A program made the translations under genes and the position numbers. 41,399 bases of DNA, from positions 1 through 41,399 of the forward strand of contig CAYZEH010000002.1 of assembly GCA_964477135.1 (NCBI GenBank), in the 5' to 3' direction. The notes under the pieces were generated by a model. The model was not told the DNA's origin, searched no databases, and saw only the letters and a program-made list of their open reading frames with translations. The stretch comes from an uncultured Pirellulales bacterium (GTDB taxonomy: Bacteria; Planctomycetota; Phycisphaerae; Sedimentisphaerales; Anaerobacaceae). Shown here in pieces: positions 1 to 41,399 of this stretch. Numbering within the stretch: position 1 is the stretch's first letter; the number at the start of each line of letters is the position of its first letter.

Positions 1-161
1 AGGCTAATAAGAGCCTGATAGATTTTCTTGCTAAGAAACTTGGGGTAAAGAAACATGACATTTCTATCGTATCGGGAGCAACGAGTCCTGTTAAGCAAAT
101 CCAGATCGATGGTATGAGCAGGAAAATATTCATCGCCAAAATGAATCCGGAGCAAGAGTAA
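1..161 (+). CDS. DUF167/YggU-family protein, C-terminal fragment (5' end lies outside the window)
   Basis: Frame 3 from nt 3 reads ANKSLIDFLAKKLGVKKHDISIVSGATSPVKQIQIDGMSRKIFIAKMNPEQE*, which resembles the conserved C-terminal half of DUF167 proteins. The stop TAA at 159-161 overlaps the next ATG (TAATG). Confidence 0.55.
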   Translation, partial: ANKSLIDFLAKKLGVKKHDISIVSGATSPVKQIQIDGMSRKIFIAKMNPEQE

Positions 162-1585
162 TGACCAGCGAGCAAATCTCAAAACCACTTGCTAAGCTGG
201 ATGAAACTTCACTTAGCTACATGCTGAAGCTGGCGGCGCCGATGATAGTTACCAATATATCTTTTACGATAATGCAGTTTGTTGACAGGTTAATGGTTTC
301 GAGGCTTGGGACAAATGAGTTGGCGGCGATATTGCCTGCGGGGGTGGTTAGTTTTCTGCCGGGCAGTTTTGCAATCGGGGTGCTGACAAGCGTTAGTACA
401 TTTACCAGTCAATCGTTCGGCAGAGGGGAAAATCGAGAGTGCCCGAAATACTGCTGGCAGGGGATTTATATGGGGCTTGCTTATTTTGCTATTGTGATCG
501 CAATTATGTGGCCTTGGTCGGGGTGGATATTTAAAGCTATGGGCCATGAAGGTGCTATCATTGAAATGGAAGTGGCGTATCTTCGTATTATGCTTTACAG
601 CCAGATGATCGCGGTTTTGATACATGCAAGCAGTCAATTTTTTATGGGTGTGCACCGCCCTGTTATCACGATGTATGCCGCTATAATCGGACAATTAGTC
701 AACGTAGGGTGTAATTATGTTTTGATATTCGGCAAGTTCGGATTTCCGCAGATGGGTATCAGGGGAGCTGCGTGGGGGACGTTTATTGGTATCGTTGTCG
801 GGGCTGGTATTCGGATGTGGGTGTTTATGGGCAGCGGTATTAATGAAAAATTTCACAGCAGAAGCAGTTTAAGACCTGATCCGGGGAAGATGAAAGATCT
901 GCTTAAGGTCGGTCTGCCTGCAGGATTCGGACTGATGGTAAACGTATCGCTTTGGGCGATGATTTTGCTTGGATTGGTGGGCAGGTTTGGCAAAGAGGCG
1001 GTGGCGGCTACATCGGCGGTATTTTCATATATCAATATCTCCGTTATGCCGATAGTAGGGATCGGGACCGCTTTGACGGCGGCGGTTGGGAAATCTATCG
1101 GTGCGGGAAGAAATGATATTGCTAAGAAACAGACGAGTATCTGCCTCAGGATAGGATTGACTTATATGGGATTTGTCGGGCTTTGCTTTTTTGTGTTCAG
1201 AGATAACCTGATGGCAATGTGGTCGACGGACAGCAAAGTTATTGATACGGGTGTTAAGATACTGATATGTGCGGCAATTTTCCAGGTTTTTGATGCTGCG
1301 ACGATAATATATAACGGCAGCTTACGCGGGGCAGGCGATACGGTCTGGATAGCAGCGATGTCTGCGATCGGGGCGATTGTTATACTTGGCGGCGGCGGCT
1401 GGGTAATTTTGAATTATTTCGAGGAACTCGGCATTATTGGGCCTTGGATCGCTGCGACAGTTAACATTATTGCTGTCGGGATCGCTAACAGATGGCGGTT
1501 TAAGAGTGGTAGGTGGATGGAAATTGATCTGTTCAGGCAAAGGCCAGCTGGGGTTGCTGTTGAAATTGAGACTGCGATAGAGTAA
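161..1585 (+). CDS. MATE family multidrug/sodium efflux transporter
   Basis: 474 aa polytopic membrane protein. The N-terminus (LKLAAPMIVTNISFTIMQFVDRLMVSRLG) and the twelve-helix bipartite layout are typical of NorM/DinF-type MATE proteins. Confidence 0.85.
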   Translation: MTSEQISKPLAKLDETSLSYMLKLAAPMIVTNISFTIMQFVDRLMVSRLGTNELAAILPAGVVSFLPGSFAIGVLTSVSTFTSQSFGRGENRECPKYCWQGIYMGLAYFAIVIAIMWPWSGWIFKAMGHEGAIIEMEVAYLRIMLYSQMIAVLIHASSQFFMGVHRPVITMYAAIIGQLVNVGCNYVLIFGKFGFPQMGIRGAAWGTFIGIVVGAGIRMWVFMGSGINEKFHSRSSLRPDPGKMKDLLKVGLPAGFGLMVNVSLWAMILLGLVGRFGKEAVAATSAVFSYINISVMPIVGIGTALTAAVGKSIGAGRNDIAKKQTSICLRIGLTYMGFVGLCFFVFRDNLMAMWSTDSKVIDTGVKILICAAIFQVFDAATIIYNGSLRGAGDTVWIAAMSAIGAIVILGGGGWVILNYFEELGIIGPWIAATVNIIAVGIANRWRFKSGRWMEIDLFRQRPAGVAVEIETAIE

Positions 1586-1586
1586 G

Positions 1587-1690
1587 ATATACCCTTAAGG
1601 GTAGTAAATGTCCGCGAATAAATCCATAACTTGTTATTTTTAAGTTCGTTACCCGCGGATAAGCGGTAAAATTCAATTGGGATCAGTGTA
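1587..1690 (+). repeat. Mosaic intergenic repeat, copy A (modules H1 - 2a - 3)
   Basis: ATATACCCTTAAGGGTAGTAAATGTCCGCGAATAAATCCATAACTTGTTATTTTTAAGTTCGTTACCCGCGGATAAGCGGTAAAATTCAATTGGGATCAGTGTA. It aligns along its length with copies D and E and partly with B, C, F and G. It starts 5 nt after the MATE stop and ends 40 nt before the next start. Confidence 0.9.
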
Positions 1691-1729
1691 TGTGTATGAT
1701 GAATGTTATTTGAGCTGGGTGAAACTTAG

Positions 1730-3334
1730 ATGAAAAAACTATCGGTATATTTGTTGGTAATCTGTGCGGTATGCATAGGGCTTGCTGATTCTTCATTGGT
1801 GGCTGGGCCTTTAGCTAACAATAACAAACCCGGAACTTACGCCAGAAGCATTGAGCAGATACTTAAATATAACAGCAAGGATATCGATCTTGGTACTGCG
1901 GCAATGATAATTTCTGAGCAGTGGAATGACGATGTTCTGGGCAGGCAGTACATTTTCGAGCTGGATAAGATGGCTCACAAGATACTTAAGGAACTTAAAG
2001 AACGCGGCAGGAGTATTAATTATAAAGCTATCGATGTTATTAATGACTATCTTTATAGTGAGTTGGGGTTTACTGCGATTGAGACTGCTGATAACCCGGA
2101 AGATCTGTTTTTGCACAGCGTTCTTGATAATAAAAGAGGATATTGCCTGAGTCTGTCTGTGCTTTATCTTTCGCTGGCGGAGAGAATCGGACTTGAATTG
2201 TATGGGGTAGTTGTGCCGGGGCATTTTTTTGTCAGGTATGATGACGGGGATGTCCGGTTCAATATTGAAACGACTAACGGGGGCTCGATCACGAATGATG
2301 AACATTACATAGAGAAGTTTAATGTTCCGCAGAATAGTGATGTTTACATGAAGAGCCTTGATAAGAGACAGACTTTGGGGTGTTTCTTTAATAATCTCGG
2401 TAATAGTTACAGCGAAATCGGCAACATAGAAATGGCAAAGAAAGCTTTGGAAAAATCTATTGAGATCAATCCGTCGCTGGCGGAATCGAGAACGAACCTT
2501 GGGAATATTTATCTTTCTAAAGGCGAAACAGATTTTGCGATAGACTTGTATCAGAGTGCACTTGAAGTCAATCCGAATGACGCCAAAGTTTATAATAACC
2601 TTGCTAATGCGTATATGCAGAAAGGCTGGACAGTCAGGGCAATTAAGTTTTATAAGCTAAGCCAGAGTCTTGACAGTGATTTTGCAGATATATATAGAAA
2701 TCTCGCCAGGGCTTATATCGCAAATAAAAATTACGATGAAGCTTTGTCGCAATTGAATAAAGCTGAGATACGTTCGCCTAAAGACCCTGTTATCTATTAT
2801 TTCCTGGGAGAGGTTTATGTCCAGAAAGACAGGATAGCGGATGCGATCTATAATTATGAGAAAGCTCTTAAGTTTAAGGCTGATTACGCGGAAGCTTATT
2901 GCGGGATCGCATTTTGTCATAACATAAGCGGCGAAGTGGATGATGAAATATACTTCTATAAAAAAGCTATCTCGGTAAAGCCTGAAATGACAGCGGCGAT
3001 ACTAAATCTTGGCAATGCGTATTTTTCAAAGAAAAAATTCGAGGCAGCTATCGAGCAATATAAAAAAGCAATAATGCTTGTGAGCGATGACGACAGAATA
3101 TATTACAATCTCGGCGCAGCGTATTCGAATTTGAAACTTTACCCTGAGGCCCTTGAGCAATATGTTAAGACTCTGGAAATTAATCCGCAAAATGCGGATG
3201 CGCACAACGGGCTTGGGTTCATTTATTACAATCAGGGTAAATACAGAACAGCATGGAAACACATCAATAAAGCCAAACAGCTTGGCTATAATGTCGATTT
3301 GCCGCTTTATGAGGCTATAAAAAGTCGGCTCTGA
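1730..3334 (+). CDS. Exported transglutaminase-like domain / TPR repeat protein (SirB1-like architecture)
   Basis: N-terminal signal-like peptide MKKLSVYLLVICAVCIGLA. Transglutaminase-like core RGYCLSLSVLYLSLAERIGL...VVPGHFFVRY. About 9 C-terminal TPR units (repeated A..Y..A/L..P.. pattern). Confidence 0.75.
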   Translation: MKKLSVYLLVICAVCIGLADSSLVAGPLANNNKPGTYARSIEQILKYNSKDIDLGTAAMIISEQWNDDVLGRQYIFELDKMAHKILKELKERGRSINYKAIDVINDYLYSELGFTAIETADNPEDLFLHSVLDNKRGYCLSLSVLYLSLAERIGLELYGVVVPGHFFVRYDDGDVRFNIETTNGGSITNDEHYIEKFNVPQNSDVYMKSLDKRQTLGCFFNNLGNSYSEIGNIEMAKKALEKSIEINPSLAESRTNLGNIYLSKGETDFAIDLYQSALEVNPNDAKVYNNLANAYMQKGWTVRAIKFYKLSQSLDSDFADIYRNLARAYIANKNYDEALSQLNKAEIRSPKDPVIYYFLGEVYVQKDRIADAIYNYEKALKFKADYAEAYCGIAFCHNISGEVDDEIYFYKKAISVKPEMTAAILNLGNAYFSKKKFEAAIEQYKKAIMLVSDDDRIYYNLGAAYSNLKLYPEALEQYVKTLEINPQNADAHNGLGFIYYNQGKYRTAWKHINKAKQLGYNVDLPLYEAIKSRL

Positions 3335-3410
3335 TAATATTAAAACCTGGCTTTTGGCACGTTTACAAAAAGATTGATAGAGTTGCTATAAGAGTGTATA
3401 TTACAGTCTG

Positions 3411-3514
3411 AATACCTTTTGAGGCTAAGAAGTTTCCGCGAGGAAAATTATAATCCTGATATGTGTTGGGATACCCGCGAATAAACGGGAAAACTTAACT
3501 GTGAGTAGTACATA
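3411..3514 (+). repeat. Mosaic intergenic repeat, copy B (modules H1' - 2b - X - 3b)
   Basis: AATACCTTTTGAGGCTAAGAAGTTTCCGCGAGGAAAATTATAATCCTGATATGTGTTGGGATACCCGCGAATAAACGGGAAAACTTAACTGTGAGTAGTACATA. Near full-length match to copy F. Ends 23 nt before the GTG start at 3537. Confidence 0.9.
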
Positions 3515-3536
3515 AAAAATTAACGGAGATTTAAAC

Positions 3537-5948
3537 GTGAATTCAAAGAGGATATTACTTTCATCAGCTACGATCGTTTTGTTTTTTGCGGTATGGGCAT
3601 ACGGCAGCGATGTTAATAACCTGACTGACTATTACGGGTTTGGGGCAATAGAGATAATTAAGTCTGATTGGGGAATCGGCAATCTTACGGTGACAGACTT
3701 TAACGGCGACGGTCTGAAAGATATTGCTTTTGCGAATAACCACAAGACAAAAATAGAGATACTGCTGCAAAAGGCGAAAGGCCCTGATATTAAACTGCAA
3801 ACTAAGCCTTTAGTCGACGAAGATGATATTAATCGGTTACCAGAAAACAGTCCGTTTGAGAAAAATTCTGTGGCAGTTTCACAGAAGATATCAAGTATGG
3901 TCAGCGGTGATTTTAATAACGATGGAATGGTTGATATTGTTTTTTACGGCAAACCTAACGGCCTTTATTTGATATTGCAGAAGAAAGATGAATCGCAAAA
4001 GAAAAGCAATACTTTGAGTTGGAGAAGCCGAAAGAAAATTAAGATAAGCGATGGGCTGATGAGCAGCAATGCGTTAGTGAAATCTGATTTCAACAATGAC
4101 GGCAGAGACGATATCGCTTTGGCGAGCCAGAAAAGTATTTATATTATTTTACAGAAGGACGATGGGACATTGGCTGAGGAGGTGGAATATCCTACCTCTG
4201 CTGTGACTTTAGGAGTTGACAGTTCTGATCTGAACGGCGATGGACTTAATGATCTTGTGATGATAACAGATGACAGGGATAAGCCTTTACATGTACGGTT
4301 TGGTTTGGCTGATGGTCAGCTTGGCCCGGAGATGCGGTTTTTTATCGAGTCGCCTTATGTGATGGATATGTGGGATATCGACGGGGAAACGGGCAGTGAG
4401 ATACTTACTGTCGACAGGAGAAGCGGCAGGCTGATAAGTTATAGTCTTTCAACTGAGATGAGGGCTGATGAAGATTGGCCTATGTTGTTTTATCCTTTTG
4501 CTTCGAGTAAAGATAACAGGAAAAGAGATATTGCGGTAGCTGATTTTGACGGCGACGGGCTCGATGATATTGTTGTTAGTGACCCGGCGGCAGCAGAGTT
4601 GATCTTTTACAGGCAAAAAGCTGACATTGGTCTGGCAGATACGGTGCGATTCCCCTGCTTTTCTGATGTTGATCGTATCGATGAAAGTGACATTGACGGC
4701 GACGGTAAAAGTGAGCTGATAGTGCTTAGTGTTAAGGAAAAGCTTATAGGTTTGGTTAGTTATGAGAATAATCGACTGACATTTCCTAAGCCCTTGACAG
4801 TTGCTGGTGAACCGGTTGCTATGGAGATAGCTGACATTGATGGTGATGGGGAGATGGATTGTGTTTATATCAGTAAGGATGCCAACAGTCTGCGGTCTCT
4901 GGAGGTGGTTTATAATCTGGCAGCGATTGATAAATTGAAGAGCAAAACTCTTGATGATGAGCTGCTTCAATTGGTAAAGGACATCAACTCCTGCGAAACT
5001 GGGCTGGAATTAAAAAAGCTTGAGGCAAATCCGGACGGCATAAAGGTAATCGATGTTGACCAGGATGGATTGAACGATATTGTTGTCTTTGTTAAATATG
5101 AGAAGCCGATACTTATCCGCCAGATTGAGCAGAAAAAATTTGAGATCGCAGATGCCGGCAAGACACAGGCAAGTTTGATCCAGCAGGCGACAATGAGCTC
5201 GATGACAGTTGGTAATATCGACAGCAATAAAGGCAAAGAGATACTTATAGCACAGGATAATTTTGCGAGAAGCCTGAAGTTTTCCAAGCAATCAAAATGG
5301 CAAATCATTGACCAGTATAATGCTAAGAGTAAGGAAAACAAGATCGGCACTGTCGCGGCATTTAATATGAGCAGTGACAATGCTAAACCAAGTATATTAT
5401 TACTTGACGGGCAAAAGGGGCAATTGCAGATATTAAACGCGGGCCAGGACCAGACTTACCGTATCACCAGGGAACTTGAAGTCGGAAGCTGGAGCAATTC
5501 TCTGCATCTTAAGATACTTTTTGCAGCGGTTACAGGTAAAGACGTTAACAGTATTATTTTGTTTGACAGTAATAAATTTGCACTGATAAATATGCCTGAA
5601 GATGATTCAGGTCTGAGGTGTGAACAGCTCTTCAGCTATGAGACAAAAATAAAGGACGGCATCTACGGCAATATGACAAGCGGTGATATTAACAATGACG
5701 GCAAGGTCGATATTGTTATGGTCGATTATAAAGAGAACCACATTGAAATATTGACGTTTGAGGAAAAGAATAAGCCTGTATCAGCGATGAGTTTTAAGAT
5801 ATTCGAAGAAAAGAGCTATCGTAAACAGCAACAGGACAAAGTCGGTGTTGAGCCAAGAGAGATGAAAATTGCGGATGTTACCGGTGATGGTAAGAACGAC
5901 CTTGTCAGTATTATTCATGACCGGATAATTATTTATCCGCAGGACTAA
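3537..5948 (+). CDS. Secreted FG-GAP/VCBS repeat protein (beta-propeller, Ca-binding DxDxDG loops)
   Basis: 803 aa with GTG start and signal peptide. At least 10 repeats of D(F/I/V/L)(N/D)xDGxxD(I/L): DFNGDGLKDI, DFNNDGMVDI, DFNNDGRDDI, DLNGDGLNDL, DFDGDGLDDI, DIDGDGKSEL, DIDGDGEMDC, DVDQDGLNDI, DINNDGKVDI, DVTGDGKNDL. Confidence 0.8.
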   Translation: MNSKRILLSSATIVLFFAVWAYGSDVNNLTDYYGFGAIEIIKSDWGIGNLTVTDFNGDGLKDIAFANNHKTKIEILLQKAKGPDIKLQTKPLVDEDDINRLPENSPFEKNSVAVSQKISSMVSGDFNNDGMVDIVFYGKPNGLYLILQKKDESQKKSNTLSWRSRKKIKISDGLMSSNALVKSDFNNDGRDDIALASQKSIYIILQKDDGTLAEEVEYPTSAVTLGVDSSDLNGDGLNDLVMITDDRDKPLHVRFGLADGQLGPEMRFFIESPYVMDMWDIDGETGSEILTVDRRSGRLISYSLSTEMRADEDWPMLFYPFASSKDNRKRDIAVADFDGDGLDDIVVSDPAAAELIFYRQKADIGLADTVRFPCFSDVDRIDESDIDGDGKSELIVLSVKEKLIGLVSYENNRLTFPKPLTVAGEPVAMEIADIDGDGEMDCVYISKDANSLRSLEVVYNLAAIDKLKSKTLDDELLQLVKDINSCETGLELKKLEANPDGIKVIDVDQDGLNDIVVFVKYEKPILIRQIEQKKFEIADAGKTQASLIQQATMSSMTVGNIDSNKGKEILIAQDNFARSLKFSKQSKWQIIDQYNAKSKENKIGTVAAFNMSSDNAKPSILLLDGQKGQLQILNAGQDQTYRITRELEVGSWSNSLHLKILFAAVTGKDVNSIILFDSNKFALINMPEDDSGLRCEQLFSYETKIKDGIYGNMTSGDINNDGKVDIVMVDYKENHIEILTFEEKNKPVSAMSFKIFEEKSYRKQQQDKVGVEPREMKIADVTGDGKNDLVSIIHDRIIIYPQD

Positions 5949-5950
5949 TC

Positions 5951-6031
5951 TTTATACCCTTTGAGGCTAAGATCCCGATGTATATCGGGATACCCGCGGA
6001 TAAACGGTAAAATTCAACCGGGATCAGTATA
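5951..6031 (+). repeat. Mosaic intergenic repeat, copy C (short form: H1' - X - 3)
   Basis: TTTATACCCTTTGAGGCTAAGATCCCGATGTATATCGGGATACCCGCGGATAAACGGTAAAATTCAACCGGGATCAGTATA. It lacks module 2. It starts 3 nt after the FG-GAP stop (its H1 hairpin begins 7 nt after) and ends 15 nt before the mnmA ATG. Confidence 0.9.
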
Positions 6032-6045
6032 AAATAGCAGGTGAA

Positions 6046-7104
6046 ATGGAACAGGGTAAGGAAACAGTTTTTATCGCTTTGAGCGGCGGTGTAGATTCTA
6101 TGGCGACGGCGGCATTGCTGCTCGAGAGGGACTACCATTGCGAAGGTGTGTTTATGATCACCTGCGACCATTTTATAGCACAGAGAAGTGATGCGGAAAA
6201 AGCCGCCAAGGCTCTTGGAATAAAGTTACATGTGATCGACTTTCGGAAAGAGTTCGGGTTTATACTGGATTATTTTTTCGGTGAGTACAAGGCAGGCAGG
6301 ACGCCAAATCCGTGCGTTTACTGCAATCGGTTAATAAAATTCGGGAAGCTTTGGGAGTTTGCCAGAGAACATGGCGCAAAGTTTCTTTCAACGGGACATT
6401 ATGCGCGTATTATTAAAACTGATGCAGGGGCTGGTTTATATGAGACTACGAACAAAGCGAAAGATCAGTCCTATGTCTTTTCAATGGTGCGCAGAGAGAT
6501 GCTTGAACATTTGATTTTGCCTATGGGCGATTATACTAAAGATCAGGCAAGGCAGATCGTTGCCGATTTTAATATCGGGATCGAACATAAAGGGGAATCA
6601 CAGGAAATATGCTTTGTGCCTGACGATGATTATGTCAGATTGATAGAGCAAAAGTGTCCTGAGCTTATCCGCGAAGGTGACATCGTTGACAGTAGCGGTA
6701 AAGTTTTGGGCAAACATCAGGGAGTGCACAAGTTCACTATAGGCCAACGACGAGGTTTGGGCGTTGCGATGGGTGTGCCTTATTATGTTACTTGTATTGA
6801 TGCTGAGAAAAACAGGGTAACACTTGGGCCTAAAGCTGAGGTAATGCATAATAAGCTTTCAGCATCGGGGGTGAACTGGCTTATAGATGAGCCGAGGGAT
6901 GTATTTACGGCAAAAGTAAAAATAAGATATAACTCCGGAGGTGTATCCGCGAAAGTTTATCCCAAAGGCAATCAAGTCGATATCGAATTTGACGAGGCAG
7001 TGTCGGCGATCACAGCTGGGCAGACAGCGGTAATTTATATTGAAGATGAACACGGCTGGAAAGTCACCGGCGGGGCATGGATCGATTCAGCTGGAGATGT
7101 CTAA
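6046..7104 (+). CDS. mnmA: tRNA-specific 2-thiouridylase MnmA
   Basis: PP-loop motif ALSGGVDS. Conserved GRTPNPCVYCN and KDQSYVF motifs. 352 aa, a typical length. Confidence 0.9.
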   Translation: MEQGKETVFIALSGGVDSMATAALLLERDYHCEGVFMITCDHFIAQRSDAEKAAKALGIKLHVIDFRKEFGFILDYFFGEYKAGRTPNPCVYCNRLIKFGKLWEFAREHGAKFLSTGHYARIIKTDAGAGLYETTNKAKDQSYVFSMVRREMLEHLILPMGDYTKDQARQIVADFNIGIEHKGESQEICFVPDDDYVRLIEQKCPELIREGDIVDSSGKVLGKHQGVHKFTIGQRRGLGVAMGVPYYVTCIDAEKNRVTLGPKAEVMHNKLSASGVNWLIDEPRDVFTAKVKIRYNSGGVSAKVYPKGNQVDIEFDEAVSAITAGQTAVIYIEDEHGWKVTGGAWIDSAGDV

Positions 7105-7240
7105 AAAACAATTATTTTTTTTTCATCAACGAATTGCTTCGCTAAACAGCATCGGCTTTGCTGAATCCTGTTGTCACTGAAATTGCTCCCTTATCTTTTT
7201 AGAAACAGAATCGGTGTTTAGACGCTCCTGTTCGGTTTTT

Positions 7241-7345
7241 TTATACCCTTCAGGGTAGTAAATGCCCGCGAATAAATCCGTACCTTGTTATTTTTGAATT
7301 ATTTATCCGCGGATAAACGGTGAAATTCGATTGCGATCATTATAT
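7241..7345 (+). repeat. Mosaic intergenic repeat, copy D (H1 - 2a - 3)
   Basis: TTATACCCTTCAGGGTAGTAAATGCCCGCGAATAAATCCGTACCTTGTTATTTTTGAATTATTTATCCGCGGATAAACGGTGAAATTCGATTGCGATCATTATA. Collinear with copy A. Confidence 0.9.
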
Positions 7346-7359
7346 TATAAAGTGATTAT

Positions 7360-7387
7360 TTGACGGCATTTATGTTTGTGATATAAT
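7360..7387 (+). promoter_or_regulatory. Sigma70-type promoter for lpxD-lpxI
   Basis: TTGACG (7360-7365), 16 nt spacer, TATAAT (7382-7387), with a TG at the extended -10 position (7379-7380). It lies about 45 nt upstream of the lpxD ATG. Confidence 0.55.
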
Positions 7388-7431
7388 GGCCTGCTGTAAA
7401 TATTGAATAAGAACTATTGAGGATGCTTAAA

Positions 7432-8466
7432 ATGCAGCAGGTTAAAACTTTAAAAGAGCTGGCAGAATTTGTCGGCGGAAAAGTATCAGGCGATGGCAGC
7501 ATCAGGATAAGTTCAGTAACTACTTTGGAAAATGCAAGCGAAGGGGATATAACCTTCCTTGCTAACAAAAAGTATGAAAATCAGCTTTTGACAACTAAAG
7601 CATCGGCTATCATTGTGGGCAAGAAGGTTAAATCCGGTGCAAGTCTGATTATCTGTGATGATCCTTATTTTGCTTTCAGGGAAATTGTAGTTTTAATGTA
7701 TGGCCAACGAAAACATAAAAAAACAGGAATCAGCAAGAAAGCCTTTATTGCAGAGACTGCGGTAACAGGCAAAGGCTGTGACATACATAATTTTGTTACT
7801 ATTTGCGACGGAGCCAAAATAGGTGAAGGCTGTATGCTTTATCCGGGTGTATTCGTAGGGGAAAATACAATTATCGGCGACGAGTGTATTTTGTATCCTA
7901 ATGTTGTTGTTTTTGACGAGTGCGTTATTGGCAACAGGGTTATTATTCAGGCTAATGCAATTATAGGCGAAGATGGGTATGGGTTTGCTACTCACGAGGG
8001 AGAGCATCATAAAATACCTCAAATCGGCAGAGCTGTTATTGAGGACGATGTTGAGATCGGCGCTGGTTGTGGAATCGAACGCGGAACACTTGATGACACG
8101 GTGATCGGCAAAGGGACAAAGATCGGCGACATGGTTGCAATTGGACACGGCGCAAAGATCGGGGTCGGATGTTTGATTGTGCCTTTTGTGGGGATCGCAG
8201 GTTCGACAACAGTCGGTGATTACTGCATTTTCGGCGGACAGTCTGGTACTGTCGGCCATATTAAGATCGGCAACAGGGTAAGGGTCGGCGCACAGTCGGG
8301 AGTTATTAATGACGTCGCTGACGGAAAGGAAATTTTAGGTTCGCCTGCAATAGATTCTGATATAGCCAGACGTGCCTATGCTCTTATTGGTGCGTTACCT
8401 GAAATGTATAAAAAAATTAAAAAGCTGGAAAAGAAATTAAAAAAAGCTACAGATAAAACATGTTAG
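7432..8466 (+). CDS. lpxD: UDP-3-O-(3-hydroxyacyl)glucosamine N-acyltransferase LpxD
   Basis: N-terminal LKELAEFVGGKV...ITFLANKKY and a long left-handed beta-helix hexapeptide region. The ATG at 7432 is preferred over TTG 7417 and ATG 7423 because GAGGA at 7419-7423 sits 8 nt upstream. Confidence 0.88.
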   Translation: MQQVKTLKELAEFVGGKVSGDGSIRISSVTTLENASEGDITFLANKKYENQLLTTKASAIIVGKKVKSGASLIICDDPYFAFREIVVLMYGQRKHKKTGISKKAFIAETAVTGKGCDIHNFVTICDGAKIGEGCMLYPGVFVGENTIIGDECILYPNVVVFDECVIGNRVIIQANAIIGEDGYGFATHEGEHHKIPQIGRAVIEDDVEIGAGCGIERGTLDDTVIGKGTKIGDMVAIGHGAKIGVGCLIVPFVGIAGSTTVGDYCIFGGQSGTVGHIKIGNRVRVGAQSGVINDVADGKEILGSPAIDSDIARRAYALIGALPEMYKKIKKLEKKLKKATDKTC

Positions 8467-8484
8467 AAGAATCAGATTGTAAAT

Positions 8485-9324
8485 ATGAATGCTAATTTGA
8501 AAACACTTGGACTTATTGCAGGGCAAGGGAGACTTCCTTTTATGGTTGCAGCGGGCGCTAAAAAAGCTGGGCTGAGGGTTGTTTGTGTCGGGCTTGCGGG
8601 AAGTGTTGATGAGACATTGGCTGACGAAGTTGACGTTTTTAAAAAAGTAGCTTTGGCCAGACCTGGGTCGTGGATAAGAAAACTCAGAAAACAAGGCGTT
8701 ACGGATACGATAATGGTCGGTCGAGTAGCCAAGGGAAAAATATTTACACCTTTCAGGATAATACGATATCTGCCGGACTGGAGATCGATACGGATATGGT
8801 ATTGGCGATTGCGAAAAAAGAATAAACAGAACGAAACGGTGTTGAATGCTCTGGCGGAGGAACTTGCCAGCGGAGGTATTATATTGGAAGATTCTACGAA
8901 ATATTGTAAAGGTAAAATGGCAGAGGTCGGTATTATGACCAGCAAAGAGCCTGACAGCTCAATTCAGGAAGATATCGAATTTGGTTGGGAAATCGTAAAA
9001 AAACTTGCTGAACTTGATATTGGTCAGGCGATTGCGGTTAAGGAGAAAGAGGTGCTCTCCGTTGAAGGGATCGAGGGGACTGCCAATATGATTAAACGCA
9101 CGGGACAATTCTGCAAAAAAGGCGGCTGGACCCTTATGAAAGTCTCTAAGGCAAATCAGGATATGCGGTTCGATGTGCCTTGCGTCGGGGTGGATACGAT
9201 AAAAGAGCTTGCTGAAAATGGCGGCAGGCACATTGTTATTGAAGCTGAAAAAACTTTTATGATCGATAAAGAAGAAACTATAAAGCTTGCTGACAAGCTG
9301 GGTATTACTATCACTGGTCGCTGA
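8485..9324 (+). CDS. lpxI: UDP-2,3-diacylglucosamine diphosphatase LpxI (DUF1009 family)
   Basis: LGLIAGQGRLPFMVAAGAKKAG N-terminus and C-terminal MRFDVPCVGVDTI motif are typical of LpxI. Located immediately after lpxD. Confidence 0.8.
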   Translation: MNANLKTLGLIAGQGRLPFMVAAGAKKAGLRVVCVGLAGSVDETLADEVDVFKKVALARPGSWIRKLRKQGVTDTIMVGRVAKGKIFTPFRIIRYLPDWRSIRIWYWRLRKKNKQNETVLNALAEELASGGIILEDSTKYCKGKMAEVGIMTSKEPDSSIQEDIEFGWEIVKKLAELDIGQAIAVKEKEVLSVEGIEGTANMIKRTGQFCKKGGWTLMKVSKANQDMRFDVPCVGVDTIKELAENGGRHIVIEAEKTFMIDKEETIKLADKLGITITGR

Positions 9325-9326
9325 GA

Positions 9327-9443
9327 AATATACCTTAAGGGTAGTATCCCGATATATCGGGGCCGCGAATAAAGTTGTAATTTGTTATTTTCAAGTTATT
9401 TACCCGCGGATAAACGGGTAAATTCAATTAGGATCAGTATATA
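9327..9443 (+). repeat. Mosaic intergenic repeat, copy E (longest form: H1 - X - 2a - 3)
   Basis: AATATACCTTAAGGGTAGTATCCCGATATATCGGGGCCGCGAATAAAGTTGTAATTTGTTATTTTCAAGTTATTTACCCGCGGATAAACGGGTAAATTCAATTAGGATCAGTATA. It starts 3 nt after the lpxI stop (its H1 hairpin begins 7 nt after) and ends 5 nt before the ATG at 9448. Confidence 0.9.
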
Positions 9444-9447
9444 TTTT

Positions 9448-10860
9448 ATGAATGATTTCCCTGTTCAATTAGAAATTAATAGATTGTCAGATACCAAGAC
9501 GATCGAAAATGTAAGCTGTTATGAATTGCTGCGTGAGATCGCGGGCAAGCGAGAAGTTTATGACGGCATCTGGGATGATAAAGCGGTCATTGTAAAAATA
9601 TTCCTTGACCCGGTCAGCGCTAACAGACATTTCAAAAAAGAATGGCACGGCCTGAAAGAACTCCAAAAGTTGGGACTAAACAGCGCTAAACCATTGTTTT
9701 ACGGCAGGGGTAAAGACAATAGCTGGGTGATTGTATCAGAGAATATCGTCGGGTCAGAAACCGTTCTTTCGGCAATGCAGCAATGTCAAACCAAAGACGC
9801 TACAGTCGAGCTTGTGCTGAAAGTAACCAGTGAGCTTGCCAGACAGCATGTTAAAGGTGTGATTCAGAAAGATCTGCATCTGGGCAATTTCCTGATTAAA
9901 GACGGCAAGATATATGCCCTCGACCCGGGACAGATGAGCTTTTCTTCAAAGGCGCTATCAAGAAGAAAAAGTCTTTATAACCTGGGGGCTTTGGCGATGT
10001 CACTGCCGAATTATGATAAGCAAAATTTAAGAGCTTTGTGTGAGAAATACTTTGCTGAGAGAGAATGGAAGTTCAACAGTAAAGATGAAAAAGCTTTTGA
10101 AAAATATCTGTTAAAAAACGAAAAACGGTGTTTAAGACATTCTCAAAAGAAATGTATGCGAACGAGTAAGCGGACTTTGAAATTAGTAACAAGTGATTAC
10201 AATTGTGTTTTCGAGAGGCCTTTCTGTGATAATATTAATCCGCATGAATTCATCGAGCAAATCGATGACCTTATGGACAAAGGTGATATTCTCAAGAAAG
10301 GCAACACCTGTTATGTTTCACGATTCAATTACAACAATGAGGATATAGTCGTAAAAAGGTATAACTATAAGGGGCCTATAAACCTGATCAGGCGAAATTT
10401 TAAAACTTCTCGTGCGAGACGCAATTGGCTTTATGCGAATTTGCTCATATCTGTAAAAATAGGAACGCCTCGGCCTTTCGGTTTTATCGAAAAAAAGAAG
10501 GGGCATTTTATCTGGCAGTCCTATTATATCAGTGAATATACAGACGCTATGAACCTTTATGCATTTTTGGCGAACCCGAATTTAACACCGGCGGGGCGTG
10601 AGAAGATGGCGGACAGAATCACTGACCTGATGACCCAGTTAGGAAAACGTGGGCTTTCTCATGGGGACATGAAACGATCAAATATATTAGTAACCGATGA
10701 GAAGCTTATTTTGATAGACCTGGATTCGATGAAAATTCACGGCGTCGGCCTTACGTGCCAAATGGAACTTGCTAAAGACATCAAACGACTGGCTAAGGAC
10801 AAACCCGGCGGTTATAAAGGAATAGATGTCGACTATAAAAAGGTGATGAGTAAAATTTAG
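9448..10860 (+). CDS. Protein with two tandem lipopolysaccharide-kinase (Kdo/WaaP/RIO-like) domains
   Basis: Domain 1 has AVIVKIF and QKDLHLGNFLIKDGKIYALD. Domain 2 has DIVVKRYNY and SHGDMKRSNILVTDEKLILIDLD. The start is set at ATG 9448 because the tracked 9382 start lies inside repeat copy E. Confidence 0.7.
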   Translation: MNDFPVQLEINRLSDTKTIENVSCYELLREIAGKREVYDGIWDDKAVIVKIFLDPVSANRHFKKEWHGLKELQKLGLNSAKPLFYGRGKDNSWVIVSENIVGSETVLSAMQQCQTKDATVELVLKVTSELARQHVKGVIQKDLHLGNFLIKDGKIYALDPGQMSFSSKALSRRKSLYNLGALAMSLPNYDKQNLRALCEKYFAEREWKFNSKDEKAFEKYLLKNEKRCLRHSQKKCMRTSKRTLKLVTSDYNCVFERPFCDNINPHEFIEQIDDLMDKGDILKKGNTCYVSRFNYNNEDIVVKRYNYKGPINLIRRNFKTSRARRNWLYANLLISVKIGTPRPFGFIEKKKGHFIWQSYYISEYTDAMNLYAFLANPNLTPAGREKMADRITDLMTQLGKRGLSHGDMKRSNILVTDEKLILIDLDSMKIHGVGLTCQMELAKDIKRLAKDKPGGYKGIDVDYKKVMSKI

Positions 10861-10878
10861 CTCAGAAATTTGGTGTTT

Positions 10879-11871
10879 TCAGAACTGGCGCAGGAACCTG
10901 AGATCGTTTTCGAAGAGCATTCTGATATCGGTGATGCCGTATTTACGCATCGCAAGTCTTTCGATTCCAAAACCAAAAGCCCAGCCTGTGTATTTTTCAT
11001 TGTCGATATTAACTAAATCGAAAACATTCGGGTCAACCATACCACAACCGCCCATCTCGATCCATTTTTCCTCGCCATTTTTATCTACCCACAGCAGATC
11101 GATCTCCGCACTTGGTTCGGTAAACGGAAAGAAGCTTGGCCTGAAACGCCAAACGGTATCCTGGCCGAAAAATGTCTTGATGAACTGGTCTATAGTGGTC
11201 TTCATATCCACCATCGTTACACCCTCATCTACGACCAATGCCTCGATCTGATGGAACATAAACATATGAGTAGCATCGACGGTATCCGGGCGGTACACCC
11301 TGCCGGGAGCAACTACACGAATCGGCGGCTTGGTTTTTTTCATCGTACGGATCTGAATAGTTGAAGTCTGGCTTCTTAAAAGAGTCTCTTCGTCGATATA
11401 AAAATTGTCCATCGGATCTCTTGCGGGATGTTCAGGGCCAATATTCAAAGCAATAAAATTGTGCCACTCATCCTCGACTTCCGGACCATAAACAACACCA
11501 AAACCCATCCTGCCGAATATTTCAAGCAATTCGCTGACCGTTTGAGATATAACATGTGCTTTACCGATCTTGGTTTGCCTGGCAGGTAATGTTACATCTA
11601 TCAGCTTTTCGGATTTGCCCTTTGACGAAGACTGAAGAGTTTGTTTTAACTGGTCAAATGCTGAAGTCACTTCTTTTTTAATTTTATTAGCAAGCTGACC
11701 GGCTTTGGGTTTATCTTCTTTTGAGAATTGCCCAATGTTGCTAAGCATTTGAGTGACAATGCCTTTGCGAGACATATATTTGATACGAAAATCTTCAAGA
11801 GCCTGCGAATCCTTGATTTGTTTTAACGCAGCCAATGTCTCTTTGCCAATATTTTCAAATTGCTCAAGCAT
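10879..11871 (-). CDS. pheS: Phenylalanine--tRNA ligase alpha subunit
   Basis: 330 aa with class II aaRS motifs (FRPSFFPFTEPS, GWAFGFGIERLAM). Confidence 0.95.
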   Translation of the reverse strand: MLEQFENIGKETLAALKQIKDSQALEDFRIKYMSRKGIVTQMLSNIGQFSKEDKPKAGQLANKIKKEVTSAFDQLKQTLQSSSKGKSEKLIDVTLPARQTKIGKAHVISQTVSELLEIFGRMGFGVVYGPEVEDEWHNFIALNIGPEHPARDPMDNFYIDEETLLRSQTSTIQIRTMKKTKPPIRVVAPGRVYRPDTVDATHMFMFHQIEALVVDEGVTMVDMKTTIDQFIKTFFGQDTVWRFRPSFFPFTEPSAEIDLLWVDKNGEEKWIEMGGCGMVDPNVFDLVNIDNEKYTGWAFGFGIERLAMRKYGITDIRMLFENDLRFLRQF

Positions 11872-11911
11872 TTAGAACACCGTTATCGATTATAGTTAAA
11901 ACGATTCTATT

Positions 11912-12268
11912 TTAAGCCAACGCTGCTTTTGCAGCTTCTACGATAACATCAAATCCAGCTGGGTCAGCAATAGCAATTTCGCTGAGCATTTTTCTGTTAA
12001 TCTCAATATTTGCTTTTTTGCACCCATTGATAAACCGGCTGTATGTAATCGAGCGTGTTTTGCAGGCTGCATTGATTCTGATAATCCAGAGACCACGGAA
12101 ATCACGTTTTTTGAGTTTCCTACCTACCCTTGCGTTAACCGCTGCCCTTACGACAGCTTCCTTGGCTAACCTTATGGTCCTACCGGCTGAACCTCTGTGT
12201 CCCTTAACGGCTTTTAAGATTCTTTTGTGAGCCCGGCGCCTTGCGGCTCCTTTTCTTACTCTTGGCAT
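11912..12268 (-). CDS. rplT: 50S ribosomal protein L20
   Basis: MPRVRKGAARRRAHKRILK... 118 aa, canonical L20. Confidence 0.95.
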   Translation of the reverse strand: MPRVRKGAARRRAHKRILKAVKGHRGSAGRTIRLAKEAVVRAAVNARVGRKLKKRDFRGLWIIRINAACKTRSITYSRFINGCKKANIEINRKMLSEIAIADPAGFDVIVEAAKAALA

Positions 12269-12376
12269 ATCAGCTTTCCTTTAAATAAATGTTACAAAAT
12301 TTCAATCCCACTGGCGGCAGCTGATGAGAAGCCGAGAAGCAGGATATTAAAAACTAACCTTAATTAACGAACCGCC

Positions 12377-12571
12377 TCATTTACACAAAAATATTTTAGA
12401 GGTCTTAGCTAAAGCCTTGGTCATCGTTGTAGATTTCGACAGTGCTCTTTTTCGCTTAGCACTTTTACTACTCATGAGATGGCCTGTAAAAGACTTTTTA
12501 TACTTTACTTTACCAGAGGCGGTAACTTTAACTCTTTTGCTTAATCCCTTATGGGTTTTCTGTTTAGGCAT
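12377..12571 (-). CDS. rpmI: 50S ribosomal protein L35
   Basis: [33 protein letters not shown]... 64 aa, canonical L35. Confidence 0.95.
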
Positions 12572-12629
12572 ATGTCAAAATTCCTTGCAAAATATTTTTA
12601 ACAGTTTTAATCAAAAATAGAAAACAGGT

Positions 12630-12658
12630 AATGTAAGCTATTTGGCAGTTCAGGTCAA
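12630..12658 (-). promoter_or_regulatory. Candidate internal promoter for rpmI-rplT
   Basis: On the minus strand: TTGACC (12658-12653), 17 nt spacer, TACATT (12635-12630). It lies in the 252 nt infC-rpmI spacer, about 55 nt upstream of the rpmI ATG. Confidence 0.4.
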
Positions 12659-12823
12659 GAGTATTGCCCTGAAAATACAAAAAAGCGTAAAAACTGTGGT
12701 TAAGAGGCAAAAAGTCTATGTATAAACTAAAAAAAATACCCCCAAATGAATAAGACAAGGTATATTCCCATCCTATTCAATGATAATACAAGCTTAAAAA
12801 CCGGTTAAAAATAAATATATAGG

Positions 12824-13339
12824 TTACTTTGCCCCAAGCAGCAATGTCATGCGTTTTCCAGCCATTTTACTCGGCCTTTCTACCTTGGAGCAATCTTCCA
12901 TTGTTTCGGCGATGTTTTTAAGAATTTCAAAACCTCTGTCTCTATGCAGCATCTGCCTGCCACGGAAAAAGACAGTAATTTGAACTTTATAGCCTTTTTC
13001 AAGAAATTCCCGTGCTTTCTTAAGCTTTATCTCTAAATCATGCGGGTCGGTCTCAGGCCTGAGTCTGATCTCTTTTAGCACCTGAGAGGTACTGCGAGTT
13101 TTTTTATGAGCCTCACGAGCTTTTCTTTTCTGCTCATAGAGCCACTTGCCATAATCCATAACCCGACAAACCGGAGGGTCGCCATTAGGAGAAACCTCGA
13201 CAAGATCAAGACCGGCATCCTGAGAAACCCTTAGAGCTTCATATCGATCAACAATCCCGACTTGTTCATTTTTTTCATTTATAAGGCGAACTTGTCTTGC
13301 TTTGATTCCACTATTCACCTTCAAACCTTGTTTACTAAT
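12824..13339 (-). CDS. infC: Translation initiation factor IF-3 (probable AUU start)
   Basis: Canonical IF-3 sequence (ARQVRLINEKNEQVGIV..., C-terminal domain present). The frame is open back to TGA at 13348-13346. An in-frame ATT at 13339-13337 lies 6 nt after AAGGTGA, whereas the tracked TTG at 13324 has no spaced SD. Confidence 0.9.
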   Translation of the reverse strand: MSKQGLKVNSGIKARQVRLINEKNEQVGIVDRYEALRVSQDAGLDLVEVSPNGDPPVCRVMDYGKWLYEQKRKAREAHKKTRSTSQVLKEIRLRPETDPHDLEIKLKKAREFLEKGYKVQITVFFRGRQMLHRDRGFEILKNIAETMEDCSKVERPSKMAGKRMTLLLGAK

Positions 13340-13396
13340 AAGTAATCACCTTACCTTTCTAAAATTAATTCAAATACTTTTTTACGTTTTACGGTA

Positions 13397-15316
13397 TTAA
13401 AACGCTAAATCAACGATTTTTTCTGCTATTTTATCTTTTGCTATAGATAAAAACTCTTCCATTGCAATAGTTTTGTTTTCTTTTATCGACCTTATCCTTA
13501 CGTTTACAGCATTATTTTCAGCTTCTTTGGGCCCAACAACGAGCACATAGGGAACTCTTTCGCCATGGGTTTTTGCGATTTTTGCGCCGATTTTCTCATT
13601 TGACGTATCAATAGAACACCTCAAAGATGCTTTTTTAAGCTGATTGTAGACATTTTGAGCATATTCATTAGATTTTTCACTGATAGTCAATATTTTAACC
13701 TGGGTAGGTGCCAACCAGATCGGCATATTCCCTCCATAATGCTCTATCAGAATTCCGATAAACCTCTCAAAAGAGCCCAGAACCGCACGGTGGATCATAA
13801 CCGGAGTTTTTTCAGTATTATCCTTATCTGTATAAACAAGTTCAAAGCGCTGAGGCATGGAGAAATCAAGCTGAATGGTACCAAGCTGCCATGATCGCTT
13901 TAGACAATCGCGAATATGGAAATCGATCTTCGGGCCATAGAAAGCACCATCACCTTCATTTACCTGAAAATCAATGTTCTTATGCTTCATTGCCGCGATA
14001 AGTGCATTTGTTGCGGTATCCCAGATATCATCAGCGCCTATGTGTTTTTCAGGCTTGGTAGAAAGCTCAATACGAATGTCATCAAAGCCGAAAGCCTTAT
14101 AAAGCTCGAACGTAAGCTCAATAACACCAATGACTTCTGCTTCTATCTGCTCAGGGGTGCAGAAAATATGAGCATCATCCTGAGTGAACTGTCTTACTCG
14201 GAAAAGACCATGCATTACACCGCTGGCTTCATGCCTGTGCACTAATCCAAGCTCTGCAACTCTTGATGGGAAATCACGGTAGGAATGTTGTTTGCTTTTG
14301 AAAACGAGACACCCACCCGGGCAATTCATCGGTTTGATAGCATACCCGACGCCGTCAATATCAGTGAAATACATGTTTTCTTTGTAATTATCCCAGTGTC
14401 CGCTCTTGTGCCAAAGTTCCTCGTTGAGCATTATTGGTGTTTTTATTTCGCTGTAGTCATATTTTTCATGCACACTACGCCAGAAATCAACTATTTCGTT
14501 CCAGATAACCATTCCGTTAGGATGTATAAACGCAAAACCAGGCCCAGCATCATTAAAACTGAACAGGTCAAGCTGTTTGCCTATAACACGGTGGTCTCTT
14601 TTTTTGGCTTCTTCAAGCATATAAAGATAATCTTCAAGGTCTTTTTTACTCGCCCAAGCTGTGCCGTAAACCCTCTGAAGCATCTTCTGGGTAGCGTCCC
14701 CATGCCAGTAAGCCCCGGCAACGGACATAACCTTGTAACTACCTATTTTACCTGTACTCGGAACATGAGGACCTCTACAAAGGTCTTCAAAGCCCCCTTT
14801 GCCGTGACTGTAAAAAGTCATGATATCACCATCAGCACGGTTGATATTGTCTATCTTGTACTTGTCGCCGGCCATCTTATCCAGGGCTTCACGGCGAGAC
14901 ATTTCTTTTCTAATGAACGGTACATTAGTTTTGGCAATATATGCCATTTTCTTCTCAATTTTCGCAAAATCGGTAGGCCTGATAGTTTCATCAATGTCAA
15001 TGTCATAATAGAAACCATCTTCGACTACAGGACCGTAGACAAGCTTTGCTTTAGGCCAGATACTGCAAATCGCTTCAGCCATTACGTGAGAACAGCTGTG
15101 TCGCATTATTTCAAGACCTTGCTGGCTTTTAGCTGTTATTATCTCCACAGAGACATCGGAGTCGATTTTCGCTGAGAGATCAACCAATTCACCATTAACT
15201 TTAGCTGCCAAGGCCGCTTTTGCAAGAGAAATGCCTATTTGCTGTGCTAACTCGAAAACAGTACTGCCATTTTCGATTTCTTTTATGCTGCCATCAGGCA
15301 GAGTTGCTTTTACCAT
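13397..15316 (-). CDS. thrS: Threonine--tRNA ligase
   Basis: 639 aa with N-terminal TGS domain, editing domain, HRHEASG / FRVRQFTQDDAHIF class II core, and anticodon-binding domain. Confidence 0.95.
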   Translation of the reverse strand: MVKATLPDGSIKEIENGSTVFELAQQIGISLAKAALAAKVNGELVDLSAKIDSDVSVEIITAKSQQGLEIMRHSCSHVMAEAICSIWPKAKLVYGPVVEDGFYYDIDIDETIRPTDFAKIEKKMAYIAKTNVPFIRKEMSRREALDKMAGDKYKIDNINRADGDIMTFYSHGKGGFEDLCRGPHVPSTGKIGSYKVMSVAGAYWHGDATQKMLQRVYGTAWASKKDLEDYLYMLEEAKKRDHRVIGKQLDLFSFNDAGPGFAFIHPNGMVIWNEIVDFWRSVHEKYDYSEIKTPIMLNEELWHKSGHWDNYKENMYFTDIDGVGYAIKPMNCPGGCLVFKSKQHSYRDFPSRVAELGLVHRHEASGVMHGLFRVRQFTQDDAHIFCTPEQIEAEVIGVIELTFELYKAFGFDDIRIELSTKPEKHIGADDIWDTATNALIAAMKHKNIDFQVNEGDGAFYGPKIDFHIRDCLKRSWQLGTIQLDFSMPQRFELVYTDKDNTEKTPVMIHRAVLGSFERFIGILIEHYGGNMPIWLAPTQVKILTISEKSNEYAQNVYNQLKKASLRCSIDTSNEKIGAKIAKTHGERVPYVLVVGPKEAENNAVNVRIRSIKENKTIAMEEFLSIAKDKIAEKIVDLAF

Positions 15317-15502
15317 AAATCCTTATCCAATATCCTAAATCCTTTTTAATCATCAGCTTAGTATAGCTGTAGCTATCAGTTTTGTCAAGATATCGCTCAT
15401 TAAAGAGCTGAAAATCAATTATATCACTGCAGATATAAACCAACAACCAGATTATAACCTATAATTCATCCGTCAATTGTAAAAGTTTCATTAATTTATT
15501 TA

Positions 15503-15531
15503 TTGTAATTTTGAGTATTTTATCATATAAT
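15503..15531 (+). promoter_or_regulatory. Candidate sigma70 promoter for the FHA / GspE-like module
   Basis: TTGTAA (15503-15508), 17 nt spacer, TATAAT (15526-15531). SD GAGGAG lies just upstream of the ATG at 15564. Confidence 0.45.
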
Positions 15532-15563
15532 ACTATTAACTTAGAGCTTTACGAGGAGAGTAT

Positions 15564-16085
15564 ATGGACATAAATATGGTGTTGTTTAAAAAAGACGGGG
15601 GCCTGAAGTCATTTCCGGTCAAGCGAAGCATCGTCACTATAGGCAGAAGCCACAACTGTGATTTTCAGATACCCGTAATGTCAGTATCCAAAAAACACTG
15701 CAAATTAATACGCAAATCAGGCGTTGTGACCATCCGCGACCTTAATTCACGCAATGGAACTCTGGTCAATGGCAAATTAATCAAAGAAACAACTATTAAC
15801 CCCGGCGACTCGATAGAAATAGGGCCTTTGGTATTTGTCATCCAGATAGACAATGAACCATCTGACCTGAAAAACCCTAAATTACCGGAAAATGAAAAAC
15901 TTCTTACCAAAAAAGCTGAAGATTTGCCGCCCAAAACAGAAGATTCGTCTAAAGAGGGCAAACAAAATATTCCACTAAGCGACCTTGAGACTGAAGATAT
16001 ACCAGCCGATGACTTGGTTGAAGGGAGTGATTTTCTCGACCTGGACGAGCTTGGAGACCTCAGCGATCTCGAAGAATTGAAATAA
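15564..16085 (+). CDS. FHA domain protein with acidic C-terminal tail
   Basis: FHA core: VTIGRSHNCDFQIPVMSVSKKHCKL...IRDLNSRNGTLVNGKLI. The C-terminal 40 aa are D/E/L-rich (DLVEGSDFLDLDELGDLSDLEELK). Confidence 0.85.
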   Translation: MDINMVLFKKDGGLKSFPVKRSIVTIGRSHNCDFQIPVMSVSKKHCKLIRKSGVVTIRDLNSRNGTLVNGKLIKETTINPGDSIEIGPLVFVIQIDNEPSDLKNPKLPENEKLLTKKAEDLPPKTEDSSKEGKQNIPLSDLETEDIPADDLVEGSDFLDLDELGDLSDLEELK

Positions 16086-16162
16086 TTAATGCTTAGATGC
16101 GGTTAAAAAATTAATTCAATCACATATTAAAAGTTTTATATCAAAGTTCTTAAAAGTACAAC

Positions 16163-16191
16163 TTGTGTCTGAATAGGAACTGTGTTATTAT
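16163..16191 (+). promoter_or_regulatory. Candidate promoter upstream of the membrane-anchored GspE-like ATPase
   Basis: TTGTGT (16163-16168), 17 nt spacer, TATTAT (16186-16191), with an extended -10 TG at 16183-16184. Confidence 0.3.
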
Positions 16192-16245
16192 TCTTGCTAT
16201 AAATTAAGAGGTTTTTTGGTTAATATTACGTTGTGAAAGAGGAAA

Positions 16246-17757
16246 TTGGTGCAAACTTTGGTTTTTAGTCCTGTCAAAATGGCATTGCTAATAGGGTGGT
16301 TTTTTCTGTGCTTTTGGCTTGCTCAACGAAGCCAGTACAGCTTATTAGTGCCAAAAGACAAAAAAACAATCGCAGCTTTGATGTCTTTGCTATTGGGACC
16401 AATCGCATTCGCCCTTTTTCTTTTTATCGACCTGGTAAAAAAGTCGTTTCAAAGCCAAAGCAGCATAATTGAACTTTTAAAAGAGTTCATTGCAAACATG
16501 TACAAAAAACAAGAGAACAGTGACGAATTCTCGATCAATCTCTTTGACTCAACCGGAAGAAACATTAAAGAAATCTACAGCCATGGCAGATCGAGCAGAG
16601 ATTTGCAGGTTCTTGACCTTACTACGGAAATAATATGGAAAGGGCTCGAACTTAATGCAAGCGATATTCTTATAGACCCGAAAGATGACTCGATATCTAC
16701 GGTAAGGCTTAGGATAGATGGGGTATTGAGAATCGTAGATCAGTTAGAAACAGATACCTGTCAGGCAGTGGTTAACAGTATCAAAGCAGTAGCCAATATG
16801 GATATAGCAGAAAGAAGAAGGCCTCAGGACGGAGCTTTTACCGCCAAAACAATTACAGGAAATGTTTCTTTCAGGGTAGCCAGTGCGGGCGTCTTAAATG
16901 GCGAGAAGCTTTCTATAAGGGTACTCAACCAGAATGCAAATCGATTTAGACTTGATAACATCGGTATTTCAAAAAAACAAGCGGCAATAATTGAAAATGC
17001 GATGAAAAAACCTTCCGGTATGATACTGATGTGCGGGCCTACCGGCAGCGGAAAAACTACCACTATGTACGGCATGTTGAATGAAATTGATTTCAGCCAG
17101 CGTAATGTGATCACGGTTGAGGATCCGATAGAGTATGTTCTGCCTCAGGCAAGTCAGATCGAGGTAAACCCAAAAGCTGATATCACTTTTGCAAAATCAT
17201 TAAGGAGTATTTTAAGGCAGGACCCGGATGTAATATGTGTTGGTGAGATTCGAGATGAAGAAACTGCAGCTATTGCCCTGAGGGCATCCCAAACGGGCCA
17301 TCTGGTACTTGCTACAATACATAGTAACAGCAATGCGGCAACAATTGTGAGGCTAATCGACCTGGGGATCAGTCCTCTGCTTATATCTACAGGTCTTAGC
17401 ATGCTTATATCTCAAAGGCTTGTGCGTAAACTTTGTAATAATTGTAAACAGCAGGCTAACCTTAGCCAGGCACAGATATTGAGCTTTAGAAAGAAAAAAA
17501 TTAATTACCTGAATATTTATGAAGGTGTCGGCTGTGAAAAATGTCATGGAACCGGATATCTCGGAAGAATAGCTATTTGTGATATGCTTGGTCTCGATGA
17601 TAATCTCAGGACACTTATCGCAAATGAAAAACTTGACATTGGTAAGCTAAGGCAAAGCGGTGACGAAAAAGGTAAATCTAATCTTAAGAAACAAGGATTG
17701 AGAAAGGTTGTCTCAGGAATAACAAGTCTGGATGAACTTAAACGGGTTTTAGGGTAA
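16246..17757 (+). CDS. GspE/PilB-family secretion ATPase with N-terminal transmembrane anchor (motifs intact)
   Basis: Walker A GPTGSGKT (17035-17058), Asp box TVEDPIEY, Walker B DPDVICVGEIRD, His box GHLVLATIHS, tetracysteine CNNC...CEKC. The first ~65 aa form two hydrophobic helices in place of the usual soluble N1/N2 domains. The start is uncertain (TTG 16246, GTG 16249 or ATG 16279). Confidence 0.8.
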   Translation: MVQTLVFSPVKMALLIGWFFLCFWLAQRSQYSLLVPKDKKTIAALMSLLLGPIAFALFLFIDLVKKSFQSQSSIIELLKEFIANMYKKQENSDEFSINLFDSTGRNIKEIYSHGRSSRDLQVLDLTTEIIWKGLELNASDILIDPKDDSISTVRLRIDGVLRIVDQLETDTCQAVVNSIKAVANMDIAERRRPQDGAFTAKTITGNVSFRVASAGVLNGEKLSIRVLNQNANRFRLDNIGISKKQAAIIENAMKKPSGMILMCGPTGSGKTTTMYGMLNEIDFSQRNVITVEDPIEYVLPQASQIEVNPKADITFAKSLRSILRQDPDVICVGEIRDEETAAIALRASQTGHLVLATIHSNSNAATIVRLIDLGISPLLISTGLSMLISQRLVRKLCNNCKQQANLSQAQILSFRKKKINYLNIYEGVGCEKCHGTGYLGRIAICDMLGLDDNLRTLIANEKLDIGKLRQSGDEKGKSNLKKQGLRKVVSGITSLDELKRVLG

Positions 17758-17761
17758 TTTT

Positions 17762-18415
17762 ATGGTCGTGCTTATTGGAATTATAGCTGGATTGATTTTT
17801 GCGTGGATGGCTATCAGGATGGGGCTTTATGTCACTTGGTCTGTCATGTTCAATCTAATTGTCTCAATTTATCTGGCTATATCCCTGGGCCCTGTTATTG
17901 CTGACAAGTTGCCATTAGAAGGCAGTTTCGGTGCAGCAGTTATTTTAGTCGGTTTTGCAGCAGCAGTCTTTACACTGCTTCAAGGCGCTTGTTATCTATT
18001 TATTACCAGCCAATACGAAATGTCTTTCCCAAAGCTTTTTGACAGCGTAACTTCCAGTATCATCGGCTTTTTAGCTGGAATGCTGATTGTAAGCTTCCTC
18101 TCTCTTCCAATAGGGATTATACGCCAAGGTCTGTCTGCTAAAAGTAGCTACAAAGAAAGTTCTCAATTGGCCAATTCAGCTTATCTTGACTTCTGGTACA
18201 ACACTATGCATTCACTGGTAGGAACAAAGGAGAATACACGAACAGAAAAGTTAATTGCTGAAATAATCAAAAACACCCAAAAAGTTAAAAGAGCCAAATC
18301 AACAACTAAAGCGGTTGAAACAGTCGAAATGGTTGAACCAAACGAGCCTGAAGTTGAAAAAGTTATAAAGGACGGACCTGGAGAACCGCCAGAATTTGAT
18401 TTTGACAAAATATAA
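17762..18415 (+). CDS. CvpA-like small polytopic membrane protein with charged C-terminal tail
   Basis: Four predicted TM helices. The N-terminus IGIIAGLIFAWMAIRMGLYVTWSVMFNLIVSIYLAISL resembles CvpA-family topology. The ATG is 4 nt after the upstream stop, consistent with translational coupling. Confidence 0.45.
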   Translation: MVVLIGIIAGLIFAWMAIRMGLYVTWSVMFNLIVSIYLAISLGPVIADKLPLEGSFGAAVILVGFAAAVFTLLQGACYLFITSQYEMSFPKLFDSVTSSIIGFLAGMLIVSFLSLPIGIIRQGLSAKSSYKESSQLANSAYLDFWYNTMHSLVGTKENTRTEKLIAEIIKNTQKVKRAKSTTKAVETVEMVEPNEPEVEKVIKDGPGEPPEFDFDKI

Positions 18416-18471
18416 ACAACCGGGGGAAAACTTCACAACTCACAAACTACGCACCATAGCCGGCGCATACA

Positions 18472-18513
18472 AAAGCGGACACACCGGTCGGCATATCCGC
18501 TTTTATTTTTTTT
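18472..18513. terminator. Bidirectional rho-independent terminator
   Basis: AAAGCGGA (18472-18479) pairs with TCCGCTTT (18496-18503) and is followed by TTTTATTTTTTTT on the + strand. On the minus strand the same stem is followed by TTTTGT. It sits between convergent genes. Confidence 0.7.
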
Positions 18514-18521
18514 AAATGTGC

Positions 18522-19523
18522 TTATTCAGCGTTTTCTTTTATGTATGCTATCAGCTCATCGACCTGAGCAAATGCAAGACCTGTCACTGTATCAGCAGCA
18601 CCATAGTAAATGGCGATCTTGCCGCTCGGTGCGTCCGTTAAGGCTGCACATGGGAAACAAACATTAGGAGTATCACCAACACATTCATAGTCTCTTTGTG
18701 GTGACAGCAGATAAGGTTTGCAACGATATTTAACTTTCCAAGGCTCATCAATATCAAGGATCGCACCACCCATGCTGTATACAAAACCGTTACAGCTTGT
18801 TAATACGCCGTGATAAATCATCAGCCAACCTTCCGTAGTTTCGATTGGGGTTGGTCCAGGACCTACTTTTGTACATTCCCAACTCATAACACCGCCACGT
18901 CTTGAGCCAAACAGGAATCTGTGTTTGCCCCAGTAGGTCATATCTTTGCTGCGACTAAGAAAAATGTCGCCGAAAGGAGTGTGTCCCGTATCAGAAGGTC
19001 TTGACAGCATTACAAATTCGCCATTGATCTTTCTCGGGAACAATACACCATTTCTGTTATAAGGCAAAAATGCATTTTCCAACTGGTGGAAAGTTTTGAA
19101 GTCCTCTGTGTATCCGACACCTATAGTGTAGCCGTTATAGTTATTGCACCAGATCACATAATATTTACCATCAACCAGGCAAACTCTGGGGTCATAACGT
19201 TCAATAGAATTAGCTATCTCAGGGTCATCACATTGGAATTTTATAGTTTCATTATCGATCTCAAAATTGATACCATCTTTACTGCGACCAGCGTGAAGGT
19301 CCATGTGTCTGCTTCGGTCGTCAACTCTGAATACGCCTGCAAATCCACCCTCGAAAGGCACCACCGCACTGTTAAATATCGCATTTGCGCACGGAATAAG
19401 ATTCCTGGGAATCACAGGATTGGCATCATAACGCCAAACAACATCATTCTTACAATCCGCCGGCTTATCCTGCCAAGGGATATTCGGCAAAGCTTCTCCA
19501 ATAATCGTCTGTTTTCCTGACAT
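18522..19523 (-). CDS. Glycoside hydrolase family 130 protein (beta-mannoside phosphorylase-type)
   Basis: 333 aa. N-terminal PWQDKP...VWRYDANPVIPRN...NSAVVPFEGGFAGVFRVDD and five-bladed propeller-like repeats are typical of GH130. Confidence 0.8.
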   Translation of the reverse strand: MSGKQTIIGEALPNIPWQDKPADCKNDVVWRYDANPVIPRNLIPCANAIFNSAVVPFEGGFAGVFRVDDRSRHMDLHAGRSKDGINFEIDNETIKFQCDDPEIANSIERYDPRVCLVDGKYYVIWCNNYNGYTIGVGYTEDFKTFHQLENAFLPYNRNGVLFPRKINGEFVMLSRPSDTGHTPFGDIFLSRSKDMTYWGKHRFLFGSRRGGVMSWECTKVGPGPTPIETTEGWLMIYHGVLTSCNGFVYSMGGAILDIDEPWKVKYRCKPYLLSPQRDYECVGDTPNVCFPCAALTDAPSGKIAIYYGAADTVTGLAFAQVDELIAYIKENAE

Positions 19524-19613
19524 ACAACTTTCCTTTTTAAATTAATATCTTACTTATTCCCCAATAACTAAAATGAAATCCAACGGACAAAAACCATCGT
19601 GCAGAATTACTTC

Positions 19614-20252
19614 TTATCGCATAATCCAGTTTTGCTCTTTGAATTTTAAAATCGCGTCTGATCGAAATAACGGATCGCCTCCAAGTTTGTAATCAAGCTC
19701 AAGGGTTTTCCTGAGAAAAACTTTCTTTGCATTACCATTTTCATCCTTAGCGGTCGGATGATCTAATTCAATTGTCTCATTGCTGAGCCCGGCAACAAAG
19801 AAGCTTACATTTTTAGCCTTCGGGGCAAAATCAGACCAGATAATCGCAACATCCTTTATATTGTCCTGCCCCTGAAGCACTTTATTGCTTGTCTTATCAA
19901 TAGACTCAAGGAACGGATATTGTTTCTGATGCCGACGTTTGATCTGGTTAAACACAGAAGGCGGCACATTTATGCCGGCTGGAACAATCTGAAATGTGTC
20001 TGTCATAAGCTCACATTTAGGATAAAAATCAACATCATCACCGGTTTCATTCGTCAATGTCATGATCATATACCAGAATCTTACCGGATGCCTTTGCCCT
20101 TCAAAACGAATCATTATTTGCTGTGGATGCTTATACTTGACATCTACTGTCCATTGCTGAGCTGACTGCACAATTGCCGGCGAAGGTGCTGCCTGACAAA
20201 AACTTCCACTGATAACCAATATTGCTGAAAAAAGATAAATGTATTTCTTCAT
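19614..20252 (-). CDS. Secreted hypothetical protein
   Basis: 212 aa with a clear signal peptide (MKKYIYLFSAILVISGSFCQA). No recognisable domain. Confidence 0.6.
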   Translation of the reverse strand: MKKYIYLFSAILVISGSFCQAAPSPAIVQSAQQWTVDVKYKHPQQIMIRFEGQRHPVRFWYMIMTLTNETGDDVDFYPKCELMTDTFQIVPAGINVPPSVFNQIKRRHQKQYPFLESIDKTSNKVLQGQDNIKDVAIIWSDFAPKAKNVSFFVAGLSNETIELDHPTAKDENGNAKKVFLRKTLELDYKLGGDPLFRSDAILKFKEQNWIMR

Positions 20253-20438
20253 ATTATGTATGCCTTAACAGAAAACTACAAAGCCGGCTCAAAACTCTTA
20301 AACATTCATTCAGCTTATGATTTTACAATAAAACATGATAATATCCAAGTATATTTTCCGACTTTTTAGCTTCTATTTGAAAGCCTGTAAAACATCATCG
20401 GCGAATTATAAAGACTTTTAGCCCGCATTTGCAAACTA

Positions 20439-20542
20439 TTATACCCTTCAGGGTAAGAAATTTCCGCGAGAAAAGTTATAATCCTGATGTATATTGTGAT
20501 ACCCGCGGATAAGCGGGAAAACTCAACTGTGAGTAGTATATA
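20439..20542 (+). repeat. Mosaic intergenic repeat, copy F (H1 - 2b - X - 3b)
   Basis: TTATACCCTTCAGGGTAAGAAATTTCCGCGAGAAAAGTTATAATCCTGATGTATATTGTGATACCCGCGGATAAGCGGGAAAACTCAACTGTGAGTAGTATATA. Collinear with copy B. Located in a divergent intergenic region 124 nt upstream of mgtE. Confidence 0.9.
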
Positions 20543-20665
20543 TTCGATATTACAGCAAGATAGACGATTATTGCCGAAAAAACCTTTGCTTAATGATAAA
20601 AATTCAGTTAGCTTAACCTGCCATAGTACTGGTCTTAAATAGCAACATTAGCAGAGGTTACTCTT

Positions 20666-22066
20666 ATGTCAGACGAAAAAAAACAGCTATTGCAGCAACT
20701 CGAACCCTTAATTGAACAAGGAAACAGAGACCTCATAGCAGAGTTGCTCAAGGACCGCCGAAGCAGTGATATCGCTGAAATCGTGGAAACTTTCGACAGC
20801 GAAGAGTCTCGGCTTATTTTCGATTCCCTCGACAAAGAAACATCCGCCGAGATTCTTGAAAAAGTTGACGAAGCCACCAGGTCAGAACTTTTCGATGTAC
20901 TAAGTTTGCAAGAGATAACATCATTAGTCTCTGAAATGGACCCCGATGACGCAGCAGACGTTCTCATGGAACTGTCGGAAGAAGGGATCGCAGAAGTAGT
21001 CGATCAGCTGGAGCCGGAAGAATCTGCCAAGATAAAAAAACTAATGCAGTATTCTGAGGATTCCGCGGGCGGTATTATGGACCCCGTAGTTATCTCGGTT
21101 GATGAAAACGCAACTGTTGCTGAAGCAATAAATAAAATTCGCTCCGCTGAATTAGATGAAGACTTCTACAGCGTATACGTTGTGAATAAACACCGGTTAT
21201 TCCTCGGCGACGTACGTATAAGACTACTGTTGATAAACTCAGAAGATACAAAAATCAGCAAGCTTATCGACCCTGATACAATGTATGTCACAGCTGACGC
21301 CGATCAGGAAGAAGTGCGAAATATCTTCAGTAAAAACGATCTGATAGTTGTCCCCGTACTGGACAGACACCATAAACTTATAGGCCGAATTACCGCTGAC
21401 CGTATTATCGAAGTCGCAGAAGAAGAGGCAGCTGAGGACCTCTACGCAATGGCTGGTACCGATGCGAACGAGCTCGATACCATCTCAAGTATCAATGCAG
21501 CGAAGGTAAGAATGACCTGGCTGCTGCCATGTCTGATAGGCACGGGAATAACTGCTCTGGTAATTATGTTATTTCATAAGGTCTTCAGCTTAGACAGCAT
21601 GGGATTGGTATTCACCTCAGCTGTTCCTTTCGTACCGATGGTCGGTGCTTTAAGTGGAAATGCCGGACTCCAGACCTCTGCGATTGTTATCTCAGGCCTT
21701 GCAACAGGCCACCTCGCAGCTGAAAGATTGGGGCAGGTCTTTATGCGTGAAGTCAAAATTGCCTTAGTCGTTGCTATCTGCTGCGGAATAATTGGTGCCG
21801 TGGTGTGCAGCTTCCTGCCAAGCCTGATGGGCAATGAAAACGCAGCAACTATCGAATTCTCTAAGCATCTCAGGATAGTTATGGCATTTGGCATCTCGAT
21901 GTTTTCAGCTATAATGATAGCTACAACATTAGGGCTTTTCCTGCCGTTTTTGTTTAGAAAAATAGGTATAGACCCTGCTATCAGTTCTGGTCCATTGGTT
22001 ACTACTGCTAACGACTCAATCAGTGCAACTATCTTTATGCTTCTCACATTTTTGCTCACAAAATAA
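20666..22066 (+). CDS. mgtE: Magnesium transporter MgtE
   Basis: 466 aa with an N-terminal acidic MgtE_N domain, a tandem CBS pair and a five-helix C-terminal channel domain (GNAGLQTSAIV motif). Confidence 0.92.
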   Translation: MSDEKKQLLQQLEPLIEQGNRDLIAELLKDRRSSDIAEIVETFDSEESRLIFDSLDKETSAEILEKVDEATRSELFDVLSLQEITSLVSEMDPDDAADVLMELSEEGIAEVVDQLEPEESAKIKKLMQYSEDSAGGIMDPVVISVDENATVAEAINKIRSAELDEDFYSVYVVNKHRLFLGDVRIRLLLINSEDTKISKLIDPDTMYVTADADQEEVRNIFSKNDLIVVPVLDRHHKLIGRITADRIIEVAEEEAAEDLYAMAGTDANELDTISSINAAKVRMTWLLPCLIGTGITALVIMLFHKVFSLDSMGLVFTSAVPFVPMVGALSGNAGLQTSAIVISGLATGHLAAERLGQVFMREVKIALVVAICCGIIGAVVCSFLPSLMGNENAATIEFSKHLRIVMAFGISMFSAIMIATTLGLFLPFLFRKIGIDPAISSGPLVTTANDSISATIFMLLTFLLTK

Positions 22067-22161
22067 AATAATTATCGGACGAAATCGCCAAAAATACGCA
22101 AACTAACGCCCAAGCCACCTTTTTAAGCTGAAAACAAACAATTATTGTTTAAGTACACTTA

Positions 22162-22189
22162 TTGACAAACCGATGCAAAGCCTTATAAT
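22162..22189 (+). promoter_or_regulatory. Near-consensus sigma70 promoter for the pilT module
   Basis: TTGACA (22162-22167), 16 nt spacer, TATAAT (22184-22189), about 110 nt upstream of the GTG at 22301. Confidence 0.6.
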
Positions 22190-22300
22190 GGGATGGTTTA
22201 GGGGTAACGATGATTTGTTTACTGTTAATTGCCTGCTTTAACAAACAGTGTCTTTTGTAACTATTTGTTATTTGAGGTTTTAATATTATAGGAGTTTTTT

Positions 22301-23434
22301 GTGATTGATGGACAACCGATAGGCAGTCATGTAACACTTGATCATGACCCGGAAATTAATAAATTTTTCAGAGCTGCAATCAAGGTAGCCGCCAGTGACC
22401 TCCACCTCAAAGTAGGCATGGTTCCAAAATTAAGAATCAATGGTTCTTTAAAAAATACTACAGGTGACAAATTAACCGAGGAATTTGCAGAAAAGTTGAT
22501 ATTTGAAATTGTCACTGAGGGGCAGAAGAAGTTCTTCCTTGAAAAAGGCGCTCTTGACTTTGCACATCAAGTCGGCCCTGCTGACAGATTCCGTGTTAAT
22601 ATCTTCCGTCAACGTGGTTTTATAAGTCTTGCTGCAAGACATATTACAAGCAATATCCCGGCATTTGAAAGCCTTCACATGCCGAAGACCGTTGAAAAGA
22701 TAGCTGAGAACCATGCCGGAATGGTACTTGTTACAGGCCCAACCGGTTGTGGTAAAAGTACTACTATCGCTTCTATGATCGACCACATAAACCGTACCAG
22801 GCCCTGTCACATCGTTACCATCGAAGACCCATTGGAGTTTTTGCATAACGACAAAAAAGCTATCGTTTCGCAAAGAGAGATAGGAATAGACGTCCCGGAT
22901 TTCGAAGCTGCACTGAAATCTCTTATGCGTCAGGACCCTGACGTTGTTCTCGTTGGGGAGATCAGGGATAATGAAACACTAACTGCTGCAATGAGAGCTG
23001 CTGAAACGGGGCATATGGTATTCGGAACTCTGCACTCTGTTAGTGCAGCTCAGACTATCCAGAGAATTCTTGATATGTTCCCGCAGGAAGAAAGGGGTCT
23101 GGCAAGACAGACTTTTGCTTTAACTATCAGGGCTATTGTCAGTCAGCAACTTCTGCCGGGTATTAAGCCTGAAGCTAAGAGAATACCTGCTATTGAGATC
23201 CTGATAGCTAACCCGATCGTAAGGAAGCTCATCTCTGAAGAAAGAGAGGCTGACATCCCAGCTGCCATAAAAGCATGTCAGAATGAAGGTATGCAGGATT
23301 TCACTGAGTCGCTGCGAATACTTATCCTGGAAGAGTGGATAGACCTGAAAGTCGGTCTTGACTACGCACCGAATGTCGAAGAGTTGAAAATGGCACTAAA
23401 GGGGATCAGAAGTTCTACAAGCGGTATCCTGTAA
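22301..23434 (+). CDS. pilT: Type IV pilus retraction ATPase PilT/PilU family (motifs intact)
   Basis: GTG start after TAGGAG. Motifs: ASDLHLKVG, Walker A GPTGCGKST, TIEDPLEF, DPDVVLVGEIRD, GHMVFGTLHS. Confidence 0.88.
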   Translation: MIDGQPIGSHVTLDHDPEINKFFRAAIKVAASDLHLKVGMVPKLRINGSLKNTTGDKLTEEFAEKLIFEIVTEGQKKFFLEKGALDFAHQVGPADRFRVNIFRQRGFISLAARHITSNIPAFESLHMPKTVEKIAENHAGMVLVTGPTGCGKSTTIASMIDHINRTRPCHIVTIEDPLEFLHNDKKAIVSQREIGIDVPDFEAALKSLMRQDPDVVLVGEIRDNETLTAAMRAAETGHMVFGTLHSVSAAQTIQRILDMFPQEERGLARQTFALTIRAIVSQQLLPGIKPEAKRIPAIEILIANPIVRKLISEEREADIPAAIKACQNEGMQDFTESLRILILEEWIDLKVGLDYAPNVEELKMALKGIRSSTSGIL

Positions 23435-23446
23435 TTTTAATTTCAA

Positions 23447-25126
23447 ATGGAGCATCTCATGCCTGATTTATTATTGACTTCTGTTATTTTTGGAAGCTAT
23501 ATATCGATAGTAAAGCTTATTGTTTTTATGGCTCTGTTCTTTGGTTGGCTTTGGCTTATAACCTGGGTATATGATGACGCAATAACAGTTGAAACGAAAG
23601 AAGTATTCTGGAGTTCCTTAGTCTTTGGCATCGGTGCCGGTGCCGCTTTACTGTGGATGATGATTCCAATGTTCGCGATAGGTTTAGCCGTATATATACT
23701 GGCTGTGGGCATAAGTTCAATCCTTTATACAACACACCGCAACACAAGGGTAATGCAATCGGATAAAATATTAACACTTAAACACATACAAAGCCTTTTA
23801 ACCAAAAAAGATAAAAATGCCAAAGTTCAGATAAAAGGCTTTACTTTCTACACCGCAAATAAAAATGAAGTTCCAAAACCCGAAGCCAAAAGTAAGGACT
23901 TCCATGGATACAAAGCTGCTCATGACATTATAAATGACGCTTTGGAAAAAAGAACCAGCAGCATTATTTTCTCTCCAACACCACATAATTATTCAATTGC
24001 TTACAATATCGACGGTGTAAATTTAAAACAGCCGGAAATGGAAGTGCAACTGACACACTACCTCATTCGTTTTCTGAAACAATTAGCGGACCTCAACATC
24101 GAAGAAAAACGAAAACCGCAAAGCGGAAGGTTCAGAATAAGAAAAGATGATGATATTACTGACTGGGAAATTCTCTGTGCCGGCTCAACAGCAGGCGAGC
24201 AATTCCAACTCAGGCTCATGACACAGGAAGTAGAAGAAAGGGTGTCAGATATCGGTTTGCTGCCTAAGCAATTAACAGCAATTGATCAGCTCAAAAATGT
24301 TAAACATGGAATTGTTCTGGTAACAGGCCCAAAACGAAGCGGTGTTACTACGACATTCTACGCAATGCTCAGAAATCATGACGCATTCCTGAATAGTATA
24401 AACACTTTCGAAAGAAAACCAACTGCTGTATTACCAAATATAATACAGGATACTTTCGAATTGACTGATACGGGAACTTCTACATTCTCTAAACGTCTGA
24501 GAAGTATTTACAGAATGGGCCCGGATATCGTAGGCGTTGCAGGATGCCATGACAGTGACACCGCCAAAGAAATATGCAATGCCGCCCAGAATGATATTCT
24601 TAGTTATGTAGTCATCGAAGCTGACAGCGTAACGAAAGCACTGTCTAAATGGATCAAATTGGTCGGAGACCGAAAATTAGCCACGGAAACACTGTCCGGA
24701 ATTTGCAACCAGAGGTTACTAAGAAAACTCTGTGAAGAATGCAAACAGGGATACAGTCCTAATAAGGAACTGCTCAGAAAATTCAACCTTCCTGCCGATA
24801 AAACTAAAGTTATGTACCGCGAGGGTAAAGTAATATACGACAAACATGGCAAACCTTCAACCTGCCCGCAATGTCACGGTATCGGTTTCATCGGAAGAAC
24901 CGGCATATTTGAAATGATATTATTGAATGATAACTTAAGACAGGCGATGTTAAAAGCCAAGTCAATGCAGGAAATTGGTTCTGTTTTCAGAGGTGCTAAA
25001 ATGCTTTACCTTCAGGAACAGGGCCTTAACAAAGTCATTGCAGGGGTAACATCTATCAATGAGATGATAAGGGCTTTGTCATCTTCAGCGTTAAATGTAA
25101 AAAAACCAGTTAAAAAGAATAATTAG
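23447..25126 (+). CDS. Membrane-anchored GspE/PilB-like protein with degenerate ATPase motifs (predicted pseudo-ATPase)
   Basis: It has the same fold signature as the 16246 protein (KRKPQSGRFRI, C-terminal CEEC...CPQCHG). Walker A is GPKRSGVT (24326-24349, Lys replaced by Val). The Asp box is TFERKPT, Walker B is GPDIVGVAGCHD and the His box is DILSYVVIEAD. The N-terminal ~95 aa form three hydrophobic helices. Confidence 0.75.
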   Translation: MEHLMPDLLLTSVIFGSYISIVKLIVFMALFFGWLWLITWVYDDAITVETKEVFWSSLVFGIGAGAALLWMMIPMFAIGLAVYILAVGISSILYTTHRNTRVMQSDKILTLKHIQSLLTKKDKNAKVQIKGFTFYTANKNEVPKPEAKSKDFHGYKAAHDIINDALEKRTSSIIFSPTPHNYSIAYNIDGVNLKQPEMEVQLTHYLIRFLKQLADLNIEEKRKPQSGRFRIRKDDDITDWEILCAGSTAGEQFQLRLMTQEVEERVSDIGLLPKQLTAIDQLKNVKHGIVLVTGPKRSGVTTTFYAMLRNHDAFLNSINTFERKPTAVLPNIIQDTFELTDTGTSTFSKRLRSIYRMGPDIVGVAGCHDSDTAKEICNAAQNDILSYVVIEADSVTKALSKWIKLVGDRKLATETLSGICNQRLLRKLCEECKQGYSPNKELLRKFNLPADKTKVMYREGKVIYDKHGKPSTCPQCHGIGFIGRTGIFEMILLNDNLRQAMLKAKSMQEIGSVFRGAKMLYLQEQGLNKVIAGVTSINEMIRALSSSALNVKKPVKKNN

Positions 25127-25180
25127 ACAATCACGTTAAATAACGGATTTTCTTTATAAAGCTAATTTGGAGAAAAATTG

Positions 25181-26314
25181 ATGGCCGCTTTAGTAATACT
25201 TTTGATAGTCGCAGGTTGTGTTGCATTTGAATTCTTAAAAGGGACCTGTGTAAAAGCTTTTGCTAATCTCATTGCCGTTGTATGCTCTGTCGCAACTGCT
25301 TTTGGCTTTTTCGAAGTACTTGGAAATGTTATCATTGCTCGTCTCGATGTTAGAGATAACGCTGCTGTAATTTCATGGGTAATGCCATTATGCTTTTTGA
25401 TTATTGCTGCTTTGGTTTTTGCAATATTTGAAACAATAATCATTCAGATAATGAAAAAGCCTGTTGACTTTGGCGATCTGCCGGAAAAAATCGGAAGATG
25501 CTGCTTCGGTCTGATAACCGGACTCGTCACCGCCGGTGCTGTACTAACCGTAGTCGCCATGATGCCATTACCATCGCAATACCCTTATCCACGTTTTGAC
25601 AAAAACAACCCTGATGTTCAAAATCCTTCTAAAGTATTGCTAAACATTGACGGCTTCACAACAGGTTGGGCTAACATGATGAGCAAAGGGAGTTTCAGCT
25701 CTGGTAAAAGTCTTGCTTTTATGCACGCTAATTTTCTCGACACCGCCTTTATCACAAGGAACACCGACGATGAAATCTTTGATTTCACTTCAGAAAGTGT
25801 ACTTGAAATTCCAAGGAAAAAAGCTGTCTGGTCTGCCCCTGAAAATTTAAAGGACACTGAAGAAAACGACCTTACTGCCAAAACCGGAAACTCTTTTGTA
25901 ATTGTAAGAATGGGAATCAAAAAATCTATTCTGTCCGAAACCAAAAGGTTTACTGCATCACAAGTCAGGCTTATCGGCAAAAGCGATCTTGACAGCACAC
26001 CGGCGCCTCAAGGTAAGGGACGAACATTCTTCCCGGCTGGATATATGGAAAACAGCGAACAGGCAAAAGTTGTCAAACTCTACGAAGCTATAATAATCGA
26101 TGCCGCAAAAATCCCAGGCAAAACCAAGTGGATAGACTTCTTATTTGAGATCCCCAGGGATTACAAACCTGAAATGATTCAGTTCAAACAAAACAATGCC
26201 GCTATGCTGCCTGCCATGACAGCAACTGAACAGGCACCGGAAATAATCAGCTTCAGCGAACCCAAAAAATTAGAAGAAAGCTCAGATACAGAGAATGCGA
26301 CAGCCGAGGAGTAA
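25181..26314 (+). CDS. CvpA-like membrane protein with large C-terminal extramembrane domain
   Basis: The N-terminal four-helix region (MAALVILLIVAGCVAFEFLKGTCVKAFANLIAVVCSVATAFGFF...) resembles CvpA. About 230 further aa have no recognisable domain. The ATG at 25181 is 8 nt after GGAG. Confidence 0.45.
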   Translation: MAALVILLIVAGCVAFEFLKGTCVKAFANLIAVVCSVATAFGFFEVLGNVIIARLDVRDNAAVISWVMPLCFLIIAALVFAIFETIIIQIMKKPVDFGDLPEKIGRCCFGLITGLVTAGAVLTVVAMMPLPSQYPYPRFDKNNPDVQNPSKVLLNIDGFTTGWANMMSKGSFSSGKSLAFMHANFLDTAFITRNTDDEIFDFTSESVLEIPRKKAVWSAPENLKDTEENDLTAKTGNSFVIVRMGIKKSILSETKRFTASQVRLIGKSDLDSTPAPQGKGRTFFPAGYMENSEQAKVVKLYEAIIIDAAKIPGKTKWIDFLFEIPRDYKPEMIQFKQNNAAMLPAMTATEQAPEIISFSEPKKLEESSDTENATAEE

Positions 26315-26465
26315 TCAGTAATTACTCTGTTACTAACTTAATAACACCTGCTCCCTACATTGTTAAAAAACCTGATAATTATTTCATTGCCTGACTTCAT
26401 TAAGTAAAAATGTTCATTTTTGTCATAATCTGACCTCTAATTTCAATTAATTCCAGCTTCGACGC

Positions 26466-26493
26466 TTGTCTTTTGTTCTTTTTTGTGTAGAAT
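26466..26493 (+). promoter_or_regulatory. Candidate promoter for acs
   Basis: TTGTCT (26466-26471), 16 nt spacer, TAGAAT (26488-26493). It would give a leader of about 110 nt. Confidence 0.3.
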
Positions 26494-26611
26494 GAAGCGT
26501 CCTATTAGTTTTAGTGTGACAGCCTATGAGGTTTTATATAAAATACTAACCTGTAATATGTACAGGAACTCTAATAATGATAAAATGTATTTACACACAA
26601 AGGAAAGCTTT

Positions 26612-28594
26612 ATGAAAAAGGAAACTACAGACAAAACTATGGATTCTCTCATGAATGAGAATCGAAAATTCCCACCACCTGCCAAGCTGCAAGCTTCTGC
26701 TCACATTTCAAGCCAAGAGCAATATAAACAAATGTGGCAGAAATCTATAGACGATCCGGATGGGTTCTGGCTCGAACAGGCCAAAACTCTAAGTTGGTTT
26801 AAAGAACCTACAAAAAGCCTTGAATACGACTGGGACACAAAAGCTAAAAAAATCGAACACACCTGGTTTGCCGACGGCGAGCTGAATGTCTCTTACAACT
26901 GTCTCGACAGACATCTTGGCACACCTGTCGCAAAAAAAACAGCTCTTATCTGGCAGGGTGAAGAAGAAGACAACGTAAAAAAATACACCTATGAGCAACT
27001 GCACAAAGAAGTCTGCAAATTTGCGAATATACTAAAATCGAAAGGTATCAAAAAAGGCGACAGAATAGCTATATATATGCCGATGGTGCCTGAACTGTCT
27101 ATCGTAATGCTTGCCTGCACACGTATAGGTGCTATACATTCTATAATCTTCGGCGGATTCAGCTCTGATGCCATCCTCGGAAGAGTAAATGACTCTGACT
27201 GCAAAATGCTCATCACCGCTAACGTCTCACTCAGAGCAGGCAAACACATCAGACTAAAAGACATCTCTGACGTTGCTCTGGAAGGTACACCAACTATTGA
27301 AAGCGTAATCGTTGTCAAAGTTAACGATGAACCATGCGATATGAAACAAGACAGGGACACCTGGTACCACGACGAAATGGAAAACGCCAGCGAAGATTGC
27401 CCAGCTGAGCACATGAACGCAGAAGACCCGCTGTTCATACTTTACACCTCAGGCTCAACAGGCAAACCCAAAGGCGTCGTCCACACTACAGGCGGATACC
27501 TCCTGCATACATCACTAACCCATAAACTCATCTTCAACATCCACGATGATGATGTTTACTGGTGCACCGCCGATATCGGTTGGGTTACGGGCCACAGCTA
27601 TATAGTCTATGGACCATTAGCAAACGGCGCAACTTCTGTGATGTTTGAAGGCGTACCGACATATCCCGATGCCGGTAGATTCTGGCAGATATGCGACAAA
27701 TTCGGCATTACTGTATTCTACACCGCTCCAACTGCTATTCGCGCATTGATGAGATACGGCGATGAATGGCCCGCAAAATATAAACTCGACTCTTTAAGAA
27801 TTCTCGGAAGTGTTGGCGAACCAATAAATCCGGAAGCATGGATGTGGTACTATAATAAGATCGGTCATGGCAAATGTCCGATTGTCGATACATGGTGGCA
27901 AACCGAAACAGGTGGTTTTATGATTACACCAATGCCCGGTGCTCACACTCTAAAACCAGGCAGTGCATCCAGACCTTTCTTCGGCGTAGATACTGCCGTA
28001 CTAAGGGACGACGGATCACAGTGCGATGTTAATGAAGGTGGAAAACTTGTCATTCGTAAGCCTTGGCCTGGAATGATGAGAACCATGTGGGGCGACCACG
28101 ACCGCTTCATCGAAACTTACTTCACAATGTATGATGACATATATTTTGCTGGTGACGGCTGTCGAATCGATGAAGACGGCGACTACTGGCTGATGGGAAG
28201 GATCGACGATGTGGTAAATGTTTCAGGTCACAGGATAGGAACAGCAGAAGTCGAAAGCGCATTGGTAAGCCATCCAAAAGTAGCTGAAGCTGCGGTAACG
28301 CCCGTTCCACACGAAATCAAAGGCCAAGGCCTATATGCTTTCGTTACTCTTATTAATGGCATAGAAGAAAGCGATGAACTAAAGAAGGAACTAATCATGC
28401 ACGTCAGGAAAGAGATAGGCCCTATTGCAGCACCAGAAGCTGTTCAATTCGCCCCATCTCTGCCGAAAACCCGTTCCGGTAAGATCATGAGACGAATCCT
28501 CAGAAAGATCGCAGAAAAAAATACTGACAACCTCGGTGATATTTCTACTCTTGCTGATCCTTCAGTAGTTGAAAAACTTATCGCAGCAAGATAA
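26612..28594 (+). CDS. acs: Acetyl-CoA synthetase (AMP-forming)
   Basis: AMP-binding signature YTSGSTGKPKG, WWQTETGG, and C-terminal PKTRSGKIMRR holding the conserved acetylatable Lys (aag 28481-28483). The start is set at ATG 26612 (SD AAAGGAAAG), not the tracked 26483. Confidence 0.93.
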   Translation: MKKETTDKTMDSLMNENRKFPPPAKLQASAHISSQEQYKQMWQKSIDDPDGFWLEQAKTLSWFKEPTKSLEYDWDTKAKKIEHTWFADGELNVSYNCLDRHLGTPVAKKTALIWQGEEEDNVKKYTYEQLHKEVCKFANILKSKGIKKGDRIAIYMPMVPELSIVMLACTRIGAIHSIIFGGFSSDAILGRVNDSDCKMLITANVSLRAGKHIRLKDISDVALEGTPTIESVIVVKVNDEPCDMKQDRDTWYHDEMENASEDCPAEHMNAEDPLFILYTSGSTGKPKGVVHTTGGYLLHTSLTHKLIFNIHDDDVYWCTADIGWVTGHSYIVYGPLANGATSVMFEGVPTYPDAGRFWQICDKFGITVFYTAPTAIRALMRYGDEWPAKYKLDSLRILGSVGEPINPEAWMWYYNKIGHGKCPIVDTWWQTETGGFMITPMPGAHTLKPGSASRPFFGVDTAVLRDDGSQCDVNEGGKLVIRKPWPGMMRTMWGDHDRFIETYFTMYDDIYFAGDGCRIDEDGDYWLMGRIDDVVNVSGHRIGTAEVESALVSHPKVAEAAVTPVPHEIKGQGLYAFVTLINGIEESDELKKELIMHVRKEIGPIAAPEAVQFAPSLPKTRSGKIMRRILRKIAEKNTDNLGDISTLADPSVVEKLIAAR

Positions 28595-28612
28595 TAAAAA
28601 TATATTTGAACA

Positions 28613-28655
28613 TTATATGCCGGGCGTGTATAAGCCATATACGTCCGGCATATAA
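28613..28655 (+). promoter_or_regulatory. Long intercistronic hairpin / palindrome between acs and the MFS gene
   Basis: TTATATGCCGGGCGTGTATA - AGCC - ATATACGTCCGGCATATAA. There are 11 perfect outer bp plus about 6 inner bp with one G-T pair and one bulge. No T-tract follows. It ends 17 nt before the ATG at 28673. Confidence 0.5.
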
Positions 28656-28672
28656 ATTTGAAAGGAACTCTC

Positions 28673-29929
28673 ATGGCCGAAGAAAAAGTTATGAATCGCT
28701 GGTTTGTTGTCGTTGGGGCACTTATAATTCAGCTTTGCCTCGGTGCAATATATGCCTGGGGTGCATTTACCGGAGCTCTCCAGGACCCCGAAGGACTGTT
28801 TAAATATTCCGGAGTACAAACATCATGGATATTCTCAGCAGGACTGGCATCTTTCGCCATCGTAATGATCTTGGCTGGAAGACTTCAGGATAAATACGGG
28901 CCAAGGATTATTGCTATCATAGGCGGTTTAATACTTGGAGCAGGTTATATAATTGCAGGCTTTACCGGGACATCTTTTCCTTTAATGTTAATATTCATTG
29001 GAATTGTCGGAGGCGCAGGTATAGGTATGGGATACGTTTGTCCGATTGCTGCTTGTGTAAAATGGTTCCCTGACCTCAAAGGTCTGATTACAGGATTGGC
29101 AGTTGCAGGCTTTGGAGCGGGTGCTTTTATTTTCGTAAAACTGGCAGGCTCATGGATGAATCTAATCGCGAATCATGGTATCAATGGAACCTTTTTGATA
29201 TTCGGAATTATCTTTGCTGTCTTTGTTGTATTAGGTTCGCTTTTGCTTTCTAATCCGCCCACAGGATGGAAACCTGCTGGTTGGCAGCCCCCGTTAGCAG
29301 CAGATGGAAACAAAAAAGCCGAAGTCAAAAACCTTACACAAGGAGAAACTGTTAAAACTGTTCAGTTCTGGATGATCTGGCTTTCATTTGTTTTCAGCGC
29401 AGGTTGCGGATTAATGGTAATCAAGTGCCTTAAAAATTTCGGTGTTTTGCAAGGCGGACTAACACCCGCAGCAGCAGGCTCGGCATTAGGACTTCTGGCA
29501 TTATTTAATGGACTGGGGCGTGTAGTCTGGGGGGCTCTTTCACATAAACTAACTGCCAAATTTTCTGTTGTTCTTATGTGCATCACCCAGGCATTGATGA
29601 TGTTCGTACTCGTAAAAATGGGCGATAATACATCTACACTTTCAGTTGCTGCCTGTTGGTTAGGTTTTAACTTCGGAGGCAACTTCGCATTATTCCCACT
29701 TTTGACTTTAGAAAACTTCGGAGCGAAAAACCTCGGCGCAAATTATGGTGCCGTTTTCACTGCCTATGGCGTAGGCGGGATATTAGGCCCTGTAATGGCT
29801 GGAAAAGTCTGGGACACTATGGGCAAATTCGATACTGCTTTTGTAGTCGCAGCCATAGCATGTGTGGCAGCTGCTGCCTTAGCTATCGCACTTAGGCATA
29901 TCAAAGCAGAAGCTGAACCAGCAGAATAA
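28673..29929 (+). CDS. MFS transporter, OFA (oxalate/formate antiporter-like, monocarboxylate) family
   Basis: 12-TM MFS. The N-terminus NRWFVVVGALIIQLCLGAIYAWGAF is typical of OFA/L-lactate-type MFS proteins. ATG at 28673 with SD AAAGGAA. Confidence 0.8.
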   Translation: MAEEKVMNRWFVVVGALIIQLCLGAIYAWGAFTGALQDPEGLFKYSGVQTSWIFSAGLASFAIVMILAGRLQDKYGPRIIAIIGGLILGAGYIIAGFTGTSFPLMLIFIGIVGGAGIGMGYVCPIAACVKWFPDLKGLITGLAVAGFGAGAFIFVKLAGSWMNLIANHGINGTFLIFGIIFAVFVVLGSLLLSNPPTGWKPAGWQPPLAADGNKKAEVKNLTQGETVKTVQFWMIWLSFVFSAGCGLMVIKCLKNFGVLQGGLTPAAAGSALGLLALFNGLGRVVWGALSHKLTAKFSVVLMCITQALMMFVLVKMGDNTSTLSVAACWLGFNFGGNFALFPLLTLENFGAKNLGANYGAVFTAYGVGGILGPVMAGKVWDTMGKFDTAFVVAAIACVAAAALAIALRHIKAEAEPAE

Positions 29930-29952
29930 GAAAAATAAACATGACCAATAAA

Positions 29953-29982
29953 GGCCCGGATGTTGAATTCGGGTCTTTTTTT
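29953..29982 (+). terminator. Rho-independent terminator after the MFS gene
   Basis: GGCCCGGA (29953-29960) pairs with TTCGGGTC (29968-29975): 8 bp including two G-U pairs, with a 7 nt loop. It is followed by TTTTTTT (29976-29982). Confidence 0.7.
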
Positions 29983-30010
29983 ATTAGTGAACACGAAAAA
30001 TTAAATTGCT

Positions 30011-31147
30011 CTAAATTCCGTGCAGTTTGAAAATGTTTTTCCTGATCGCTTCTATCGTACTGTCTATCTTGGTCGGCACAGAATTTTTTTGTTCCCCGCT
30101 GATAACCAATTCTCTATCTCTAAGTCCACCCTGCCAGTCGGTGCTTTCCATCATAACCCCACCCATACCGATATTCATATCACTGCCATCATCCTGACCG
30201 CTCAACACCGTCCATGCAAAGGCCCACGCCCGAACAGTATTTTCGATATTATATCCGCCACCGCCCGTAGCAAGGATCGGCTTATTATATTTAAGTAGTA
30301 TATTAATAATATCCGCATAAGTATTATTCGTTAAATAAAGACGCGCAAGAGGATCGCCCGCTAAAGTATCCGCCCCCAACTCAAAAACTATCACATCAGG
30401 CTCATAAAATTCTATCAACGGGACAACAACGGTTTTAAAAACCCTCATATACTCCTGGTCATATGTCCCCACCGGCAAAGGCACATTAACACTATAGCCC
30501 TTTCCACTGCCGCTACCGATTTCATCCTCAAAACCGGTTCCCGGAAACAACGTTTTGCCGCTCTCGTGGAAAGAAACTGTCATCACATCATCTCTGTAAT
30601 AGAAGAAGTCCTGCACCCCGTCACCATGATGAACGTCAACATCAAGATACAACACCCTTTTGCCCGCTTTGGTAAGCAATTCACAACCGATACCAACATC
30701 ATTGAGATAACAAAATCCGCTTGACCTTTCCTGGTGTGCATGGTGCAGACCGCCGGCAGGATTAAACACCACATCAGCCTGACCTTGGATTATCATCTCC
30801 GCGCCTTTAACCGTCGCCCCGCAAGCTATCGCAGAATTTTCATACATCCCCTTAAACACCGGGCAATCCGAAGTCCCAAGCCCCATATGCAATGCCTCAA
30901 TATCGAAAGCCCCCTCGCTGGTTTTTTTCAAAACATCAATATATTTCCTCGTATGAAATATTTCCAGAATCTGCTCATTCGCCTGCTCCTGACAGACATC
31001 AACCCTGCTGCCGCCGGCAAGCATCCCCATAGACTTAAGCACTTTCCTGGTTTTGCCTGCCCTGCTGGTATTAAAAGGGCAACTCTCAGGATAAGGATAC
31101 TTCTCAAACTGCTCAGAATATATAAAAGCAGATTTCCTACTCACCAA
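30011..31147 (-). CDS. acuC: Histone-deacetylase-family protein deacetylase (AcuC / acetoin utilization type)
   Basis: GGLHHAHQERSSGFCYLND and DVDVHHGDGVQ zinc/active-site motifs. 378 aa. TTG start at 31147 (alternative GTG at 31144). Confidence 0.85.
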   Translation of the reverse strand: MVSRKSAFIYSEQFEKYPYPESCPFNTSRAGKTRKVLKSMGMLAGGSRVDVCQEQANEQILEIFHTRKYIDVLKKTSEGAFDIEALHMGLGTSDCPVFKGMYENSAIACGATVKGAEMIIQGQADVVFNPAGGLHHAHQERSSGFCYLNDVGIGCELLTKAGKRVLYLDVDVHHGDGVQDFFYYRDDVMTVSFHESGKTLFPGTGFEDEIGSGSGKGYSVNVPLPVGTYDQEYMRVFKTVVVPLIEFYEPDVIVFELGADTLAGDPLARLYLTNNTYADIINILLKYNKPILATGGGGYNIENTVRAWAFAWTVLSGQDDGSDMNIGMGGVMMESTDWQGGLRDRELVISGEQKNSVPTKIDSTIEAIRKNIFKLHGI

Positions 31148-31162
31148 ACATTTCTCTCTTAA

Positions 31163-33034
31163 TTACTTCTTTTTAAAATTCAAATCATATCGAATACTAT
31201 AAACATCCCCGTCAAATTCAGTATTAACCTGATATCCGGAGTTGTGGAAGACCGCAAGCATTGATTTATTTTCAGGCAGAATCTTAGCATAAAATTGTTT
31301 CACACCTCTTGACCTGGCGATTTCTGTCAGGTAGTCCAAAAGCAATGTCCCCATCCCCTTCTGCTGCCATTCATCCTGCACAATAAAAGCCACCTCCGCT
31401 GCCATGGTCTTCTGATCCAGAAAATATTGCGCTATAGCGACAATATCTTCTTCTGGCACACCCGGCATAACTCCAACTATCGAAAGTTCATTGCTGTAAT
31501 CAATATTAGTCAACTGCTGAACATCTTTATGTGGAAAACGCATAGTGTGCGTCATATATCGCGTCTTAACCGTCGACTGGCTCAATGAATAAAGCATATG
31601 TGACAAAGACTTCTCATCAGTGGGCTTTATAGGTCTGAAAAATATCTCCGTTCCGTCCCGCAGCGTATCATACCTCTCAAGCTCTAAAGGATAACGAATC
31701 TTCTCACTATCAAGCTCGATCTGATCTTCATAAATATAATTCTGCTTCTTCGCAGCCTTTAAAAGCTCAGTTCTGAATTTAGGATGAGCAATATTAATCA
31801 AAGCCAGAGTTCTTTCCCTTATAGTTTTTCCATGCAGATAAGCAACGCCGTATTCAGTAACAACATAATGAACATCACCTCTTGTCGTCACCACACCTGC
31901 GCCCTCTGTAAGGTGAGGCACAATTCTTGAAACAGCCCCATCCTTAGCTGTCGAAGGCATCGTTATGATTGGTTTGCCTCCCCTGCTTTTTGCCGAGCCT
32001 CGAATGAAATCTATCTGACCTCCGATGCCGCTGTAAAACTGATATCCCAGCGAATCAGCACAAACCTGCCCCGTCAGATCGACCTCCAGCCCAACATTAA
32101 TACCAACCACTTTTTCATTTTGTGCAATTATATATGAATCGTTAACATACTCCGTCGGATAAAACTCAAAGAACGGATTGTTATCGATATAATCATAAAG
32201 TCTTTTACTGCCCATACAAAAACTTGCGACTATTTTACCGTGATTAATCGTTTTCTTTGAGCAGGTTATCGCACCACATTCGATCAAATCGATTATCCAG
32301 TCACCGAACATCTCTGTATGTATACCGAGGTCTTTCTTATCTTTAAGAAACTCCGCCAGCGCCTGTGGGATCCTCCCGATACCGCATTCAATAGTGCTGC
32401 CGTCCTCCACAAGTCTGGAAATATTTCTCCCTATCGCCCGAAGTACATCATCAGGCTCTTCCATCGTCATTTCGATTATATCTTCATCGAAAGGTACAAG
32501 CATATCAATATCGTTAATATGCACAAAGCTATCACCAAATGTTTTCGGCATACAATTATTAACCTGTGCAACCACATACCTGGAATTTGCAACTGCCGAT
32601 TTGACAATATCAACTGAAACTCCCAAACTGCAAAGCCCCCCGGCATCGGGCGGCGAAACGCTGATCAAAGCAACATCTATCGGTATCTTACCGTTCTCAA
32701 ATTGTTTTGGTATCTCCGACAAAAATATCGGCGTATAATCACCGACCCCACGGTTCAAAGCTCCGCGAACATTGTCAGCTATAAAAAAGCTATTCATCTT
32801 AAATTTATCACGATACTTCTCATCTACATAAGGAGCCTCACCTATTGTAAGCAGATGAACGATCCTCACATCATATATATCATCCGAATACTTCACAAGG
32901 CTCCGAACCAAATGCTGAGGCTGACCAACTCCTGTTCCGATAAATACCGTATTGCCCGGTCTGATCAGCTTTATTGCCTGACGGCCATCGCCGACAAGAT
33001 CGCTGTATTTTTCTTTCCAGTCAAATCTTTCCAT
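31163..33034 (-). CDS. Fusion protein: acetyl-CoA hydrolase/CoA-transferase family domain + C-terminal GNAT acetyltransferase domain
   Basis: The N-terminal ~440 aa carry the GIGGQIDF signature of the acetyl-CoA hydrolase / 4-hydroxybutyrate CoA-transferase family. The C-terminal ~170 aa carry the GNAT acetyl-CoA site QQKGMGTLLL (Q/RxxGxG/A). Confidence 0.8.
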   Translation of the reverse strand: MERFDWKEKYSDLVGDGRQAIKLIRPGNTVFIGTGVGQPQHLVRSLVKYSDDIYDVRIVHLLTIGEAPYVDEKYRDKFKMNSFFIADNVRGALNRGVGDYTPIFLSEIPKQFENGKIPIDVALISVSPPDAGGLCSLGVSVDIVKSAVANSRYVVAQVNNCMPKTFGDSFVHINDIDMLVPFDEDIIEMTMEEPDDVLRAIGRNISRLVEDGSTIECGIGRIPQALAEFLKDKKDLGIHTEMFGDWIIDLIECGAITCSKKTINHGKIVASFCMGSKRLYDYIDNNPFFEFYPTEYVNDSYIIAQNEKVVGINVGLEVDLTGQVCADSLGYQFYSGIGGQIDFIRGSAKSRGGKPIITMPSTAKDGAVSRIVPHLTEGAGVVTTRGDVHYVVTEYGVAYLHGKTIRERTLALINIAHPKFRTELLKAAKKQNYIYEDQIELDSEKIRYPLELERYDTLRDGTEIFFRPIKPTDEKSLSHMLYSLSQSTVKTRYMTHTMRFPHKDVQQLTNIDYSNELSIVGVMPGVPEEDIVAIAQYFLDQKTMAAEVAFIVQDEWQQKGMGTLLLDYLTEIARSRGVKQFYAKILPENKSMLAVFHNSGYQVNTEFDGDVYSIRYDLNFKKK

Positions 33035-33049
33035 TGGGCACCTGCCTTT

Positions 33050-35152
33050 TTAAATATCTTCAAGAGTGATCATCGTATCGACTGCAAGAGGTGTAACACT
33101 CTCATGGCCTACAACAAAAGGATTAATATCTATTTCTTTAATCTGAGGAAACTCCATCGCAAGCTGAGAAAGCCTTTGCAGAGCTTCCGCTATCAAATCC
33201 AGACCGACCCCATCACCTTCTTTTCCACCTGTCAGCATATGATAAGTCTGCGTACGCACAAGCATCTCCTTAGCTTCATCAGCCGTCAAGGGTGCAGGAT
33301 AAAACGCAACATCCTCAAGAACCTCTACCAACTTGCCCCCCATCCCAAACATCATCAAAGGCCCAAAACGCCTGTCGCGGTGCATACCAAGTATAACCTC
33401 TTGCCCCTGCTTACACATCTGCTCAACAACAATTCCCGATATCTTTGCTTCCGGCAGTTTTTGAGGGATCCTGTACATCATAAGATCAAACCCGTCACGC
33501 ACCGCCTGGTTACCAACAATATTAACTTTAACACCACCAAATTTCATCTTATGAATAATATCCGGAGACCAAATCTTAAGCACTACCGGATAACCTATCT
33601 GATTTGCGATATTAACCGCCTGCTCAGCTGACGTGGCAACTGCGCCTTTCGGAATAGTAAACCCATAAGCTTCGAGAATCTCCTTACTTCGCATCTCACC
33701 GATCTCATATTTCTTTTGTTTCAGGCATCTGGAAATAACTCCTTCCACTTTTCGCCGATTCACAGAGAACATCTTAACAACTCTCTTAGGCCTTGACCGC
33801 CACTTACTATAGCCAGCCATCACCTTAGCTGTAGCAACCGCACTTTCCGGCGAATCATAATAAGGAACACCGCCTTCCCACAATACTTTCAGCGACTCAC
33901 TGATCTTGCTGGCACCGAGGAAACAAGCCAGTATAGGCTTATGTCCATTTTCCTTTGAAACTTTTACTACCGCCTCAGCCGTAGCTATGCACTCGGTCAT
34001 CGCATGAGGACTAAGCATCACCAATACGGTATCAACATTCTCATCCTCAACAACAGCTTTCAAAACCAGCTCATACCTGTCCGCAAGAGCATCTCCCAAA
34101 AGATCGATCGGGTTATCAATATTCGCAACATCAGAAAGATTTTCAGCGAGCATTTTTGTAGTTTTTTCGGTAAATCGGGCAAGGGTAAGCCCTTCTCTGT
34201 CAATAGCATCCGCCGCCATAATCCCCGCTCCACCTGCATTAGCTATTACCGCAATTCTGTCAGACTTGGGTAAAGGCTGAGTCGCAAAAGCCCGCGAAAA
34301 ATCAAACTGCACCTTAATAGATTCACACCTGATAACCCCCGCCCTTTCAAAAATGCATTCATAAGCACTTTCGCTACCCATAAGTCTGCCGGTATGAGAT
34401 GATGCGGCCCTGGCGCCAAATTCAGTTACGCCGGACTTCATAAGCAATATCGGTTTTTCCTTGCTTATCATCTCTGCCATACGAATAAACGCATCACCAT
34501 CACCAATCGTCTCAAGATAGCCTGCGATAACTTTTGTGTCTTCATCTTTACCCAATGCCTCCATAACATCGAGTTCATTAATATCAGCCTTATTGCCAAT
34601 ACTTATAAGTTTACTAAAACCGATCCCTATAGTATTGGCCATATCCACAATCGCCGCCATTATAGAACCTGACTGTGAAAAATAACTTATTGGCCCTTCT
34701 GCAGGCAATATCCCCGCAAAACTGGCATTGAGTTTTTTTCCCGGCAGCATCATACCTATACAGTTAGGTCCGATCAGTCGCATATCACTGCTGCGGACAA
34801 TCCTGAGGAGCTCTTTTTCAAGCTTTTCCCCCTCTTGCCCGGCCTCCTTAAATCCGGAAGATATAACGATAACCGACTTACAACCAATATTAATGCATTG
34901 TCGTATATTCCCAATTACATGCTTAGCAGGAACTACGATCACAACAAGATCAGGTTTTTCCGGCAGATCCTCAAGAGACTTGTAGCTTTTCATCCCCAAA
35001 ATAACATCAGCATTAGGATTAACAGCAAATATGCTGCCTGAATAATCCGAACTTATTGCCGCGGATAGTATTTCATATCCAACCTTGCCTTTCGCACGCG
35101 ATGCTCCCACTATCGCAACAGAATGAGGATCAAAAAAATGCCTTAAACTCAT
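33050..35152 (-). CDS. ADP-forming acetyl-CoA synthetase (fused alpha/beta, NDP-forming acyl-CoA synthetase family)
   Basis: CoA-binding N-terminus FFDPHSVAIVGAS, the phosphohistidine loop AASSHTGRLMG, and a C-terminal ATP-grasp domain. The start is set at ATG 35152 (SD GAGGTGGAA) rather than GTG 35182. Confidence 0.85.
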   Translation of the reverse strand: MSLRHFFDPHSVAIVGASRAKGKVGYEILSAAISSDYSGSIFAVNPNADVILGMKSYKSLEDLPEKPDLVVIVVPAKHVIGNIRQCINIGCKSVIVISSGFKEAGQEGEKLEKELLRIVRSSDMRLIGPNCIGMMLPGKKLNASFAGILPAEGPISYFSQSGSIMAAIVDMANTIGIGFSKLISIGNKADINELDVMEALGKDEDTKVIAGYLETIGDGDAFIRMAEMISKEKPILLMKSGVTEFGARAASSHTGRLMGSESAYECIFERAGVIRCESIKVQFDFSRAFATQPLPKSDRIAVIANAGGAGIMAADAIDREGLTLARFTEKTTKMLAENLSDVANIDNPIDLLGDALADRYELVLKAVVEDENVDTVLVMLSPHAMTECIATAEAVVKVSKENGHKPILACFLGASKISESLKVLWEGGVPYYDSPESAVATAKVMAGYSKWRSRPKRVVKMFSVNRRKVEGVISRCLKQKKYEIGEMRSKEILEAYGFTIPKGAVATSAEQAVNIANQIGYPVVLKIWSPDIIHKMKFGGVKVNIVGNQAVRDGFDLMMYRIPQKLPEAKISGIVVEQMCKQGQEVILGMHRDRRFGPLMMFGMGGKLVEVLEDVAFYPAPLTADEAKEMLVRTQTYHMLTGGKEGDGVGLDLIAEALQRLSQLAMEFPQIKEIDINPFVVGHESVTPLAVDTMITLEDI

Positions 35153-35325
35153 TTCCACCTCAGAATTTCTCAAAACATCCACAAATATAAGACCACTGAC
35201 GCCCCATTTTTACACAAAAGACCAGCCTTTGTAAAGAATTTTTGTCACTTTTTCAACAACCTTTATTGCGATAAACAACTTTTTTCAAGAACAAAAAACC
35301 ACCCTCACTGGCAACAGACTGATTT

Positions 35326-35808
35326 TCACTGCTGAAAACGAAGGACACAAAAGTCATCCCCTTTACATTGCTGCCTTTTCAGCTCAAAGTTTATTTTATC
35401 CCCGAATTCTTTCGCCCAGGTTCCATATTCTGCAACACAAACCCTGTCACCTATTGCCGCCCCAAGTTCTTCCCTGTTGCTGTTCTGCAATATCTCAAGC
35501 CACGGACACTTATTTATCGTTACCGTAAATCCCCTGCCGTCGCTGTCTTTCTCTACATGAAAATCAAAACCGTCAATCCTCAGCTTCTCCATAAACCCGT
35601 CAAAAAGCCCTTCCACACCATCAGCCAAACCCGCCAAATCTTTCATTTTACGAGCCTGTATCTTCGCCAGAACCTTCCATACCTGCTCATCAATTTCCAA
35701 TGCCTTATCAAATCCGAACTGCTCCTGAACCTTAACAAACCACAACCCATCGACAGCAGCATAAGACCTGTGAAGATACTGTGCTCTTTTCGTTTCATCC
35801 AATAACAT
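35326..35808 (-). CDS. Small Cys-motif protein, possibly ATC-hydrolase-like / DUF family
   Basis: 160 aa. The C-terminal pattern KCPW...CVAEY...CKGDDFCVLRF resembles the L-2-amino-thiazoline-4-carboxylate hydrolase-like family. The assignment is tentative. Confidence 0.35.
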   Translation of the reverse strand: MLLDETKRAQYLHRSYAAVDGLWFVKVQEQFGFDKALEIDEQVWKVLAKIQARKMKDLAGLADGVEGLFDGFMEKLRIDGFDFHVEKDSDGRGFTVTINKCPWLEILQNSNREELGAAIGDRVCVAEYGTWAKEFGDKINFELKRQQCKGDDFCVLRFQQ

Positions 35809-36114
35809 ATTTTGACCTCTGTTAAATTTCTGTTACTTTTCCCCTGGTACAGTTCTAACCAGATTCCAACCTCTTATTATCTTATAAACTTTTGAAATAA
35901 AATCTTACACTGTGATATTTCGCTATCAAACATTTATCTTTATCAAAAGACTCCGGGATATTACGCAACAAATCCCTTATCGCACTACAAGAAAATATAT
36001 TAGGTAATTTTTTCGTTTATTAAAAATGCGGACAACCGGGCTTCTCAAAAAACGTTCTTCTGGTCTGGCTGCGGCAAAGCGATCTGAGTGTTCACGATGA
36101 ATTTTAACTAAAAA

Positions 36115-37074
36115 TCAACTCGAAACTTCAGGGCAAGACATAATATAGTTCATTATATCGCTCATCTTCGCCGTCGCAACAGCTATCGTGCAATCGGCAG
36201 CTCCATAATAAAGATTCAACTGGTCAGTCTCCTTGCTGACAGTAACCCCTGACGGAAAAATGACCCCGCCCACATCTCCAACCTGTTCATACAACTCACG
36301 AGGACCAAGTATCCACTCATCCCCCCGCCTTAAAACCTTCCATGGCTCATTAAGATCAAGCAACACCAACCCAAGACGATACAAAGCGCCGGCTGTAGTA
36401 TTGCGAACACCATGATAAAACATAAGCCAACCCTGTGGTGTTTCAACTGGCTGACATGCCAACCCAACCCTGTGGCAATCCCAGTATGCATGTCTCGATG
36501 GTATAAGCATAGTATGGTCGCCCCAGTGTTTTAGATCAGGTGAAAAACTAAGCCAGATATGCGCTTCACCTCTTACGATAGGTCGATGTATCAAAGCAAA
36601 CCGGCCTCTGAATCTGCGAGGAAAAAGACACGCATCCTTATCCTCAGGAGGAAGCAACACACCAAGACGCGCAAAAGTCTTAAAATTTTTCGTTATCGCA
36701 AGCGAAACTACAGGTCCACCTTCACTGAAAGACGTATAGGTAATCGCATACTGCTTTTGTTCCTCAAGCCAGATAATCCTCGGATCCTCGAGCCCCCACC
36801 TTTCCTCACGGTTGCTATGGTCAGCTTCCATCGTAGGCTCTGAATCTATCTGCCAATTTGTAAACCCATCAGCACTTCTGGCAGCGGTCAAATGAGAAAA
36901 CCCCCGCATGTCCTCAACACGGGCAAGTATAAGCGTTTCATTATTGATCTTTATCGCAGCAGGATTCATCACAGCATTAGCAGGGTAAGGCCAATCCCCA
37001 GGCTTTAGAATCGGATTTCCCTCATATTTCGTAAAAAGCTCATTAGCTTTCTTCTGCAATTCAAAGTTAGGCAT
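36115..37074 (-). CDS. Glycoside hydrolase family 130 protein (second, divergent paralogue)
   Basis: 319 aa. YEGNPILKPGDWPYPANAVMNPAAI...ARVED, YYGAAD near the C-terminus, and overall collinearity with the 18522-19523 protein. Confidence 0.78.
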   Translation of the reverse strand: MPNFELQKKANELFTKYEGNPILKPGDWPYPANAVMNPAAIKINNETLILARVEDMRGFSHLTAARSADGFTNWQIDSEPTMEADHSNREERWGLEDPRIIWLEEQKQYAITYTSFSEGGPVVSLAITKNFKTFARLGVLLPPEDKDACLFPRRFRGRFALIHRPIVRGEAHIWLSFSPDLKHWGDHTMLIPSRHAYWDCHRVGLACQPVETPQGWLMFYHGVRNTTAGALYRLGLVLLDLNEPWKVLRRGDEWILGPRELYEQVGDVGGVIFPSGVTVSKETDQLNLYYGAADCTIAVATAKMSDIMNYIMSCPEVSS

Positions 37075-37496
37075 AATATCATCCCTAAAACTGCTGTTAA
37101 CTAAAGATTTTTCTCTTTGTTCCCATTATAATCGGCTATAGGGCCATTTCCGAATAAACCAATGTACAACTTTAAATCCAAATTTCAAATAAAAATCAAT
37201 CGTTTCCAAAAAAACCTTAGATATTCCCCCCCTATCTTTATCAATCAACAAAATAGCTGACAATATCGCTTTGATTTTCGAGCTGATATTTTTAACTCTC
37301 TTCACAGGAACATATAGTGGGAAATTTTATAAAAACCAGAACCAGAAGTATAAATTTGCCAACCAACCATCTCCAGCAACTTCCAAACGCAAAGCTGTCA
37401 ACCCCGAAACGATACTTATTGACTATTCTCGCAGCATCTGTTACTTTTACCGCTGTTATGTTTAATATTTCCTGTCGTTGTAAAGGTATAGAAGAT

Positions 37497-38129
37497 ATGC
37501 AGATAAAAACTCTGATTTTAGGATTATATGAAAATAACAGCTACATTGTTCGCCAAAATGAAACTTCAAAGGACTGTGTCATCATAGATACTGCTCTCGA
37601 TGTCACAGAAATGATAGATTATCTAAAAGACAACAACTTAAATCCGGTTGCGATAGTTTTAACTCATGGCCACATGGATCACATCTTCGGCGTAAAGCCT
37701 CTGCGAAAAACTTACCCCGAAATAAAAGTATACATCCACAAACTTGATGCTCACATGCTAACCGACGGCAACGCAAATCTATCAATGCTCTCAGGAGTAG
37801 GCTTCAATACCGATGCCGCAGAACACCTTTTCGATGAGCCTGACATCCTAAAACTTGCTGGTATAGAATTGCAGGTATTGCACACCCCAGGTCACACACC
37901 AGGCGGTGTATGCTTTTATAATAAACAAGCAAACGTACTATTCAGCGGCGATACATTATTCGCTGAATCCATAGGCAGAACAGATTTACCCAACGGCTCA
38001 ATGGAGCAACTCATCGAAAACATAAAAACAAAACTCATGCCCCTGCCGGATGAAACTCTCGTCCTCCCAGGTCATGGCCCAAAAACAACTATCGGTCAGG
38101 AAAAAAAATTCAACCAGTACTTGCGATAA
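37497..38129 (+). CDS. MBL-fold metallo-hydrolase (YcbL/glyoxalase II-like)
   Basis: HxHxDH motif THGHMDH, later HTPGHTPG and GDTLF. Starting at ATG 37497 gives a typical 210 aa protein. The 60 aa extension from the tracked 37317 start looks non-coding. Confidence 0.82.
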   Translation: MQIKTLILGLYENNSYIVRQNETSKDCVIIDTALDVTEMIDYLKDNNLNPVAIVLTHGHMDHIFGVKPLRKTYPEIKVYIHKLDAHMLTDGNANLSMLSGVGFNTDAAEHLFDEPDILKLAGIELQVLHTPGHTPGGVCFYNKQANVLFSGDTLFAESIGRTDLPNGSMEQLIENIKTKLMPLPDETLVLPGHGPKTTIGQEKKFNQYLR

Positions 38130-38132
38130 TTA

Positions 38133-38987
38133 CTATATAAAACCATTGCTTAGATTCTCATTCCTGCCGTCGTCAGCATCGTATGTGCTGCTGTCCTGAA
38201 TATCGCTTTTAATACGAACACGTTCAATCTTTTCAGCGACTTTTGTATTACTGTCAACCGTCACAATTATCCCGTTGATCTGCACATCATCCTTGGCTAT
38301 GGCAAATGGATAAGGCATCTGCGTACGAAAAGATTTAAGCACATTTTCTTTATCCCTGCCAAGCACCGAGTCATGTGGCCCAGTCATCCCAATATCTGTA
38401 ATATAAGCAGTTCCCTTTGGCAATATTTTTTCATCAGCAGTCGCAACATGAGTATGCGTACCGAAACAACAGCTAACCTTGCCATCCAGATAATACCCCA
38501 TCGCTACTTTCTCACTCGTCGCCTCTGCATGCATCTCAACAAAAATAATATCCGCATTTTGTTTAAGCTTAGGCAATATTTTATCTATCGCACCAAAAGG
38601 ACAATCCGCGGGCTTCATAAAAATCCTGCCTATCAAAGATACTATCGCAATTTGAAATCCCTTAAAACAATGATAAACAGCCCAGCCCTTACCAGCTGAC
38701 AATTCAGACATATTCGCAGGTCTGACAATATCATCCGCTGTTTCAAGGATAGAAATAATATCCCTTTTGCGATAAGTATGGTCCCCCAGAGTTATCAAAT
38801 TAACGCCGTAACGCTGCAATTTGTTATATATTTGAGGAGTCAGCCCAGAACCGCCAGCAGCATTTTCCGCATTAACAATAACGCAATCAATGCTCCTCTG
38901 CTCAACAAGTCCTTTAAGCTCCTCGGCAAGAACTCGCCTGCCTGGTTTACCGACAATGTCACCAATACATAGAATATTTAATTTCAT
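38133..38987 (-). CDS. ymdB: YmdB-like metallophosphoesterase (TIGR00282; 2',3'-cyclic-nucleotide phosphodiesterase)
   Basis: MKLNILCIGDIVGKPGR, NAENAAGGSG and GTHTHV motifs. Located immediately downstream of rny, as in Bacillus. Confidence 0.85.
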   Translation of the reverse strand: MKLNILCIGDIVGKPGRRVLAEELKGLVEQRSIDCVIVNAENAAGGSGLTPQIYNKLQRYGVNLITLGDHTYRKRDIISILETADDIVRPANMSELSAGKGWAVYHCFKGFQIAIVSLIGRIFMKPADCPFGAIDKILPKLKQNADIIFVEMHAEATSEKVAMGYYLDGKVSCCFGTHTHVATADEKILPKGTAYITDIGMTGPHDSVLGRDKENVLKSFRTQMPYPFAIAKDDVQINGIIVTVDSNTKVAEKIERVRIKSDIQDSSTYDADDGRNENLSNGFI

Positions 38988-38993
38988 TTTTAA

Positions 38994-40577
38994 TTACTTG
39001 GCATATTCAATACAACGAACTTCACGCAGAAGCGTAACCTGTATTTCACCAGGATACGTCATCTCATTTTCAACTTTTATTGCTATATCACGCGCTATCT
39101 TTGTCGCCGATTCGTCATCTATCTGTTCCGCATTGACAATAACGCGAATCTCACGACCCGCTTGAATAGCATACGCTGTATCAACACCCTTAAAACCAGT
39201 AGCGATTTCTTCGAGCTTTTCAAGCCTCTTAATATAACGCTCCAAAGTTTCCCTTCTTGCCCCAGGTCTCGATGCACTGATAGCATCTGCCGCAGCAACA
39301 AGCGGGGTATAAGGATTATCAGCTACTATGTCTCCATGGTGAGCTCCGACAGCATTTAAAATTATCGGCGACTCATTGAAACGCTTCAGGAAGTTAGCAC
39401 CGATCTCCGGATGACCACCTTCGATCTCATGGTCGATCGCCTTGCCGATATCATGTAACAAACCCGCTCGTCTTGCAATTGAACCATCAAGCTCAAGCTC
39501 CTCTGCCATTATCTGAGAAAGGAACGCAACCTCGATGCTGTGACGCAAAACATTCTGACCATAACTTGTTCTGTAATTCAAAGCCCCGAGCAGACTTAAT
39601 ATCCTGTTACTTAAACCTCTGATATTAGCCTCAACAGCAGCATCTTTACCAATCTGTAAGACTTTCTGATTAACATCTTTCTTAGTTTGAACAACCAGCT
39701 CCTCTATTCGCGATGGATGGATTCGACCATCCTGAATAAGCTTTTCCATCGCAAGCCTTGCCACCTCACGCCTTACCGGATTAAAACCGCTGACAATAAT
39801 CAAACCAGGCGTATCATCGACGATAACATCAACACCGGTAGCTTTCTCAAAAGCACGAATATTCCGACCTTCTCGGCCAATTATACGCCCTTTCATATCA
39901 TCACTGGGAATCTCAACCGTAGAAACTGTCGCCTCACAAGTCTGCTCAGCTGCATAACGCTGAATCGCGGTACTGATTATCTCCCTGCTTTTATCGTTAA
40001 CGGTTTCGTTCGTCTCCTCAAGCTTCCTCTGGATAAGAGATGACATCTCATGCTCACACTCATCCTCAAGTCGTTTCAAAAGAAGCTCTTTCGCATCTTC
40101 GACACCCATAGCGGTAATCTTCAACAACTGATTCTTCTGTTGACCCAGCAATGTAGTAACTTGTTTTTCTTTGGCAGTAACTTTCTGAAAACGCTTATCG
40201 ATTTCCTTGCTCTGCTGCTTATTAGTTCTTTCCTGCTGCTGCTGCAAATCAGTCTGCTTGTCGACACTGTCTTCACGCTTGGTCAATCTGACTTCTGATT
40301 CCCGCAACTCAACCCGAATCTGATTGGCCTCTGCGGCAAACTGTTCTTTCTTCTTAATTGCCTCTTCAGCTGCATCAATTCGTGCTGATTTAATAATATT
40401 CTCAGCCTCCCGCTTAGCACTTTCAAGTTGTCTTTTAATGTCCTGCTCAACGGTCTTAGATCTGGCTTTTGAGATCATCTGGAAAACGACAGCCGCCAGA
40501 CAAATTCCTAAAAGCAAACCAACGATAGTTGCTACTGCAACCGGCAACTCGACGATAACCATTAATATATCAAACAT
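38994..40577 (-). CDS. rny: Ribonuclease Y
   Basis: N-terminal TM helix, coiled coil, KH domain ([15 protein letters not shown]) and HD domain (LLHDIGK...GAHHGD). The start is set at ATG 40577 (SD GAAAGGCAGGGGAAT) rather than 40631. Confidence 0.92.
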
Positions 40578-41340
40578 ATTCCCCTGCCTTTCTCTTACCT
40601 TAGTTGTTATCACCAGATAGAAACTACCCAATGAAAGCAGATTACGGGGGCTAAATGGAAAGAAAGTTGCAAGAGGCTCTAATTAATGAAATCCTTTTCG
40701 CTAATATTAAATCAACATCACTGCGCCGAATTTGACCGGCAATCAGCCAACTCAAACTCGTAAAGTTTCGAATTTATTCTTAAATTTGTTGATTTATTTG
40801 CTACTAAATACATTTCTAAAATTCTAATGTACGCGAAAAAACATTTTTTATTTAACTATACTCTGCCTTAAACTCGAGTGAAAAGATCAATCTTGAACCT
40901 ATAAATTAAGTCCAGGTCTTCTGTTCACAATAAAATGCTCATCAGCATTCTGCAACTTAAACACTTCTCAAATAACTACCAATCATATTCGATTCTGCCG
41001 GGCTCTGGCCGCATAGTAAAAATTTTTCTCAAAGAGCCTCAACCGCAATCTACTATAAATATTTATAAACCAATGCGTTATGCTATCGCACACACCACTT
41101 ATAGTCAAGGAAAAAAACTCTACCCTCACTGTATTGGATTTATTACTCAAAAACGCTTATTTTTACTTATCAAAGTACAATTTTCACGAAAAATTCGCGA
41201 TAGAGCACTATAAATTATCAAATCGCCCAAAAAACCAGCAAGCTTTACTGATTTTTCATGATATTTATGATTAAACACTCACACAAAACACCAAAATTTC
41301 CCCCAAAAGATAGGGAATGTCTCAAGCTGATAACAAGCTC

Positions 41341-41399
41341 ATAATGCCATTCATGGTAATAAATTTCCGCGAATAAATCCATAACTTCTTATCTTTGAG
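41341..41399 (+). repeat. Mosaic intergenic repeat, copy G (H1 variant - 2a; truncated by window end)
   Basis: ATAATGCCATTCATGGTAATAAATTTCCGCGAATAAATCCATAACTTCTTATCTTTGAG aligns with the first 58 nt of copy A. Module 2a differs from A at only about 3 of 36 positions. Confidence 0.85.

Follow-up and report, generated by a model that had tools for sequence, protein, structure and literature searches.

The seven intergenic repeats of the window, the 41,399-nt stretch of planctomycetal DNA analyzed here, are copies of one undescribed family of non-coding mobile elements of ~104 bp, which uncultured Sedimentisphaerales-like Planctomycetota carry at no fewer than about a hundred copies. A sequence-only reading of the window had described a real, modular and intergenic repeat family absent from Rfam, and this description held: the Rfam check gave no match, and the family extends beyond this locus. 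Together, the window and 78 genome loci contained 128 copies, 124 of them intergenic, and a search by a different seed pattern yielded 165 copies in 120 metagenome loci, again almost all intergenic. The main carrier was the MAG Phycisphaerae CSMAG_1890, ~94% identical to the window. The copies are non-coding and measure ~60-125 bp, with a modal size of 104 bp; inside one genome, nearest-neighbour identity had a median of 95% and a maximum of 99%. Copies from genomes with only ~65-71% identical genes were 82-95% identical to those of CSMAG_1890, and across metagenomes most element positions were conserved at ≥90%, including stretches outside the search seed.

Single-copy nhmmer queries and a sensitive search with a profile HMM built from 94 sequences, run with --max, recovered exactly seven copies in the window, all on the + strand, with E-values of 6e-10 to 2e-32, which is far beyond chance, and no eighth copy on either strand. 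Their positions agreed with those first read, as did the distances to the upstream stop and downstream start codons (A, 3/38 nt; B, 75/22; C, 5/14; E, 5/5). Copy A (1588..1692, +) lies between a MATE gene (stop 1585) and a TPR gene (start 1730); its core TAC...GTA (1590-1690) is preceded by TA (1588-1589) and followed by TG (1691-1692), where other copies have TA. The TPR gene is separated from an FG-GAP gene by copy B (3409..3515, +), in which a degenerate H1 is followed by 2b, X and 3b; both A and B have orthologous copies in locus L066. Copy C (5953..6031, +), with TA at 5953-5954, its core at 5955-6029 and TA at 6030-6031, is a 77-bp insertion with respect to the orthologous CSMAG_1890 site. 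Copy D (7242..7346, +) contains a perfect 16-bp palindrome, TTTATCCGCGGATAAA, and downstream of it lie a strong sigma70-like promoter (7360-7387) and lpxD. Copy E (9329..9444, +) separates lpxI (stop 9324) from a kinase-like gene (probable ATG 9449). Copy F (20440..20543, +), conserved in CSMAG_1890 (locus L005), lies where a minus-strand ORF (19614-20252) and mgtE (20666-22066) diverge, at the edge of a switch in GC3 skew. Copy G (41343..41399, +), cut by the window end, belongs to a subfamily with an ACCA/TGGT H1 and disagrees in orientation with the local GC3 skew.

The mosaic order proposed for these copies, H1, then 2a or 2b, an optional X, and module 3 with its tail, was correct, as were the individual architectures (A and D, H1-2a-3; E, H1-X-2a-3; C, H1-X-3; B and F, H1-2b-X-3b). 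The H1 hairpin, TACCC-TTAA-GGGTA in copy A (1590..1603, +), is indeed present but is degenerate in B and C (GGCTA arm), and copy G carries a compensated variant with CCA...TGG replacing CCC...GGG. Throughout the family the H1 stem is kept and the loop is variable; besides the ACCA/TGGT subfamily there is a GACCC/GGGTC variant, and the compensated changes comprise CG to AT (6 copies), TA to GC and CG to TA. These substitutions point to a structural hairpin and not to a duplex binding site. Module 3, in turn, had been called an invariant hairpin (CCCGC-GGATAA-GCGGG), a view that must be abandoned: it is complete only in F, copy A has four of the five pairs, and most copies read ACCCGCGGATAAACGG(T/G), leaving a stem of only 3-4 bp. 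What is conserved in this module is the sequence itself, the near-palindrome TTTACCCGCGGATAAA. Nor is CCGCG rare in the window, where 41 matches compare with 38 +/- 7 expected. Copy A also contains an internal direct repeat (1612..1663, +), formed by CCGCGAATAAA (1612-1622) and CCGCGGATAAG (1653-1663) at a spacing of 41 bp, with a weak central hairpin TAACTT...AAGTT between them; when single-stranded, its two CGCG sites could pair with each other to give a long imperfect hairpin. The conserved 3' tail of this copy, AAAATTCAATTGGGATCAGTGTA (1668..1690, +), corresponds to the family consensus AAAATTCAATTGGGATCAGTA, which is followed by TA. Single-strand folding was somewhat better than that of shuffled sequence (z = -1.9 to -2.3). 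The optional internal modules found across the family (X, 2a/2b, extra GC-rich hairpins and duplicated 3' modules) indicate that it diversifies through module loss, gain and duplication, and even the smallest copies, of 60-64 bp and with just one CCGCG unit, look intact.

Precise filled and empty sites (n=8), together with nested insertions, show that the element is mobile, and strongly support the non-autonomous mobile element that had been offered as one option. Copy C is precisely absent at the orthologous CSMAG_1890 site, which reads CTT-TA-AAAT; all eight pairs are clean, with one TA when empty and TA-TAC...GTA-TA when filled. Five nested insertions, each at the TA of AAGT-TA-GTTACCC inside a host copy, show that the element can also enter other copies. 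TA was found on both flanks in 67 of 104 copies and, with each flank counted separately, in ~80%, in a roughly palindromic W-TA-W context. In locus L036 the same operon is conserved, with a copy that lies in a different gap and points the other way. Taken together, these comparisons show that the element inserts into A/T-rich DNA between genes, at a TA dinucleotide, with TA-TAC...GTA-TA as the product.

With respect to orientation, the seven copies do share the + strand inside the window, but this does not extend to a general rule in which copies follow their flanking genes: in tandem-gene gaps the copy was co-oriented with the genes at 52:22 genome loci and 25:24 metagenome loci, and a divergent gap, like the one around copy F, is by construction uninformative about orientation. 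Copy direction follows the asymmetry of the DNA strands, that is, of replication, and not gene direction. Of 78 pairs of copies within a contig, 69 shared a strand, among them five of the six pairs in which the local gene strand differed. In a weighted regression of top-strand GC3 skew, the element strand had a coefficient of +0.131 (t = 11.6) and the gene strand one of +0.018 (t = 1.6). Per copy, orientation agreed with the local third-codon GC skew by 99:25, and by 52:2 at |skew| > 0.2; where gene direction and skew conflicted, the element sided with the skew (16:5). Agreement in the metagenome loci rose from 68:31 to 33:8 and 22:3 as the skew estimate improved. These counts show that the + strand of the element lies on the G-rich (leading-strand-sequence) strand, equivalent to the lagging-strand template, in ~80-95% of cases, GC3 skew being only a proxy for replication direction in a lineage without a mapped origin or terminus. 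The polarity is not absolute, as ~20% of copies are discordant, in the window G clearly and F at the borderline. Strand polarity and gene-strand bias account for the 52:22 and 25:24 ratios: with 67% of ORFs on the G-rich strand and a polarity of 80-90%, a co-orientation of ~60-64% is predicted, against 70% observed (52/74). Likewise, the run of five + copies in the window is due to its lying in one replication arm, where the genes also happen to point the same way, and is not a link to transcription.

We consider it probable, with no more than moderate confidence, that this is a non-autonomous element lacking terminal inverted repeats (TIR) that moves by replication-coupled transposition, via single-stranded DNA and an HUH-type enzyme. 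Transposition would be coupled to the replication fork, and its likeliest route would run through a single-stranded intermediate that an HUH/Y1-type transposase, acting in trans, cuts and joins, on the model of IS200/IS605-derived elements and REPs; the 5' TA would then be target and the 3' TA part of the element. Purifying selection against gene insertions would explain the intergenic-only placement, often tight against stop codons and ribosome-binding sites. As the ~1.27 Mb of DNA sampled near the copies yielded neither a Y1/HUH gene nor a transposase of any other kind, the enzyme is entirely inferred. Members of the IS200/IS605 family have no TIRs or target-site duplications, carry subterminal hairpins on one 'top' strand and enter the lagging-strand template (PMC5027513), and strong replication-oriented bias is known for IS200, IS200/IS605 and IS607, that of IS630 being little or mixed (PMC3971601). 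The present family resembles IS200/IS605 and the non-autonomous PATEs in lacking TIR, in its near-end hairpin and strand-specific behaviour, and in an orientation bias that puts one strand on the lagging-strand template (PMC5027513, PMC3971601). It differs in its conserved target, TA rather than a tetra- or pentanucleotide, in an H1 that abuts the 5' end (in IS608 the hairpin is ~20 nt inside) with no guide-plus-spacer arrangement, in a weak 3' hairpin (3-5 bp), and in having neither a tnpA/tnpB partner nor an omega-RNA-sized right end.

With REP/BIME/REPIN sequences and their RAYT (TnpA_REP) Y1 transposases the family shares a high-copy extragenic distribution, kept hairpin stems, modular clustering and the lack of TIR, as well as the proposed mobilisation as single-stranded DNA by an HUH enzyme that a single gene provides in trans (PMC3733652, PMC6006769, PMC3333891). 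This comparison includes the 'atypical hairpin' repeats of class 3 TnpA_Y1 in Planctomycetes and Acidobacteria; in the Planctomycetes, a class 3 Y1 transposase group is associated with such high-copy repeats (PMC6006769). Identity with REPs is nevertheless ruled out: the element has 104 bp and not 20-40 bp, is flanked by TA, and lacks a conserved unpaired GTAG/CGTC tag (only roughly half of the copies have GTAG after H1, where it overlaps the stem); neighbours mostly share a strand and do not form inverted doublets, and the DNA sampled around the copies showed no RAYT-like gene with copies on its flanks.

A DDE transposase of the IS630/Tc1 type, by truly duplicating 2 bp, would leave the same TA on both sides, and sequence alone fits both readings equally well. 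An ordinary TA-duplicating MITE, moved by an IS630/Tc1-mariner-type enzyme through double-strand cut-and-paste, with a strand bias only secondary to a sliding-clamp interaction or to selection, is a rival that we regard as unlikely. The single TA of the eight empty sites and the W-TA-W context would suit it, an orientation bias of IS630 occurs in a few chromosomes (PMC3971601), and MITE-like repeats of bacteria are in general described as AT-rich, intergenic and shorter than 200 bp, as is the present element (PMC2229807). In particular, RUP of S. pneumoniae, Correia/NEMIS of Neisseria and ERIC/IRU of enterobacteria are likewise non-coding, A+T-rich, high-copy and intergenic, of ~100-150 bp, with 5'-TA-3' termini and a TA target, often co-transcribed, divided into subfamilies and polymorphic for filled and empty sites (PMC2229807). 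Of the marks of an ordinary MITE that the earlier reading named, however, only the TA flanks are present. A DDE transposase requires similar binding sites at both ends, and end-to-end alignment was no better than shuffled beyond 5 nt, so that the inverted ends are limited to TATAC/GTATA, in place of the 15-30-bp terminal inverted repeats of RUP, Correia/NEMIS and ERIC/IRU; a classical MITE is thereby ruled out. Orientation is not random, its strong replication-strand polarity differs from those three families and is atypical of IS630 (PMC3971601), and neither a related parent IS nor an orphan pair of 5' and 3' ends bracketing an ORF was seen. The compensated H1 stem also speaks against recognition as duplex DNA. 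In head-to-tail dimers the junction is CAGTA|TACCC, which neither simple model predicts.

Movement by a serine-recombinase transposase of the IS607 type is doubtful. Here TA would be the 2-bp crossover, shared by both junctions and the empty site, and the two CCGCGRATAAA direct repeats, 41 bp or about four helical turns apart, the subterminal binding motifs. IS607 elements have no TIR or TSD, the same dinucleotide (GG) at termini and target, and helically phased subterminal direct repeats (PMC6188088), and their replication-oriented bias is strong (PMC3971601). Nonetheless, the dinucleotide is TA and not GG, there are only two repeats compared with four at one end of IS1535, and the intact-looking 60-64-bp copies have a single CCGCG unit; duplex recognition would leave the compensated hairpin unexplained, and no serine recombinase was seen near the copies, whose neighbours are only housekeeping or paralogous.

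Just as improbable, in our view, is that a host function drives the distribution, either as an mRNA stabiliser or processing site in operons or as a protein-binding site at the TTTACCCGCGGATAAA palindrome, with mobility serving only to spread it. Many copies lie inside operons and would be co-transcribed, ERIC offers a precedent for orientation-dependent mRNA effects (PMC2229807), and both the folding and the conservation between distant genomes would agree with it; the needs of a transposition machinery predict that conservation equally well. The emphasis first placed on an mRNA-level role was not sustained, given the gene orientation explained above by strand polarity and gene-strand bias, the absence of consensus promoters and terminators from the copies, which are themselves neither, and a divergence of orthologous copies close to that of other intergenic DNA (7.0% vs 8.3%). 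Moreover, near-identical genomes differ in whether a given site holds a copy, and within one operon the occupied gaps vary.

An integron-like array of cassettes, in which the repeats would serve as attC sites, is suggested by the first 9.5 kb, where genes unrelated to one another point the same way and each has an imperfectly palindromic repeat of ~100 bp behind it, but it is effectively refuted, since the genes are core ones (mnmA, lpxD, lpxI) whose order is kept in L036 and CSMAG_1890 with different gaps filled, copies genome-wide lie in both gene orientations and also in divergent and convergent gaps, and the precise TA-flanked indels involve the repeat alone, not gene plus repeat.

The optional internal modules between conserved 5' and 3' modules recall BOX of S. 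pneumoniae and the RIME/BIME mosaics, to which the sequence is unrelated and from which the precise TA-flanked insertion polymorphisms and the strand polarity set this family apart. Finally, among mispairs on the + strand, G-T exceeded A-C (69:16 and 67:18); two consensus positions contribute most of this excess, which may stem from mutational skew.

The repeat distributed along the window is a mobile element. Copy C (5953-6031, plus strand) is precisely absent at the orthologous site of CSMAG_1890, a Phycisphaerae metagenome-assembled genome (MAG) that shares about 94% identity with the window across about 15 kb (loci L066 and L005); the site is ...AATCTT-TA-AAATAG... when empty and, when filled, ...AATCTT-TA-TACCC...CAGTA-TA-AAATAG.... 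When the flanks of every copy were joined and matched against all the fetched DNA, eight clean filled/empty pairs were obtained in sequences 89-97% identical, and the empty site was a single TA in all eight; a ninth pair showed AG at the TA position. In addition, five composite copies consist of an element inserted in the TA of the AAGT-TA-GTTACCC motif of another copy. These precise filled/empty sites and nested copies bear out the non-autonomous mobile element that a first, sequence-only reading had offered as one option. In the more distant locus L036, the order FG-GAP-mnmA-lpxD-lpxI is kept at about 65% identity, but the FG-GAP/mnmA and mnmA/lpxD gaps, occupied in the window by copies C and D, are free of copies there; a copy of opposite orientation lies between lpxD and lpxI, which in the window are 18 nt apart. 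Comparing each copy with its nearest neighbour in the same genome gave a median identity of 95% and a maximum of 99%.

Seven copies, all on the plus strand, were recovered in the window with E-values of 6e-10 to 2e-32 by nhmmer, using single-copy queries and a 94-copy profile HMM with no filters: A (1588-1692), B (3409-3515), C, D (7242-7346), E (9329-9444), F (20440-20543) and G (41343-41399, cut by the window end). The same queries and unfiltered profile gave no eighth copy on either strand. The seven stretches, which the repeat finder grouped in families D1-D4 and D6, read at their positions as the sequence-only reading had described them; its modular layout, comprising a 5' hairpin (H1, TACCC-loop-GGGTA), module 2a or 2b, an optional palindrome X and then module 3 plus tail, was accurate, and so were its distances between copies and the neighbouring stop and start codons. 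Other details needed correction. Module 3, presented as an invariant CCCGC/GCGGG hairpin, is complete only in F; A has four of the five pairs, and most copies carry ACCCGCGGATAAACGG(T/G), leaving a stem of 3-4 bp. The conserved part of this module is the sequence itself, the near-palindrome TTTACCCGCGGATAAA, which is perfect in copy D. Likewise, CCGCG, held to be rare in the window, has 41 matches versus 38 +/- 7 expected. H1 is degenerate in copies B and C.

The family consensus is TATACCCTTAAGGGTAGTAAATGTCCGCGAATAAATCCGTAACTTGTTATTTTTAAGTTATTTACCCGCGGATAAACGGTAAAATTCAATTGGGATCAGTATA, its end opposite H1 reads ...AAATTCAATTGGGATCAGTATA, and the modal length is 104 bp. Besides minimal forms of 60-64 bp, made of H1, one CCGCG unit and the tail, the variants include solo 3' tails and copies in which G+C-rich hairpins have been added or the 3' module duplicated. 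The motif CCGCGRATAAA is present as two direct repeats 41 bp apart.

The ORFs of the window with a Pfam match are ordinary chromosomal genes throughout, among them those for MATE, TPR and FG-GAP proteins, mnmA, lpxD, lpxI, a Kdo/WaaP-like kinase, pheS, rplT, infC, thrS, PilB-like ATPases, mgtE and acs, and no transposase was found among them. The family extends beyond this locus. A genome scan with an exact pattern for the module 3 core, using one genome per species, returned at least 78 loci; among the 78 listed, 59 come from CSMAG_1890 (DAOWCP01), and the others from Sedimentisphaerales MAGs (JAUWPZ01, JAFGGH01), several MAGs labelled "Pirellulales" and one Planctomycetota MAG. Together with the window these loci contain at least 128 copies (nhmmer), of which 124 of 128 are intergenic according to crude ORF calls. 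A scan of metagenome contigs seeded on the 5' part of the element yielded at least 120 loci with at least 165 copies, across which nearly all positions of the 3' half, not part of the seed, are conserved at 90% or more. No family match was found in viral contigs or in plasmids. In agreement with the earlier failure to recognise a named family, Rfam gave no hit in the window at gathering score and none inside any copy at E <= 5 in the interval 1500-9600, and the searchable literature on repeats of Phycisphaerae, Sedimentisphaerales and Planctomycetes held no description of it.

The insertion site is marked by TA. This dinucleotide precedes the initial TAC in 81 of 104 copies, follows the terminal GTA in 83 of 104 and is present on both sides in 67. 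The target context is weakly A/T-rich and roughly palindromic, and 5' of the element TA alone is conserved, plus a weak T at position -3. TA on both flanks and single-TA empty sites would be consistent with a 2-bp target-site duplication; the same sequence pattern would result just as well from a crossover dinucleotide, or from one TA in the target and another carried by the element. Four head-to-tail dimers (L025 2664-2866; L060 1306-1507 and 2676-2860; L067 727-931) have the junction CAGTA-TACCC, with abutted cores and no TA between them, which is not expected from a second TA insertion; two of the four are near-identical neighbours, and these two probably arose by local duplication. At several loci (L001 1642-1747, L065 144-247 and L017 5629-5731) the upstream ORF runs 32-41 nt into the 5' end of a co-oriented element that supplies its stop codon, which fits an insertion at the TA of the original stop codon or beside it. 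Downstream of copy D, between this copy and lpxD, a near-consensus extended -10 promoter of the sigma70 type lies at 7360-7387 (TTGACG, 16 nt, TG-n-TATAAT; 11 of 12 positions), so that the native lpxD-lpxI promoter appears to be located 3' of the inserted element.

The orientation of the copies is strongly polar. In gaps between divergent or convergent genes the orientation with respect to the genes is fixed by construction, and copy F is therefore uninformative. In tandem-gene gaps we counted 52 co-oriented versus 22 anti-oriented copies in the genome loci, and 25 versus 24 in the metagenome loci. Copies of the same contig shared the absolute strand in 69 of 78 pairs from the genome loci, in five of the six same-contig pairs with differing local gene strand, and in 67 of 86 pairs within metagenome loci. 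Taking third-codon GC skew (GC3) as a proxy for replication direction, we regressed the top-strand GC3 skew of 500 ORFs on gene strand and local element strand; the coefficient was +0.131 (t = 11.6) for element strand and +0.018 (t = 1.6) for gene strand, and in the corresponding AT3 skew regression element strand gave -0.080 (t = -8.6). The plus sequence was on the G-rich strand in a ratio of 99:25 (p = 1e-11) for all copies of the genome loci with enough flanking ORFs, and of 52:2 where the local skew magnitude exceeded 0.2. For the metagenome loci, which share some orthologous copies with the genome set and are thus not fully independent of it, the ratios were 68:31, 33:8 and 22:3 with at least 400, 800 and 1200 G+C third positions, respectively. 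Co-orientation with the flanking genes, implied by the sequence-only reading, is accordingly not the primary rule: where gene direction and skew were in conflict, the element followed skew 16:5. Because the G-rich strand carries 67% of the ORFs, an element polarity of 80-90% predicts a gene co-orientation of about 60-64%, close to that observed.

In the window itself, regardless of which strand the genes are on, the top-strand GC3 skew is positive from 1 to 10.8 kb, stays flat until about 19.5 kb and then becomes strongly negative. Copies A to E lie in the positive-skew arm and F lies at the switch. Copy G is a true exception; the run of plus-strand copies thus represents one replication arm, in which the genes point with the fork too. 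The cumulative top-strand GC3 skew switches at about 10.8-19.6 kb, where the plus-strand genes on the left converge with the minus-strand genes on the right. This switch resembles a terminus of replication or the breakpoint of a rearrangement; no dif site of the E. coli type was found there. Over 161-40631, the raw GC skew strongly follows the coding strand, with values of +0.19 to +0.27 in the plus-strand gene block at 1-10 kb and of -0.19 to -0.33 in the mainly minus-strand block at 30-40 kb. As the GC3 skew does not track the coding strand, raw skew is a poor guide to replication direction here.

With regard to structure, the H1 stem is kept while its loop varies (TTAA, TTCA, TTTA, TTGA, TTGAA and others). 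A subfamily of six aligned copies, including relatives of copy G, shows a compensated change from CG to AT in this stem, and single copies show compensated changes from TA to GC and from CG to TA; a mismatch is seen in a subfamily with GGCTA as the arm sequence. In the central stem, (G/A)TAACTT...AAGTTA(T/C), which is often imperfect, the closing pair is G-T, A-T or G-C. The 3' hairpin, of no more than 3-5 bp, is in competition with long-range CGCG pairing: as CGCG is self-complementary, the two CCGCG units can pair, and a single strand would fold as H1 plus a long imperfect hairpin. The predicted single-strand folds had energies of -23.7 kcal/mol as RNA (z = -1.9) and -12.9 as DNA (z = -2.1). 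RNAalifold returned no consensus structure for the full alignment, which led us to test the helices individually; compensated changes were found only in H1 and partly in the central stem. Mispairs of the plus strand were G-T rather than A-C in ratios of 69:16 and 67:18; as these counts come mostly from two consensus positions, they argue only weakly for folding of the plus strand.

Set against known families by their descriptions, the element behaves as a small non-autonomous mobile repeat. MITEs sensu stricto have terminal inverted repeats (TIRs) of about 15-30 bp, a target-site duplication and a parent insertion sequence (IS) with the same ends. The element shares with them a size below 300 bp, the lack of coding capacity and the high copy number. 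A classical MITE was rejected because the ends share only TATAC/GTATA and, when the first 20-51 nt were aligned with the reverse-complemented last 20-51 nt, the score did not exceed that of shuffled sequence. Of the features by which the sequence-only reading would have recognised an ordinary MITE, the TA flanks were found, whereas TIRs beyond TATAC/GTATA, random orientation and a parent IS (in 1.27 Mb) were not. The TA-flanked bacterial MITEs RUP, Correia and ERIC (PMC2229807) resemble the element in size, composition, location and TA flanks, but they are defined by TIRs, which the element lacks. REP/REPIN sequences are palindromes of 20-40 bp with an unpaired GTAG or CGTC tag (PMC3733652). 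By these criteria a REP was also rejected, as the unit is 104 bp, carries no conserved unpaired GTAG/CGTC tag, and has neighbours mostly on the same strand instead of inverted doublets; roughly half of the copies have GGGTAG and the others GGGTAA, with GTA lying in the stem. On the other hand, the element shares with REP/PATE-type HUH substrates the absence of TIRs, a hairpin that is maintained, and polarity, and it shows the replication orientation bias of the IS200/IS605-derived PATEs, as judged by the GC3 proxy. Integron attC repeats move with the upstream gene and form arrays next to intI; an attC array was discarded since the indel comprises the repeat alone and the genes are syntenic core genes. 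A promoter or terminator cassette was likewise discarded, because no copy contains a terminator-like site and the sole promoter-like match is a weak one (9 of 12) in the tail of copy D.

The element is therefore TIR-less, with precise TA-associated insertion, a maintained 5' hairpin and strong strand polarity, and we infer that its transposition is coupled to replication. IS200/IS605 elements insert without duplication on the 3' side of a conserved tetra- or pentanucleotide and have subterminal hairpins at both ends. A strong replication-oriented bias has been reported for IS200, IS200/IS605 and IS607, a bias in the opposite sense for IS91 and ISL3, and little or mixed bias for IS630 (PMC3971601). 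IS200/IS605 elements lack TIRs and target-site duplications, their hairpins are recognised on one "top" strand, and they integrate into the lagging-strand template (PMC5027513), whose sequence is the G-rich leading-strand sequence and hence the same strand as the plus sequence here. Moreover, Planctomycetes harbour little-studied class 3 Y1 transposases associated with high-copy atypical hairpins (PMC6006769). Taken together, these analogies favour an HUH/single-stranded DNA mechanism with a trans-acting enzyme; the 5' TA would then represent the target, and the 3' TA would belong to the element. Against such a mechanism stand the two-base conserved target, the position of H1 abutting the element end, the weak 3' hairpin, and the result that no transposase of any kind was found in about 1.27 Mb around the copies.

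The latter search also revealed no autonomous parent IS with matching ends: orphan 5' or 3' ends proved to be minimal or truncated copies, and inverted copy pairs flank tatC and an HflX-like GTPase gene, not transposases. A RAYT-like transposase, for which the sequence-only reading had suggested a search, was not found near the copies; in the fraction of each genome sampled, tblastn with approximate IS608 TnpA and E. coli RAYT sequences as Y1 probes gave no hit in either locus set, and an HUH/Y motif scan of the metagenome-locus ORFs gave nothing. The only protein family recurrently adjoining copies is an expanded DUF1559/prepilin-like one with a prepilin-type N-terminal methylation motif (L006 6059-7985; L044 1467-2186; L068 5403-6071; L089 2955-3689; L144 43-2019), an adjacency that probably just reflects the expansion of this family in these genomes. 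The only other multi-copy sequence around the copies is a second repeat of about 600 bp, apparently non-coding and common to several CSMAG_1890 contigs at 84-91% identity (L009 3015-3574; L043 5819-6426; L026 1-300; L035 16-283), which has no convincing ORF, low-complexity ORFs only.

By analogy with IS607-type elements, which have an identical dinucleotide at the termini and in the target, no TIR, and subterminal direct repeats (PMC6188088), an IS607-like serine transposase may instead be responsible; TA would then be its crossover dinucleotide, and it would bind the CCGCGRATAAA repeats. The same dinucleotide at both junctions and in the empty site, together with the spacing of these two repeats, would agree with this, but the dinucleotide is TA and not the GG described in that source. 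An IS630-type DDE enzyme producing a true 2-bp TA duplication may also account for the flanks, although it is hard to square with the missing TIRs and the polarity. A primary host function at the RNA level is not favoured, since there is no promoter or terminator consensus, the orientation follows skew and not gene direction, and the orthologous copies A, B and F differ from those of CSMAG_1890 at 7.0% of positions versus 8.3% for other intergenic DNA (13.3% at four-fold degenerate sites), with no sign of special constraint on individual copies; single copies may nevertheless have acquired such a role.

Our data add to the Planctomycetota, in Sedimentisphaerales-like MAGs, a well-defined and recently active small mobile element; for this phylum the searchable literature yielded no account of repeats of this sort. 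It combines features usually split between classes, namely the TA flanks of IS630-type MITEs with the TIR absence, maintained hairpin and strong polarity of HUH/single-stranded DNA elements, which makes it a useful test case for the mobilisation of small non-autonomous elements. The family fills many operon spacers and adds about 13 codons to some ORFs; it will also break up or mislead the assembly of metagenomes and the calling of gene starts. In fragmented MAGs, the polarity of the copies offers a marker of replication direction. A bolder proposal, which we regard as possible but rather doubtful, is that it represents an undescribed class of high-copy, TIR-less, TA-inserting and replication-polar mobile DNA of the Planctomycetota, moved by an uncharacterised enzyme (e.g., a class 3 Y1/HUH transposase) or by a mechanism outside the assigned IS families; were this so, its orientation would mark replichores and could serve to locate origins and termini in uncultured genomes.

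Apart from this family, the repeat finder detected a 27-nt inverted repeat (I12) at 28605-28663 of the window, with arms 5 nt apart and 81% complementary. It fills the gap between an acetyl-CoA synthetase-like gene (26483-28594) and an MFS transporter gene (28658-29929), and could be an operator or a terminator.

Follow-up and report, generated by a model that had tools for sequence, protein, structure and literature searches.

A conserved planctomycete gene trio of PilT, a predicted catalytically dead membrane-anchored GspE/PilB paralogue and a CvpA-like protein

To our knowledge, all characterised PilT proteins act on type IV filaments. Canonical PilT works on PilC platforms without any docking adaptor, and in the archaellum the RecA/KaiC-like protein FlaH, which binds ATP without hydrolysing it, lies between the FlaI ATPase and the FlaJ platform. 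We know of no reported link between CvpA and T2SSE ATPases. Enterobacterial CvpA has a four-TM inner-membrane domain with a GxxxG motif and a periplasmic C-terminal segment of variable length (bioRxiv 10.1101/2020.09.25.314492). Among planctomycetes, a complete set of type IV pilus genes, PilT among them, has been described in a Gemmataceae genome (PMC7397252). The locus studied here lies in a 41,399-nucleotide stretch of DNA from an uncultured planctomycete (contig CAYZEH010000002.1, hereafter the window), and its gene order is PilT, a membrane-anchored pseudo-GspE/PilB and a CvpA-like protein. The original prediction, made from the sequence alone, regarded this combination as uncharacterised, and our literature search likewise found no description of PilT together with a dead membrane GspE and a CvpA-type protein.

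The three genes proposed originally were recovered as co-directional ORFs (Table 1), with an AGGAG ribosome-binding site ahead of the GTG start of the PilT gene. The proposed consensus promoter upstream of them also proved to be a perfect match, its function being predicted. Since promoter-like sites as a class were no commoner than in shuffled sequences (16 found versus 16.6 expected), the 12/12 match alone is notable. The promoter hexamers are conserved in the two closest genomes (L006 and L007), which says little because the entire intergenic region is itself 92% identical there. The pseudo-GspE most likely starts at ATG 23459 and has 555 aa rather than the 559 aa of the ORF, because a GGAG lies 6 nt upstream of this codon and the homologues begin with MPDLLL at 555 aa. 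The start of the CvpA-like gene is most likely ATG 25181, giving 377 aa.

Table 1. Positions of the trio, its domains and motifs, and the paralogous module in the window
Feature	Position	Strand	Basis or remark
FHA-domain protein, first gene of paralogous module	15564..16085	+	PF00498, E 7e-20
Membrane-anchored GspE-type ATPase paralogue, 503 aa	16246..17757	+	PF00437, 379 bits
Short CvpA-like membrane protein, 217 aa	17762..18415	+	PF02674, E 2.3e-4; partner of active TM-GspE
Sigma-70-type promoter consensus, upstream of operon	22162..22189	+	TTGACA, 16 nt spacer, TATAAT; 12/12 positions; predicted
PilT-family retraction-type ATPase, 377 aa	22301..23434	+	TIGR01420, catalytic motifs intact
Membrane-anchored pseudo-GspE/PilB, 559 aa ORF	23447..25126	+	PF00437, AF2 model, Foldseek
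Three-helix TM domain, residues 21-101	23507..23749	+	AF2; stands in for soluble GspE/PilB N1 domains
Degenerate Walker A GPKRSGVTT, Lys to Val	24326..24352	+	PilF alignment, family alignment, motif table
Tetracysteine CxxC...CxxC zinc-binding motif, GspE/PilB type, retained	24731..24874	+	Family alignment
CvpA-family membrane protein with C-terminal extension	25178..26314	+	PF02674, AF2
Four-helix CvpA-like TM domain, residues 2-128	25181..25561	+	AF2, invariant columns
C-terminal beta-sandwich domain, residues 217-343	25826..26206	+	AF2 strands; Foldseek 5bxg

The first gene product scored 407 bits against TIGR01420 PilT (cut-off 319), and its best solved-structure match was Aquifex PilT (2ewv), aligned over the full length with an E value of 1.4e-85. 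In this alignment the motifs read GPTGCGKST, IEDPLEF, DPDVVLVGEIRD and TGHMVFGTLHS, with the Walker A, Asp box, Walker B and His box all intact, in agreement with its earlier description as a canonical PilT. The second product matched PF00437 with 174 bits, far under the GspE and PilB equivalog cut-offs. Alignment to Thermus PilF revealed GPKRSGVT in place of the Walker A (Lys to Val), FERKP for IEDP and VAGCHD for VGEIRD, so that downstream of the degenerate Walker A the Asp box, the Walker B Glu and the His box, including both of its histidines, are lost too, whereas the CxxC...CxxC and EKRKPQSGR motifs are kept. The AF2 model (pLDDT 84.9) consists of TM helices at residues 21-47, 52-72 and 76-101 ahead of a PilB-like core, which superimposed on 5oiu with a TM-score of 0.91 and an rmsd of 2.2 Å; the top Foldseek matches of the model were the cores of PilF, PilB and GspE. 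Alignment and model thus both agree with the original reading of a membrane-tethered GspE/PilB-like protein with degenerate motifs, and predict a protein of GspE/PilB fold that is catalytically dead.

The motif loss extends across the family. Among 119 full-length representatives of the pseudo-ATPase family, the Walker A Lys is missing in 107 and N-terminal TM segments are present in all, and the P-loop shape [GAS]P..xGx[ST][ST] is kept although the Lys is lost. The four cysteines (C429, C432, C473 and C476) are conserved at 97-100% and the RKPQxG arginine motif is retained in 86-91% of members; in an alignment of 120 diverse members, the conserved residues of the TM domain include W34, D44, W55, P74, Y94, R98 and N99. 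Because the pseudo-ATPase is 55% identical across Sedimentisphaerales (PilT, 62%), retains its fold and has its cysteines, G299, D312, R426 and TM-domain residues conserved at 90-100%, the comparison indicates that this putatively dead ATPase is under purifying selection and is not a pseudogene.

The third product matched the Colicin_V/CvpA family (PF02674) over residues 5-134 with 27.3 bits, narrowly under the cut-off of 29.3, and 59 of its 71 homologues match the same family. Its AF2 model (pLDDT 87.8, pTM 0.83) has TM helices at residues 2-21, 24-55, 62-91 and 100-128, and the alignment of homologues showed E46 and G111xxxG115 as invariant columns of the TM domain; family match and model both agree with the four-helix CvpA-like N-terminus noted before. 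No Pfam family was matched by the C-terminal domain, and a Foldseek search of the PDB gave a single match for its beta-sandwich at E ≤ 0.001, the uncharacterised beta-sandwich 5bxg (E 3.1e-4, probability 0.99), so that the search led to no well-known unrelated family. The beta-sandwich is present in the Phycisphaerae versions and missing from the Planctomycetia loci examined, where the trios have short CvpA-like proteins that are related to the TM domain of the window protein by hhalign (probability 97.6%). Judging by the positive-inside rule and the topology reported for CvpA (bioRxiv 10.1101/2020.09.25.314492), the beta-sandwich is probably on the periplasmic side.

Analysis of gene neighbourhoods showed that the trio co-occurs well beyond the window. 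In 80 GTDB species-level Phycisphaerae loci, PilT adjoins the pseudo-ATPase upstream in 78 and the CvpA-like gene adjoins it downstream in 78, the exceptions being contig ends or an N-masked stretch, and the median intergenic gaps are 31 and 57 nt. The same gene order was found at 23-34% pseudo-ATPase identity in eight loci spanning Phycisphaerae and Planctomycetia (L086, L088, L090, L091, which belongs to Planctomycetaceae, L092, L093, L094 and L175), and wherever a distant locus extends far enough to reveal both neighbours, the trio is present. The PilT stop codon of L093 overlaps the following start (TAATG), and the called gene coordinates give the same one-base overlap of PilT and pseudo-ATPase in L090, L091, L092 and L094. 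Taken together, these comparisons indicate that the three genes are a conserved unit, a single operon characteristic of Planctomycetota. Genes on either side of it are frequently hisF-like or MgtE genes, which, as housekeeping genes, are uninformative on the function of the trio; synteny with the hisF-like gene was seen in L086 (Phycisphaerae), in L091 (Planctomycetia) and in several unassigned loci.

A second module lies 4.5 kb upstream of the trio and comprises an FHA protein, a membrane-anchored GspE with intact catalytic motifs and a CvpA-like protein of short length. The motifs of this TM-GspE read GPTGSGKTT, VEDPIEY, VGEIRD and TGHLVLATIHSN behind an N-terminal hydrophobic region, so that its catalytic motifs are all intact, and it shares 29% identity with the pseudo-ATPase along almost the entire length, TM region included. 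The CvpA-like proteins of the two modules are also homologous as judged by hhalign of their families (A4 versus A3; probability 98.3%, E 2.5e-14). In a metagenome scan, a CvpA-like gene lay directly 3′ in 5 of 5 membrane-anchored GspE loci versus 0 of 75 soluble ones (Fisher's exact test, about 4e-8), which supports a specific partnership of the CvpA-like protein with GspE-type proteins that are membrane-anchored. The pairing of short CvpA-like protein and active membrane-anchored ATPase seen in the window recurs in L095-L097, L099 and L100 and in the Schlesneria-like locus L087. The FHA protein is kept together with the module in L006 and L007, and BLAST (E ≤ 1e-5) detected no homologue of it in L087 or L095-L100. 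A rough neighbour-joining tree, which carries no support values, places the canonical TM-GspEs at the base and forms with partial motifs in between, and unites the degenerate forms in a single nested clade; the PilT-linked form of L175 retains the Walker A Lys. Tandem double-T2SSE proteins of about 1000 aa occur among the distant matches.

A Pfam scan covered the 31 substantive ORFs of the window that reach 120 aa, the 13 further ORFs of this size being mostly antisense to larger genes, and gave no match for PilC/GspF, PilMNOP, a secretin or a prepilin peptidase; the prepilin N-methylation motif was absent from all six frames. Within this scope the original statement that the window holds no other pilus parts stood for these components, but it had overlooked the second T2SSE ATPase with its CvpA-like neighbour. 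In most loci, the window included, no gene for a pilin or PilC lies within 8-10 kb. However, 45 related loci extend far enough upstream, and 10 of them have a PilC-family gene 4-6 kb off; the 10 loci that were mapped gene by gene all show a divergent PilB-PilC(-pilin) cluster there (with the pilin family in 5), and in L175 a cluster of GspF and N_methyl pilin-like genes lies 2-3 kb downstream of the trio. The view of the trio as a stand-alone module is therefore only partly supported: no platform or pilin genes turned up in the window itself, but some relatives carry such clusters 2-6 kb from the trio and the Gemmataceae genome has a full pilus set.

In the reading that we favour, with belief and doubt about evenly balanced, the trio encodes an inner-membrane complex in which the dead three-TM GspE/PilB paralogue and the CvpA-like four-TM protein would serve the soluble PilT hexamer as a dock or platform. 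The ancestral unit would have been a self-anchored active GspE with a CvpA-like partner, surviving as the upstream module; after duplication, one ATPase copy would have lost catalysis, whereas its fold, zinc motif and membrane anchor were preserved along with the CvpA partner, and ATP hydrolysis would now come from PilT. Such a module would most likely serve as a retraction or disassembly station, or as a point of membrane recruitment and regulation, for type IV filament machinery (pili or pseudopili) encoded elsewhere, with the CvpA-like protein possibly taking the place of the PilC platform and, in Phycisphaerae, carrying the complex into the periplasm through its beta-sandwich. We infer the physical complex and the docking of PilT; the link to pilins is suggested by the minority of genomes with nearby pilus genes and by the role of PilT elsewhere. 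A docking adaptor is not obviously needed, because canonical PilT acts on PilC without one.

Because the P-loop shape is retained, ligand binding and a purely regulatory role are conceivable. The pseudo-ATPase could bind a nucleotide or second messenger in its P-loop, or sense the state of the envelope via the CvpA-like protein and its own TM domain, and thereby sequester or release PilT and time retraction; we consider this unlikely, though worth weighing. Comparable cases are FimX/PilZ and the N-terminal domain of MshE and PilB, which binds c-di-GMP. The glycine scaffold of the P-loop and the following Ser/Thr are kept despite the loss of the Lys, the FHA protein of the active module points to phospho-dependent regulation, and E. 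coli CvpA is genetically tied to envelope-stress (sigma-E) signalling (bioRxiv 10.1101/2020.09.25.314492). On the other hand, no ligand-binding domain was identified in the pseudo-ATPase, the loss of the Asp box, Walker B and His box implies a heavily remodelled nucleotide pocket, and the overlap of the PilT stop with the next start speaks for co-assembly in stoichiometric amounts, not for a sub-stoichiometric regulator.

An equally low probability is given to a Planctomycetota-specific device that employs T2SSE-family motors for a non-filament task, for instance the remodelling of membrane or envelope, or uptake or export across the enlarged periplasm, with the FHA/TM-GspE/CvpA-like module as its active arm and the trio as its PilT-driven arm. 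The lack of PilC, pilin and peptidase genes in the window and within 8-10 kb of most loci, the strict pairing of TM-GspE and CvpA-like proteins in two paralogous modules, and the hisF-like synteny across classes, which suggests an ancient, vertically inherited core function, would fit such a machine. However, the operon encodes no candidate for an alternative substrate, some genomes have pilus or T2SS-like clusters near the trio, and the known PilTs work on type IV filaments. Heterohexamers or stacked hexamers of pseudo-ATPase and PilT, which would tune PilT while the CvpA-like protein merely stabilises the anchor, are quite improbable: the N2 and C-terminal domains, which form the hexamer interfaces in PilB and PilT, and the RKPQxG motif are retained, and the tandem double-T2SSE proteins show that the fold tolerates hetero-arrangements, but PilT and the GspE/PilB-type subunits share no more than about 25% identity here, and we know of no mixed hexamers of these subfamilies. 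That PilT merely lies next to two unrelated membrane-protein genes is effectively refuted by the linkage in 78 of 80 species and in two classes at 23-34% identity, together with the stop/start overlaps.

Compared with the type IVa pilus (PilB/PilT and PilC) and the T2SS (GspE-GspL-GspF), the locus is alike in having a true PilT as its first gene, a second gene with the GspE/PilB N2 and C-terminal fold and zinc motif, an ATPase paired with a polytopic inner-membrane protein, and an active "extension-type" paralogue alongside PilT. It differs in that the GspE-type protein is anchored by its own three TM helices, whereas the known ones are recruited via GspL or PilM, and is predicted to be catalytically dead; in addition, its partner in the membrane is of the CvpA family instead of T2SSF (PilC/GspF), and the operon lacks pilin, peptidase, alignment-complex and secretin genes. 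The third gene shares the PF02674 four-TM domain and GxxxG with enterobacterial CvpA; E. coli CvpA, however, is tied to colicin V production, bile resistance and sigma-E signalling and is located in the purF operon, whereas the window protein falls just under the Pfam threshold and has its beta-sandwich in an extension of 250 residues. PilU is likewise a second T2SSE-family protein encoded next to pilT and proposed to act through PilT (PMC6762196, PMC6821130), but it is a soluble, active PilT paralogue, whereas the trio protein is of GspE/PilB type, membrane-anchored and predicted to be inactive. FlaH, like the pseudo-GspE as predicted, is a non-hydrolysing ATPase-fold protein encoded beside a real motor of the type IV filament family, and is proposed to bridge motor and membrane platform. 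The resemblance would be a functional analogy only: FlaH is soluble and of another ATPase lineage, whereas the putative bridge of the trio is a membrane-embedded, degenerate paralogue of an extension motor.

In the window, three co-oriented ORFs encode a PilT (gene 1), a GspE/PilB-like protein (gene 2) and a CvpA-like membrane protein (gene 3), and the promoter consensus, domain anatomy and motif loss described in the original prediction were all confirmed. This trio represents a type IV filament superfamily motor module that pairs an unprecedented membrane-anchored pseudo-ATPase with a partner from the CvpA family, and whose function we infer. The nearest public relatives of the window are Phycisphaerae/Sedimentisphaerales MAGs. 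The later starts of gene 2 and gene 3 are likelier on account of the positions of ribosome-binding sites and the starts of homologues. Besides the perfect consensus in front of PilT, the near-perfect site inside the MgtE gene could be an extra start site or a chance match. According to an Rfam scan, neither the region upstream of MgtE nor the operon leader contains a riboswitch, and no Rfam or tRNA match was obtained anywhere in the window.

Coordinates of the trio, the paralogous module and other features in the window
Feature	Position	Strand	Remarks
Lipid A/LPS genes	7417-10860	+	LpxD, LpxI and Kdo/WaaP-family kinase, consecutive
FHA protein	15564-16085	+	head of second T2SSE module
GspE-type ATPase, 503 aa	16246-17757	+	membrane-anchored; all catalytic motifs intact
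Short CvpA-like protein, 217 aa	17762-18415	+	weak Colicin_V match
GH130 gene	18522-19523	-	
212-aa protein	19614-20252	-	apparent N-terminal signal sequence; no Pfam family; divergent beside MgtE
MgtE magnesium transporter	20666-22066	+	neighbour of 212-aa gene
Second promoter consensus	21888-21915	+	near-perfect, 11/12; inside 3' part of MgtE gene, ~390 nt upstream of PilT
Sigma-70 promoter consensus	22162-22189	+	perfect sequence match; 111-nt leader, then ORFs of the trio
Gene 1, PilT	22301-23434	+	ORF
Gene 2, pseudo-ATPase	23447-25126	+	ORF; likelier start 23459
Gene 3, CvpA-like	25178-26314	+	ORF; likelier start 25181
Acetate/acetyl-CoA cluster	26483-35182		
GH130 gene	36115-37074	-	

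Gene 1 scored 407.2 bits against TIGR01420 (cut-off, 319.1) and aligned over its full length to the Aquifex PilT 2ewv, with the Walker A, Asp box, Walker B and His box all intact and matching (GPTGCGKST, IEDPLEF, DPDVVLVGEIRD and TGHMVFGTLHS, respectively). Its product is a bona fide PilT, as originally proposed, and belongs to the PilT/PilU family of type IVa pilus ATPases.

Gene 2 carries a T2SSE domain (PF00437, 174 bits) and stays below the equivalog cut-offs for both GspE (TIGR02533, 203 vs. 630 bits) and PilB (TIGR02538, 180 vs. 676 bits); no N-terminal Pfam domain was found in it. In the AlphaFold2 model (pLDDT 84.9), three TM helices at the N-terminus are joined by a linker to a core of N2 and C-terminal domains, and in Foldseek this core superposed on PilF 5oiu with a TM-score of 0.91 and an rmsd of 2.2 Å, and on the PilB and GspE cores with TM-scores of ~0.9. 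The TM helices take the place of the soluble N1E or GSPII/MshEN domain, which in GspE and PilB binds GspL or PilM, or c-di-GMP. Alignment to Thermus PilF showed that the catalytic residues have been replaced in the Walker A (GPKRSGVT, the lysine gone), the Asp box (FERKP) and the Walker B (VAGCHD, the glutamate gone), and that both histidines of the His box are absent, in line with the degenerate motifs initially reported for this protein. Retained are an arginine motif (RKPQxG) and a tetracysteine zinc motif, whose residues C429, C432, C473 and C476 are conserved at 97-100% in the family alignment. Some homologues bear the NCBI name "TadA" (Flp pilus ATPase), "GspE/PilB-like" being another generic label. 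The TadA label is not supported for gene 2, whose NCBIfam matches included no TadA model and were best for GspE and PilB. Discarded was a relocated catalytic lysine (GPK/GPxK), since Lys or Arg at P-loop positions 3-4 is common and not universal, and the Walker B and His box are gone. Another discarded candidate was a PilT-docking peptide at the linker motif FxTANxNEVP, which is invariant in close relatives only and is reduced to a loose hydrophobic-x-(V/L)P in distant ones.

To assess the breadth of the gene 2 family, 1.8 billion cluster representatives were searched exhaustively; the family proved large and very diverse, and the best 150 matches were analysed. Among these, TM segments occur at the N-terminus of all 119 full-length representatives; the Walker A lysine is missing from 107, and only six have fully canonical motifs. 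The taxon-specific source names seen for the family all belong to Planctomycetota (Thermoguttaceae, Pirellulales, Rhodopirellula, Planctomycetaceae and Sedimentisphaerales). Hundreds of Planctomycetota database entries called "GspE", "PilB" or "TadA" are in reality catalytically dead membrane proteins. Between classes, identity amounts to 47-56% for PilT and to 23-34% for the pseudo-ATPase; since the cysteines, G299, D312, R426 and several TM-domain residues of the latter are still conserved at 90-100% despite such low identity, it is a selected protein rather than a decaying gene. In a rough neighbour-joining tree without support values, the canonical forms were basal, followed by partial-motif forms, and all fully degenerate forms made up one nested clade. 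This order, together with a PilT-linked member that still possesses the Walker A lysine (locus L175), suggests that the association with PilT is older than the complete decay of the motifs. Among the distant matches we also observed proteins of ~1000 aa with two complete T2SSE domains in tandem (P0227, P0229, P0237, P0241, P0245, P0252, P0260, P0264 and others), most of them with two intact Walker A motifs and none with TM segments.

For gene 3, the score against PF02674 (CvpA/Colicin_V) was 27.3 bits, just under the gathering score of 29.3, while 59 of its 71 homologues matched this family at E <= 1e-3 (best, 4.8e-10) and its Planctomycetia orthologues gave unmarked PF02674 matches. The AlphaFold2 model (pLDDT 87.8) comprises four TM helices, a helical linker and a C-terminal beta-sandwich, in agreement with the CvpA-like four-helix N-terminus recognised from the sequence, and G111xxxG115 is invariant. 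Members of the CvpA family, which is present in 55 phyla and whose function is still unknown, have four TM helices and a GxxxG motif, and their periplasmic C-terminal segment varies in length (bioRxiv 10.1101/2020.09.25.314492). By the positive-inside rule and this published topology (bioRxiv 10.1101/2020.09.25.314492), the C-terminal domain of gene 3 is presumably periplasmic. The structure search suggested for this protein yielded one match at E <= 0.001, an uncharacterised Clostridioides beta-sandwich protein, followed by a weaker match to YcdA, and no significant match for the TM domain. As the sole significant neighbour is itself uncharacterised, Foldseek provided no functional lead.

Conservation of the gene neighbourhood, proposed as a check on the original prediction, was assessed in a GTDB scan with one genome per species, in which the 80 closest loci listed are all from Phycisphaerae. 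PilT lies directly upstream of the pseudo-ATPase in 78 of these 80 loci and a CvpA-like gene directly downstream in 78 (median gaps, 31 and 57 nt), the exceptions being contig ends or an N-masked stretch. The genes flanking the trio vary. The single locus without a detectable CvpA-like gene, L075 (10502-11032), has a run of N exactly at the start of that gene (MASAAVIVIILGC followed by a run of X), and the absence is a data artefact. For wider breadth, the representative search was combined with single-contig look-ups covering Sedimentisphaerales, Planctomycetaceae and two multi-megabase contigs. Every contig that showed both neighbours kept the order PilT, pseudo-ATPase, CvpA-like, at 23-34% identity of the pseudo-ATPase to the window protein, often with a hisF-like gene upstream of the trio in these distant loci. 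In locus L093 the stop codon of PilT overlaps the next start as TAATG, and the called coordinates of four more loci (L090, L091, L092 and L094) give a one-base overlap of the same two genes. The trio is one unit, conserved in both Planctomycetota classes sampled, Phycisphaerae and Planctomycetia. In addition, a same-strand gene of 261-285 aa, matching no Pfam family or, weakly, DUF4190, was found directly downstream of the short CvpA-like genes (203-219 aa) in L090, L092, L093 and L094, which include the two multi-megabase contigs; it was not seen in L091 or the window and could represent a fourth gene of the operon in that lineage.

The initial account overlooked a paralogous module, 4.5 kb upstream of the trio, composed of an FHA protein, an active membrane-anchored GspE-type protein (TM-GspE) and a short CvpA-like protein. 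The active ATPase aligns with the dead one over almost its full length, the TM region included. A BLASTP comparison of the CvpA-like proteins from the two modules gave no match, so profile-profile comparison via intermediate families was required; the results showed that the long Phycisphaerae, the short Planctomycetia trio and the active-module CvpA-like proteins are all homologous (probabilities, 97.6% and 98.3%). The active ATPase/CvpA-like pair recurs in a Schlesneria-like locus (L087), where the TM-GspE is paired with a 244-aa Colicin_V protein, and in the metagenome loci L095-L097, L099 and L100. In none of these did BLAST at E <= 1e-5 detect a homologue of the FHA protein from the window, which is joined to the pair in L006 and L007 only, the closest relatives. 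A metagenome scan with the active TM-GspE alignment, which captures generic GspE motifs, returned 80 relatives that were mostly soluble GspE/PilB loci and served as a control rather than a survey. A CvpA-like gene lay directly downstream of all five membrane-type relatives (four with at least two detected TM segments, and L096 with one and an alignment starting from residue 5) and of none of the 75 soluble ones. The paralogous module, the profile homology, the Schlesneria-like locus and this control together indicate that the TM-GspE/CvpA-like pairing is specific. The pair exists in an active and a dead version, and PilT accompanies the dead one only. In a PADLOC search for defence systems, only weak P-loop matches were obtained for the two active ATPases and none for gene 2 or gene 3.

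The window itself lacks further pilus parts, as the original prediction stated: Pfam scans of its 31 substantive ORFs of at least 120 aa detected no PilC/GspF, PilMNOP, secretin or prepilin peptidase, and no prepilin motif occurs in any frame of the 41 kb. Another 13 ORFs of at least 120 aa, outside the Pfam scans, mostly overlap larger genes on the opposite strand. The statement does not extend to a minority of relatives. Of the 45 related loci whose upstream sequence extends to at least 6.5 kb, 10 have a PilC-family gene 4-6 kb from the trio, beyond MgtE and 212-aa neighbours like those of the window. Ten mapped loci (L074, L053, L070, L028, L013, L025, L040, L019, L011 and L080) carry a divergent cluster ~4-8 kb upstream of the trio that encodes a canonical soluble PilB (589-602 aa) and a PilC/GspF (~427 aa), and five of these ten clusters include a pilin gene with a prepilin-type N-terminus (AFTIVELL...). 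In L175, three T2SSF genes and N_methyl pilin-like genes are found 2-3 kb downstream of the trio. For a Gemmataceae genome, a complete set of type IV pilus genes, PilT among them, has been reported (PMC7397252). Because of these nearby clusters and this full gene set, a stand-alone system is not demonstrated, and the interpretation originally offered is supported in part. A pilin-independent envelope machine, a reading in keeping with the lack of pilus parts in the window and at odds with the clusters in relatives, is in our view unlikely. The 212-aa protein and MgtE were rejected as members of the system and are regarded as neighbours: of the 80 Phycisphaerae loci, only 29 and 35, respectively, keep them in synteny, and the Planctomycetia loci lack both. 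Between MgtE and PilT, a small HEAT-like gene of 150 aa was noted in 18 loci.

Elsewhere in the window, the acetate/acetyl-CoA cluster encodes an AMP-forming acetyl-CoA synthetase, an MFS transporter, a histone-deacetylase-family protein, an acetyl-CoA hydrolase/transferase fused to a GNAT acetyltransferase, and an ADP-forming acyl-CoA synthetase-like protein (CoA-binding and ATP-grasp), and it looks like a module joining acetate metabolism with the control of protein acetylation. Two genes belong to the GH130 (beta-1,4-mannooligosaccharide phosphorylase) family. The row of LpxD, LpxI and kinase genes is compatible with a Gram-negative-type outer membrane in this planctomycete.

Alongside the observed anatomy, motif loss, selection, linkage and paralogy, we propose a mechanism in which the dead ATPase and the CvpA-like protein would form an inner-membrane complex that docks PilT, the reading with the best support, to which we assign about an even chance. 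The dead ATPase would be the fossil of a self-anchored extension-type motor. Through the complex, the soluble retraction motor would gain a platform in the membrane other than PilC, and in Phycisphaerae the beta-sandwich would carry the complex into the periplasm. Most likely, the complex would serve a type IV filament apparatus encoded elsewhere, the link to a pilin being presumptive. Alternatively, the pseudo-ATPase might act as a sensor or regulator that sequesters PilT, a role that we consider unlikely. Mixed or stacked rings of PilT and the pseudo-ATPase, of which the original prediction envisaged the mixed kind, are in our view quite improbable. Chance adjacency is effectively excluded by the linkage in nearly all loci. 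Beyond the docking complex, the TM-GspE-type proteins and their obligate CvpA partners might represent an unrecognised, Planctomycetota-wide class of T2SSE motors without a PilC/GspF platform, with an FHA-regulated, self-anchored active arm and a PilT arm acting through the dead motor copy, possibly driving a pilin-independent process in the unusual envelope of planctomycetes. We put this forward as a speculation that is unlikely to hold in full; if true, it would for the first time place the widespread CvpA family in a mechanism, that of a membrane platform coupled to an ATPase.

PilT is the textbook retraction motor, yet its mode of engagement with the membrane machinery remains a matter of debate. 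A phylum-wide PilT hard-wired to a dead, membrane-embedded copy of an assembly motor would be a natural experiment in motor docking and in the reuse of pseudo-enzymes as scaffolds. The genetic evidence, which is unusually clean, raises questions that can be tested on how PilT docks, on pseudo-enzymes as scaffolds and on what CvpA does; for CvpA, the strict TM-GspE/CvpA pairing supplies a testable functional context. The periplasm of planctomycetes is enlarged, their cells bear crateriform structures, and the machinery of their pili is molecularly uncharacterised; the trio operon, seen in both sampled classes, is an obvious target for their cell biology.

In the literature searched, no description of the combination of PilT, a dead membrane GspE and CvpA was found, consistent with the earlier view that it has not been characterised as a system. 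The trio resembles PilB/PilT-PilC and GspE-GspL-GspF in its parts and logic, but differs from them in three respects: a dead GspE-type protein, the anchoring of this protein by TM helices of its own, and CvpA in place of T2SSF as the membrane partner. The closest functional analogy to the dead ATPase is FlaH of the archaellum, a non-hydrolysing ATPase-fold bridge. The closest accessory protein encoded beside pilT is PilU, which, unlike the dead ATPase, is soluble and active (PMC6762196, PMC6821130).
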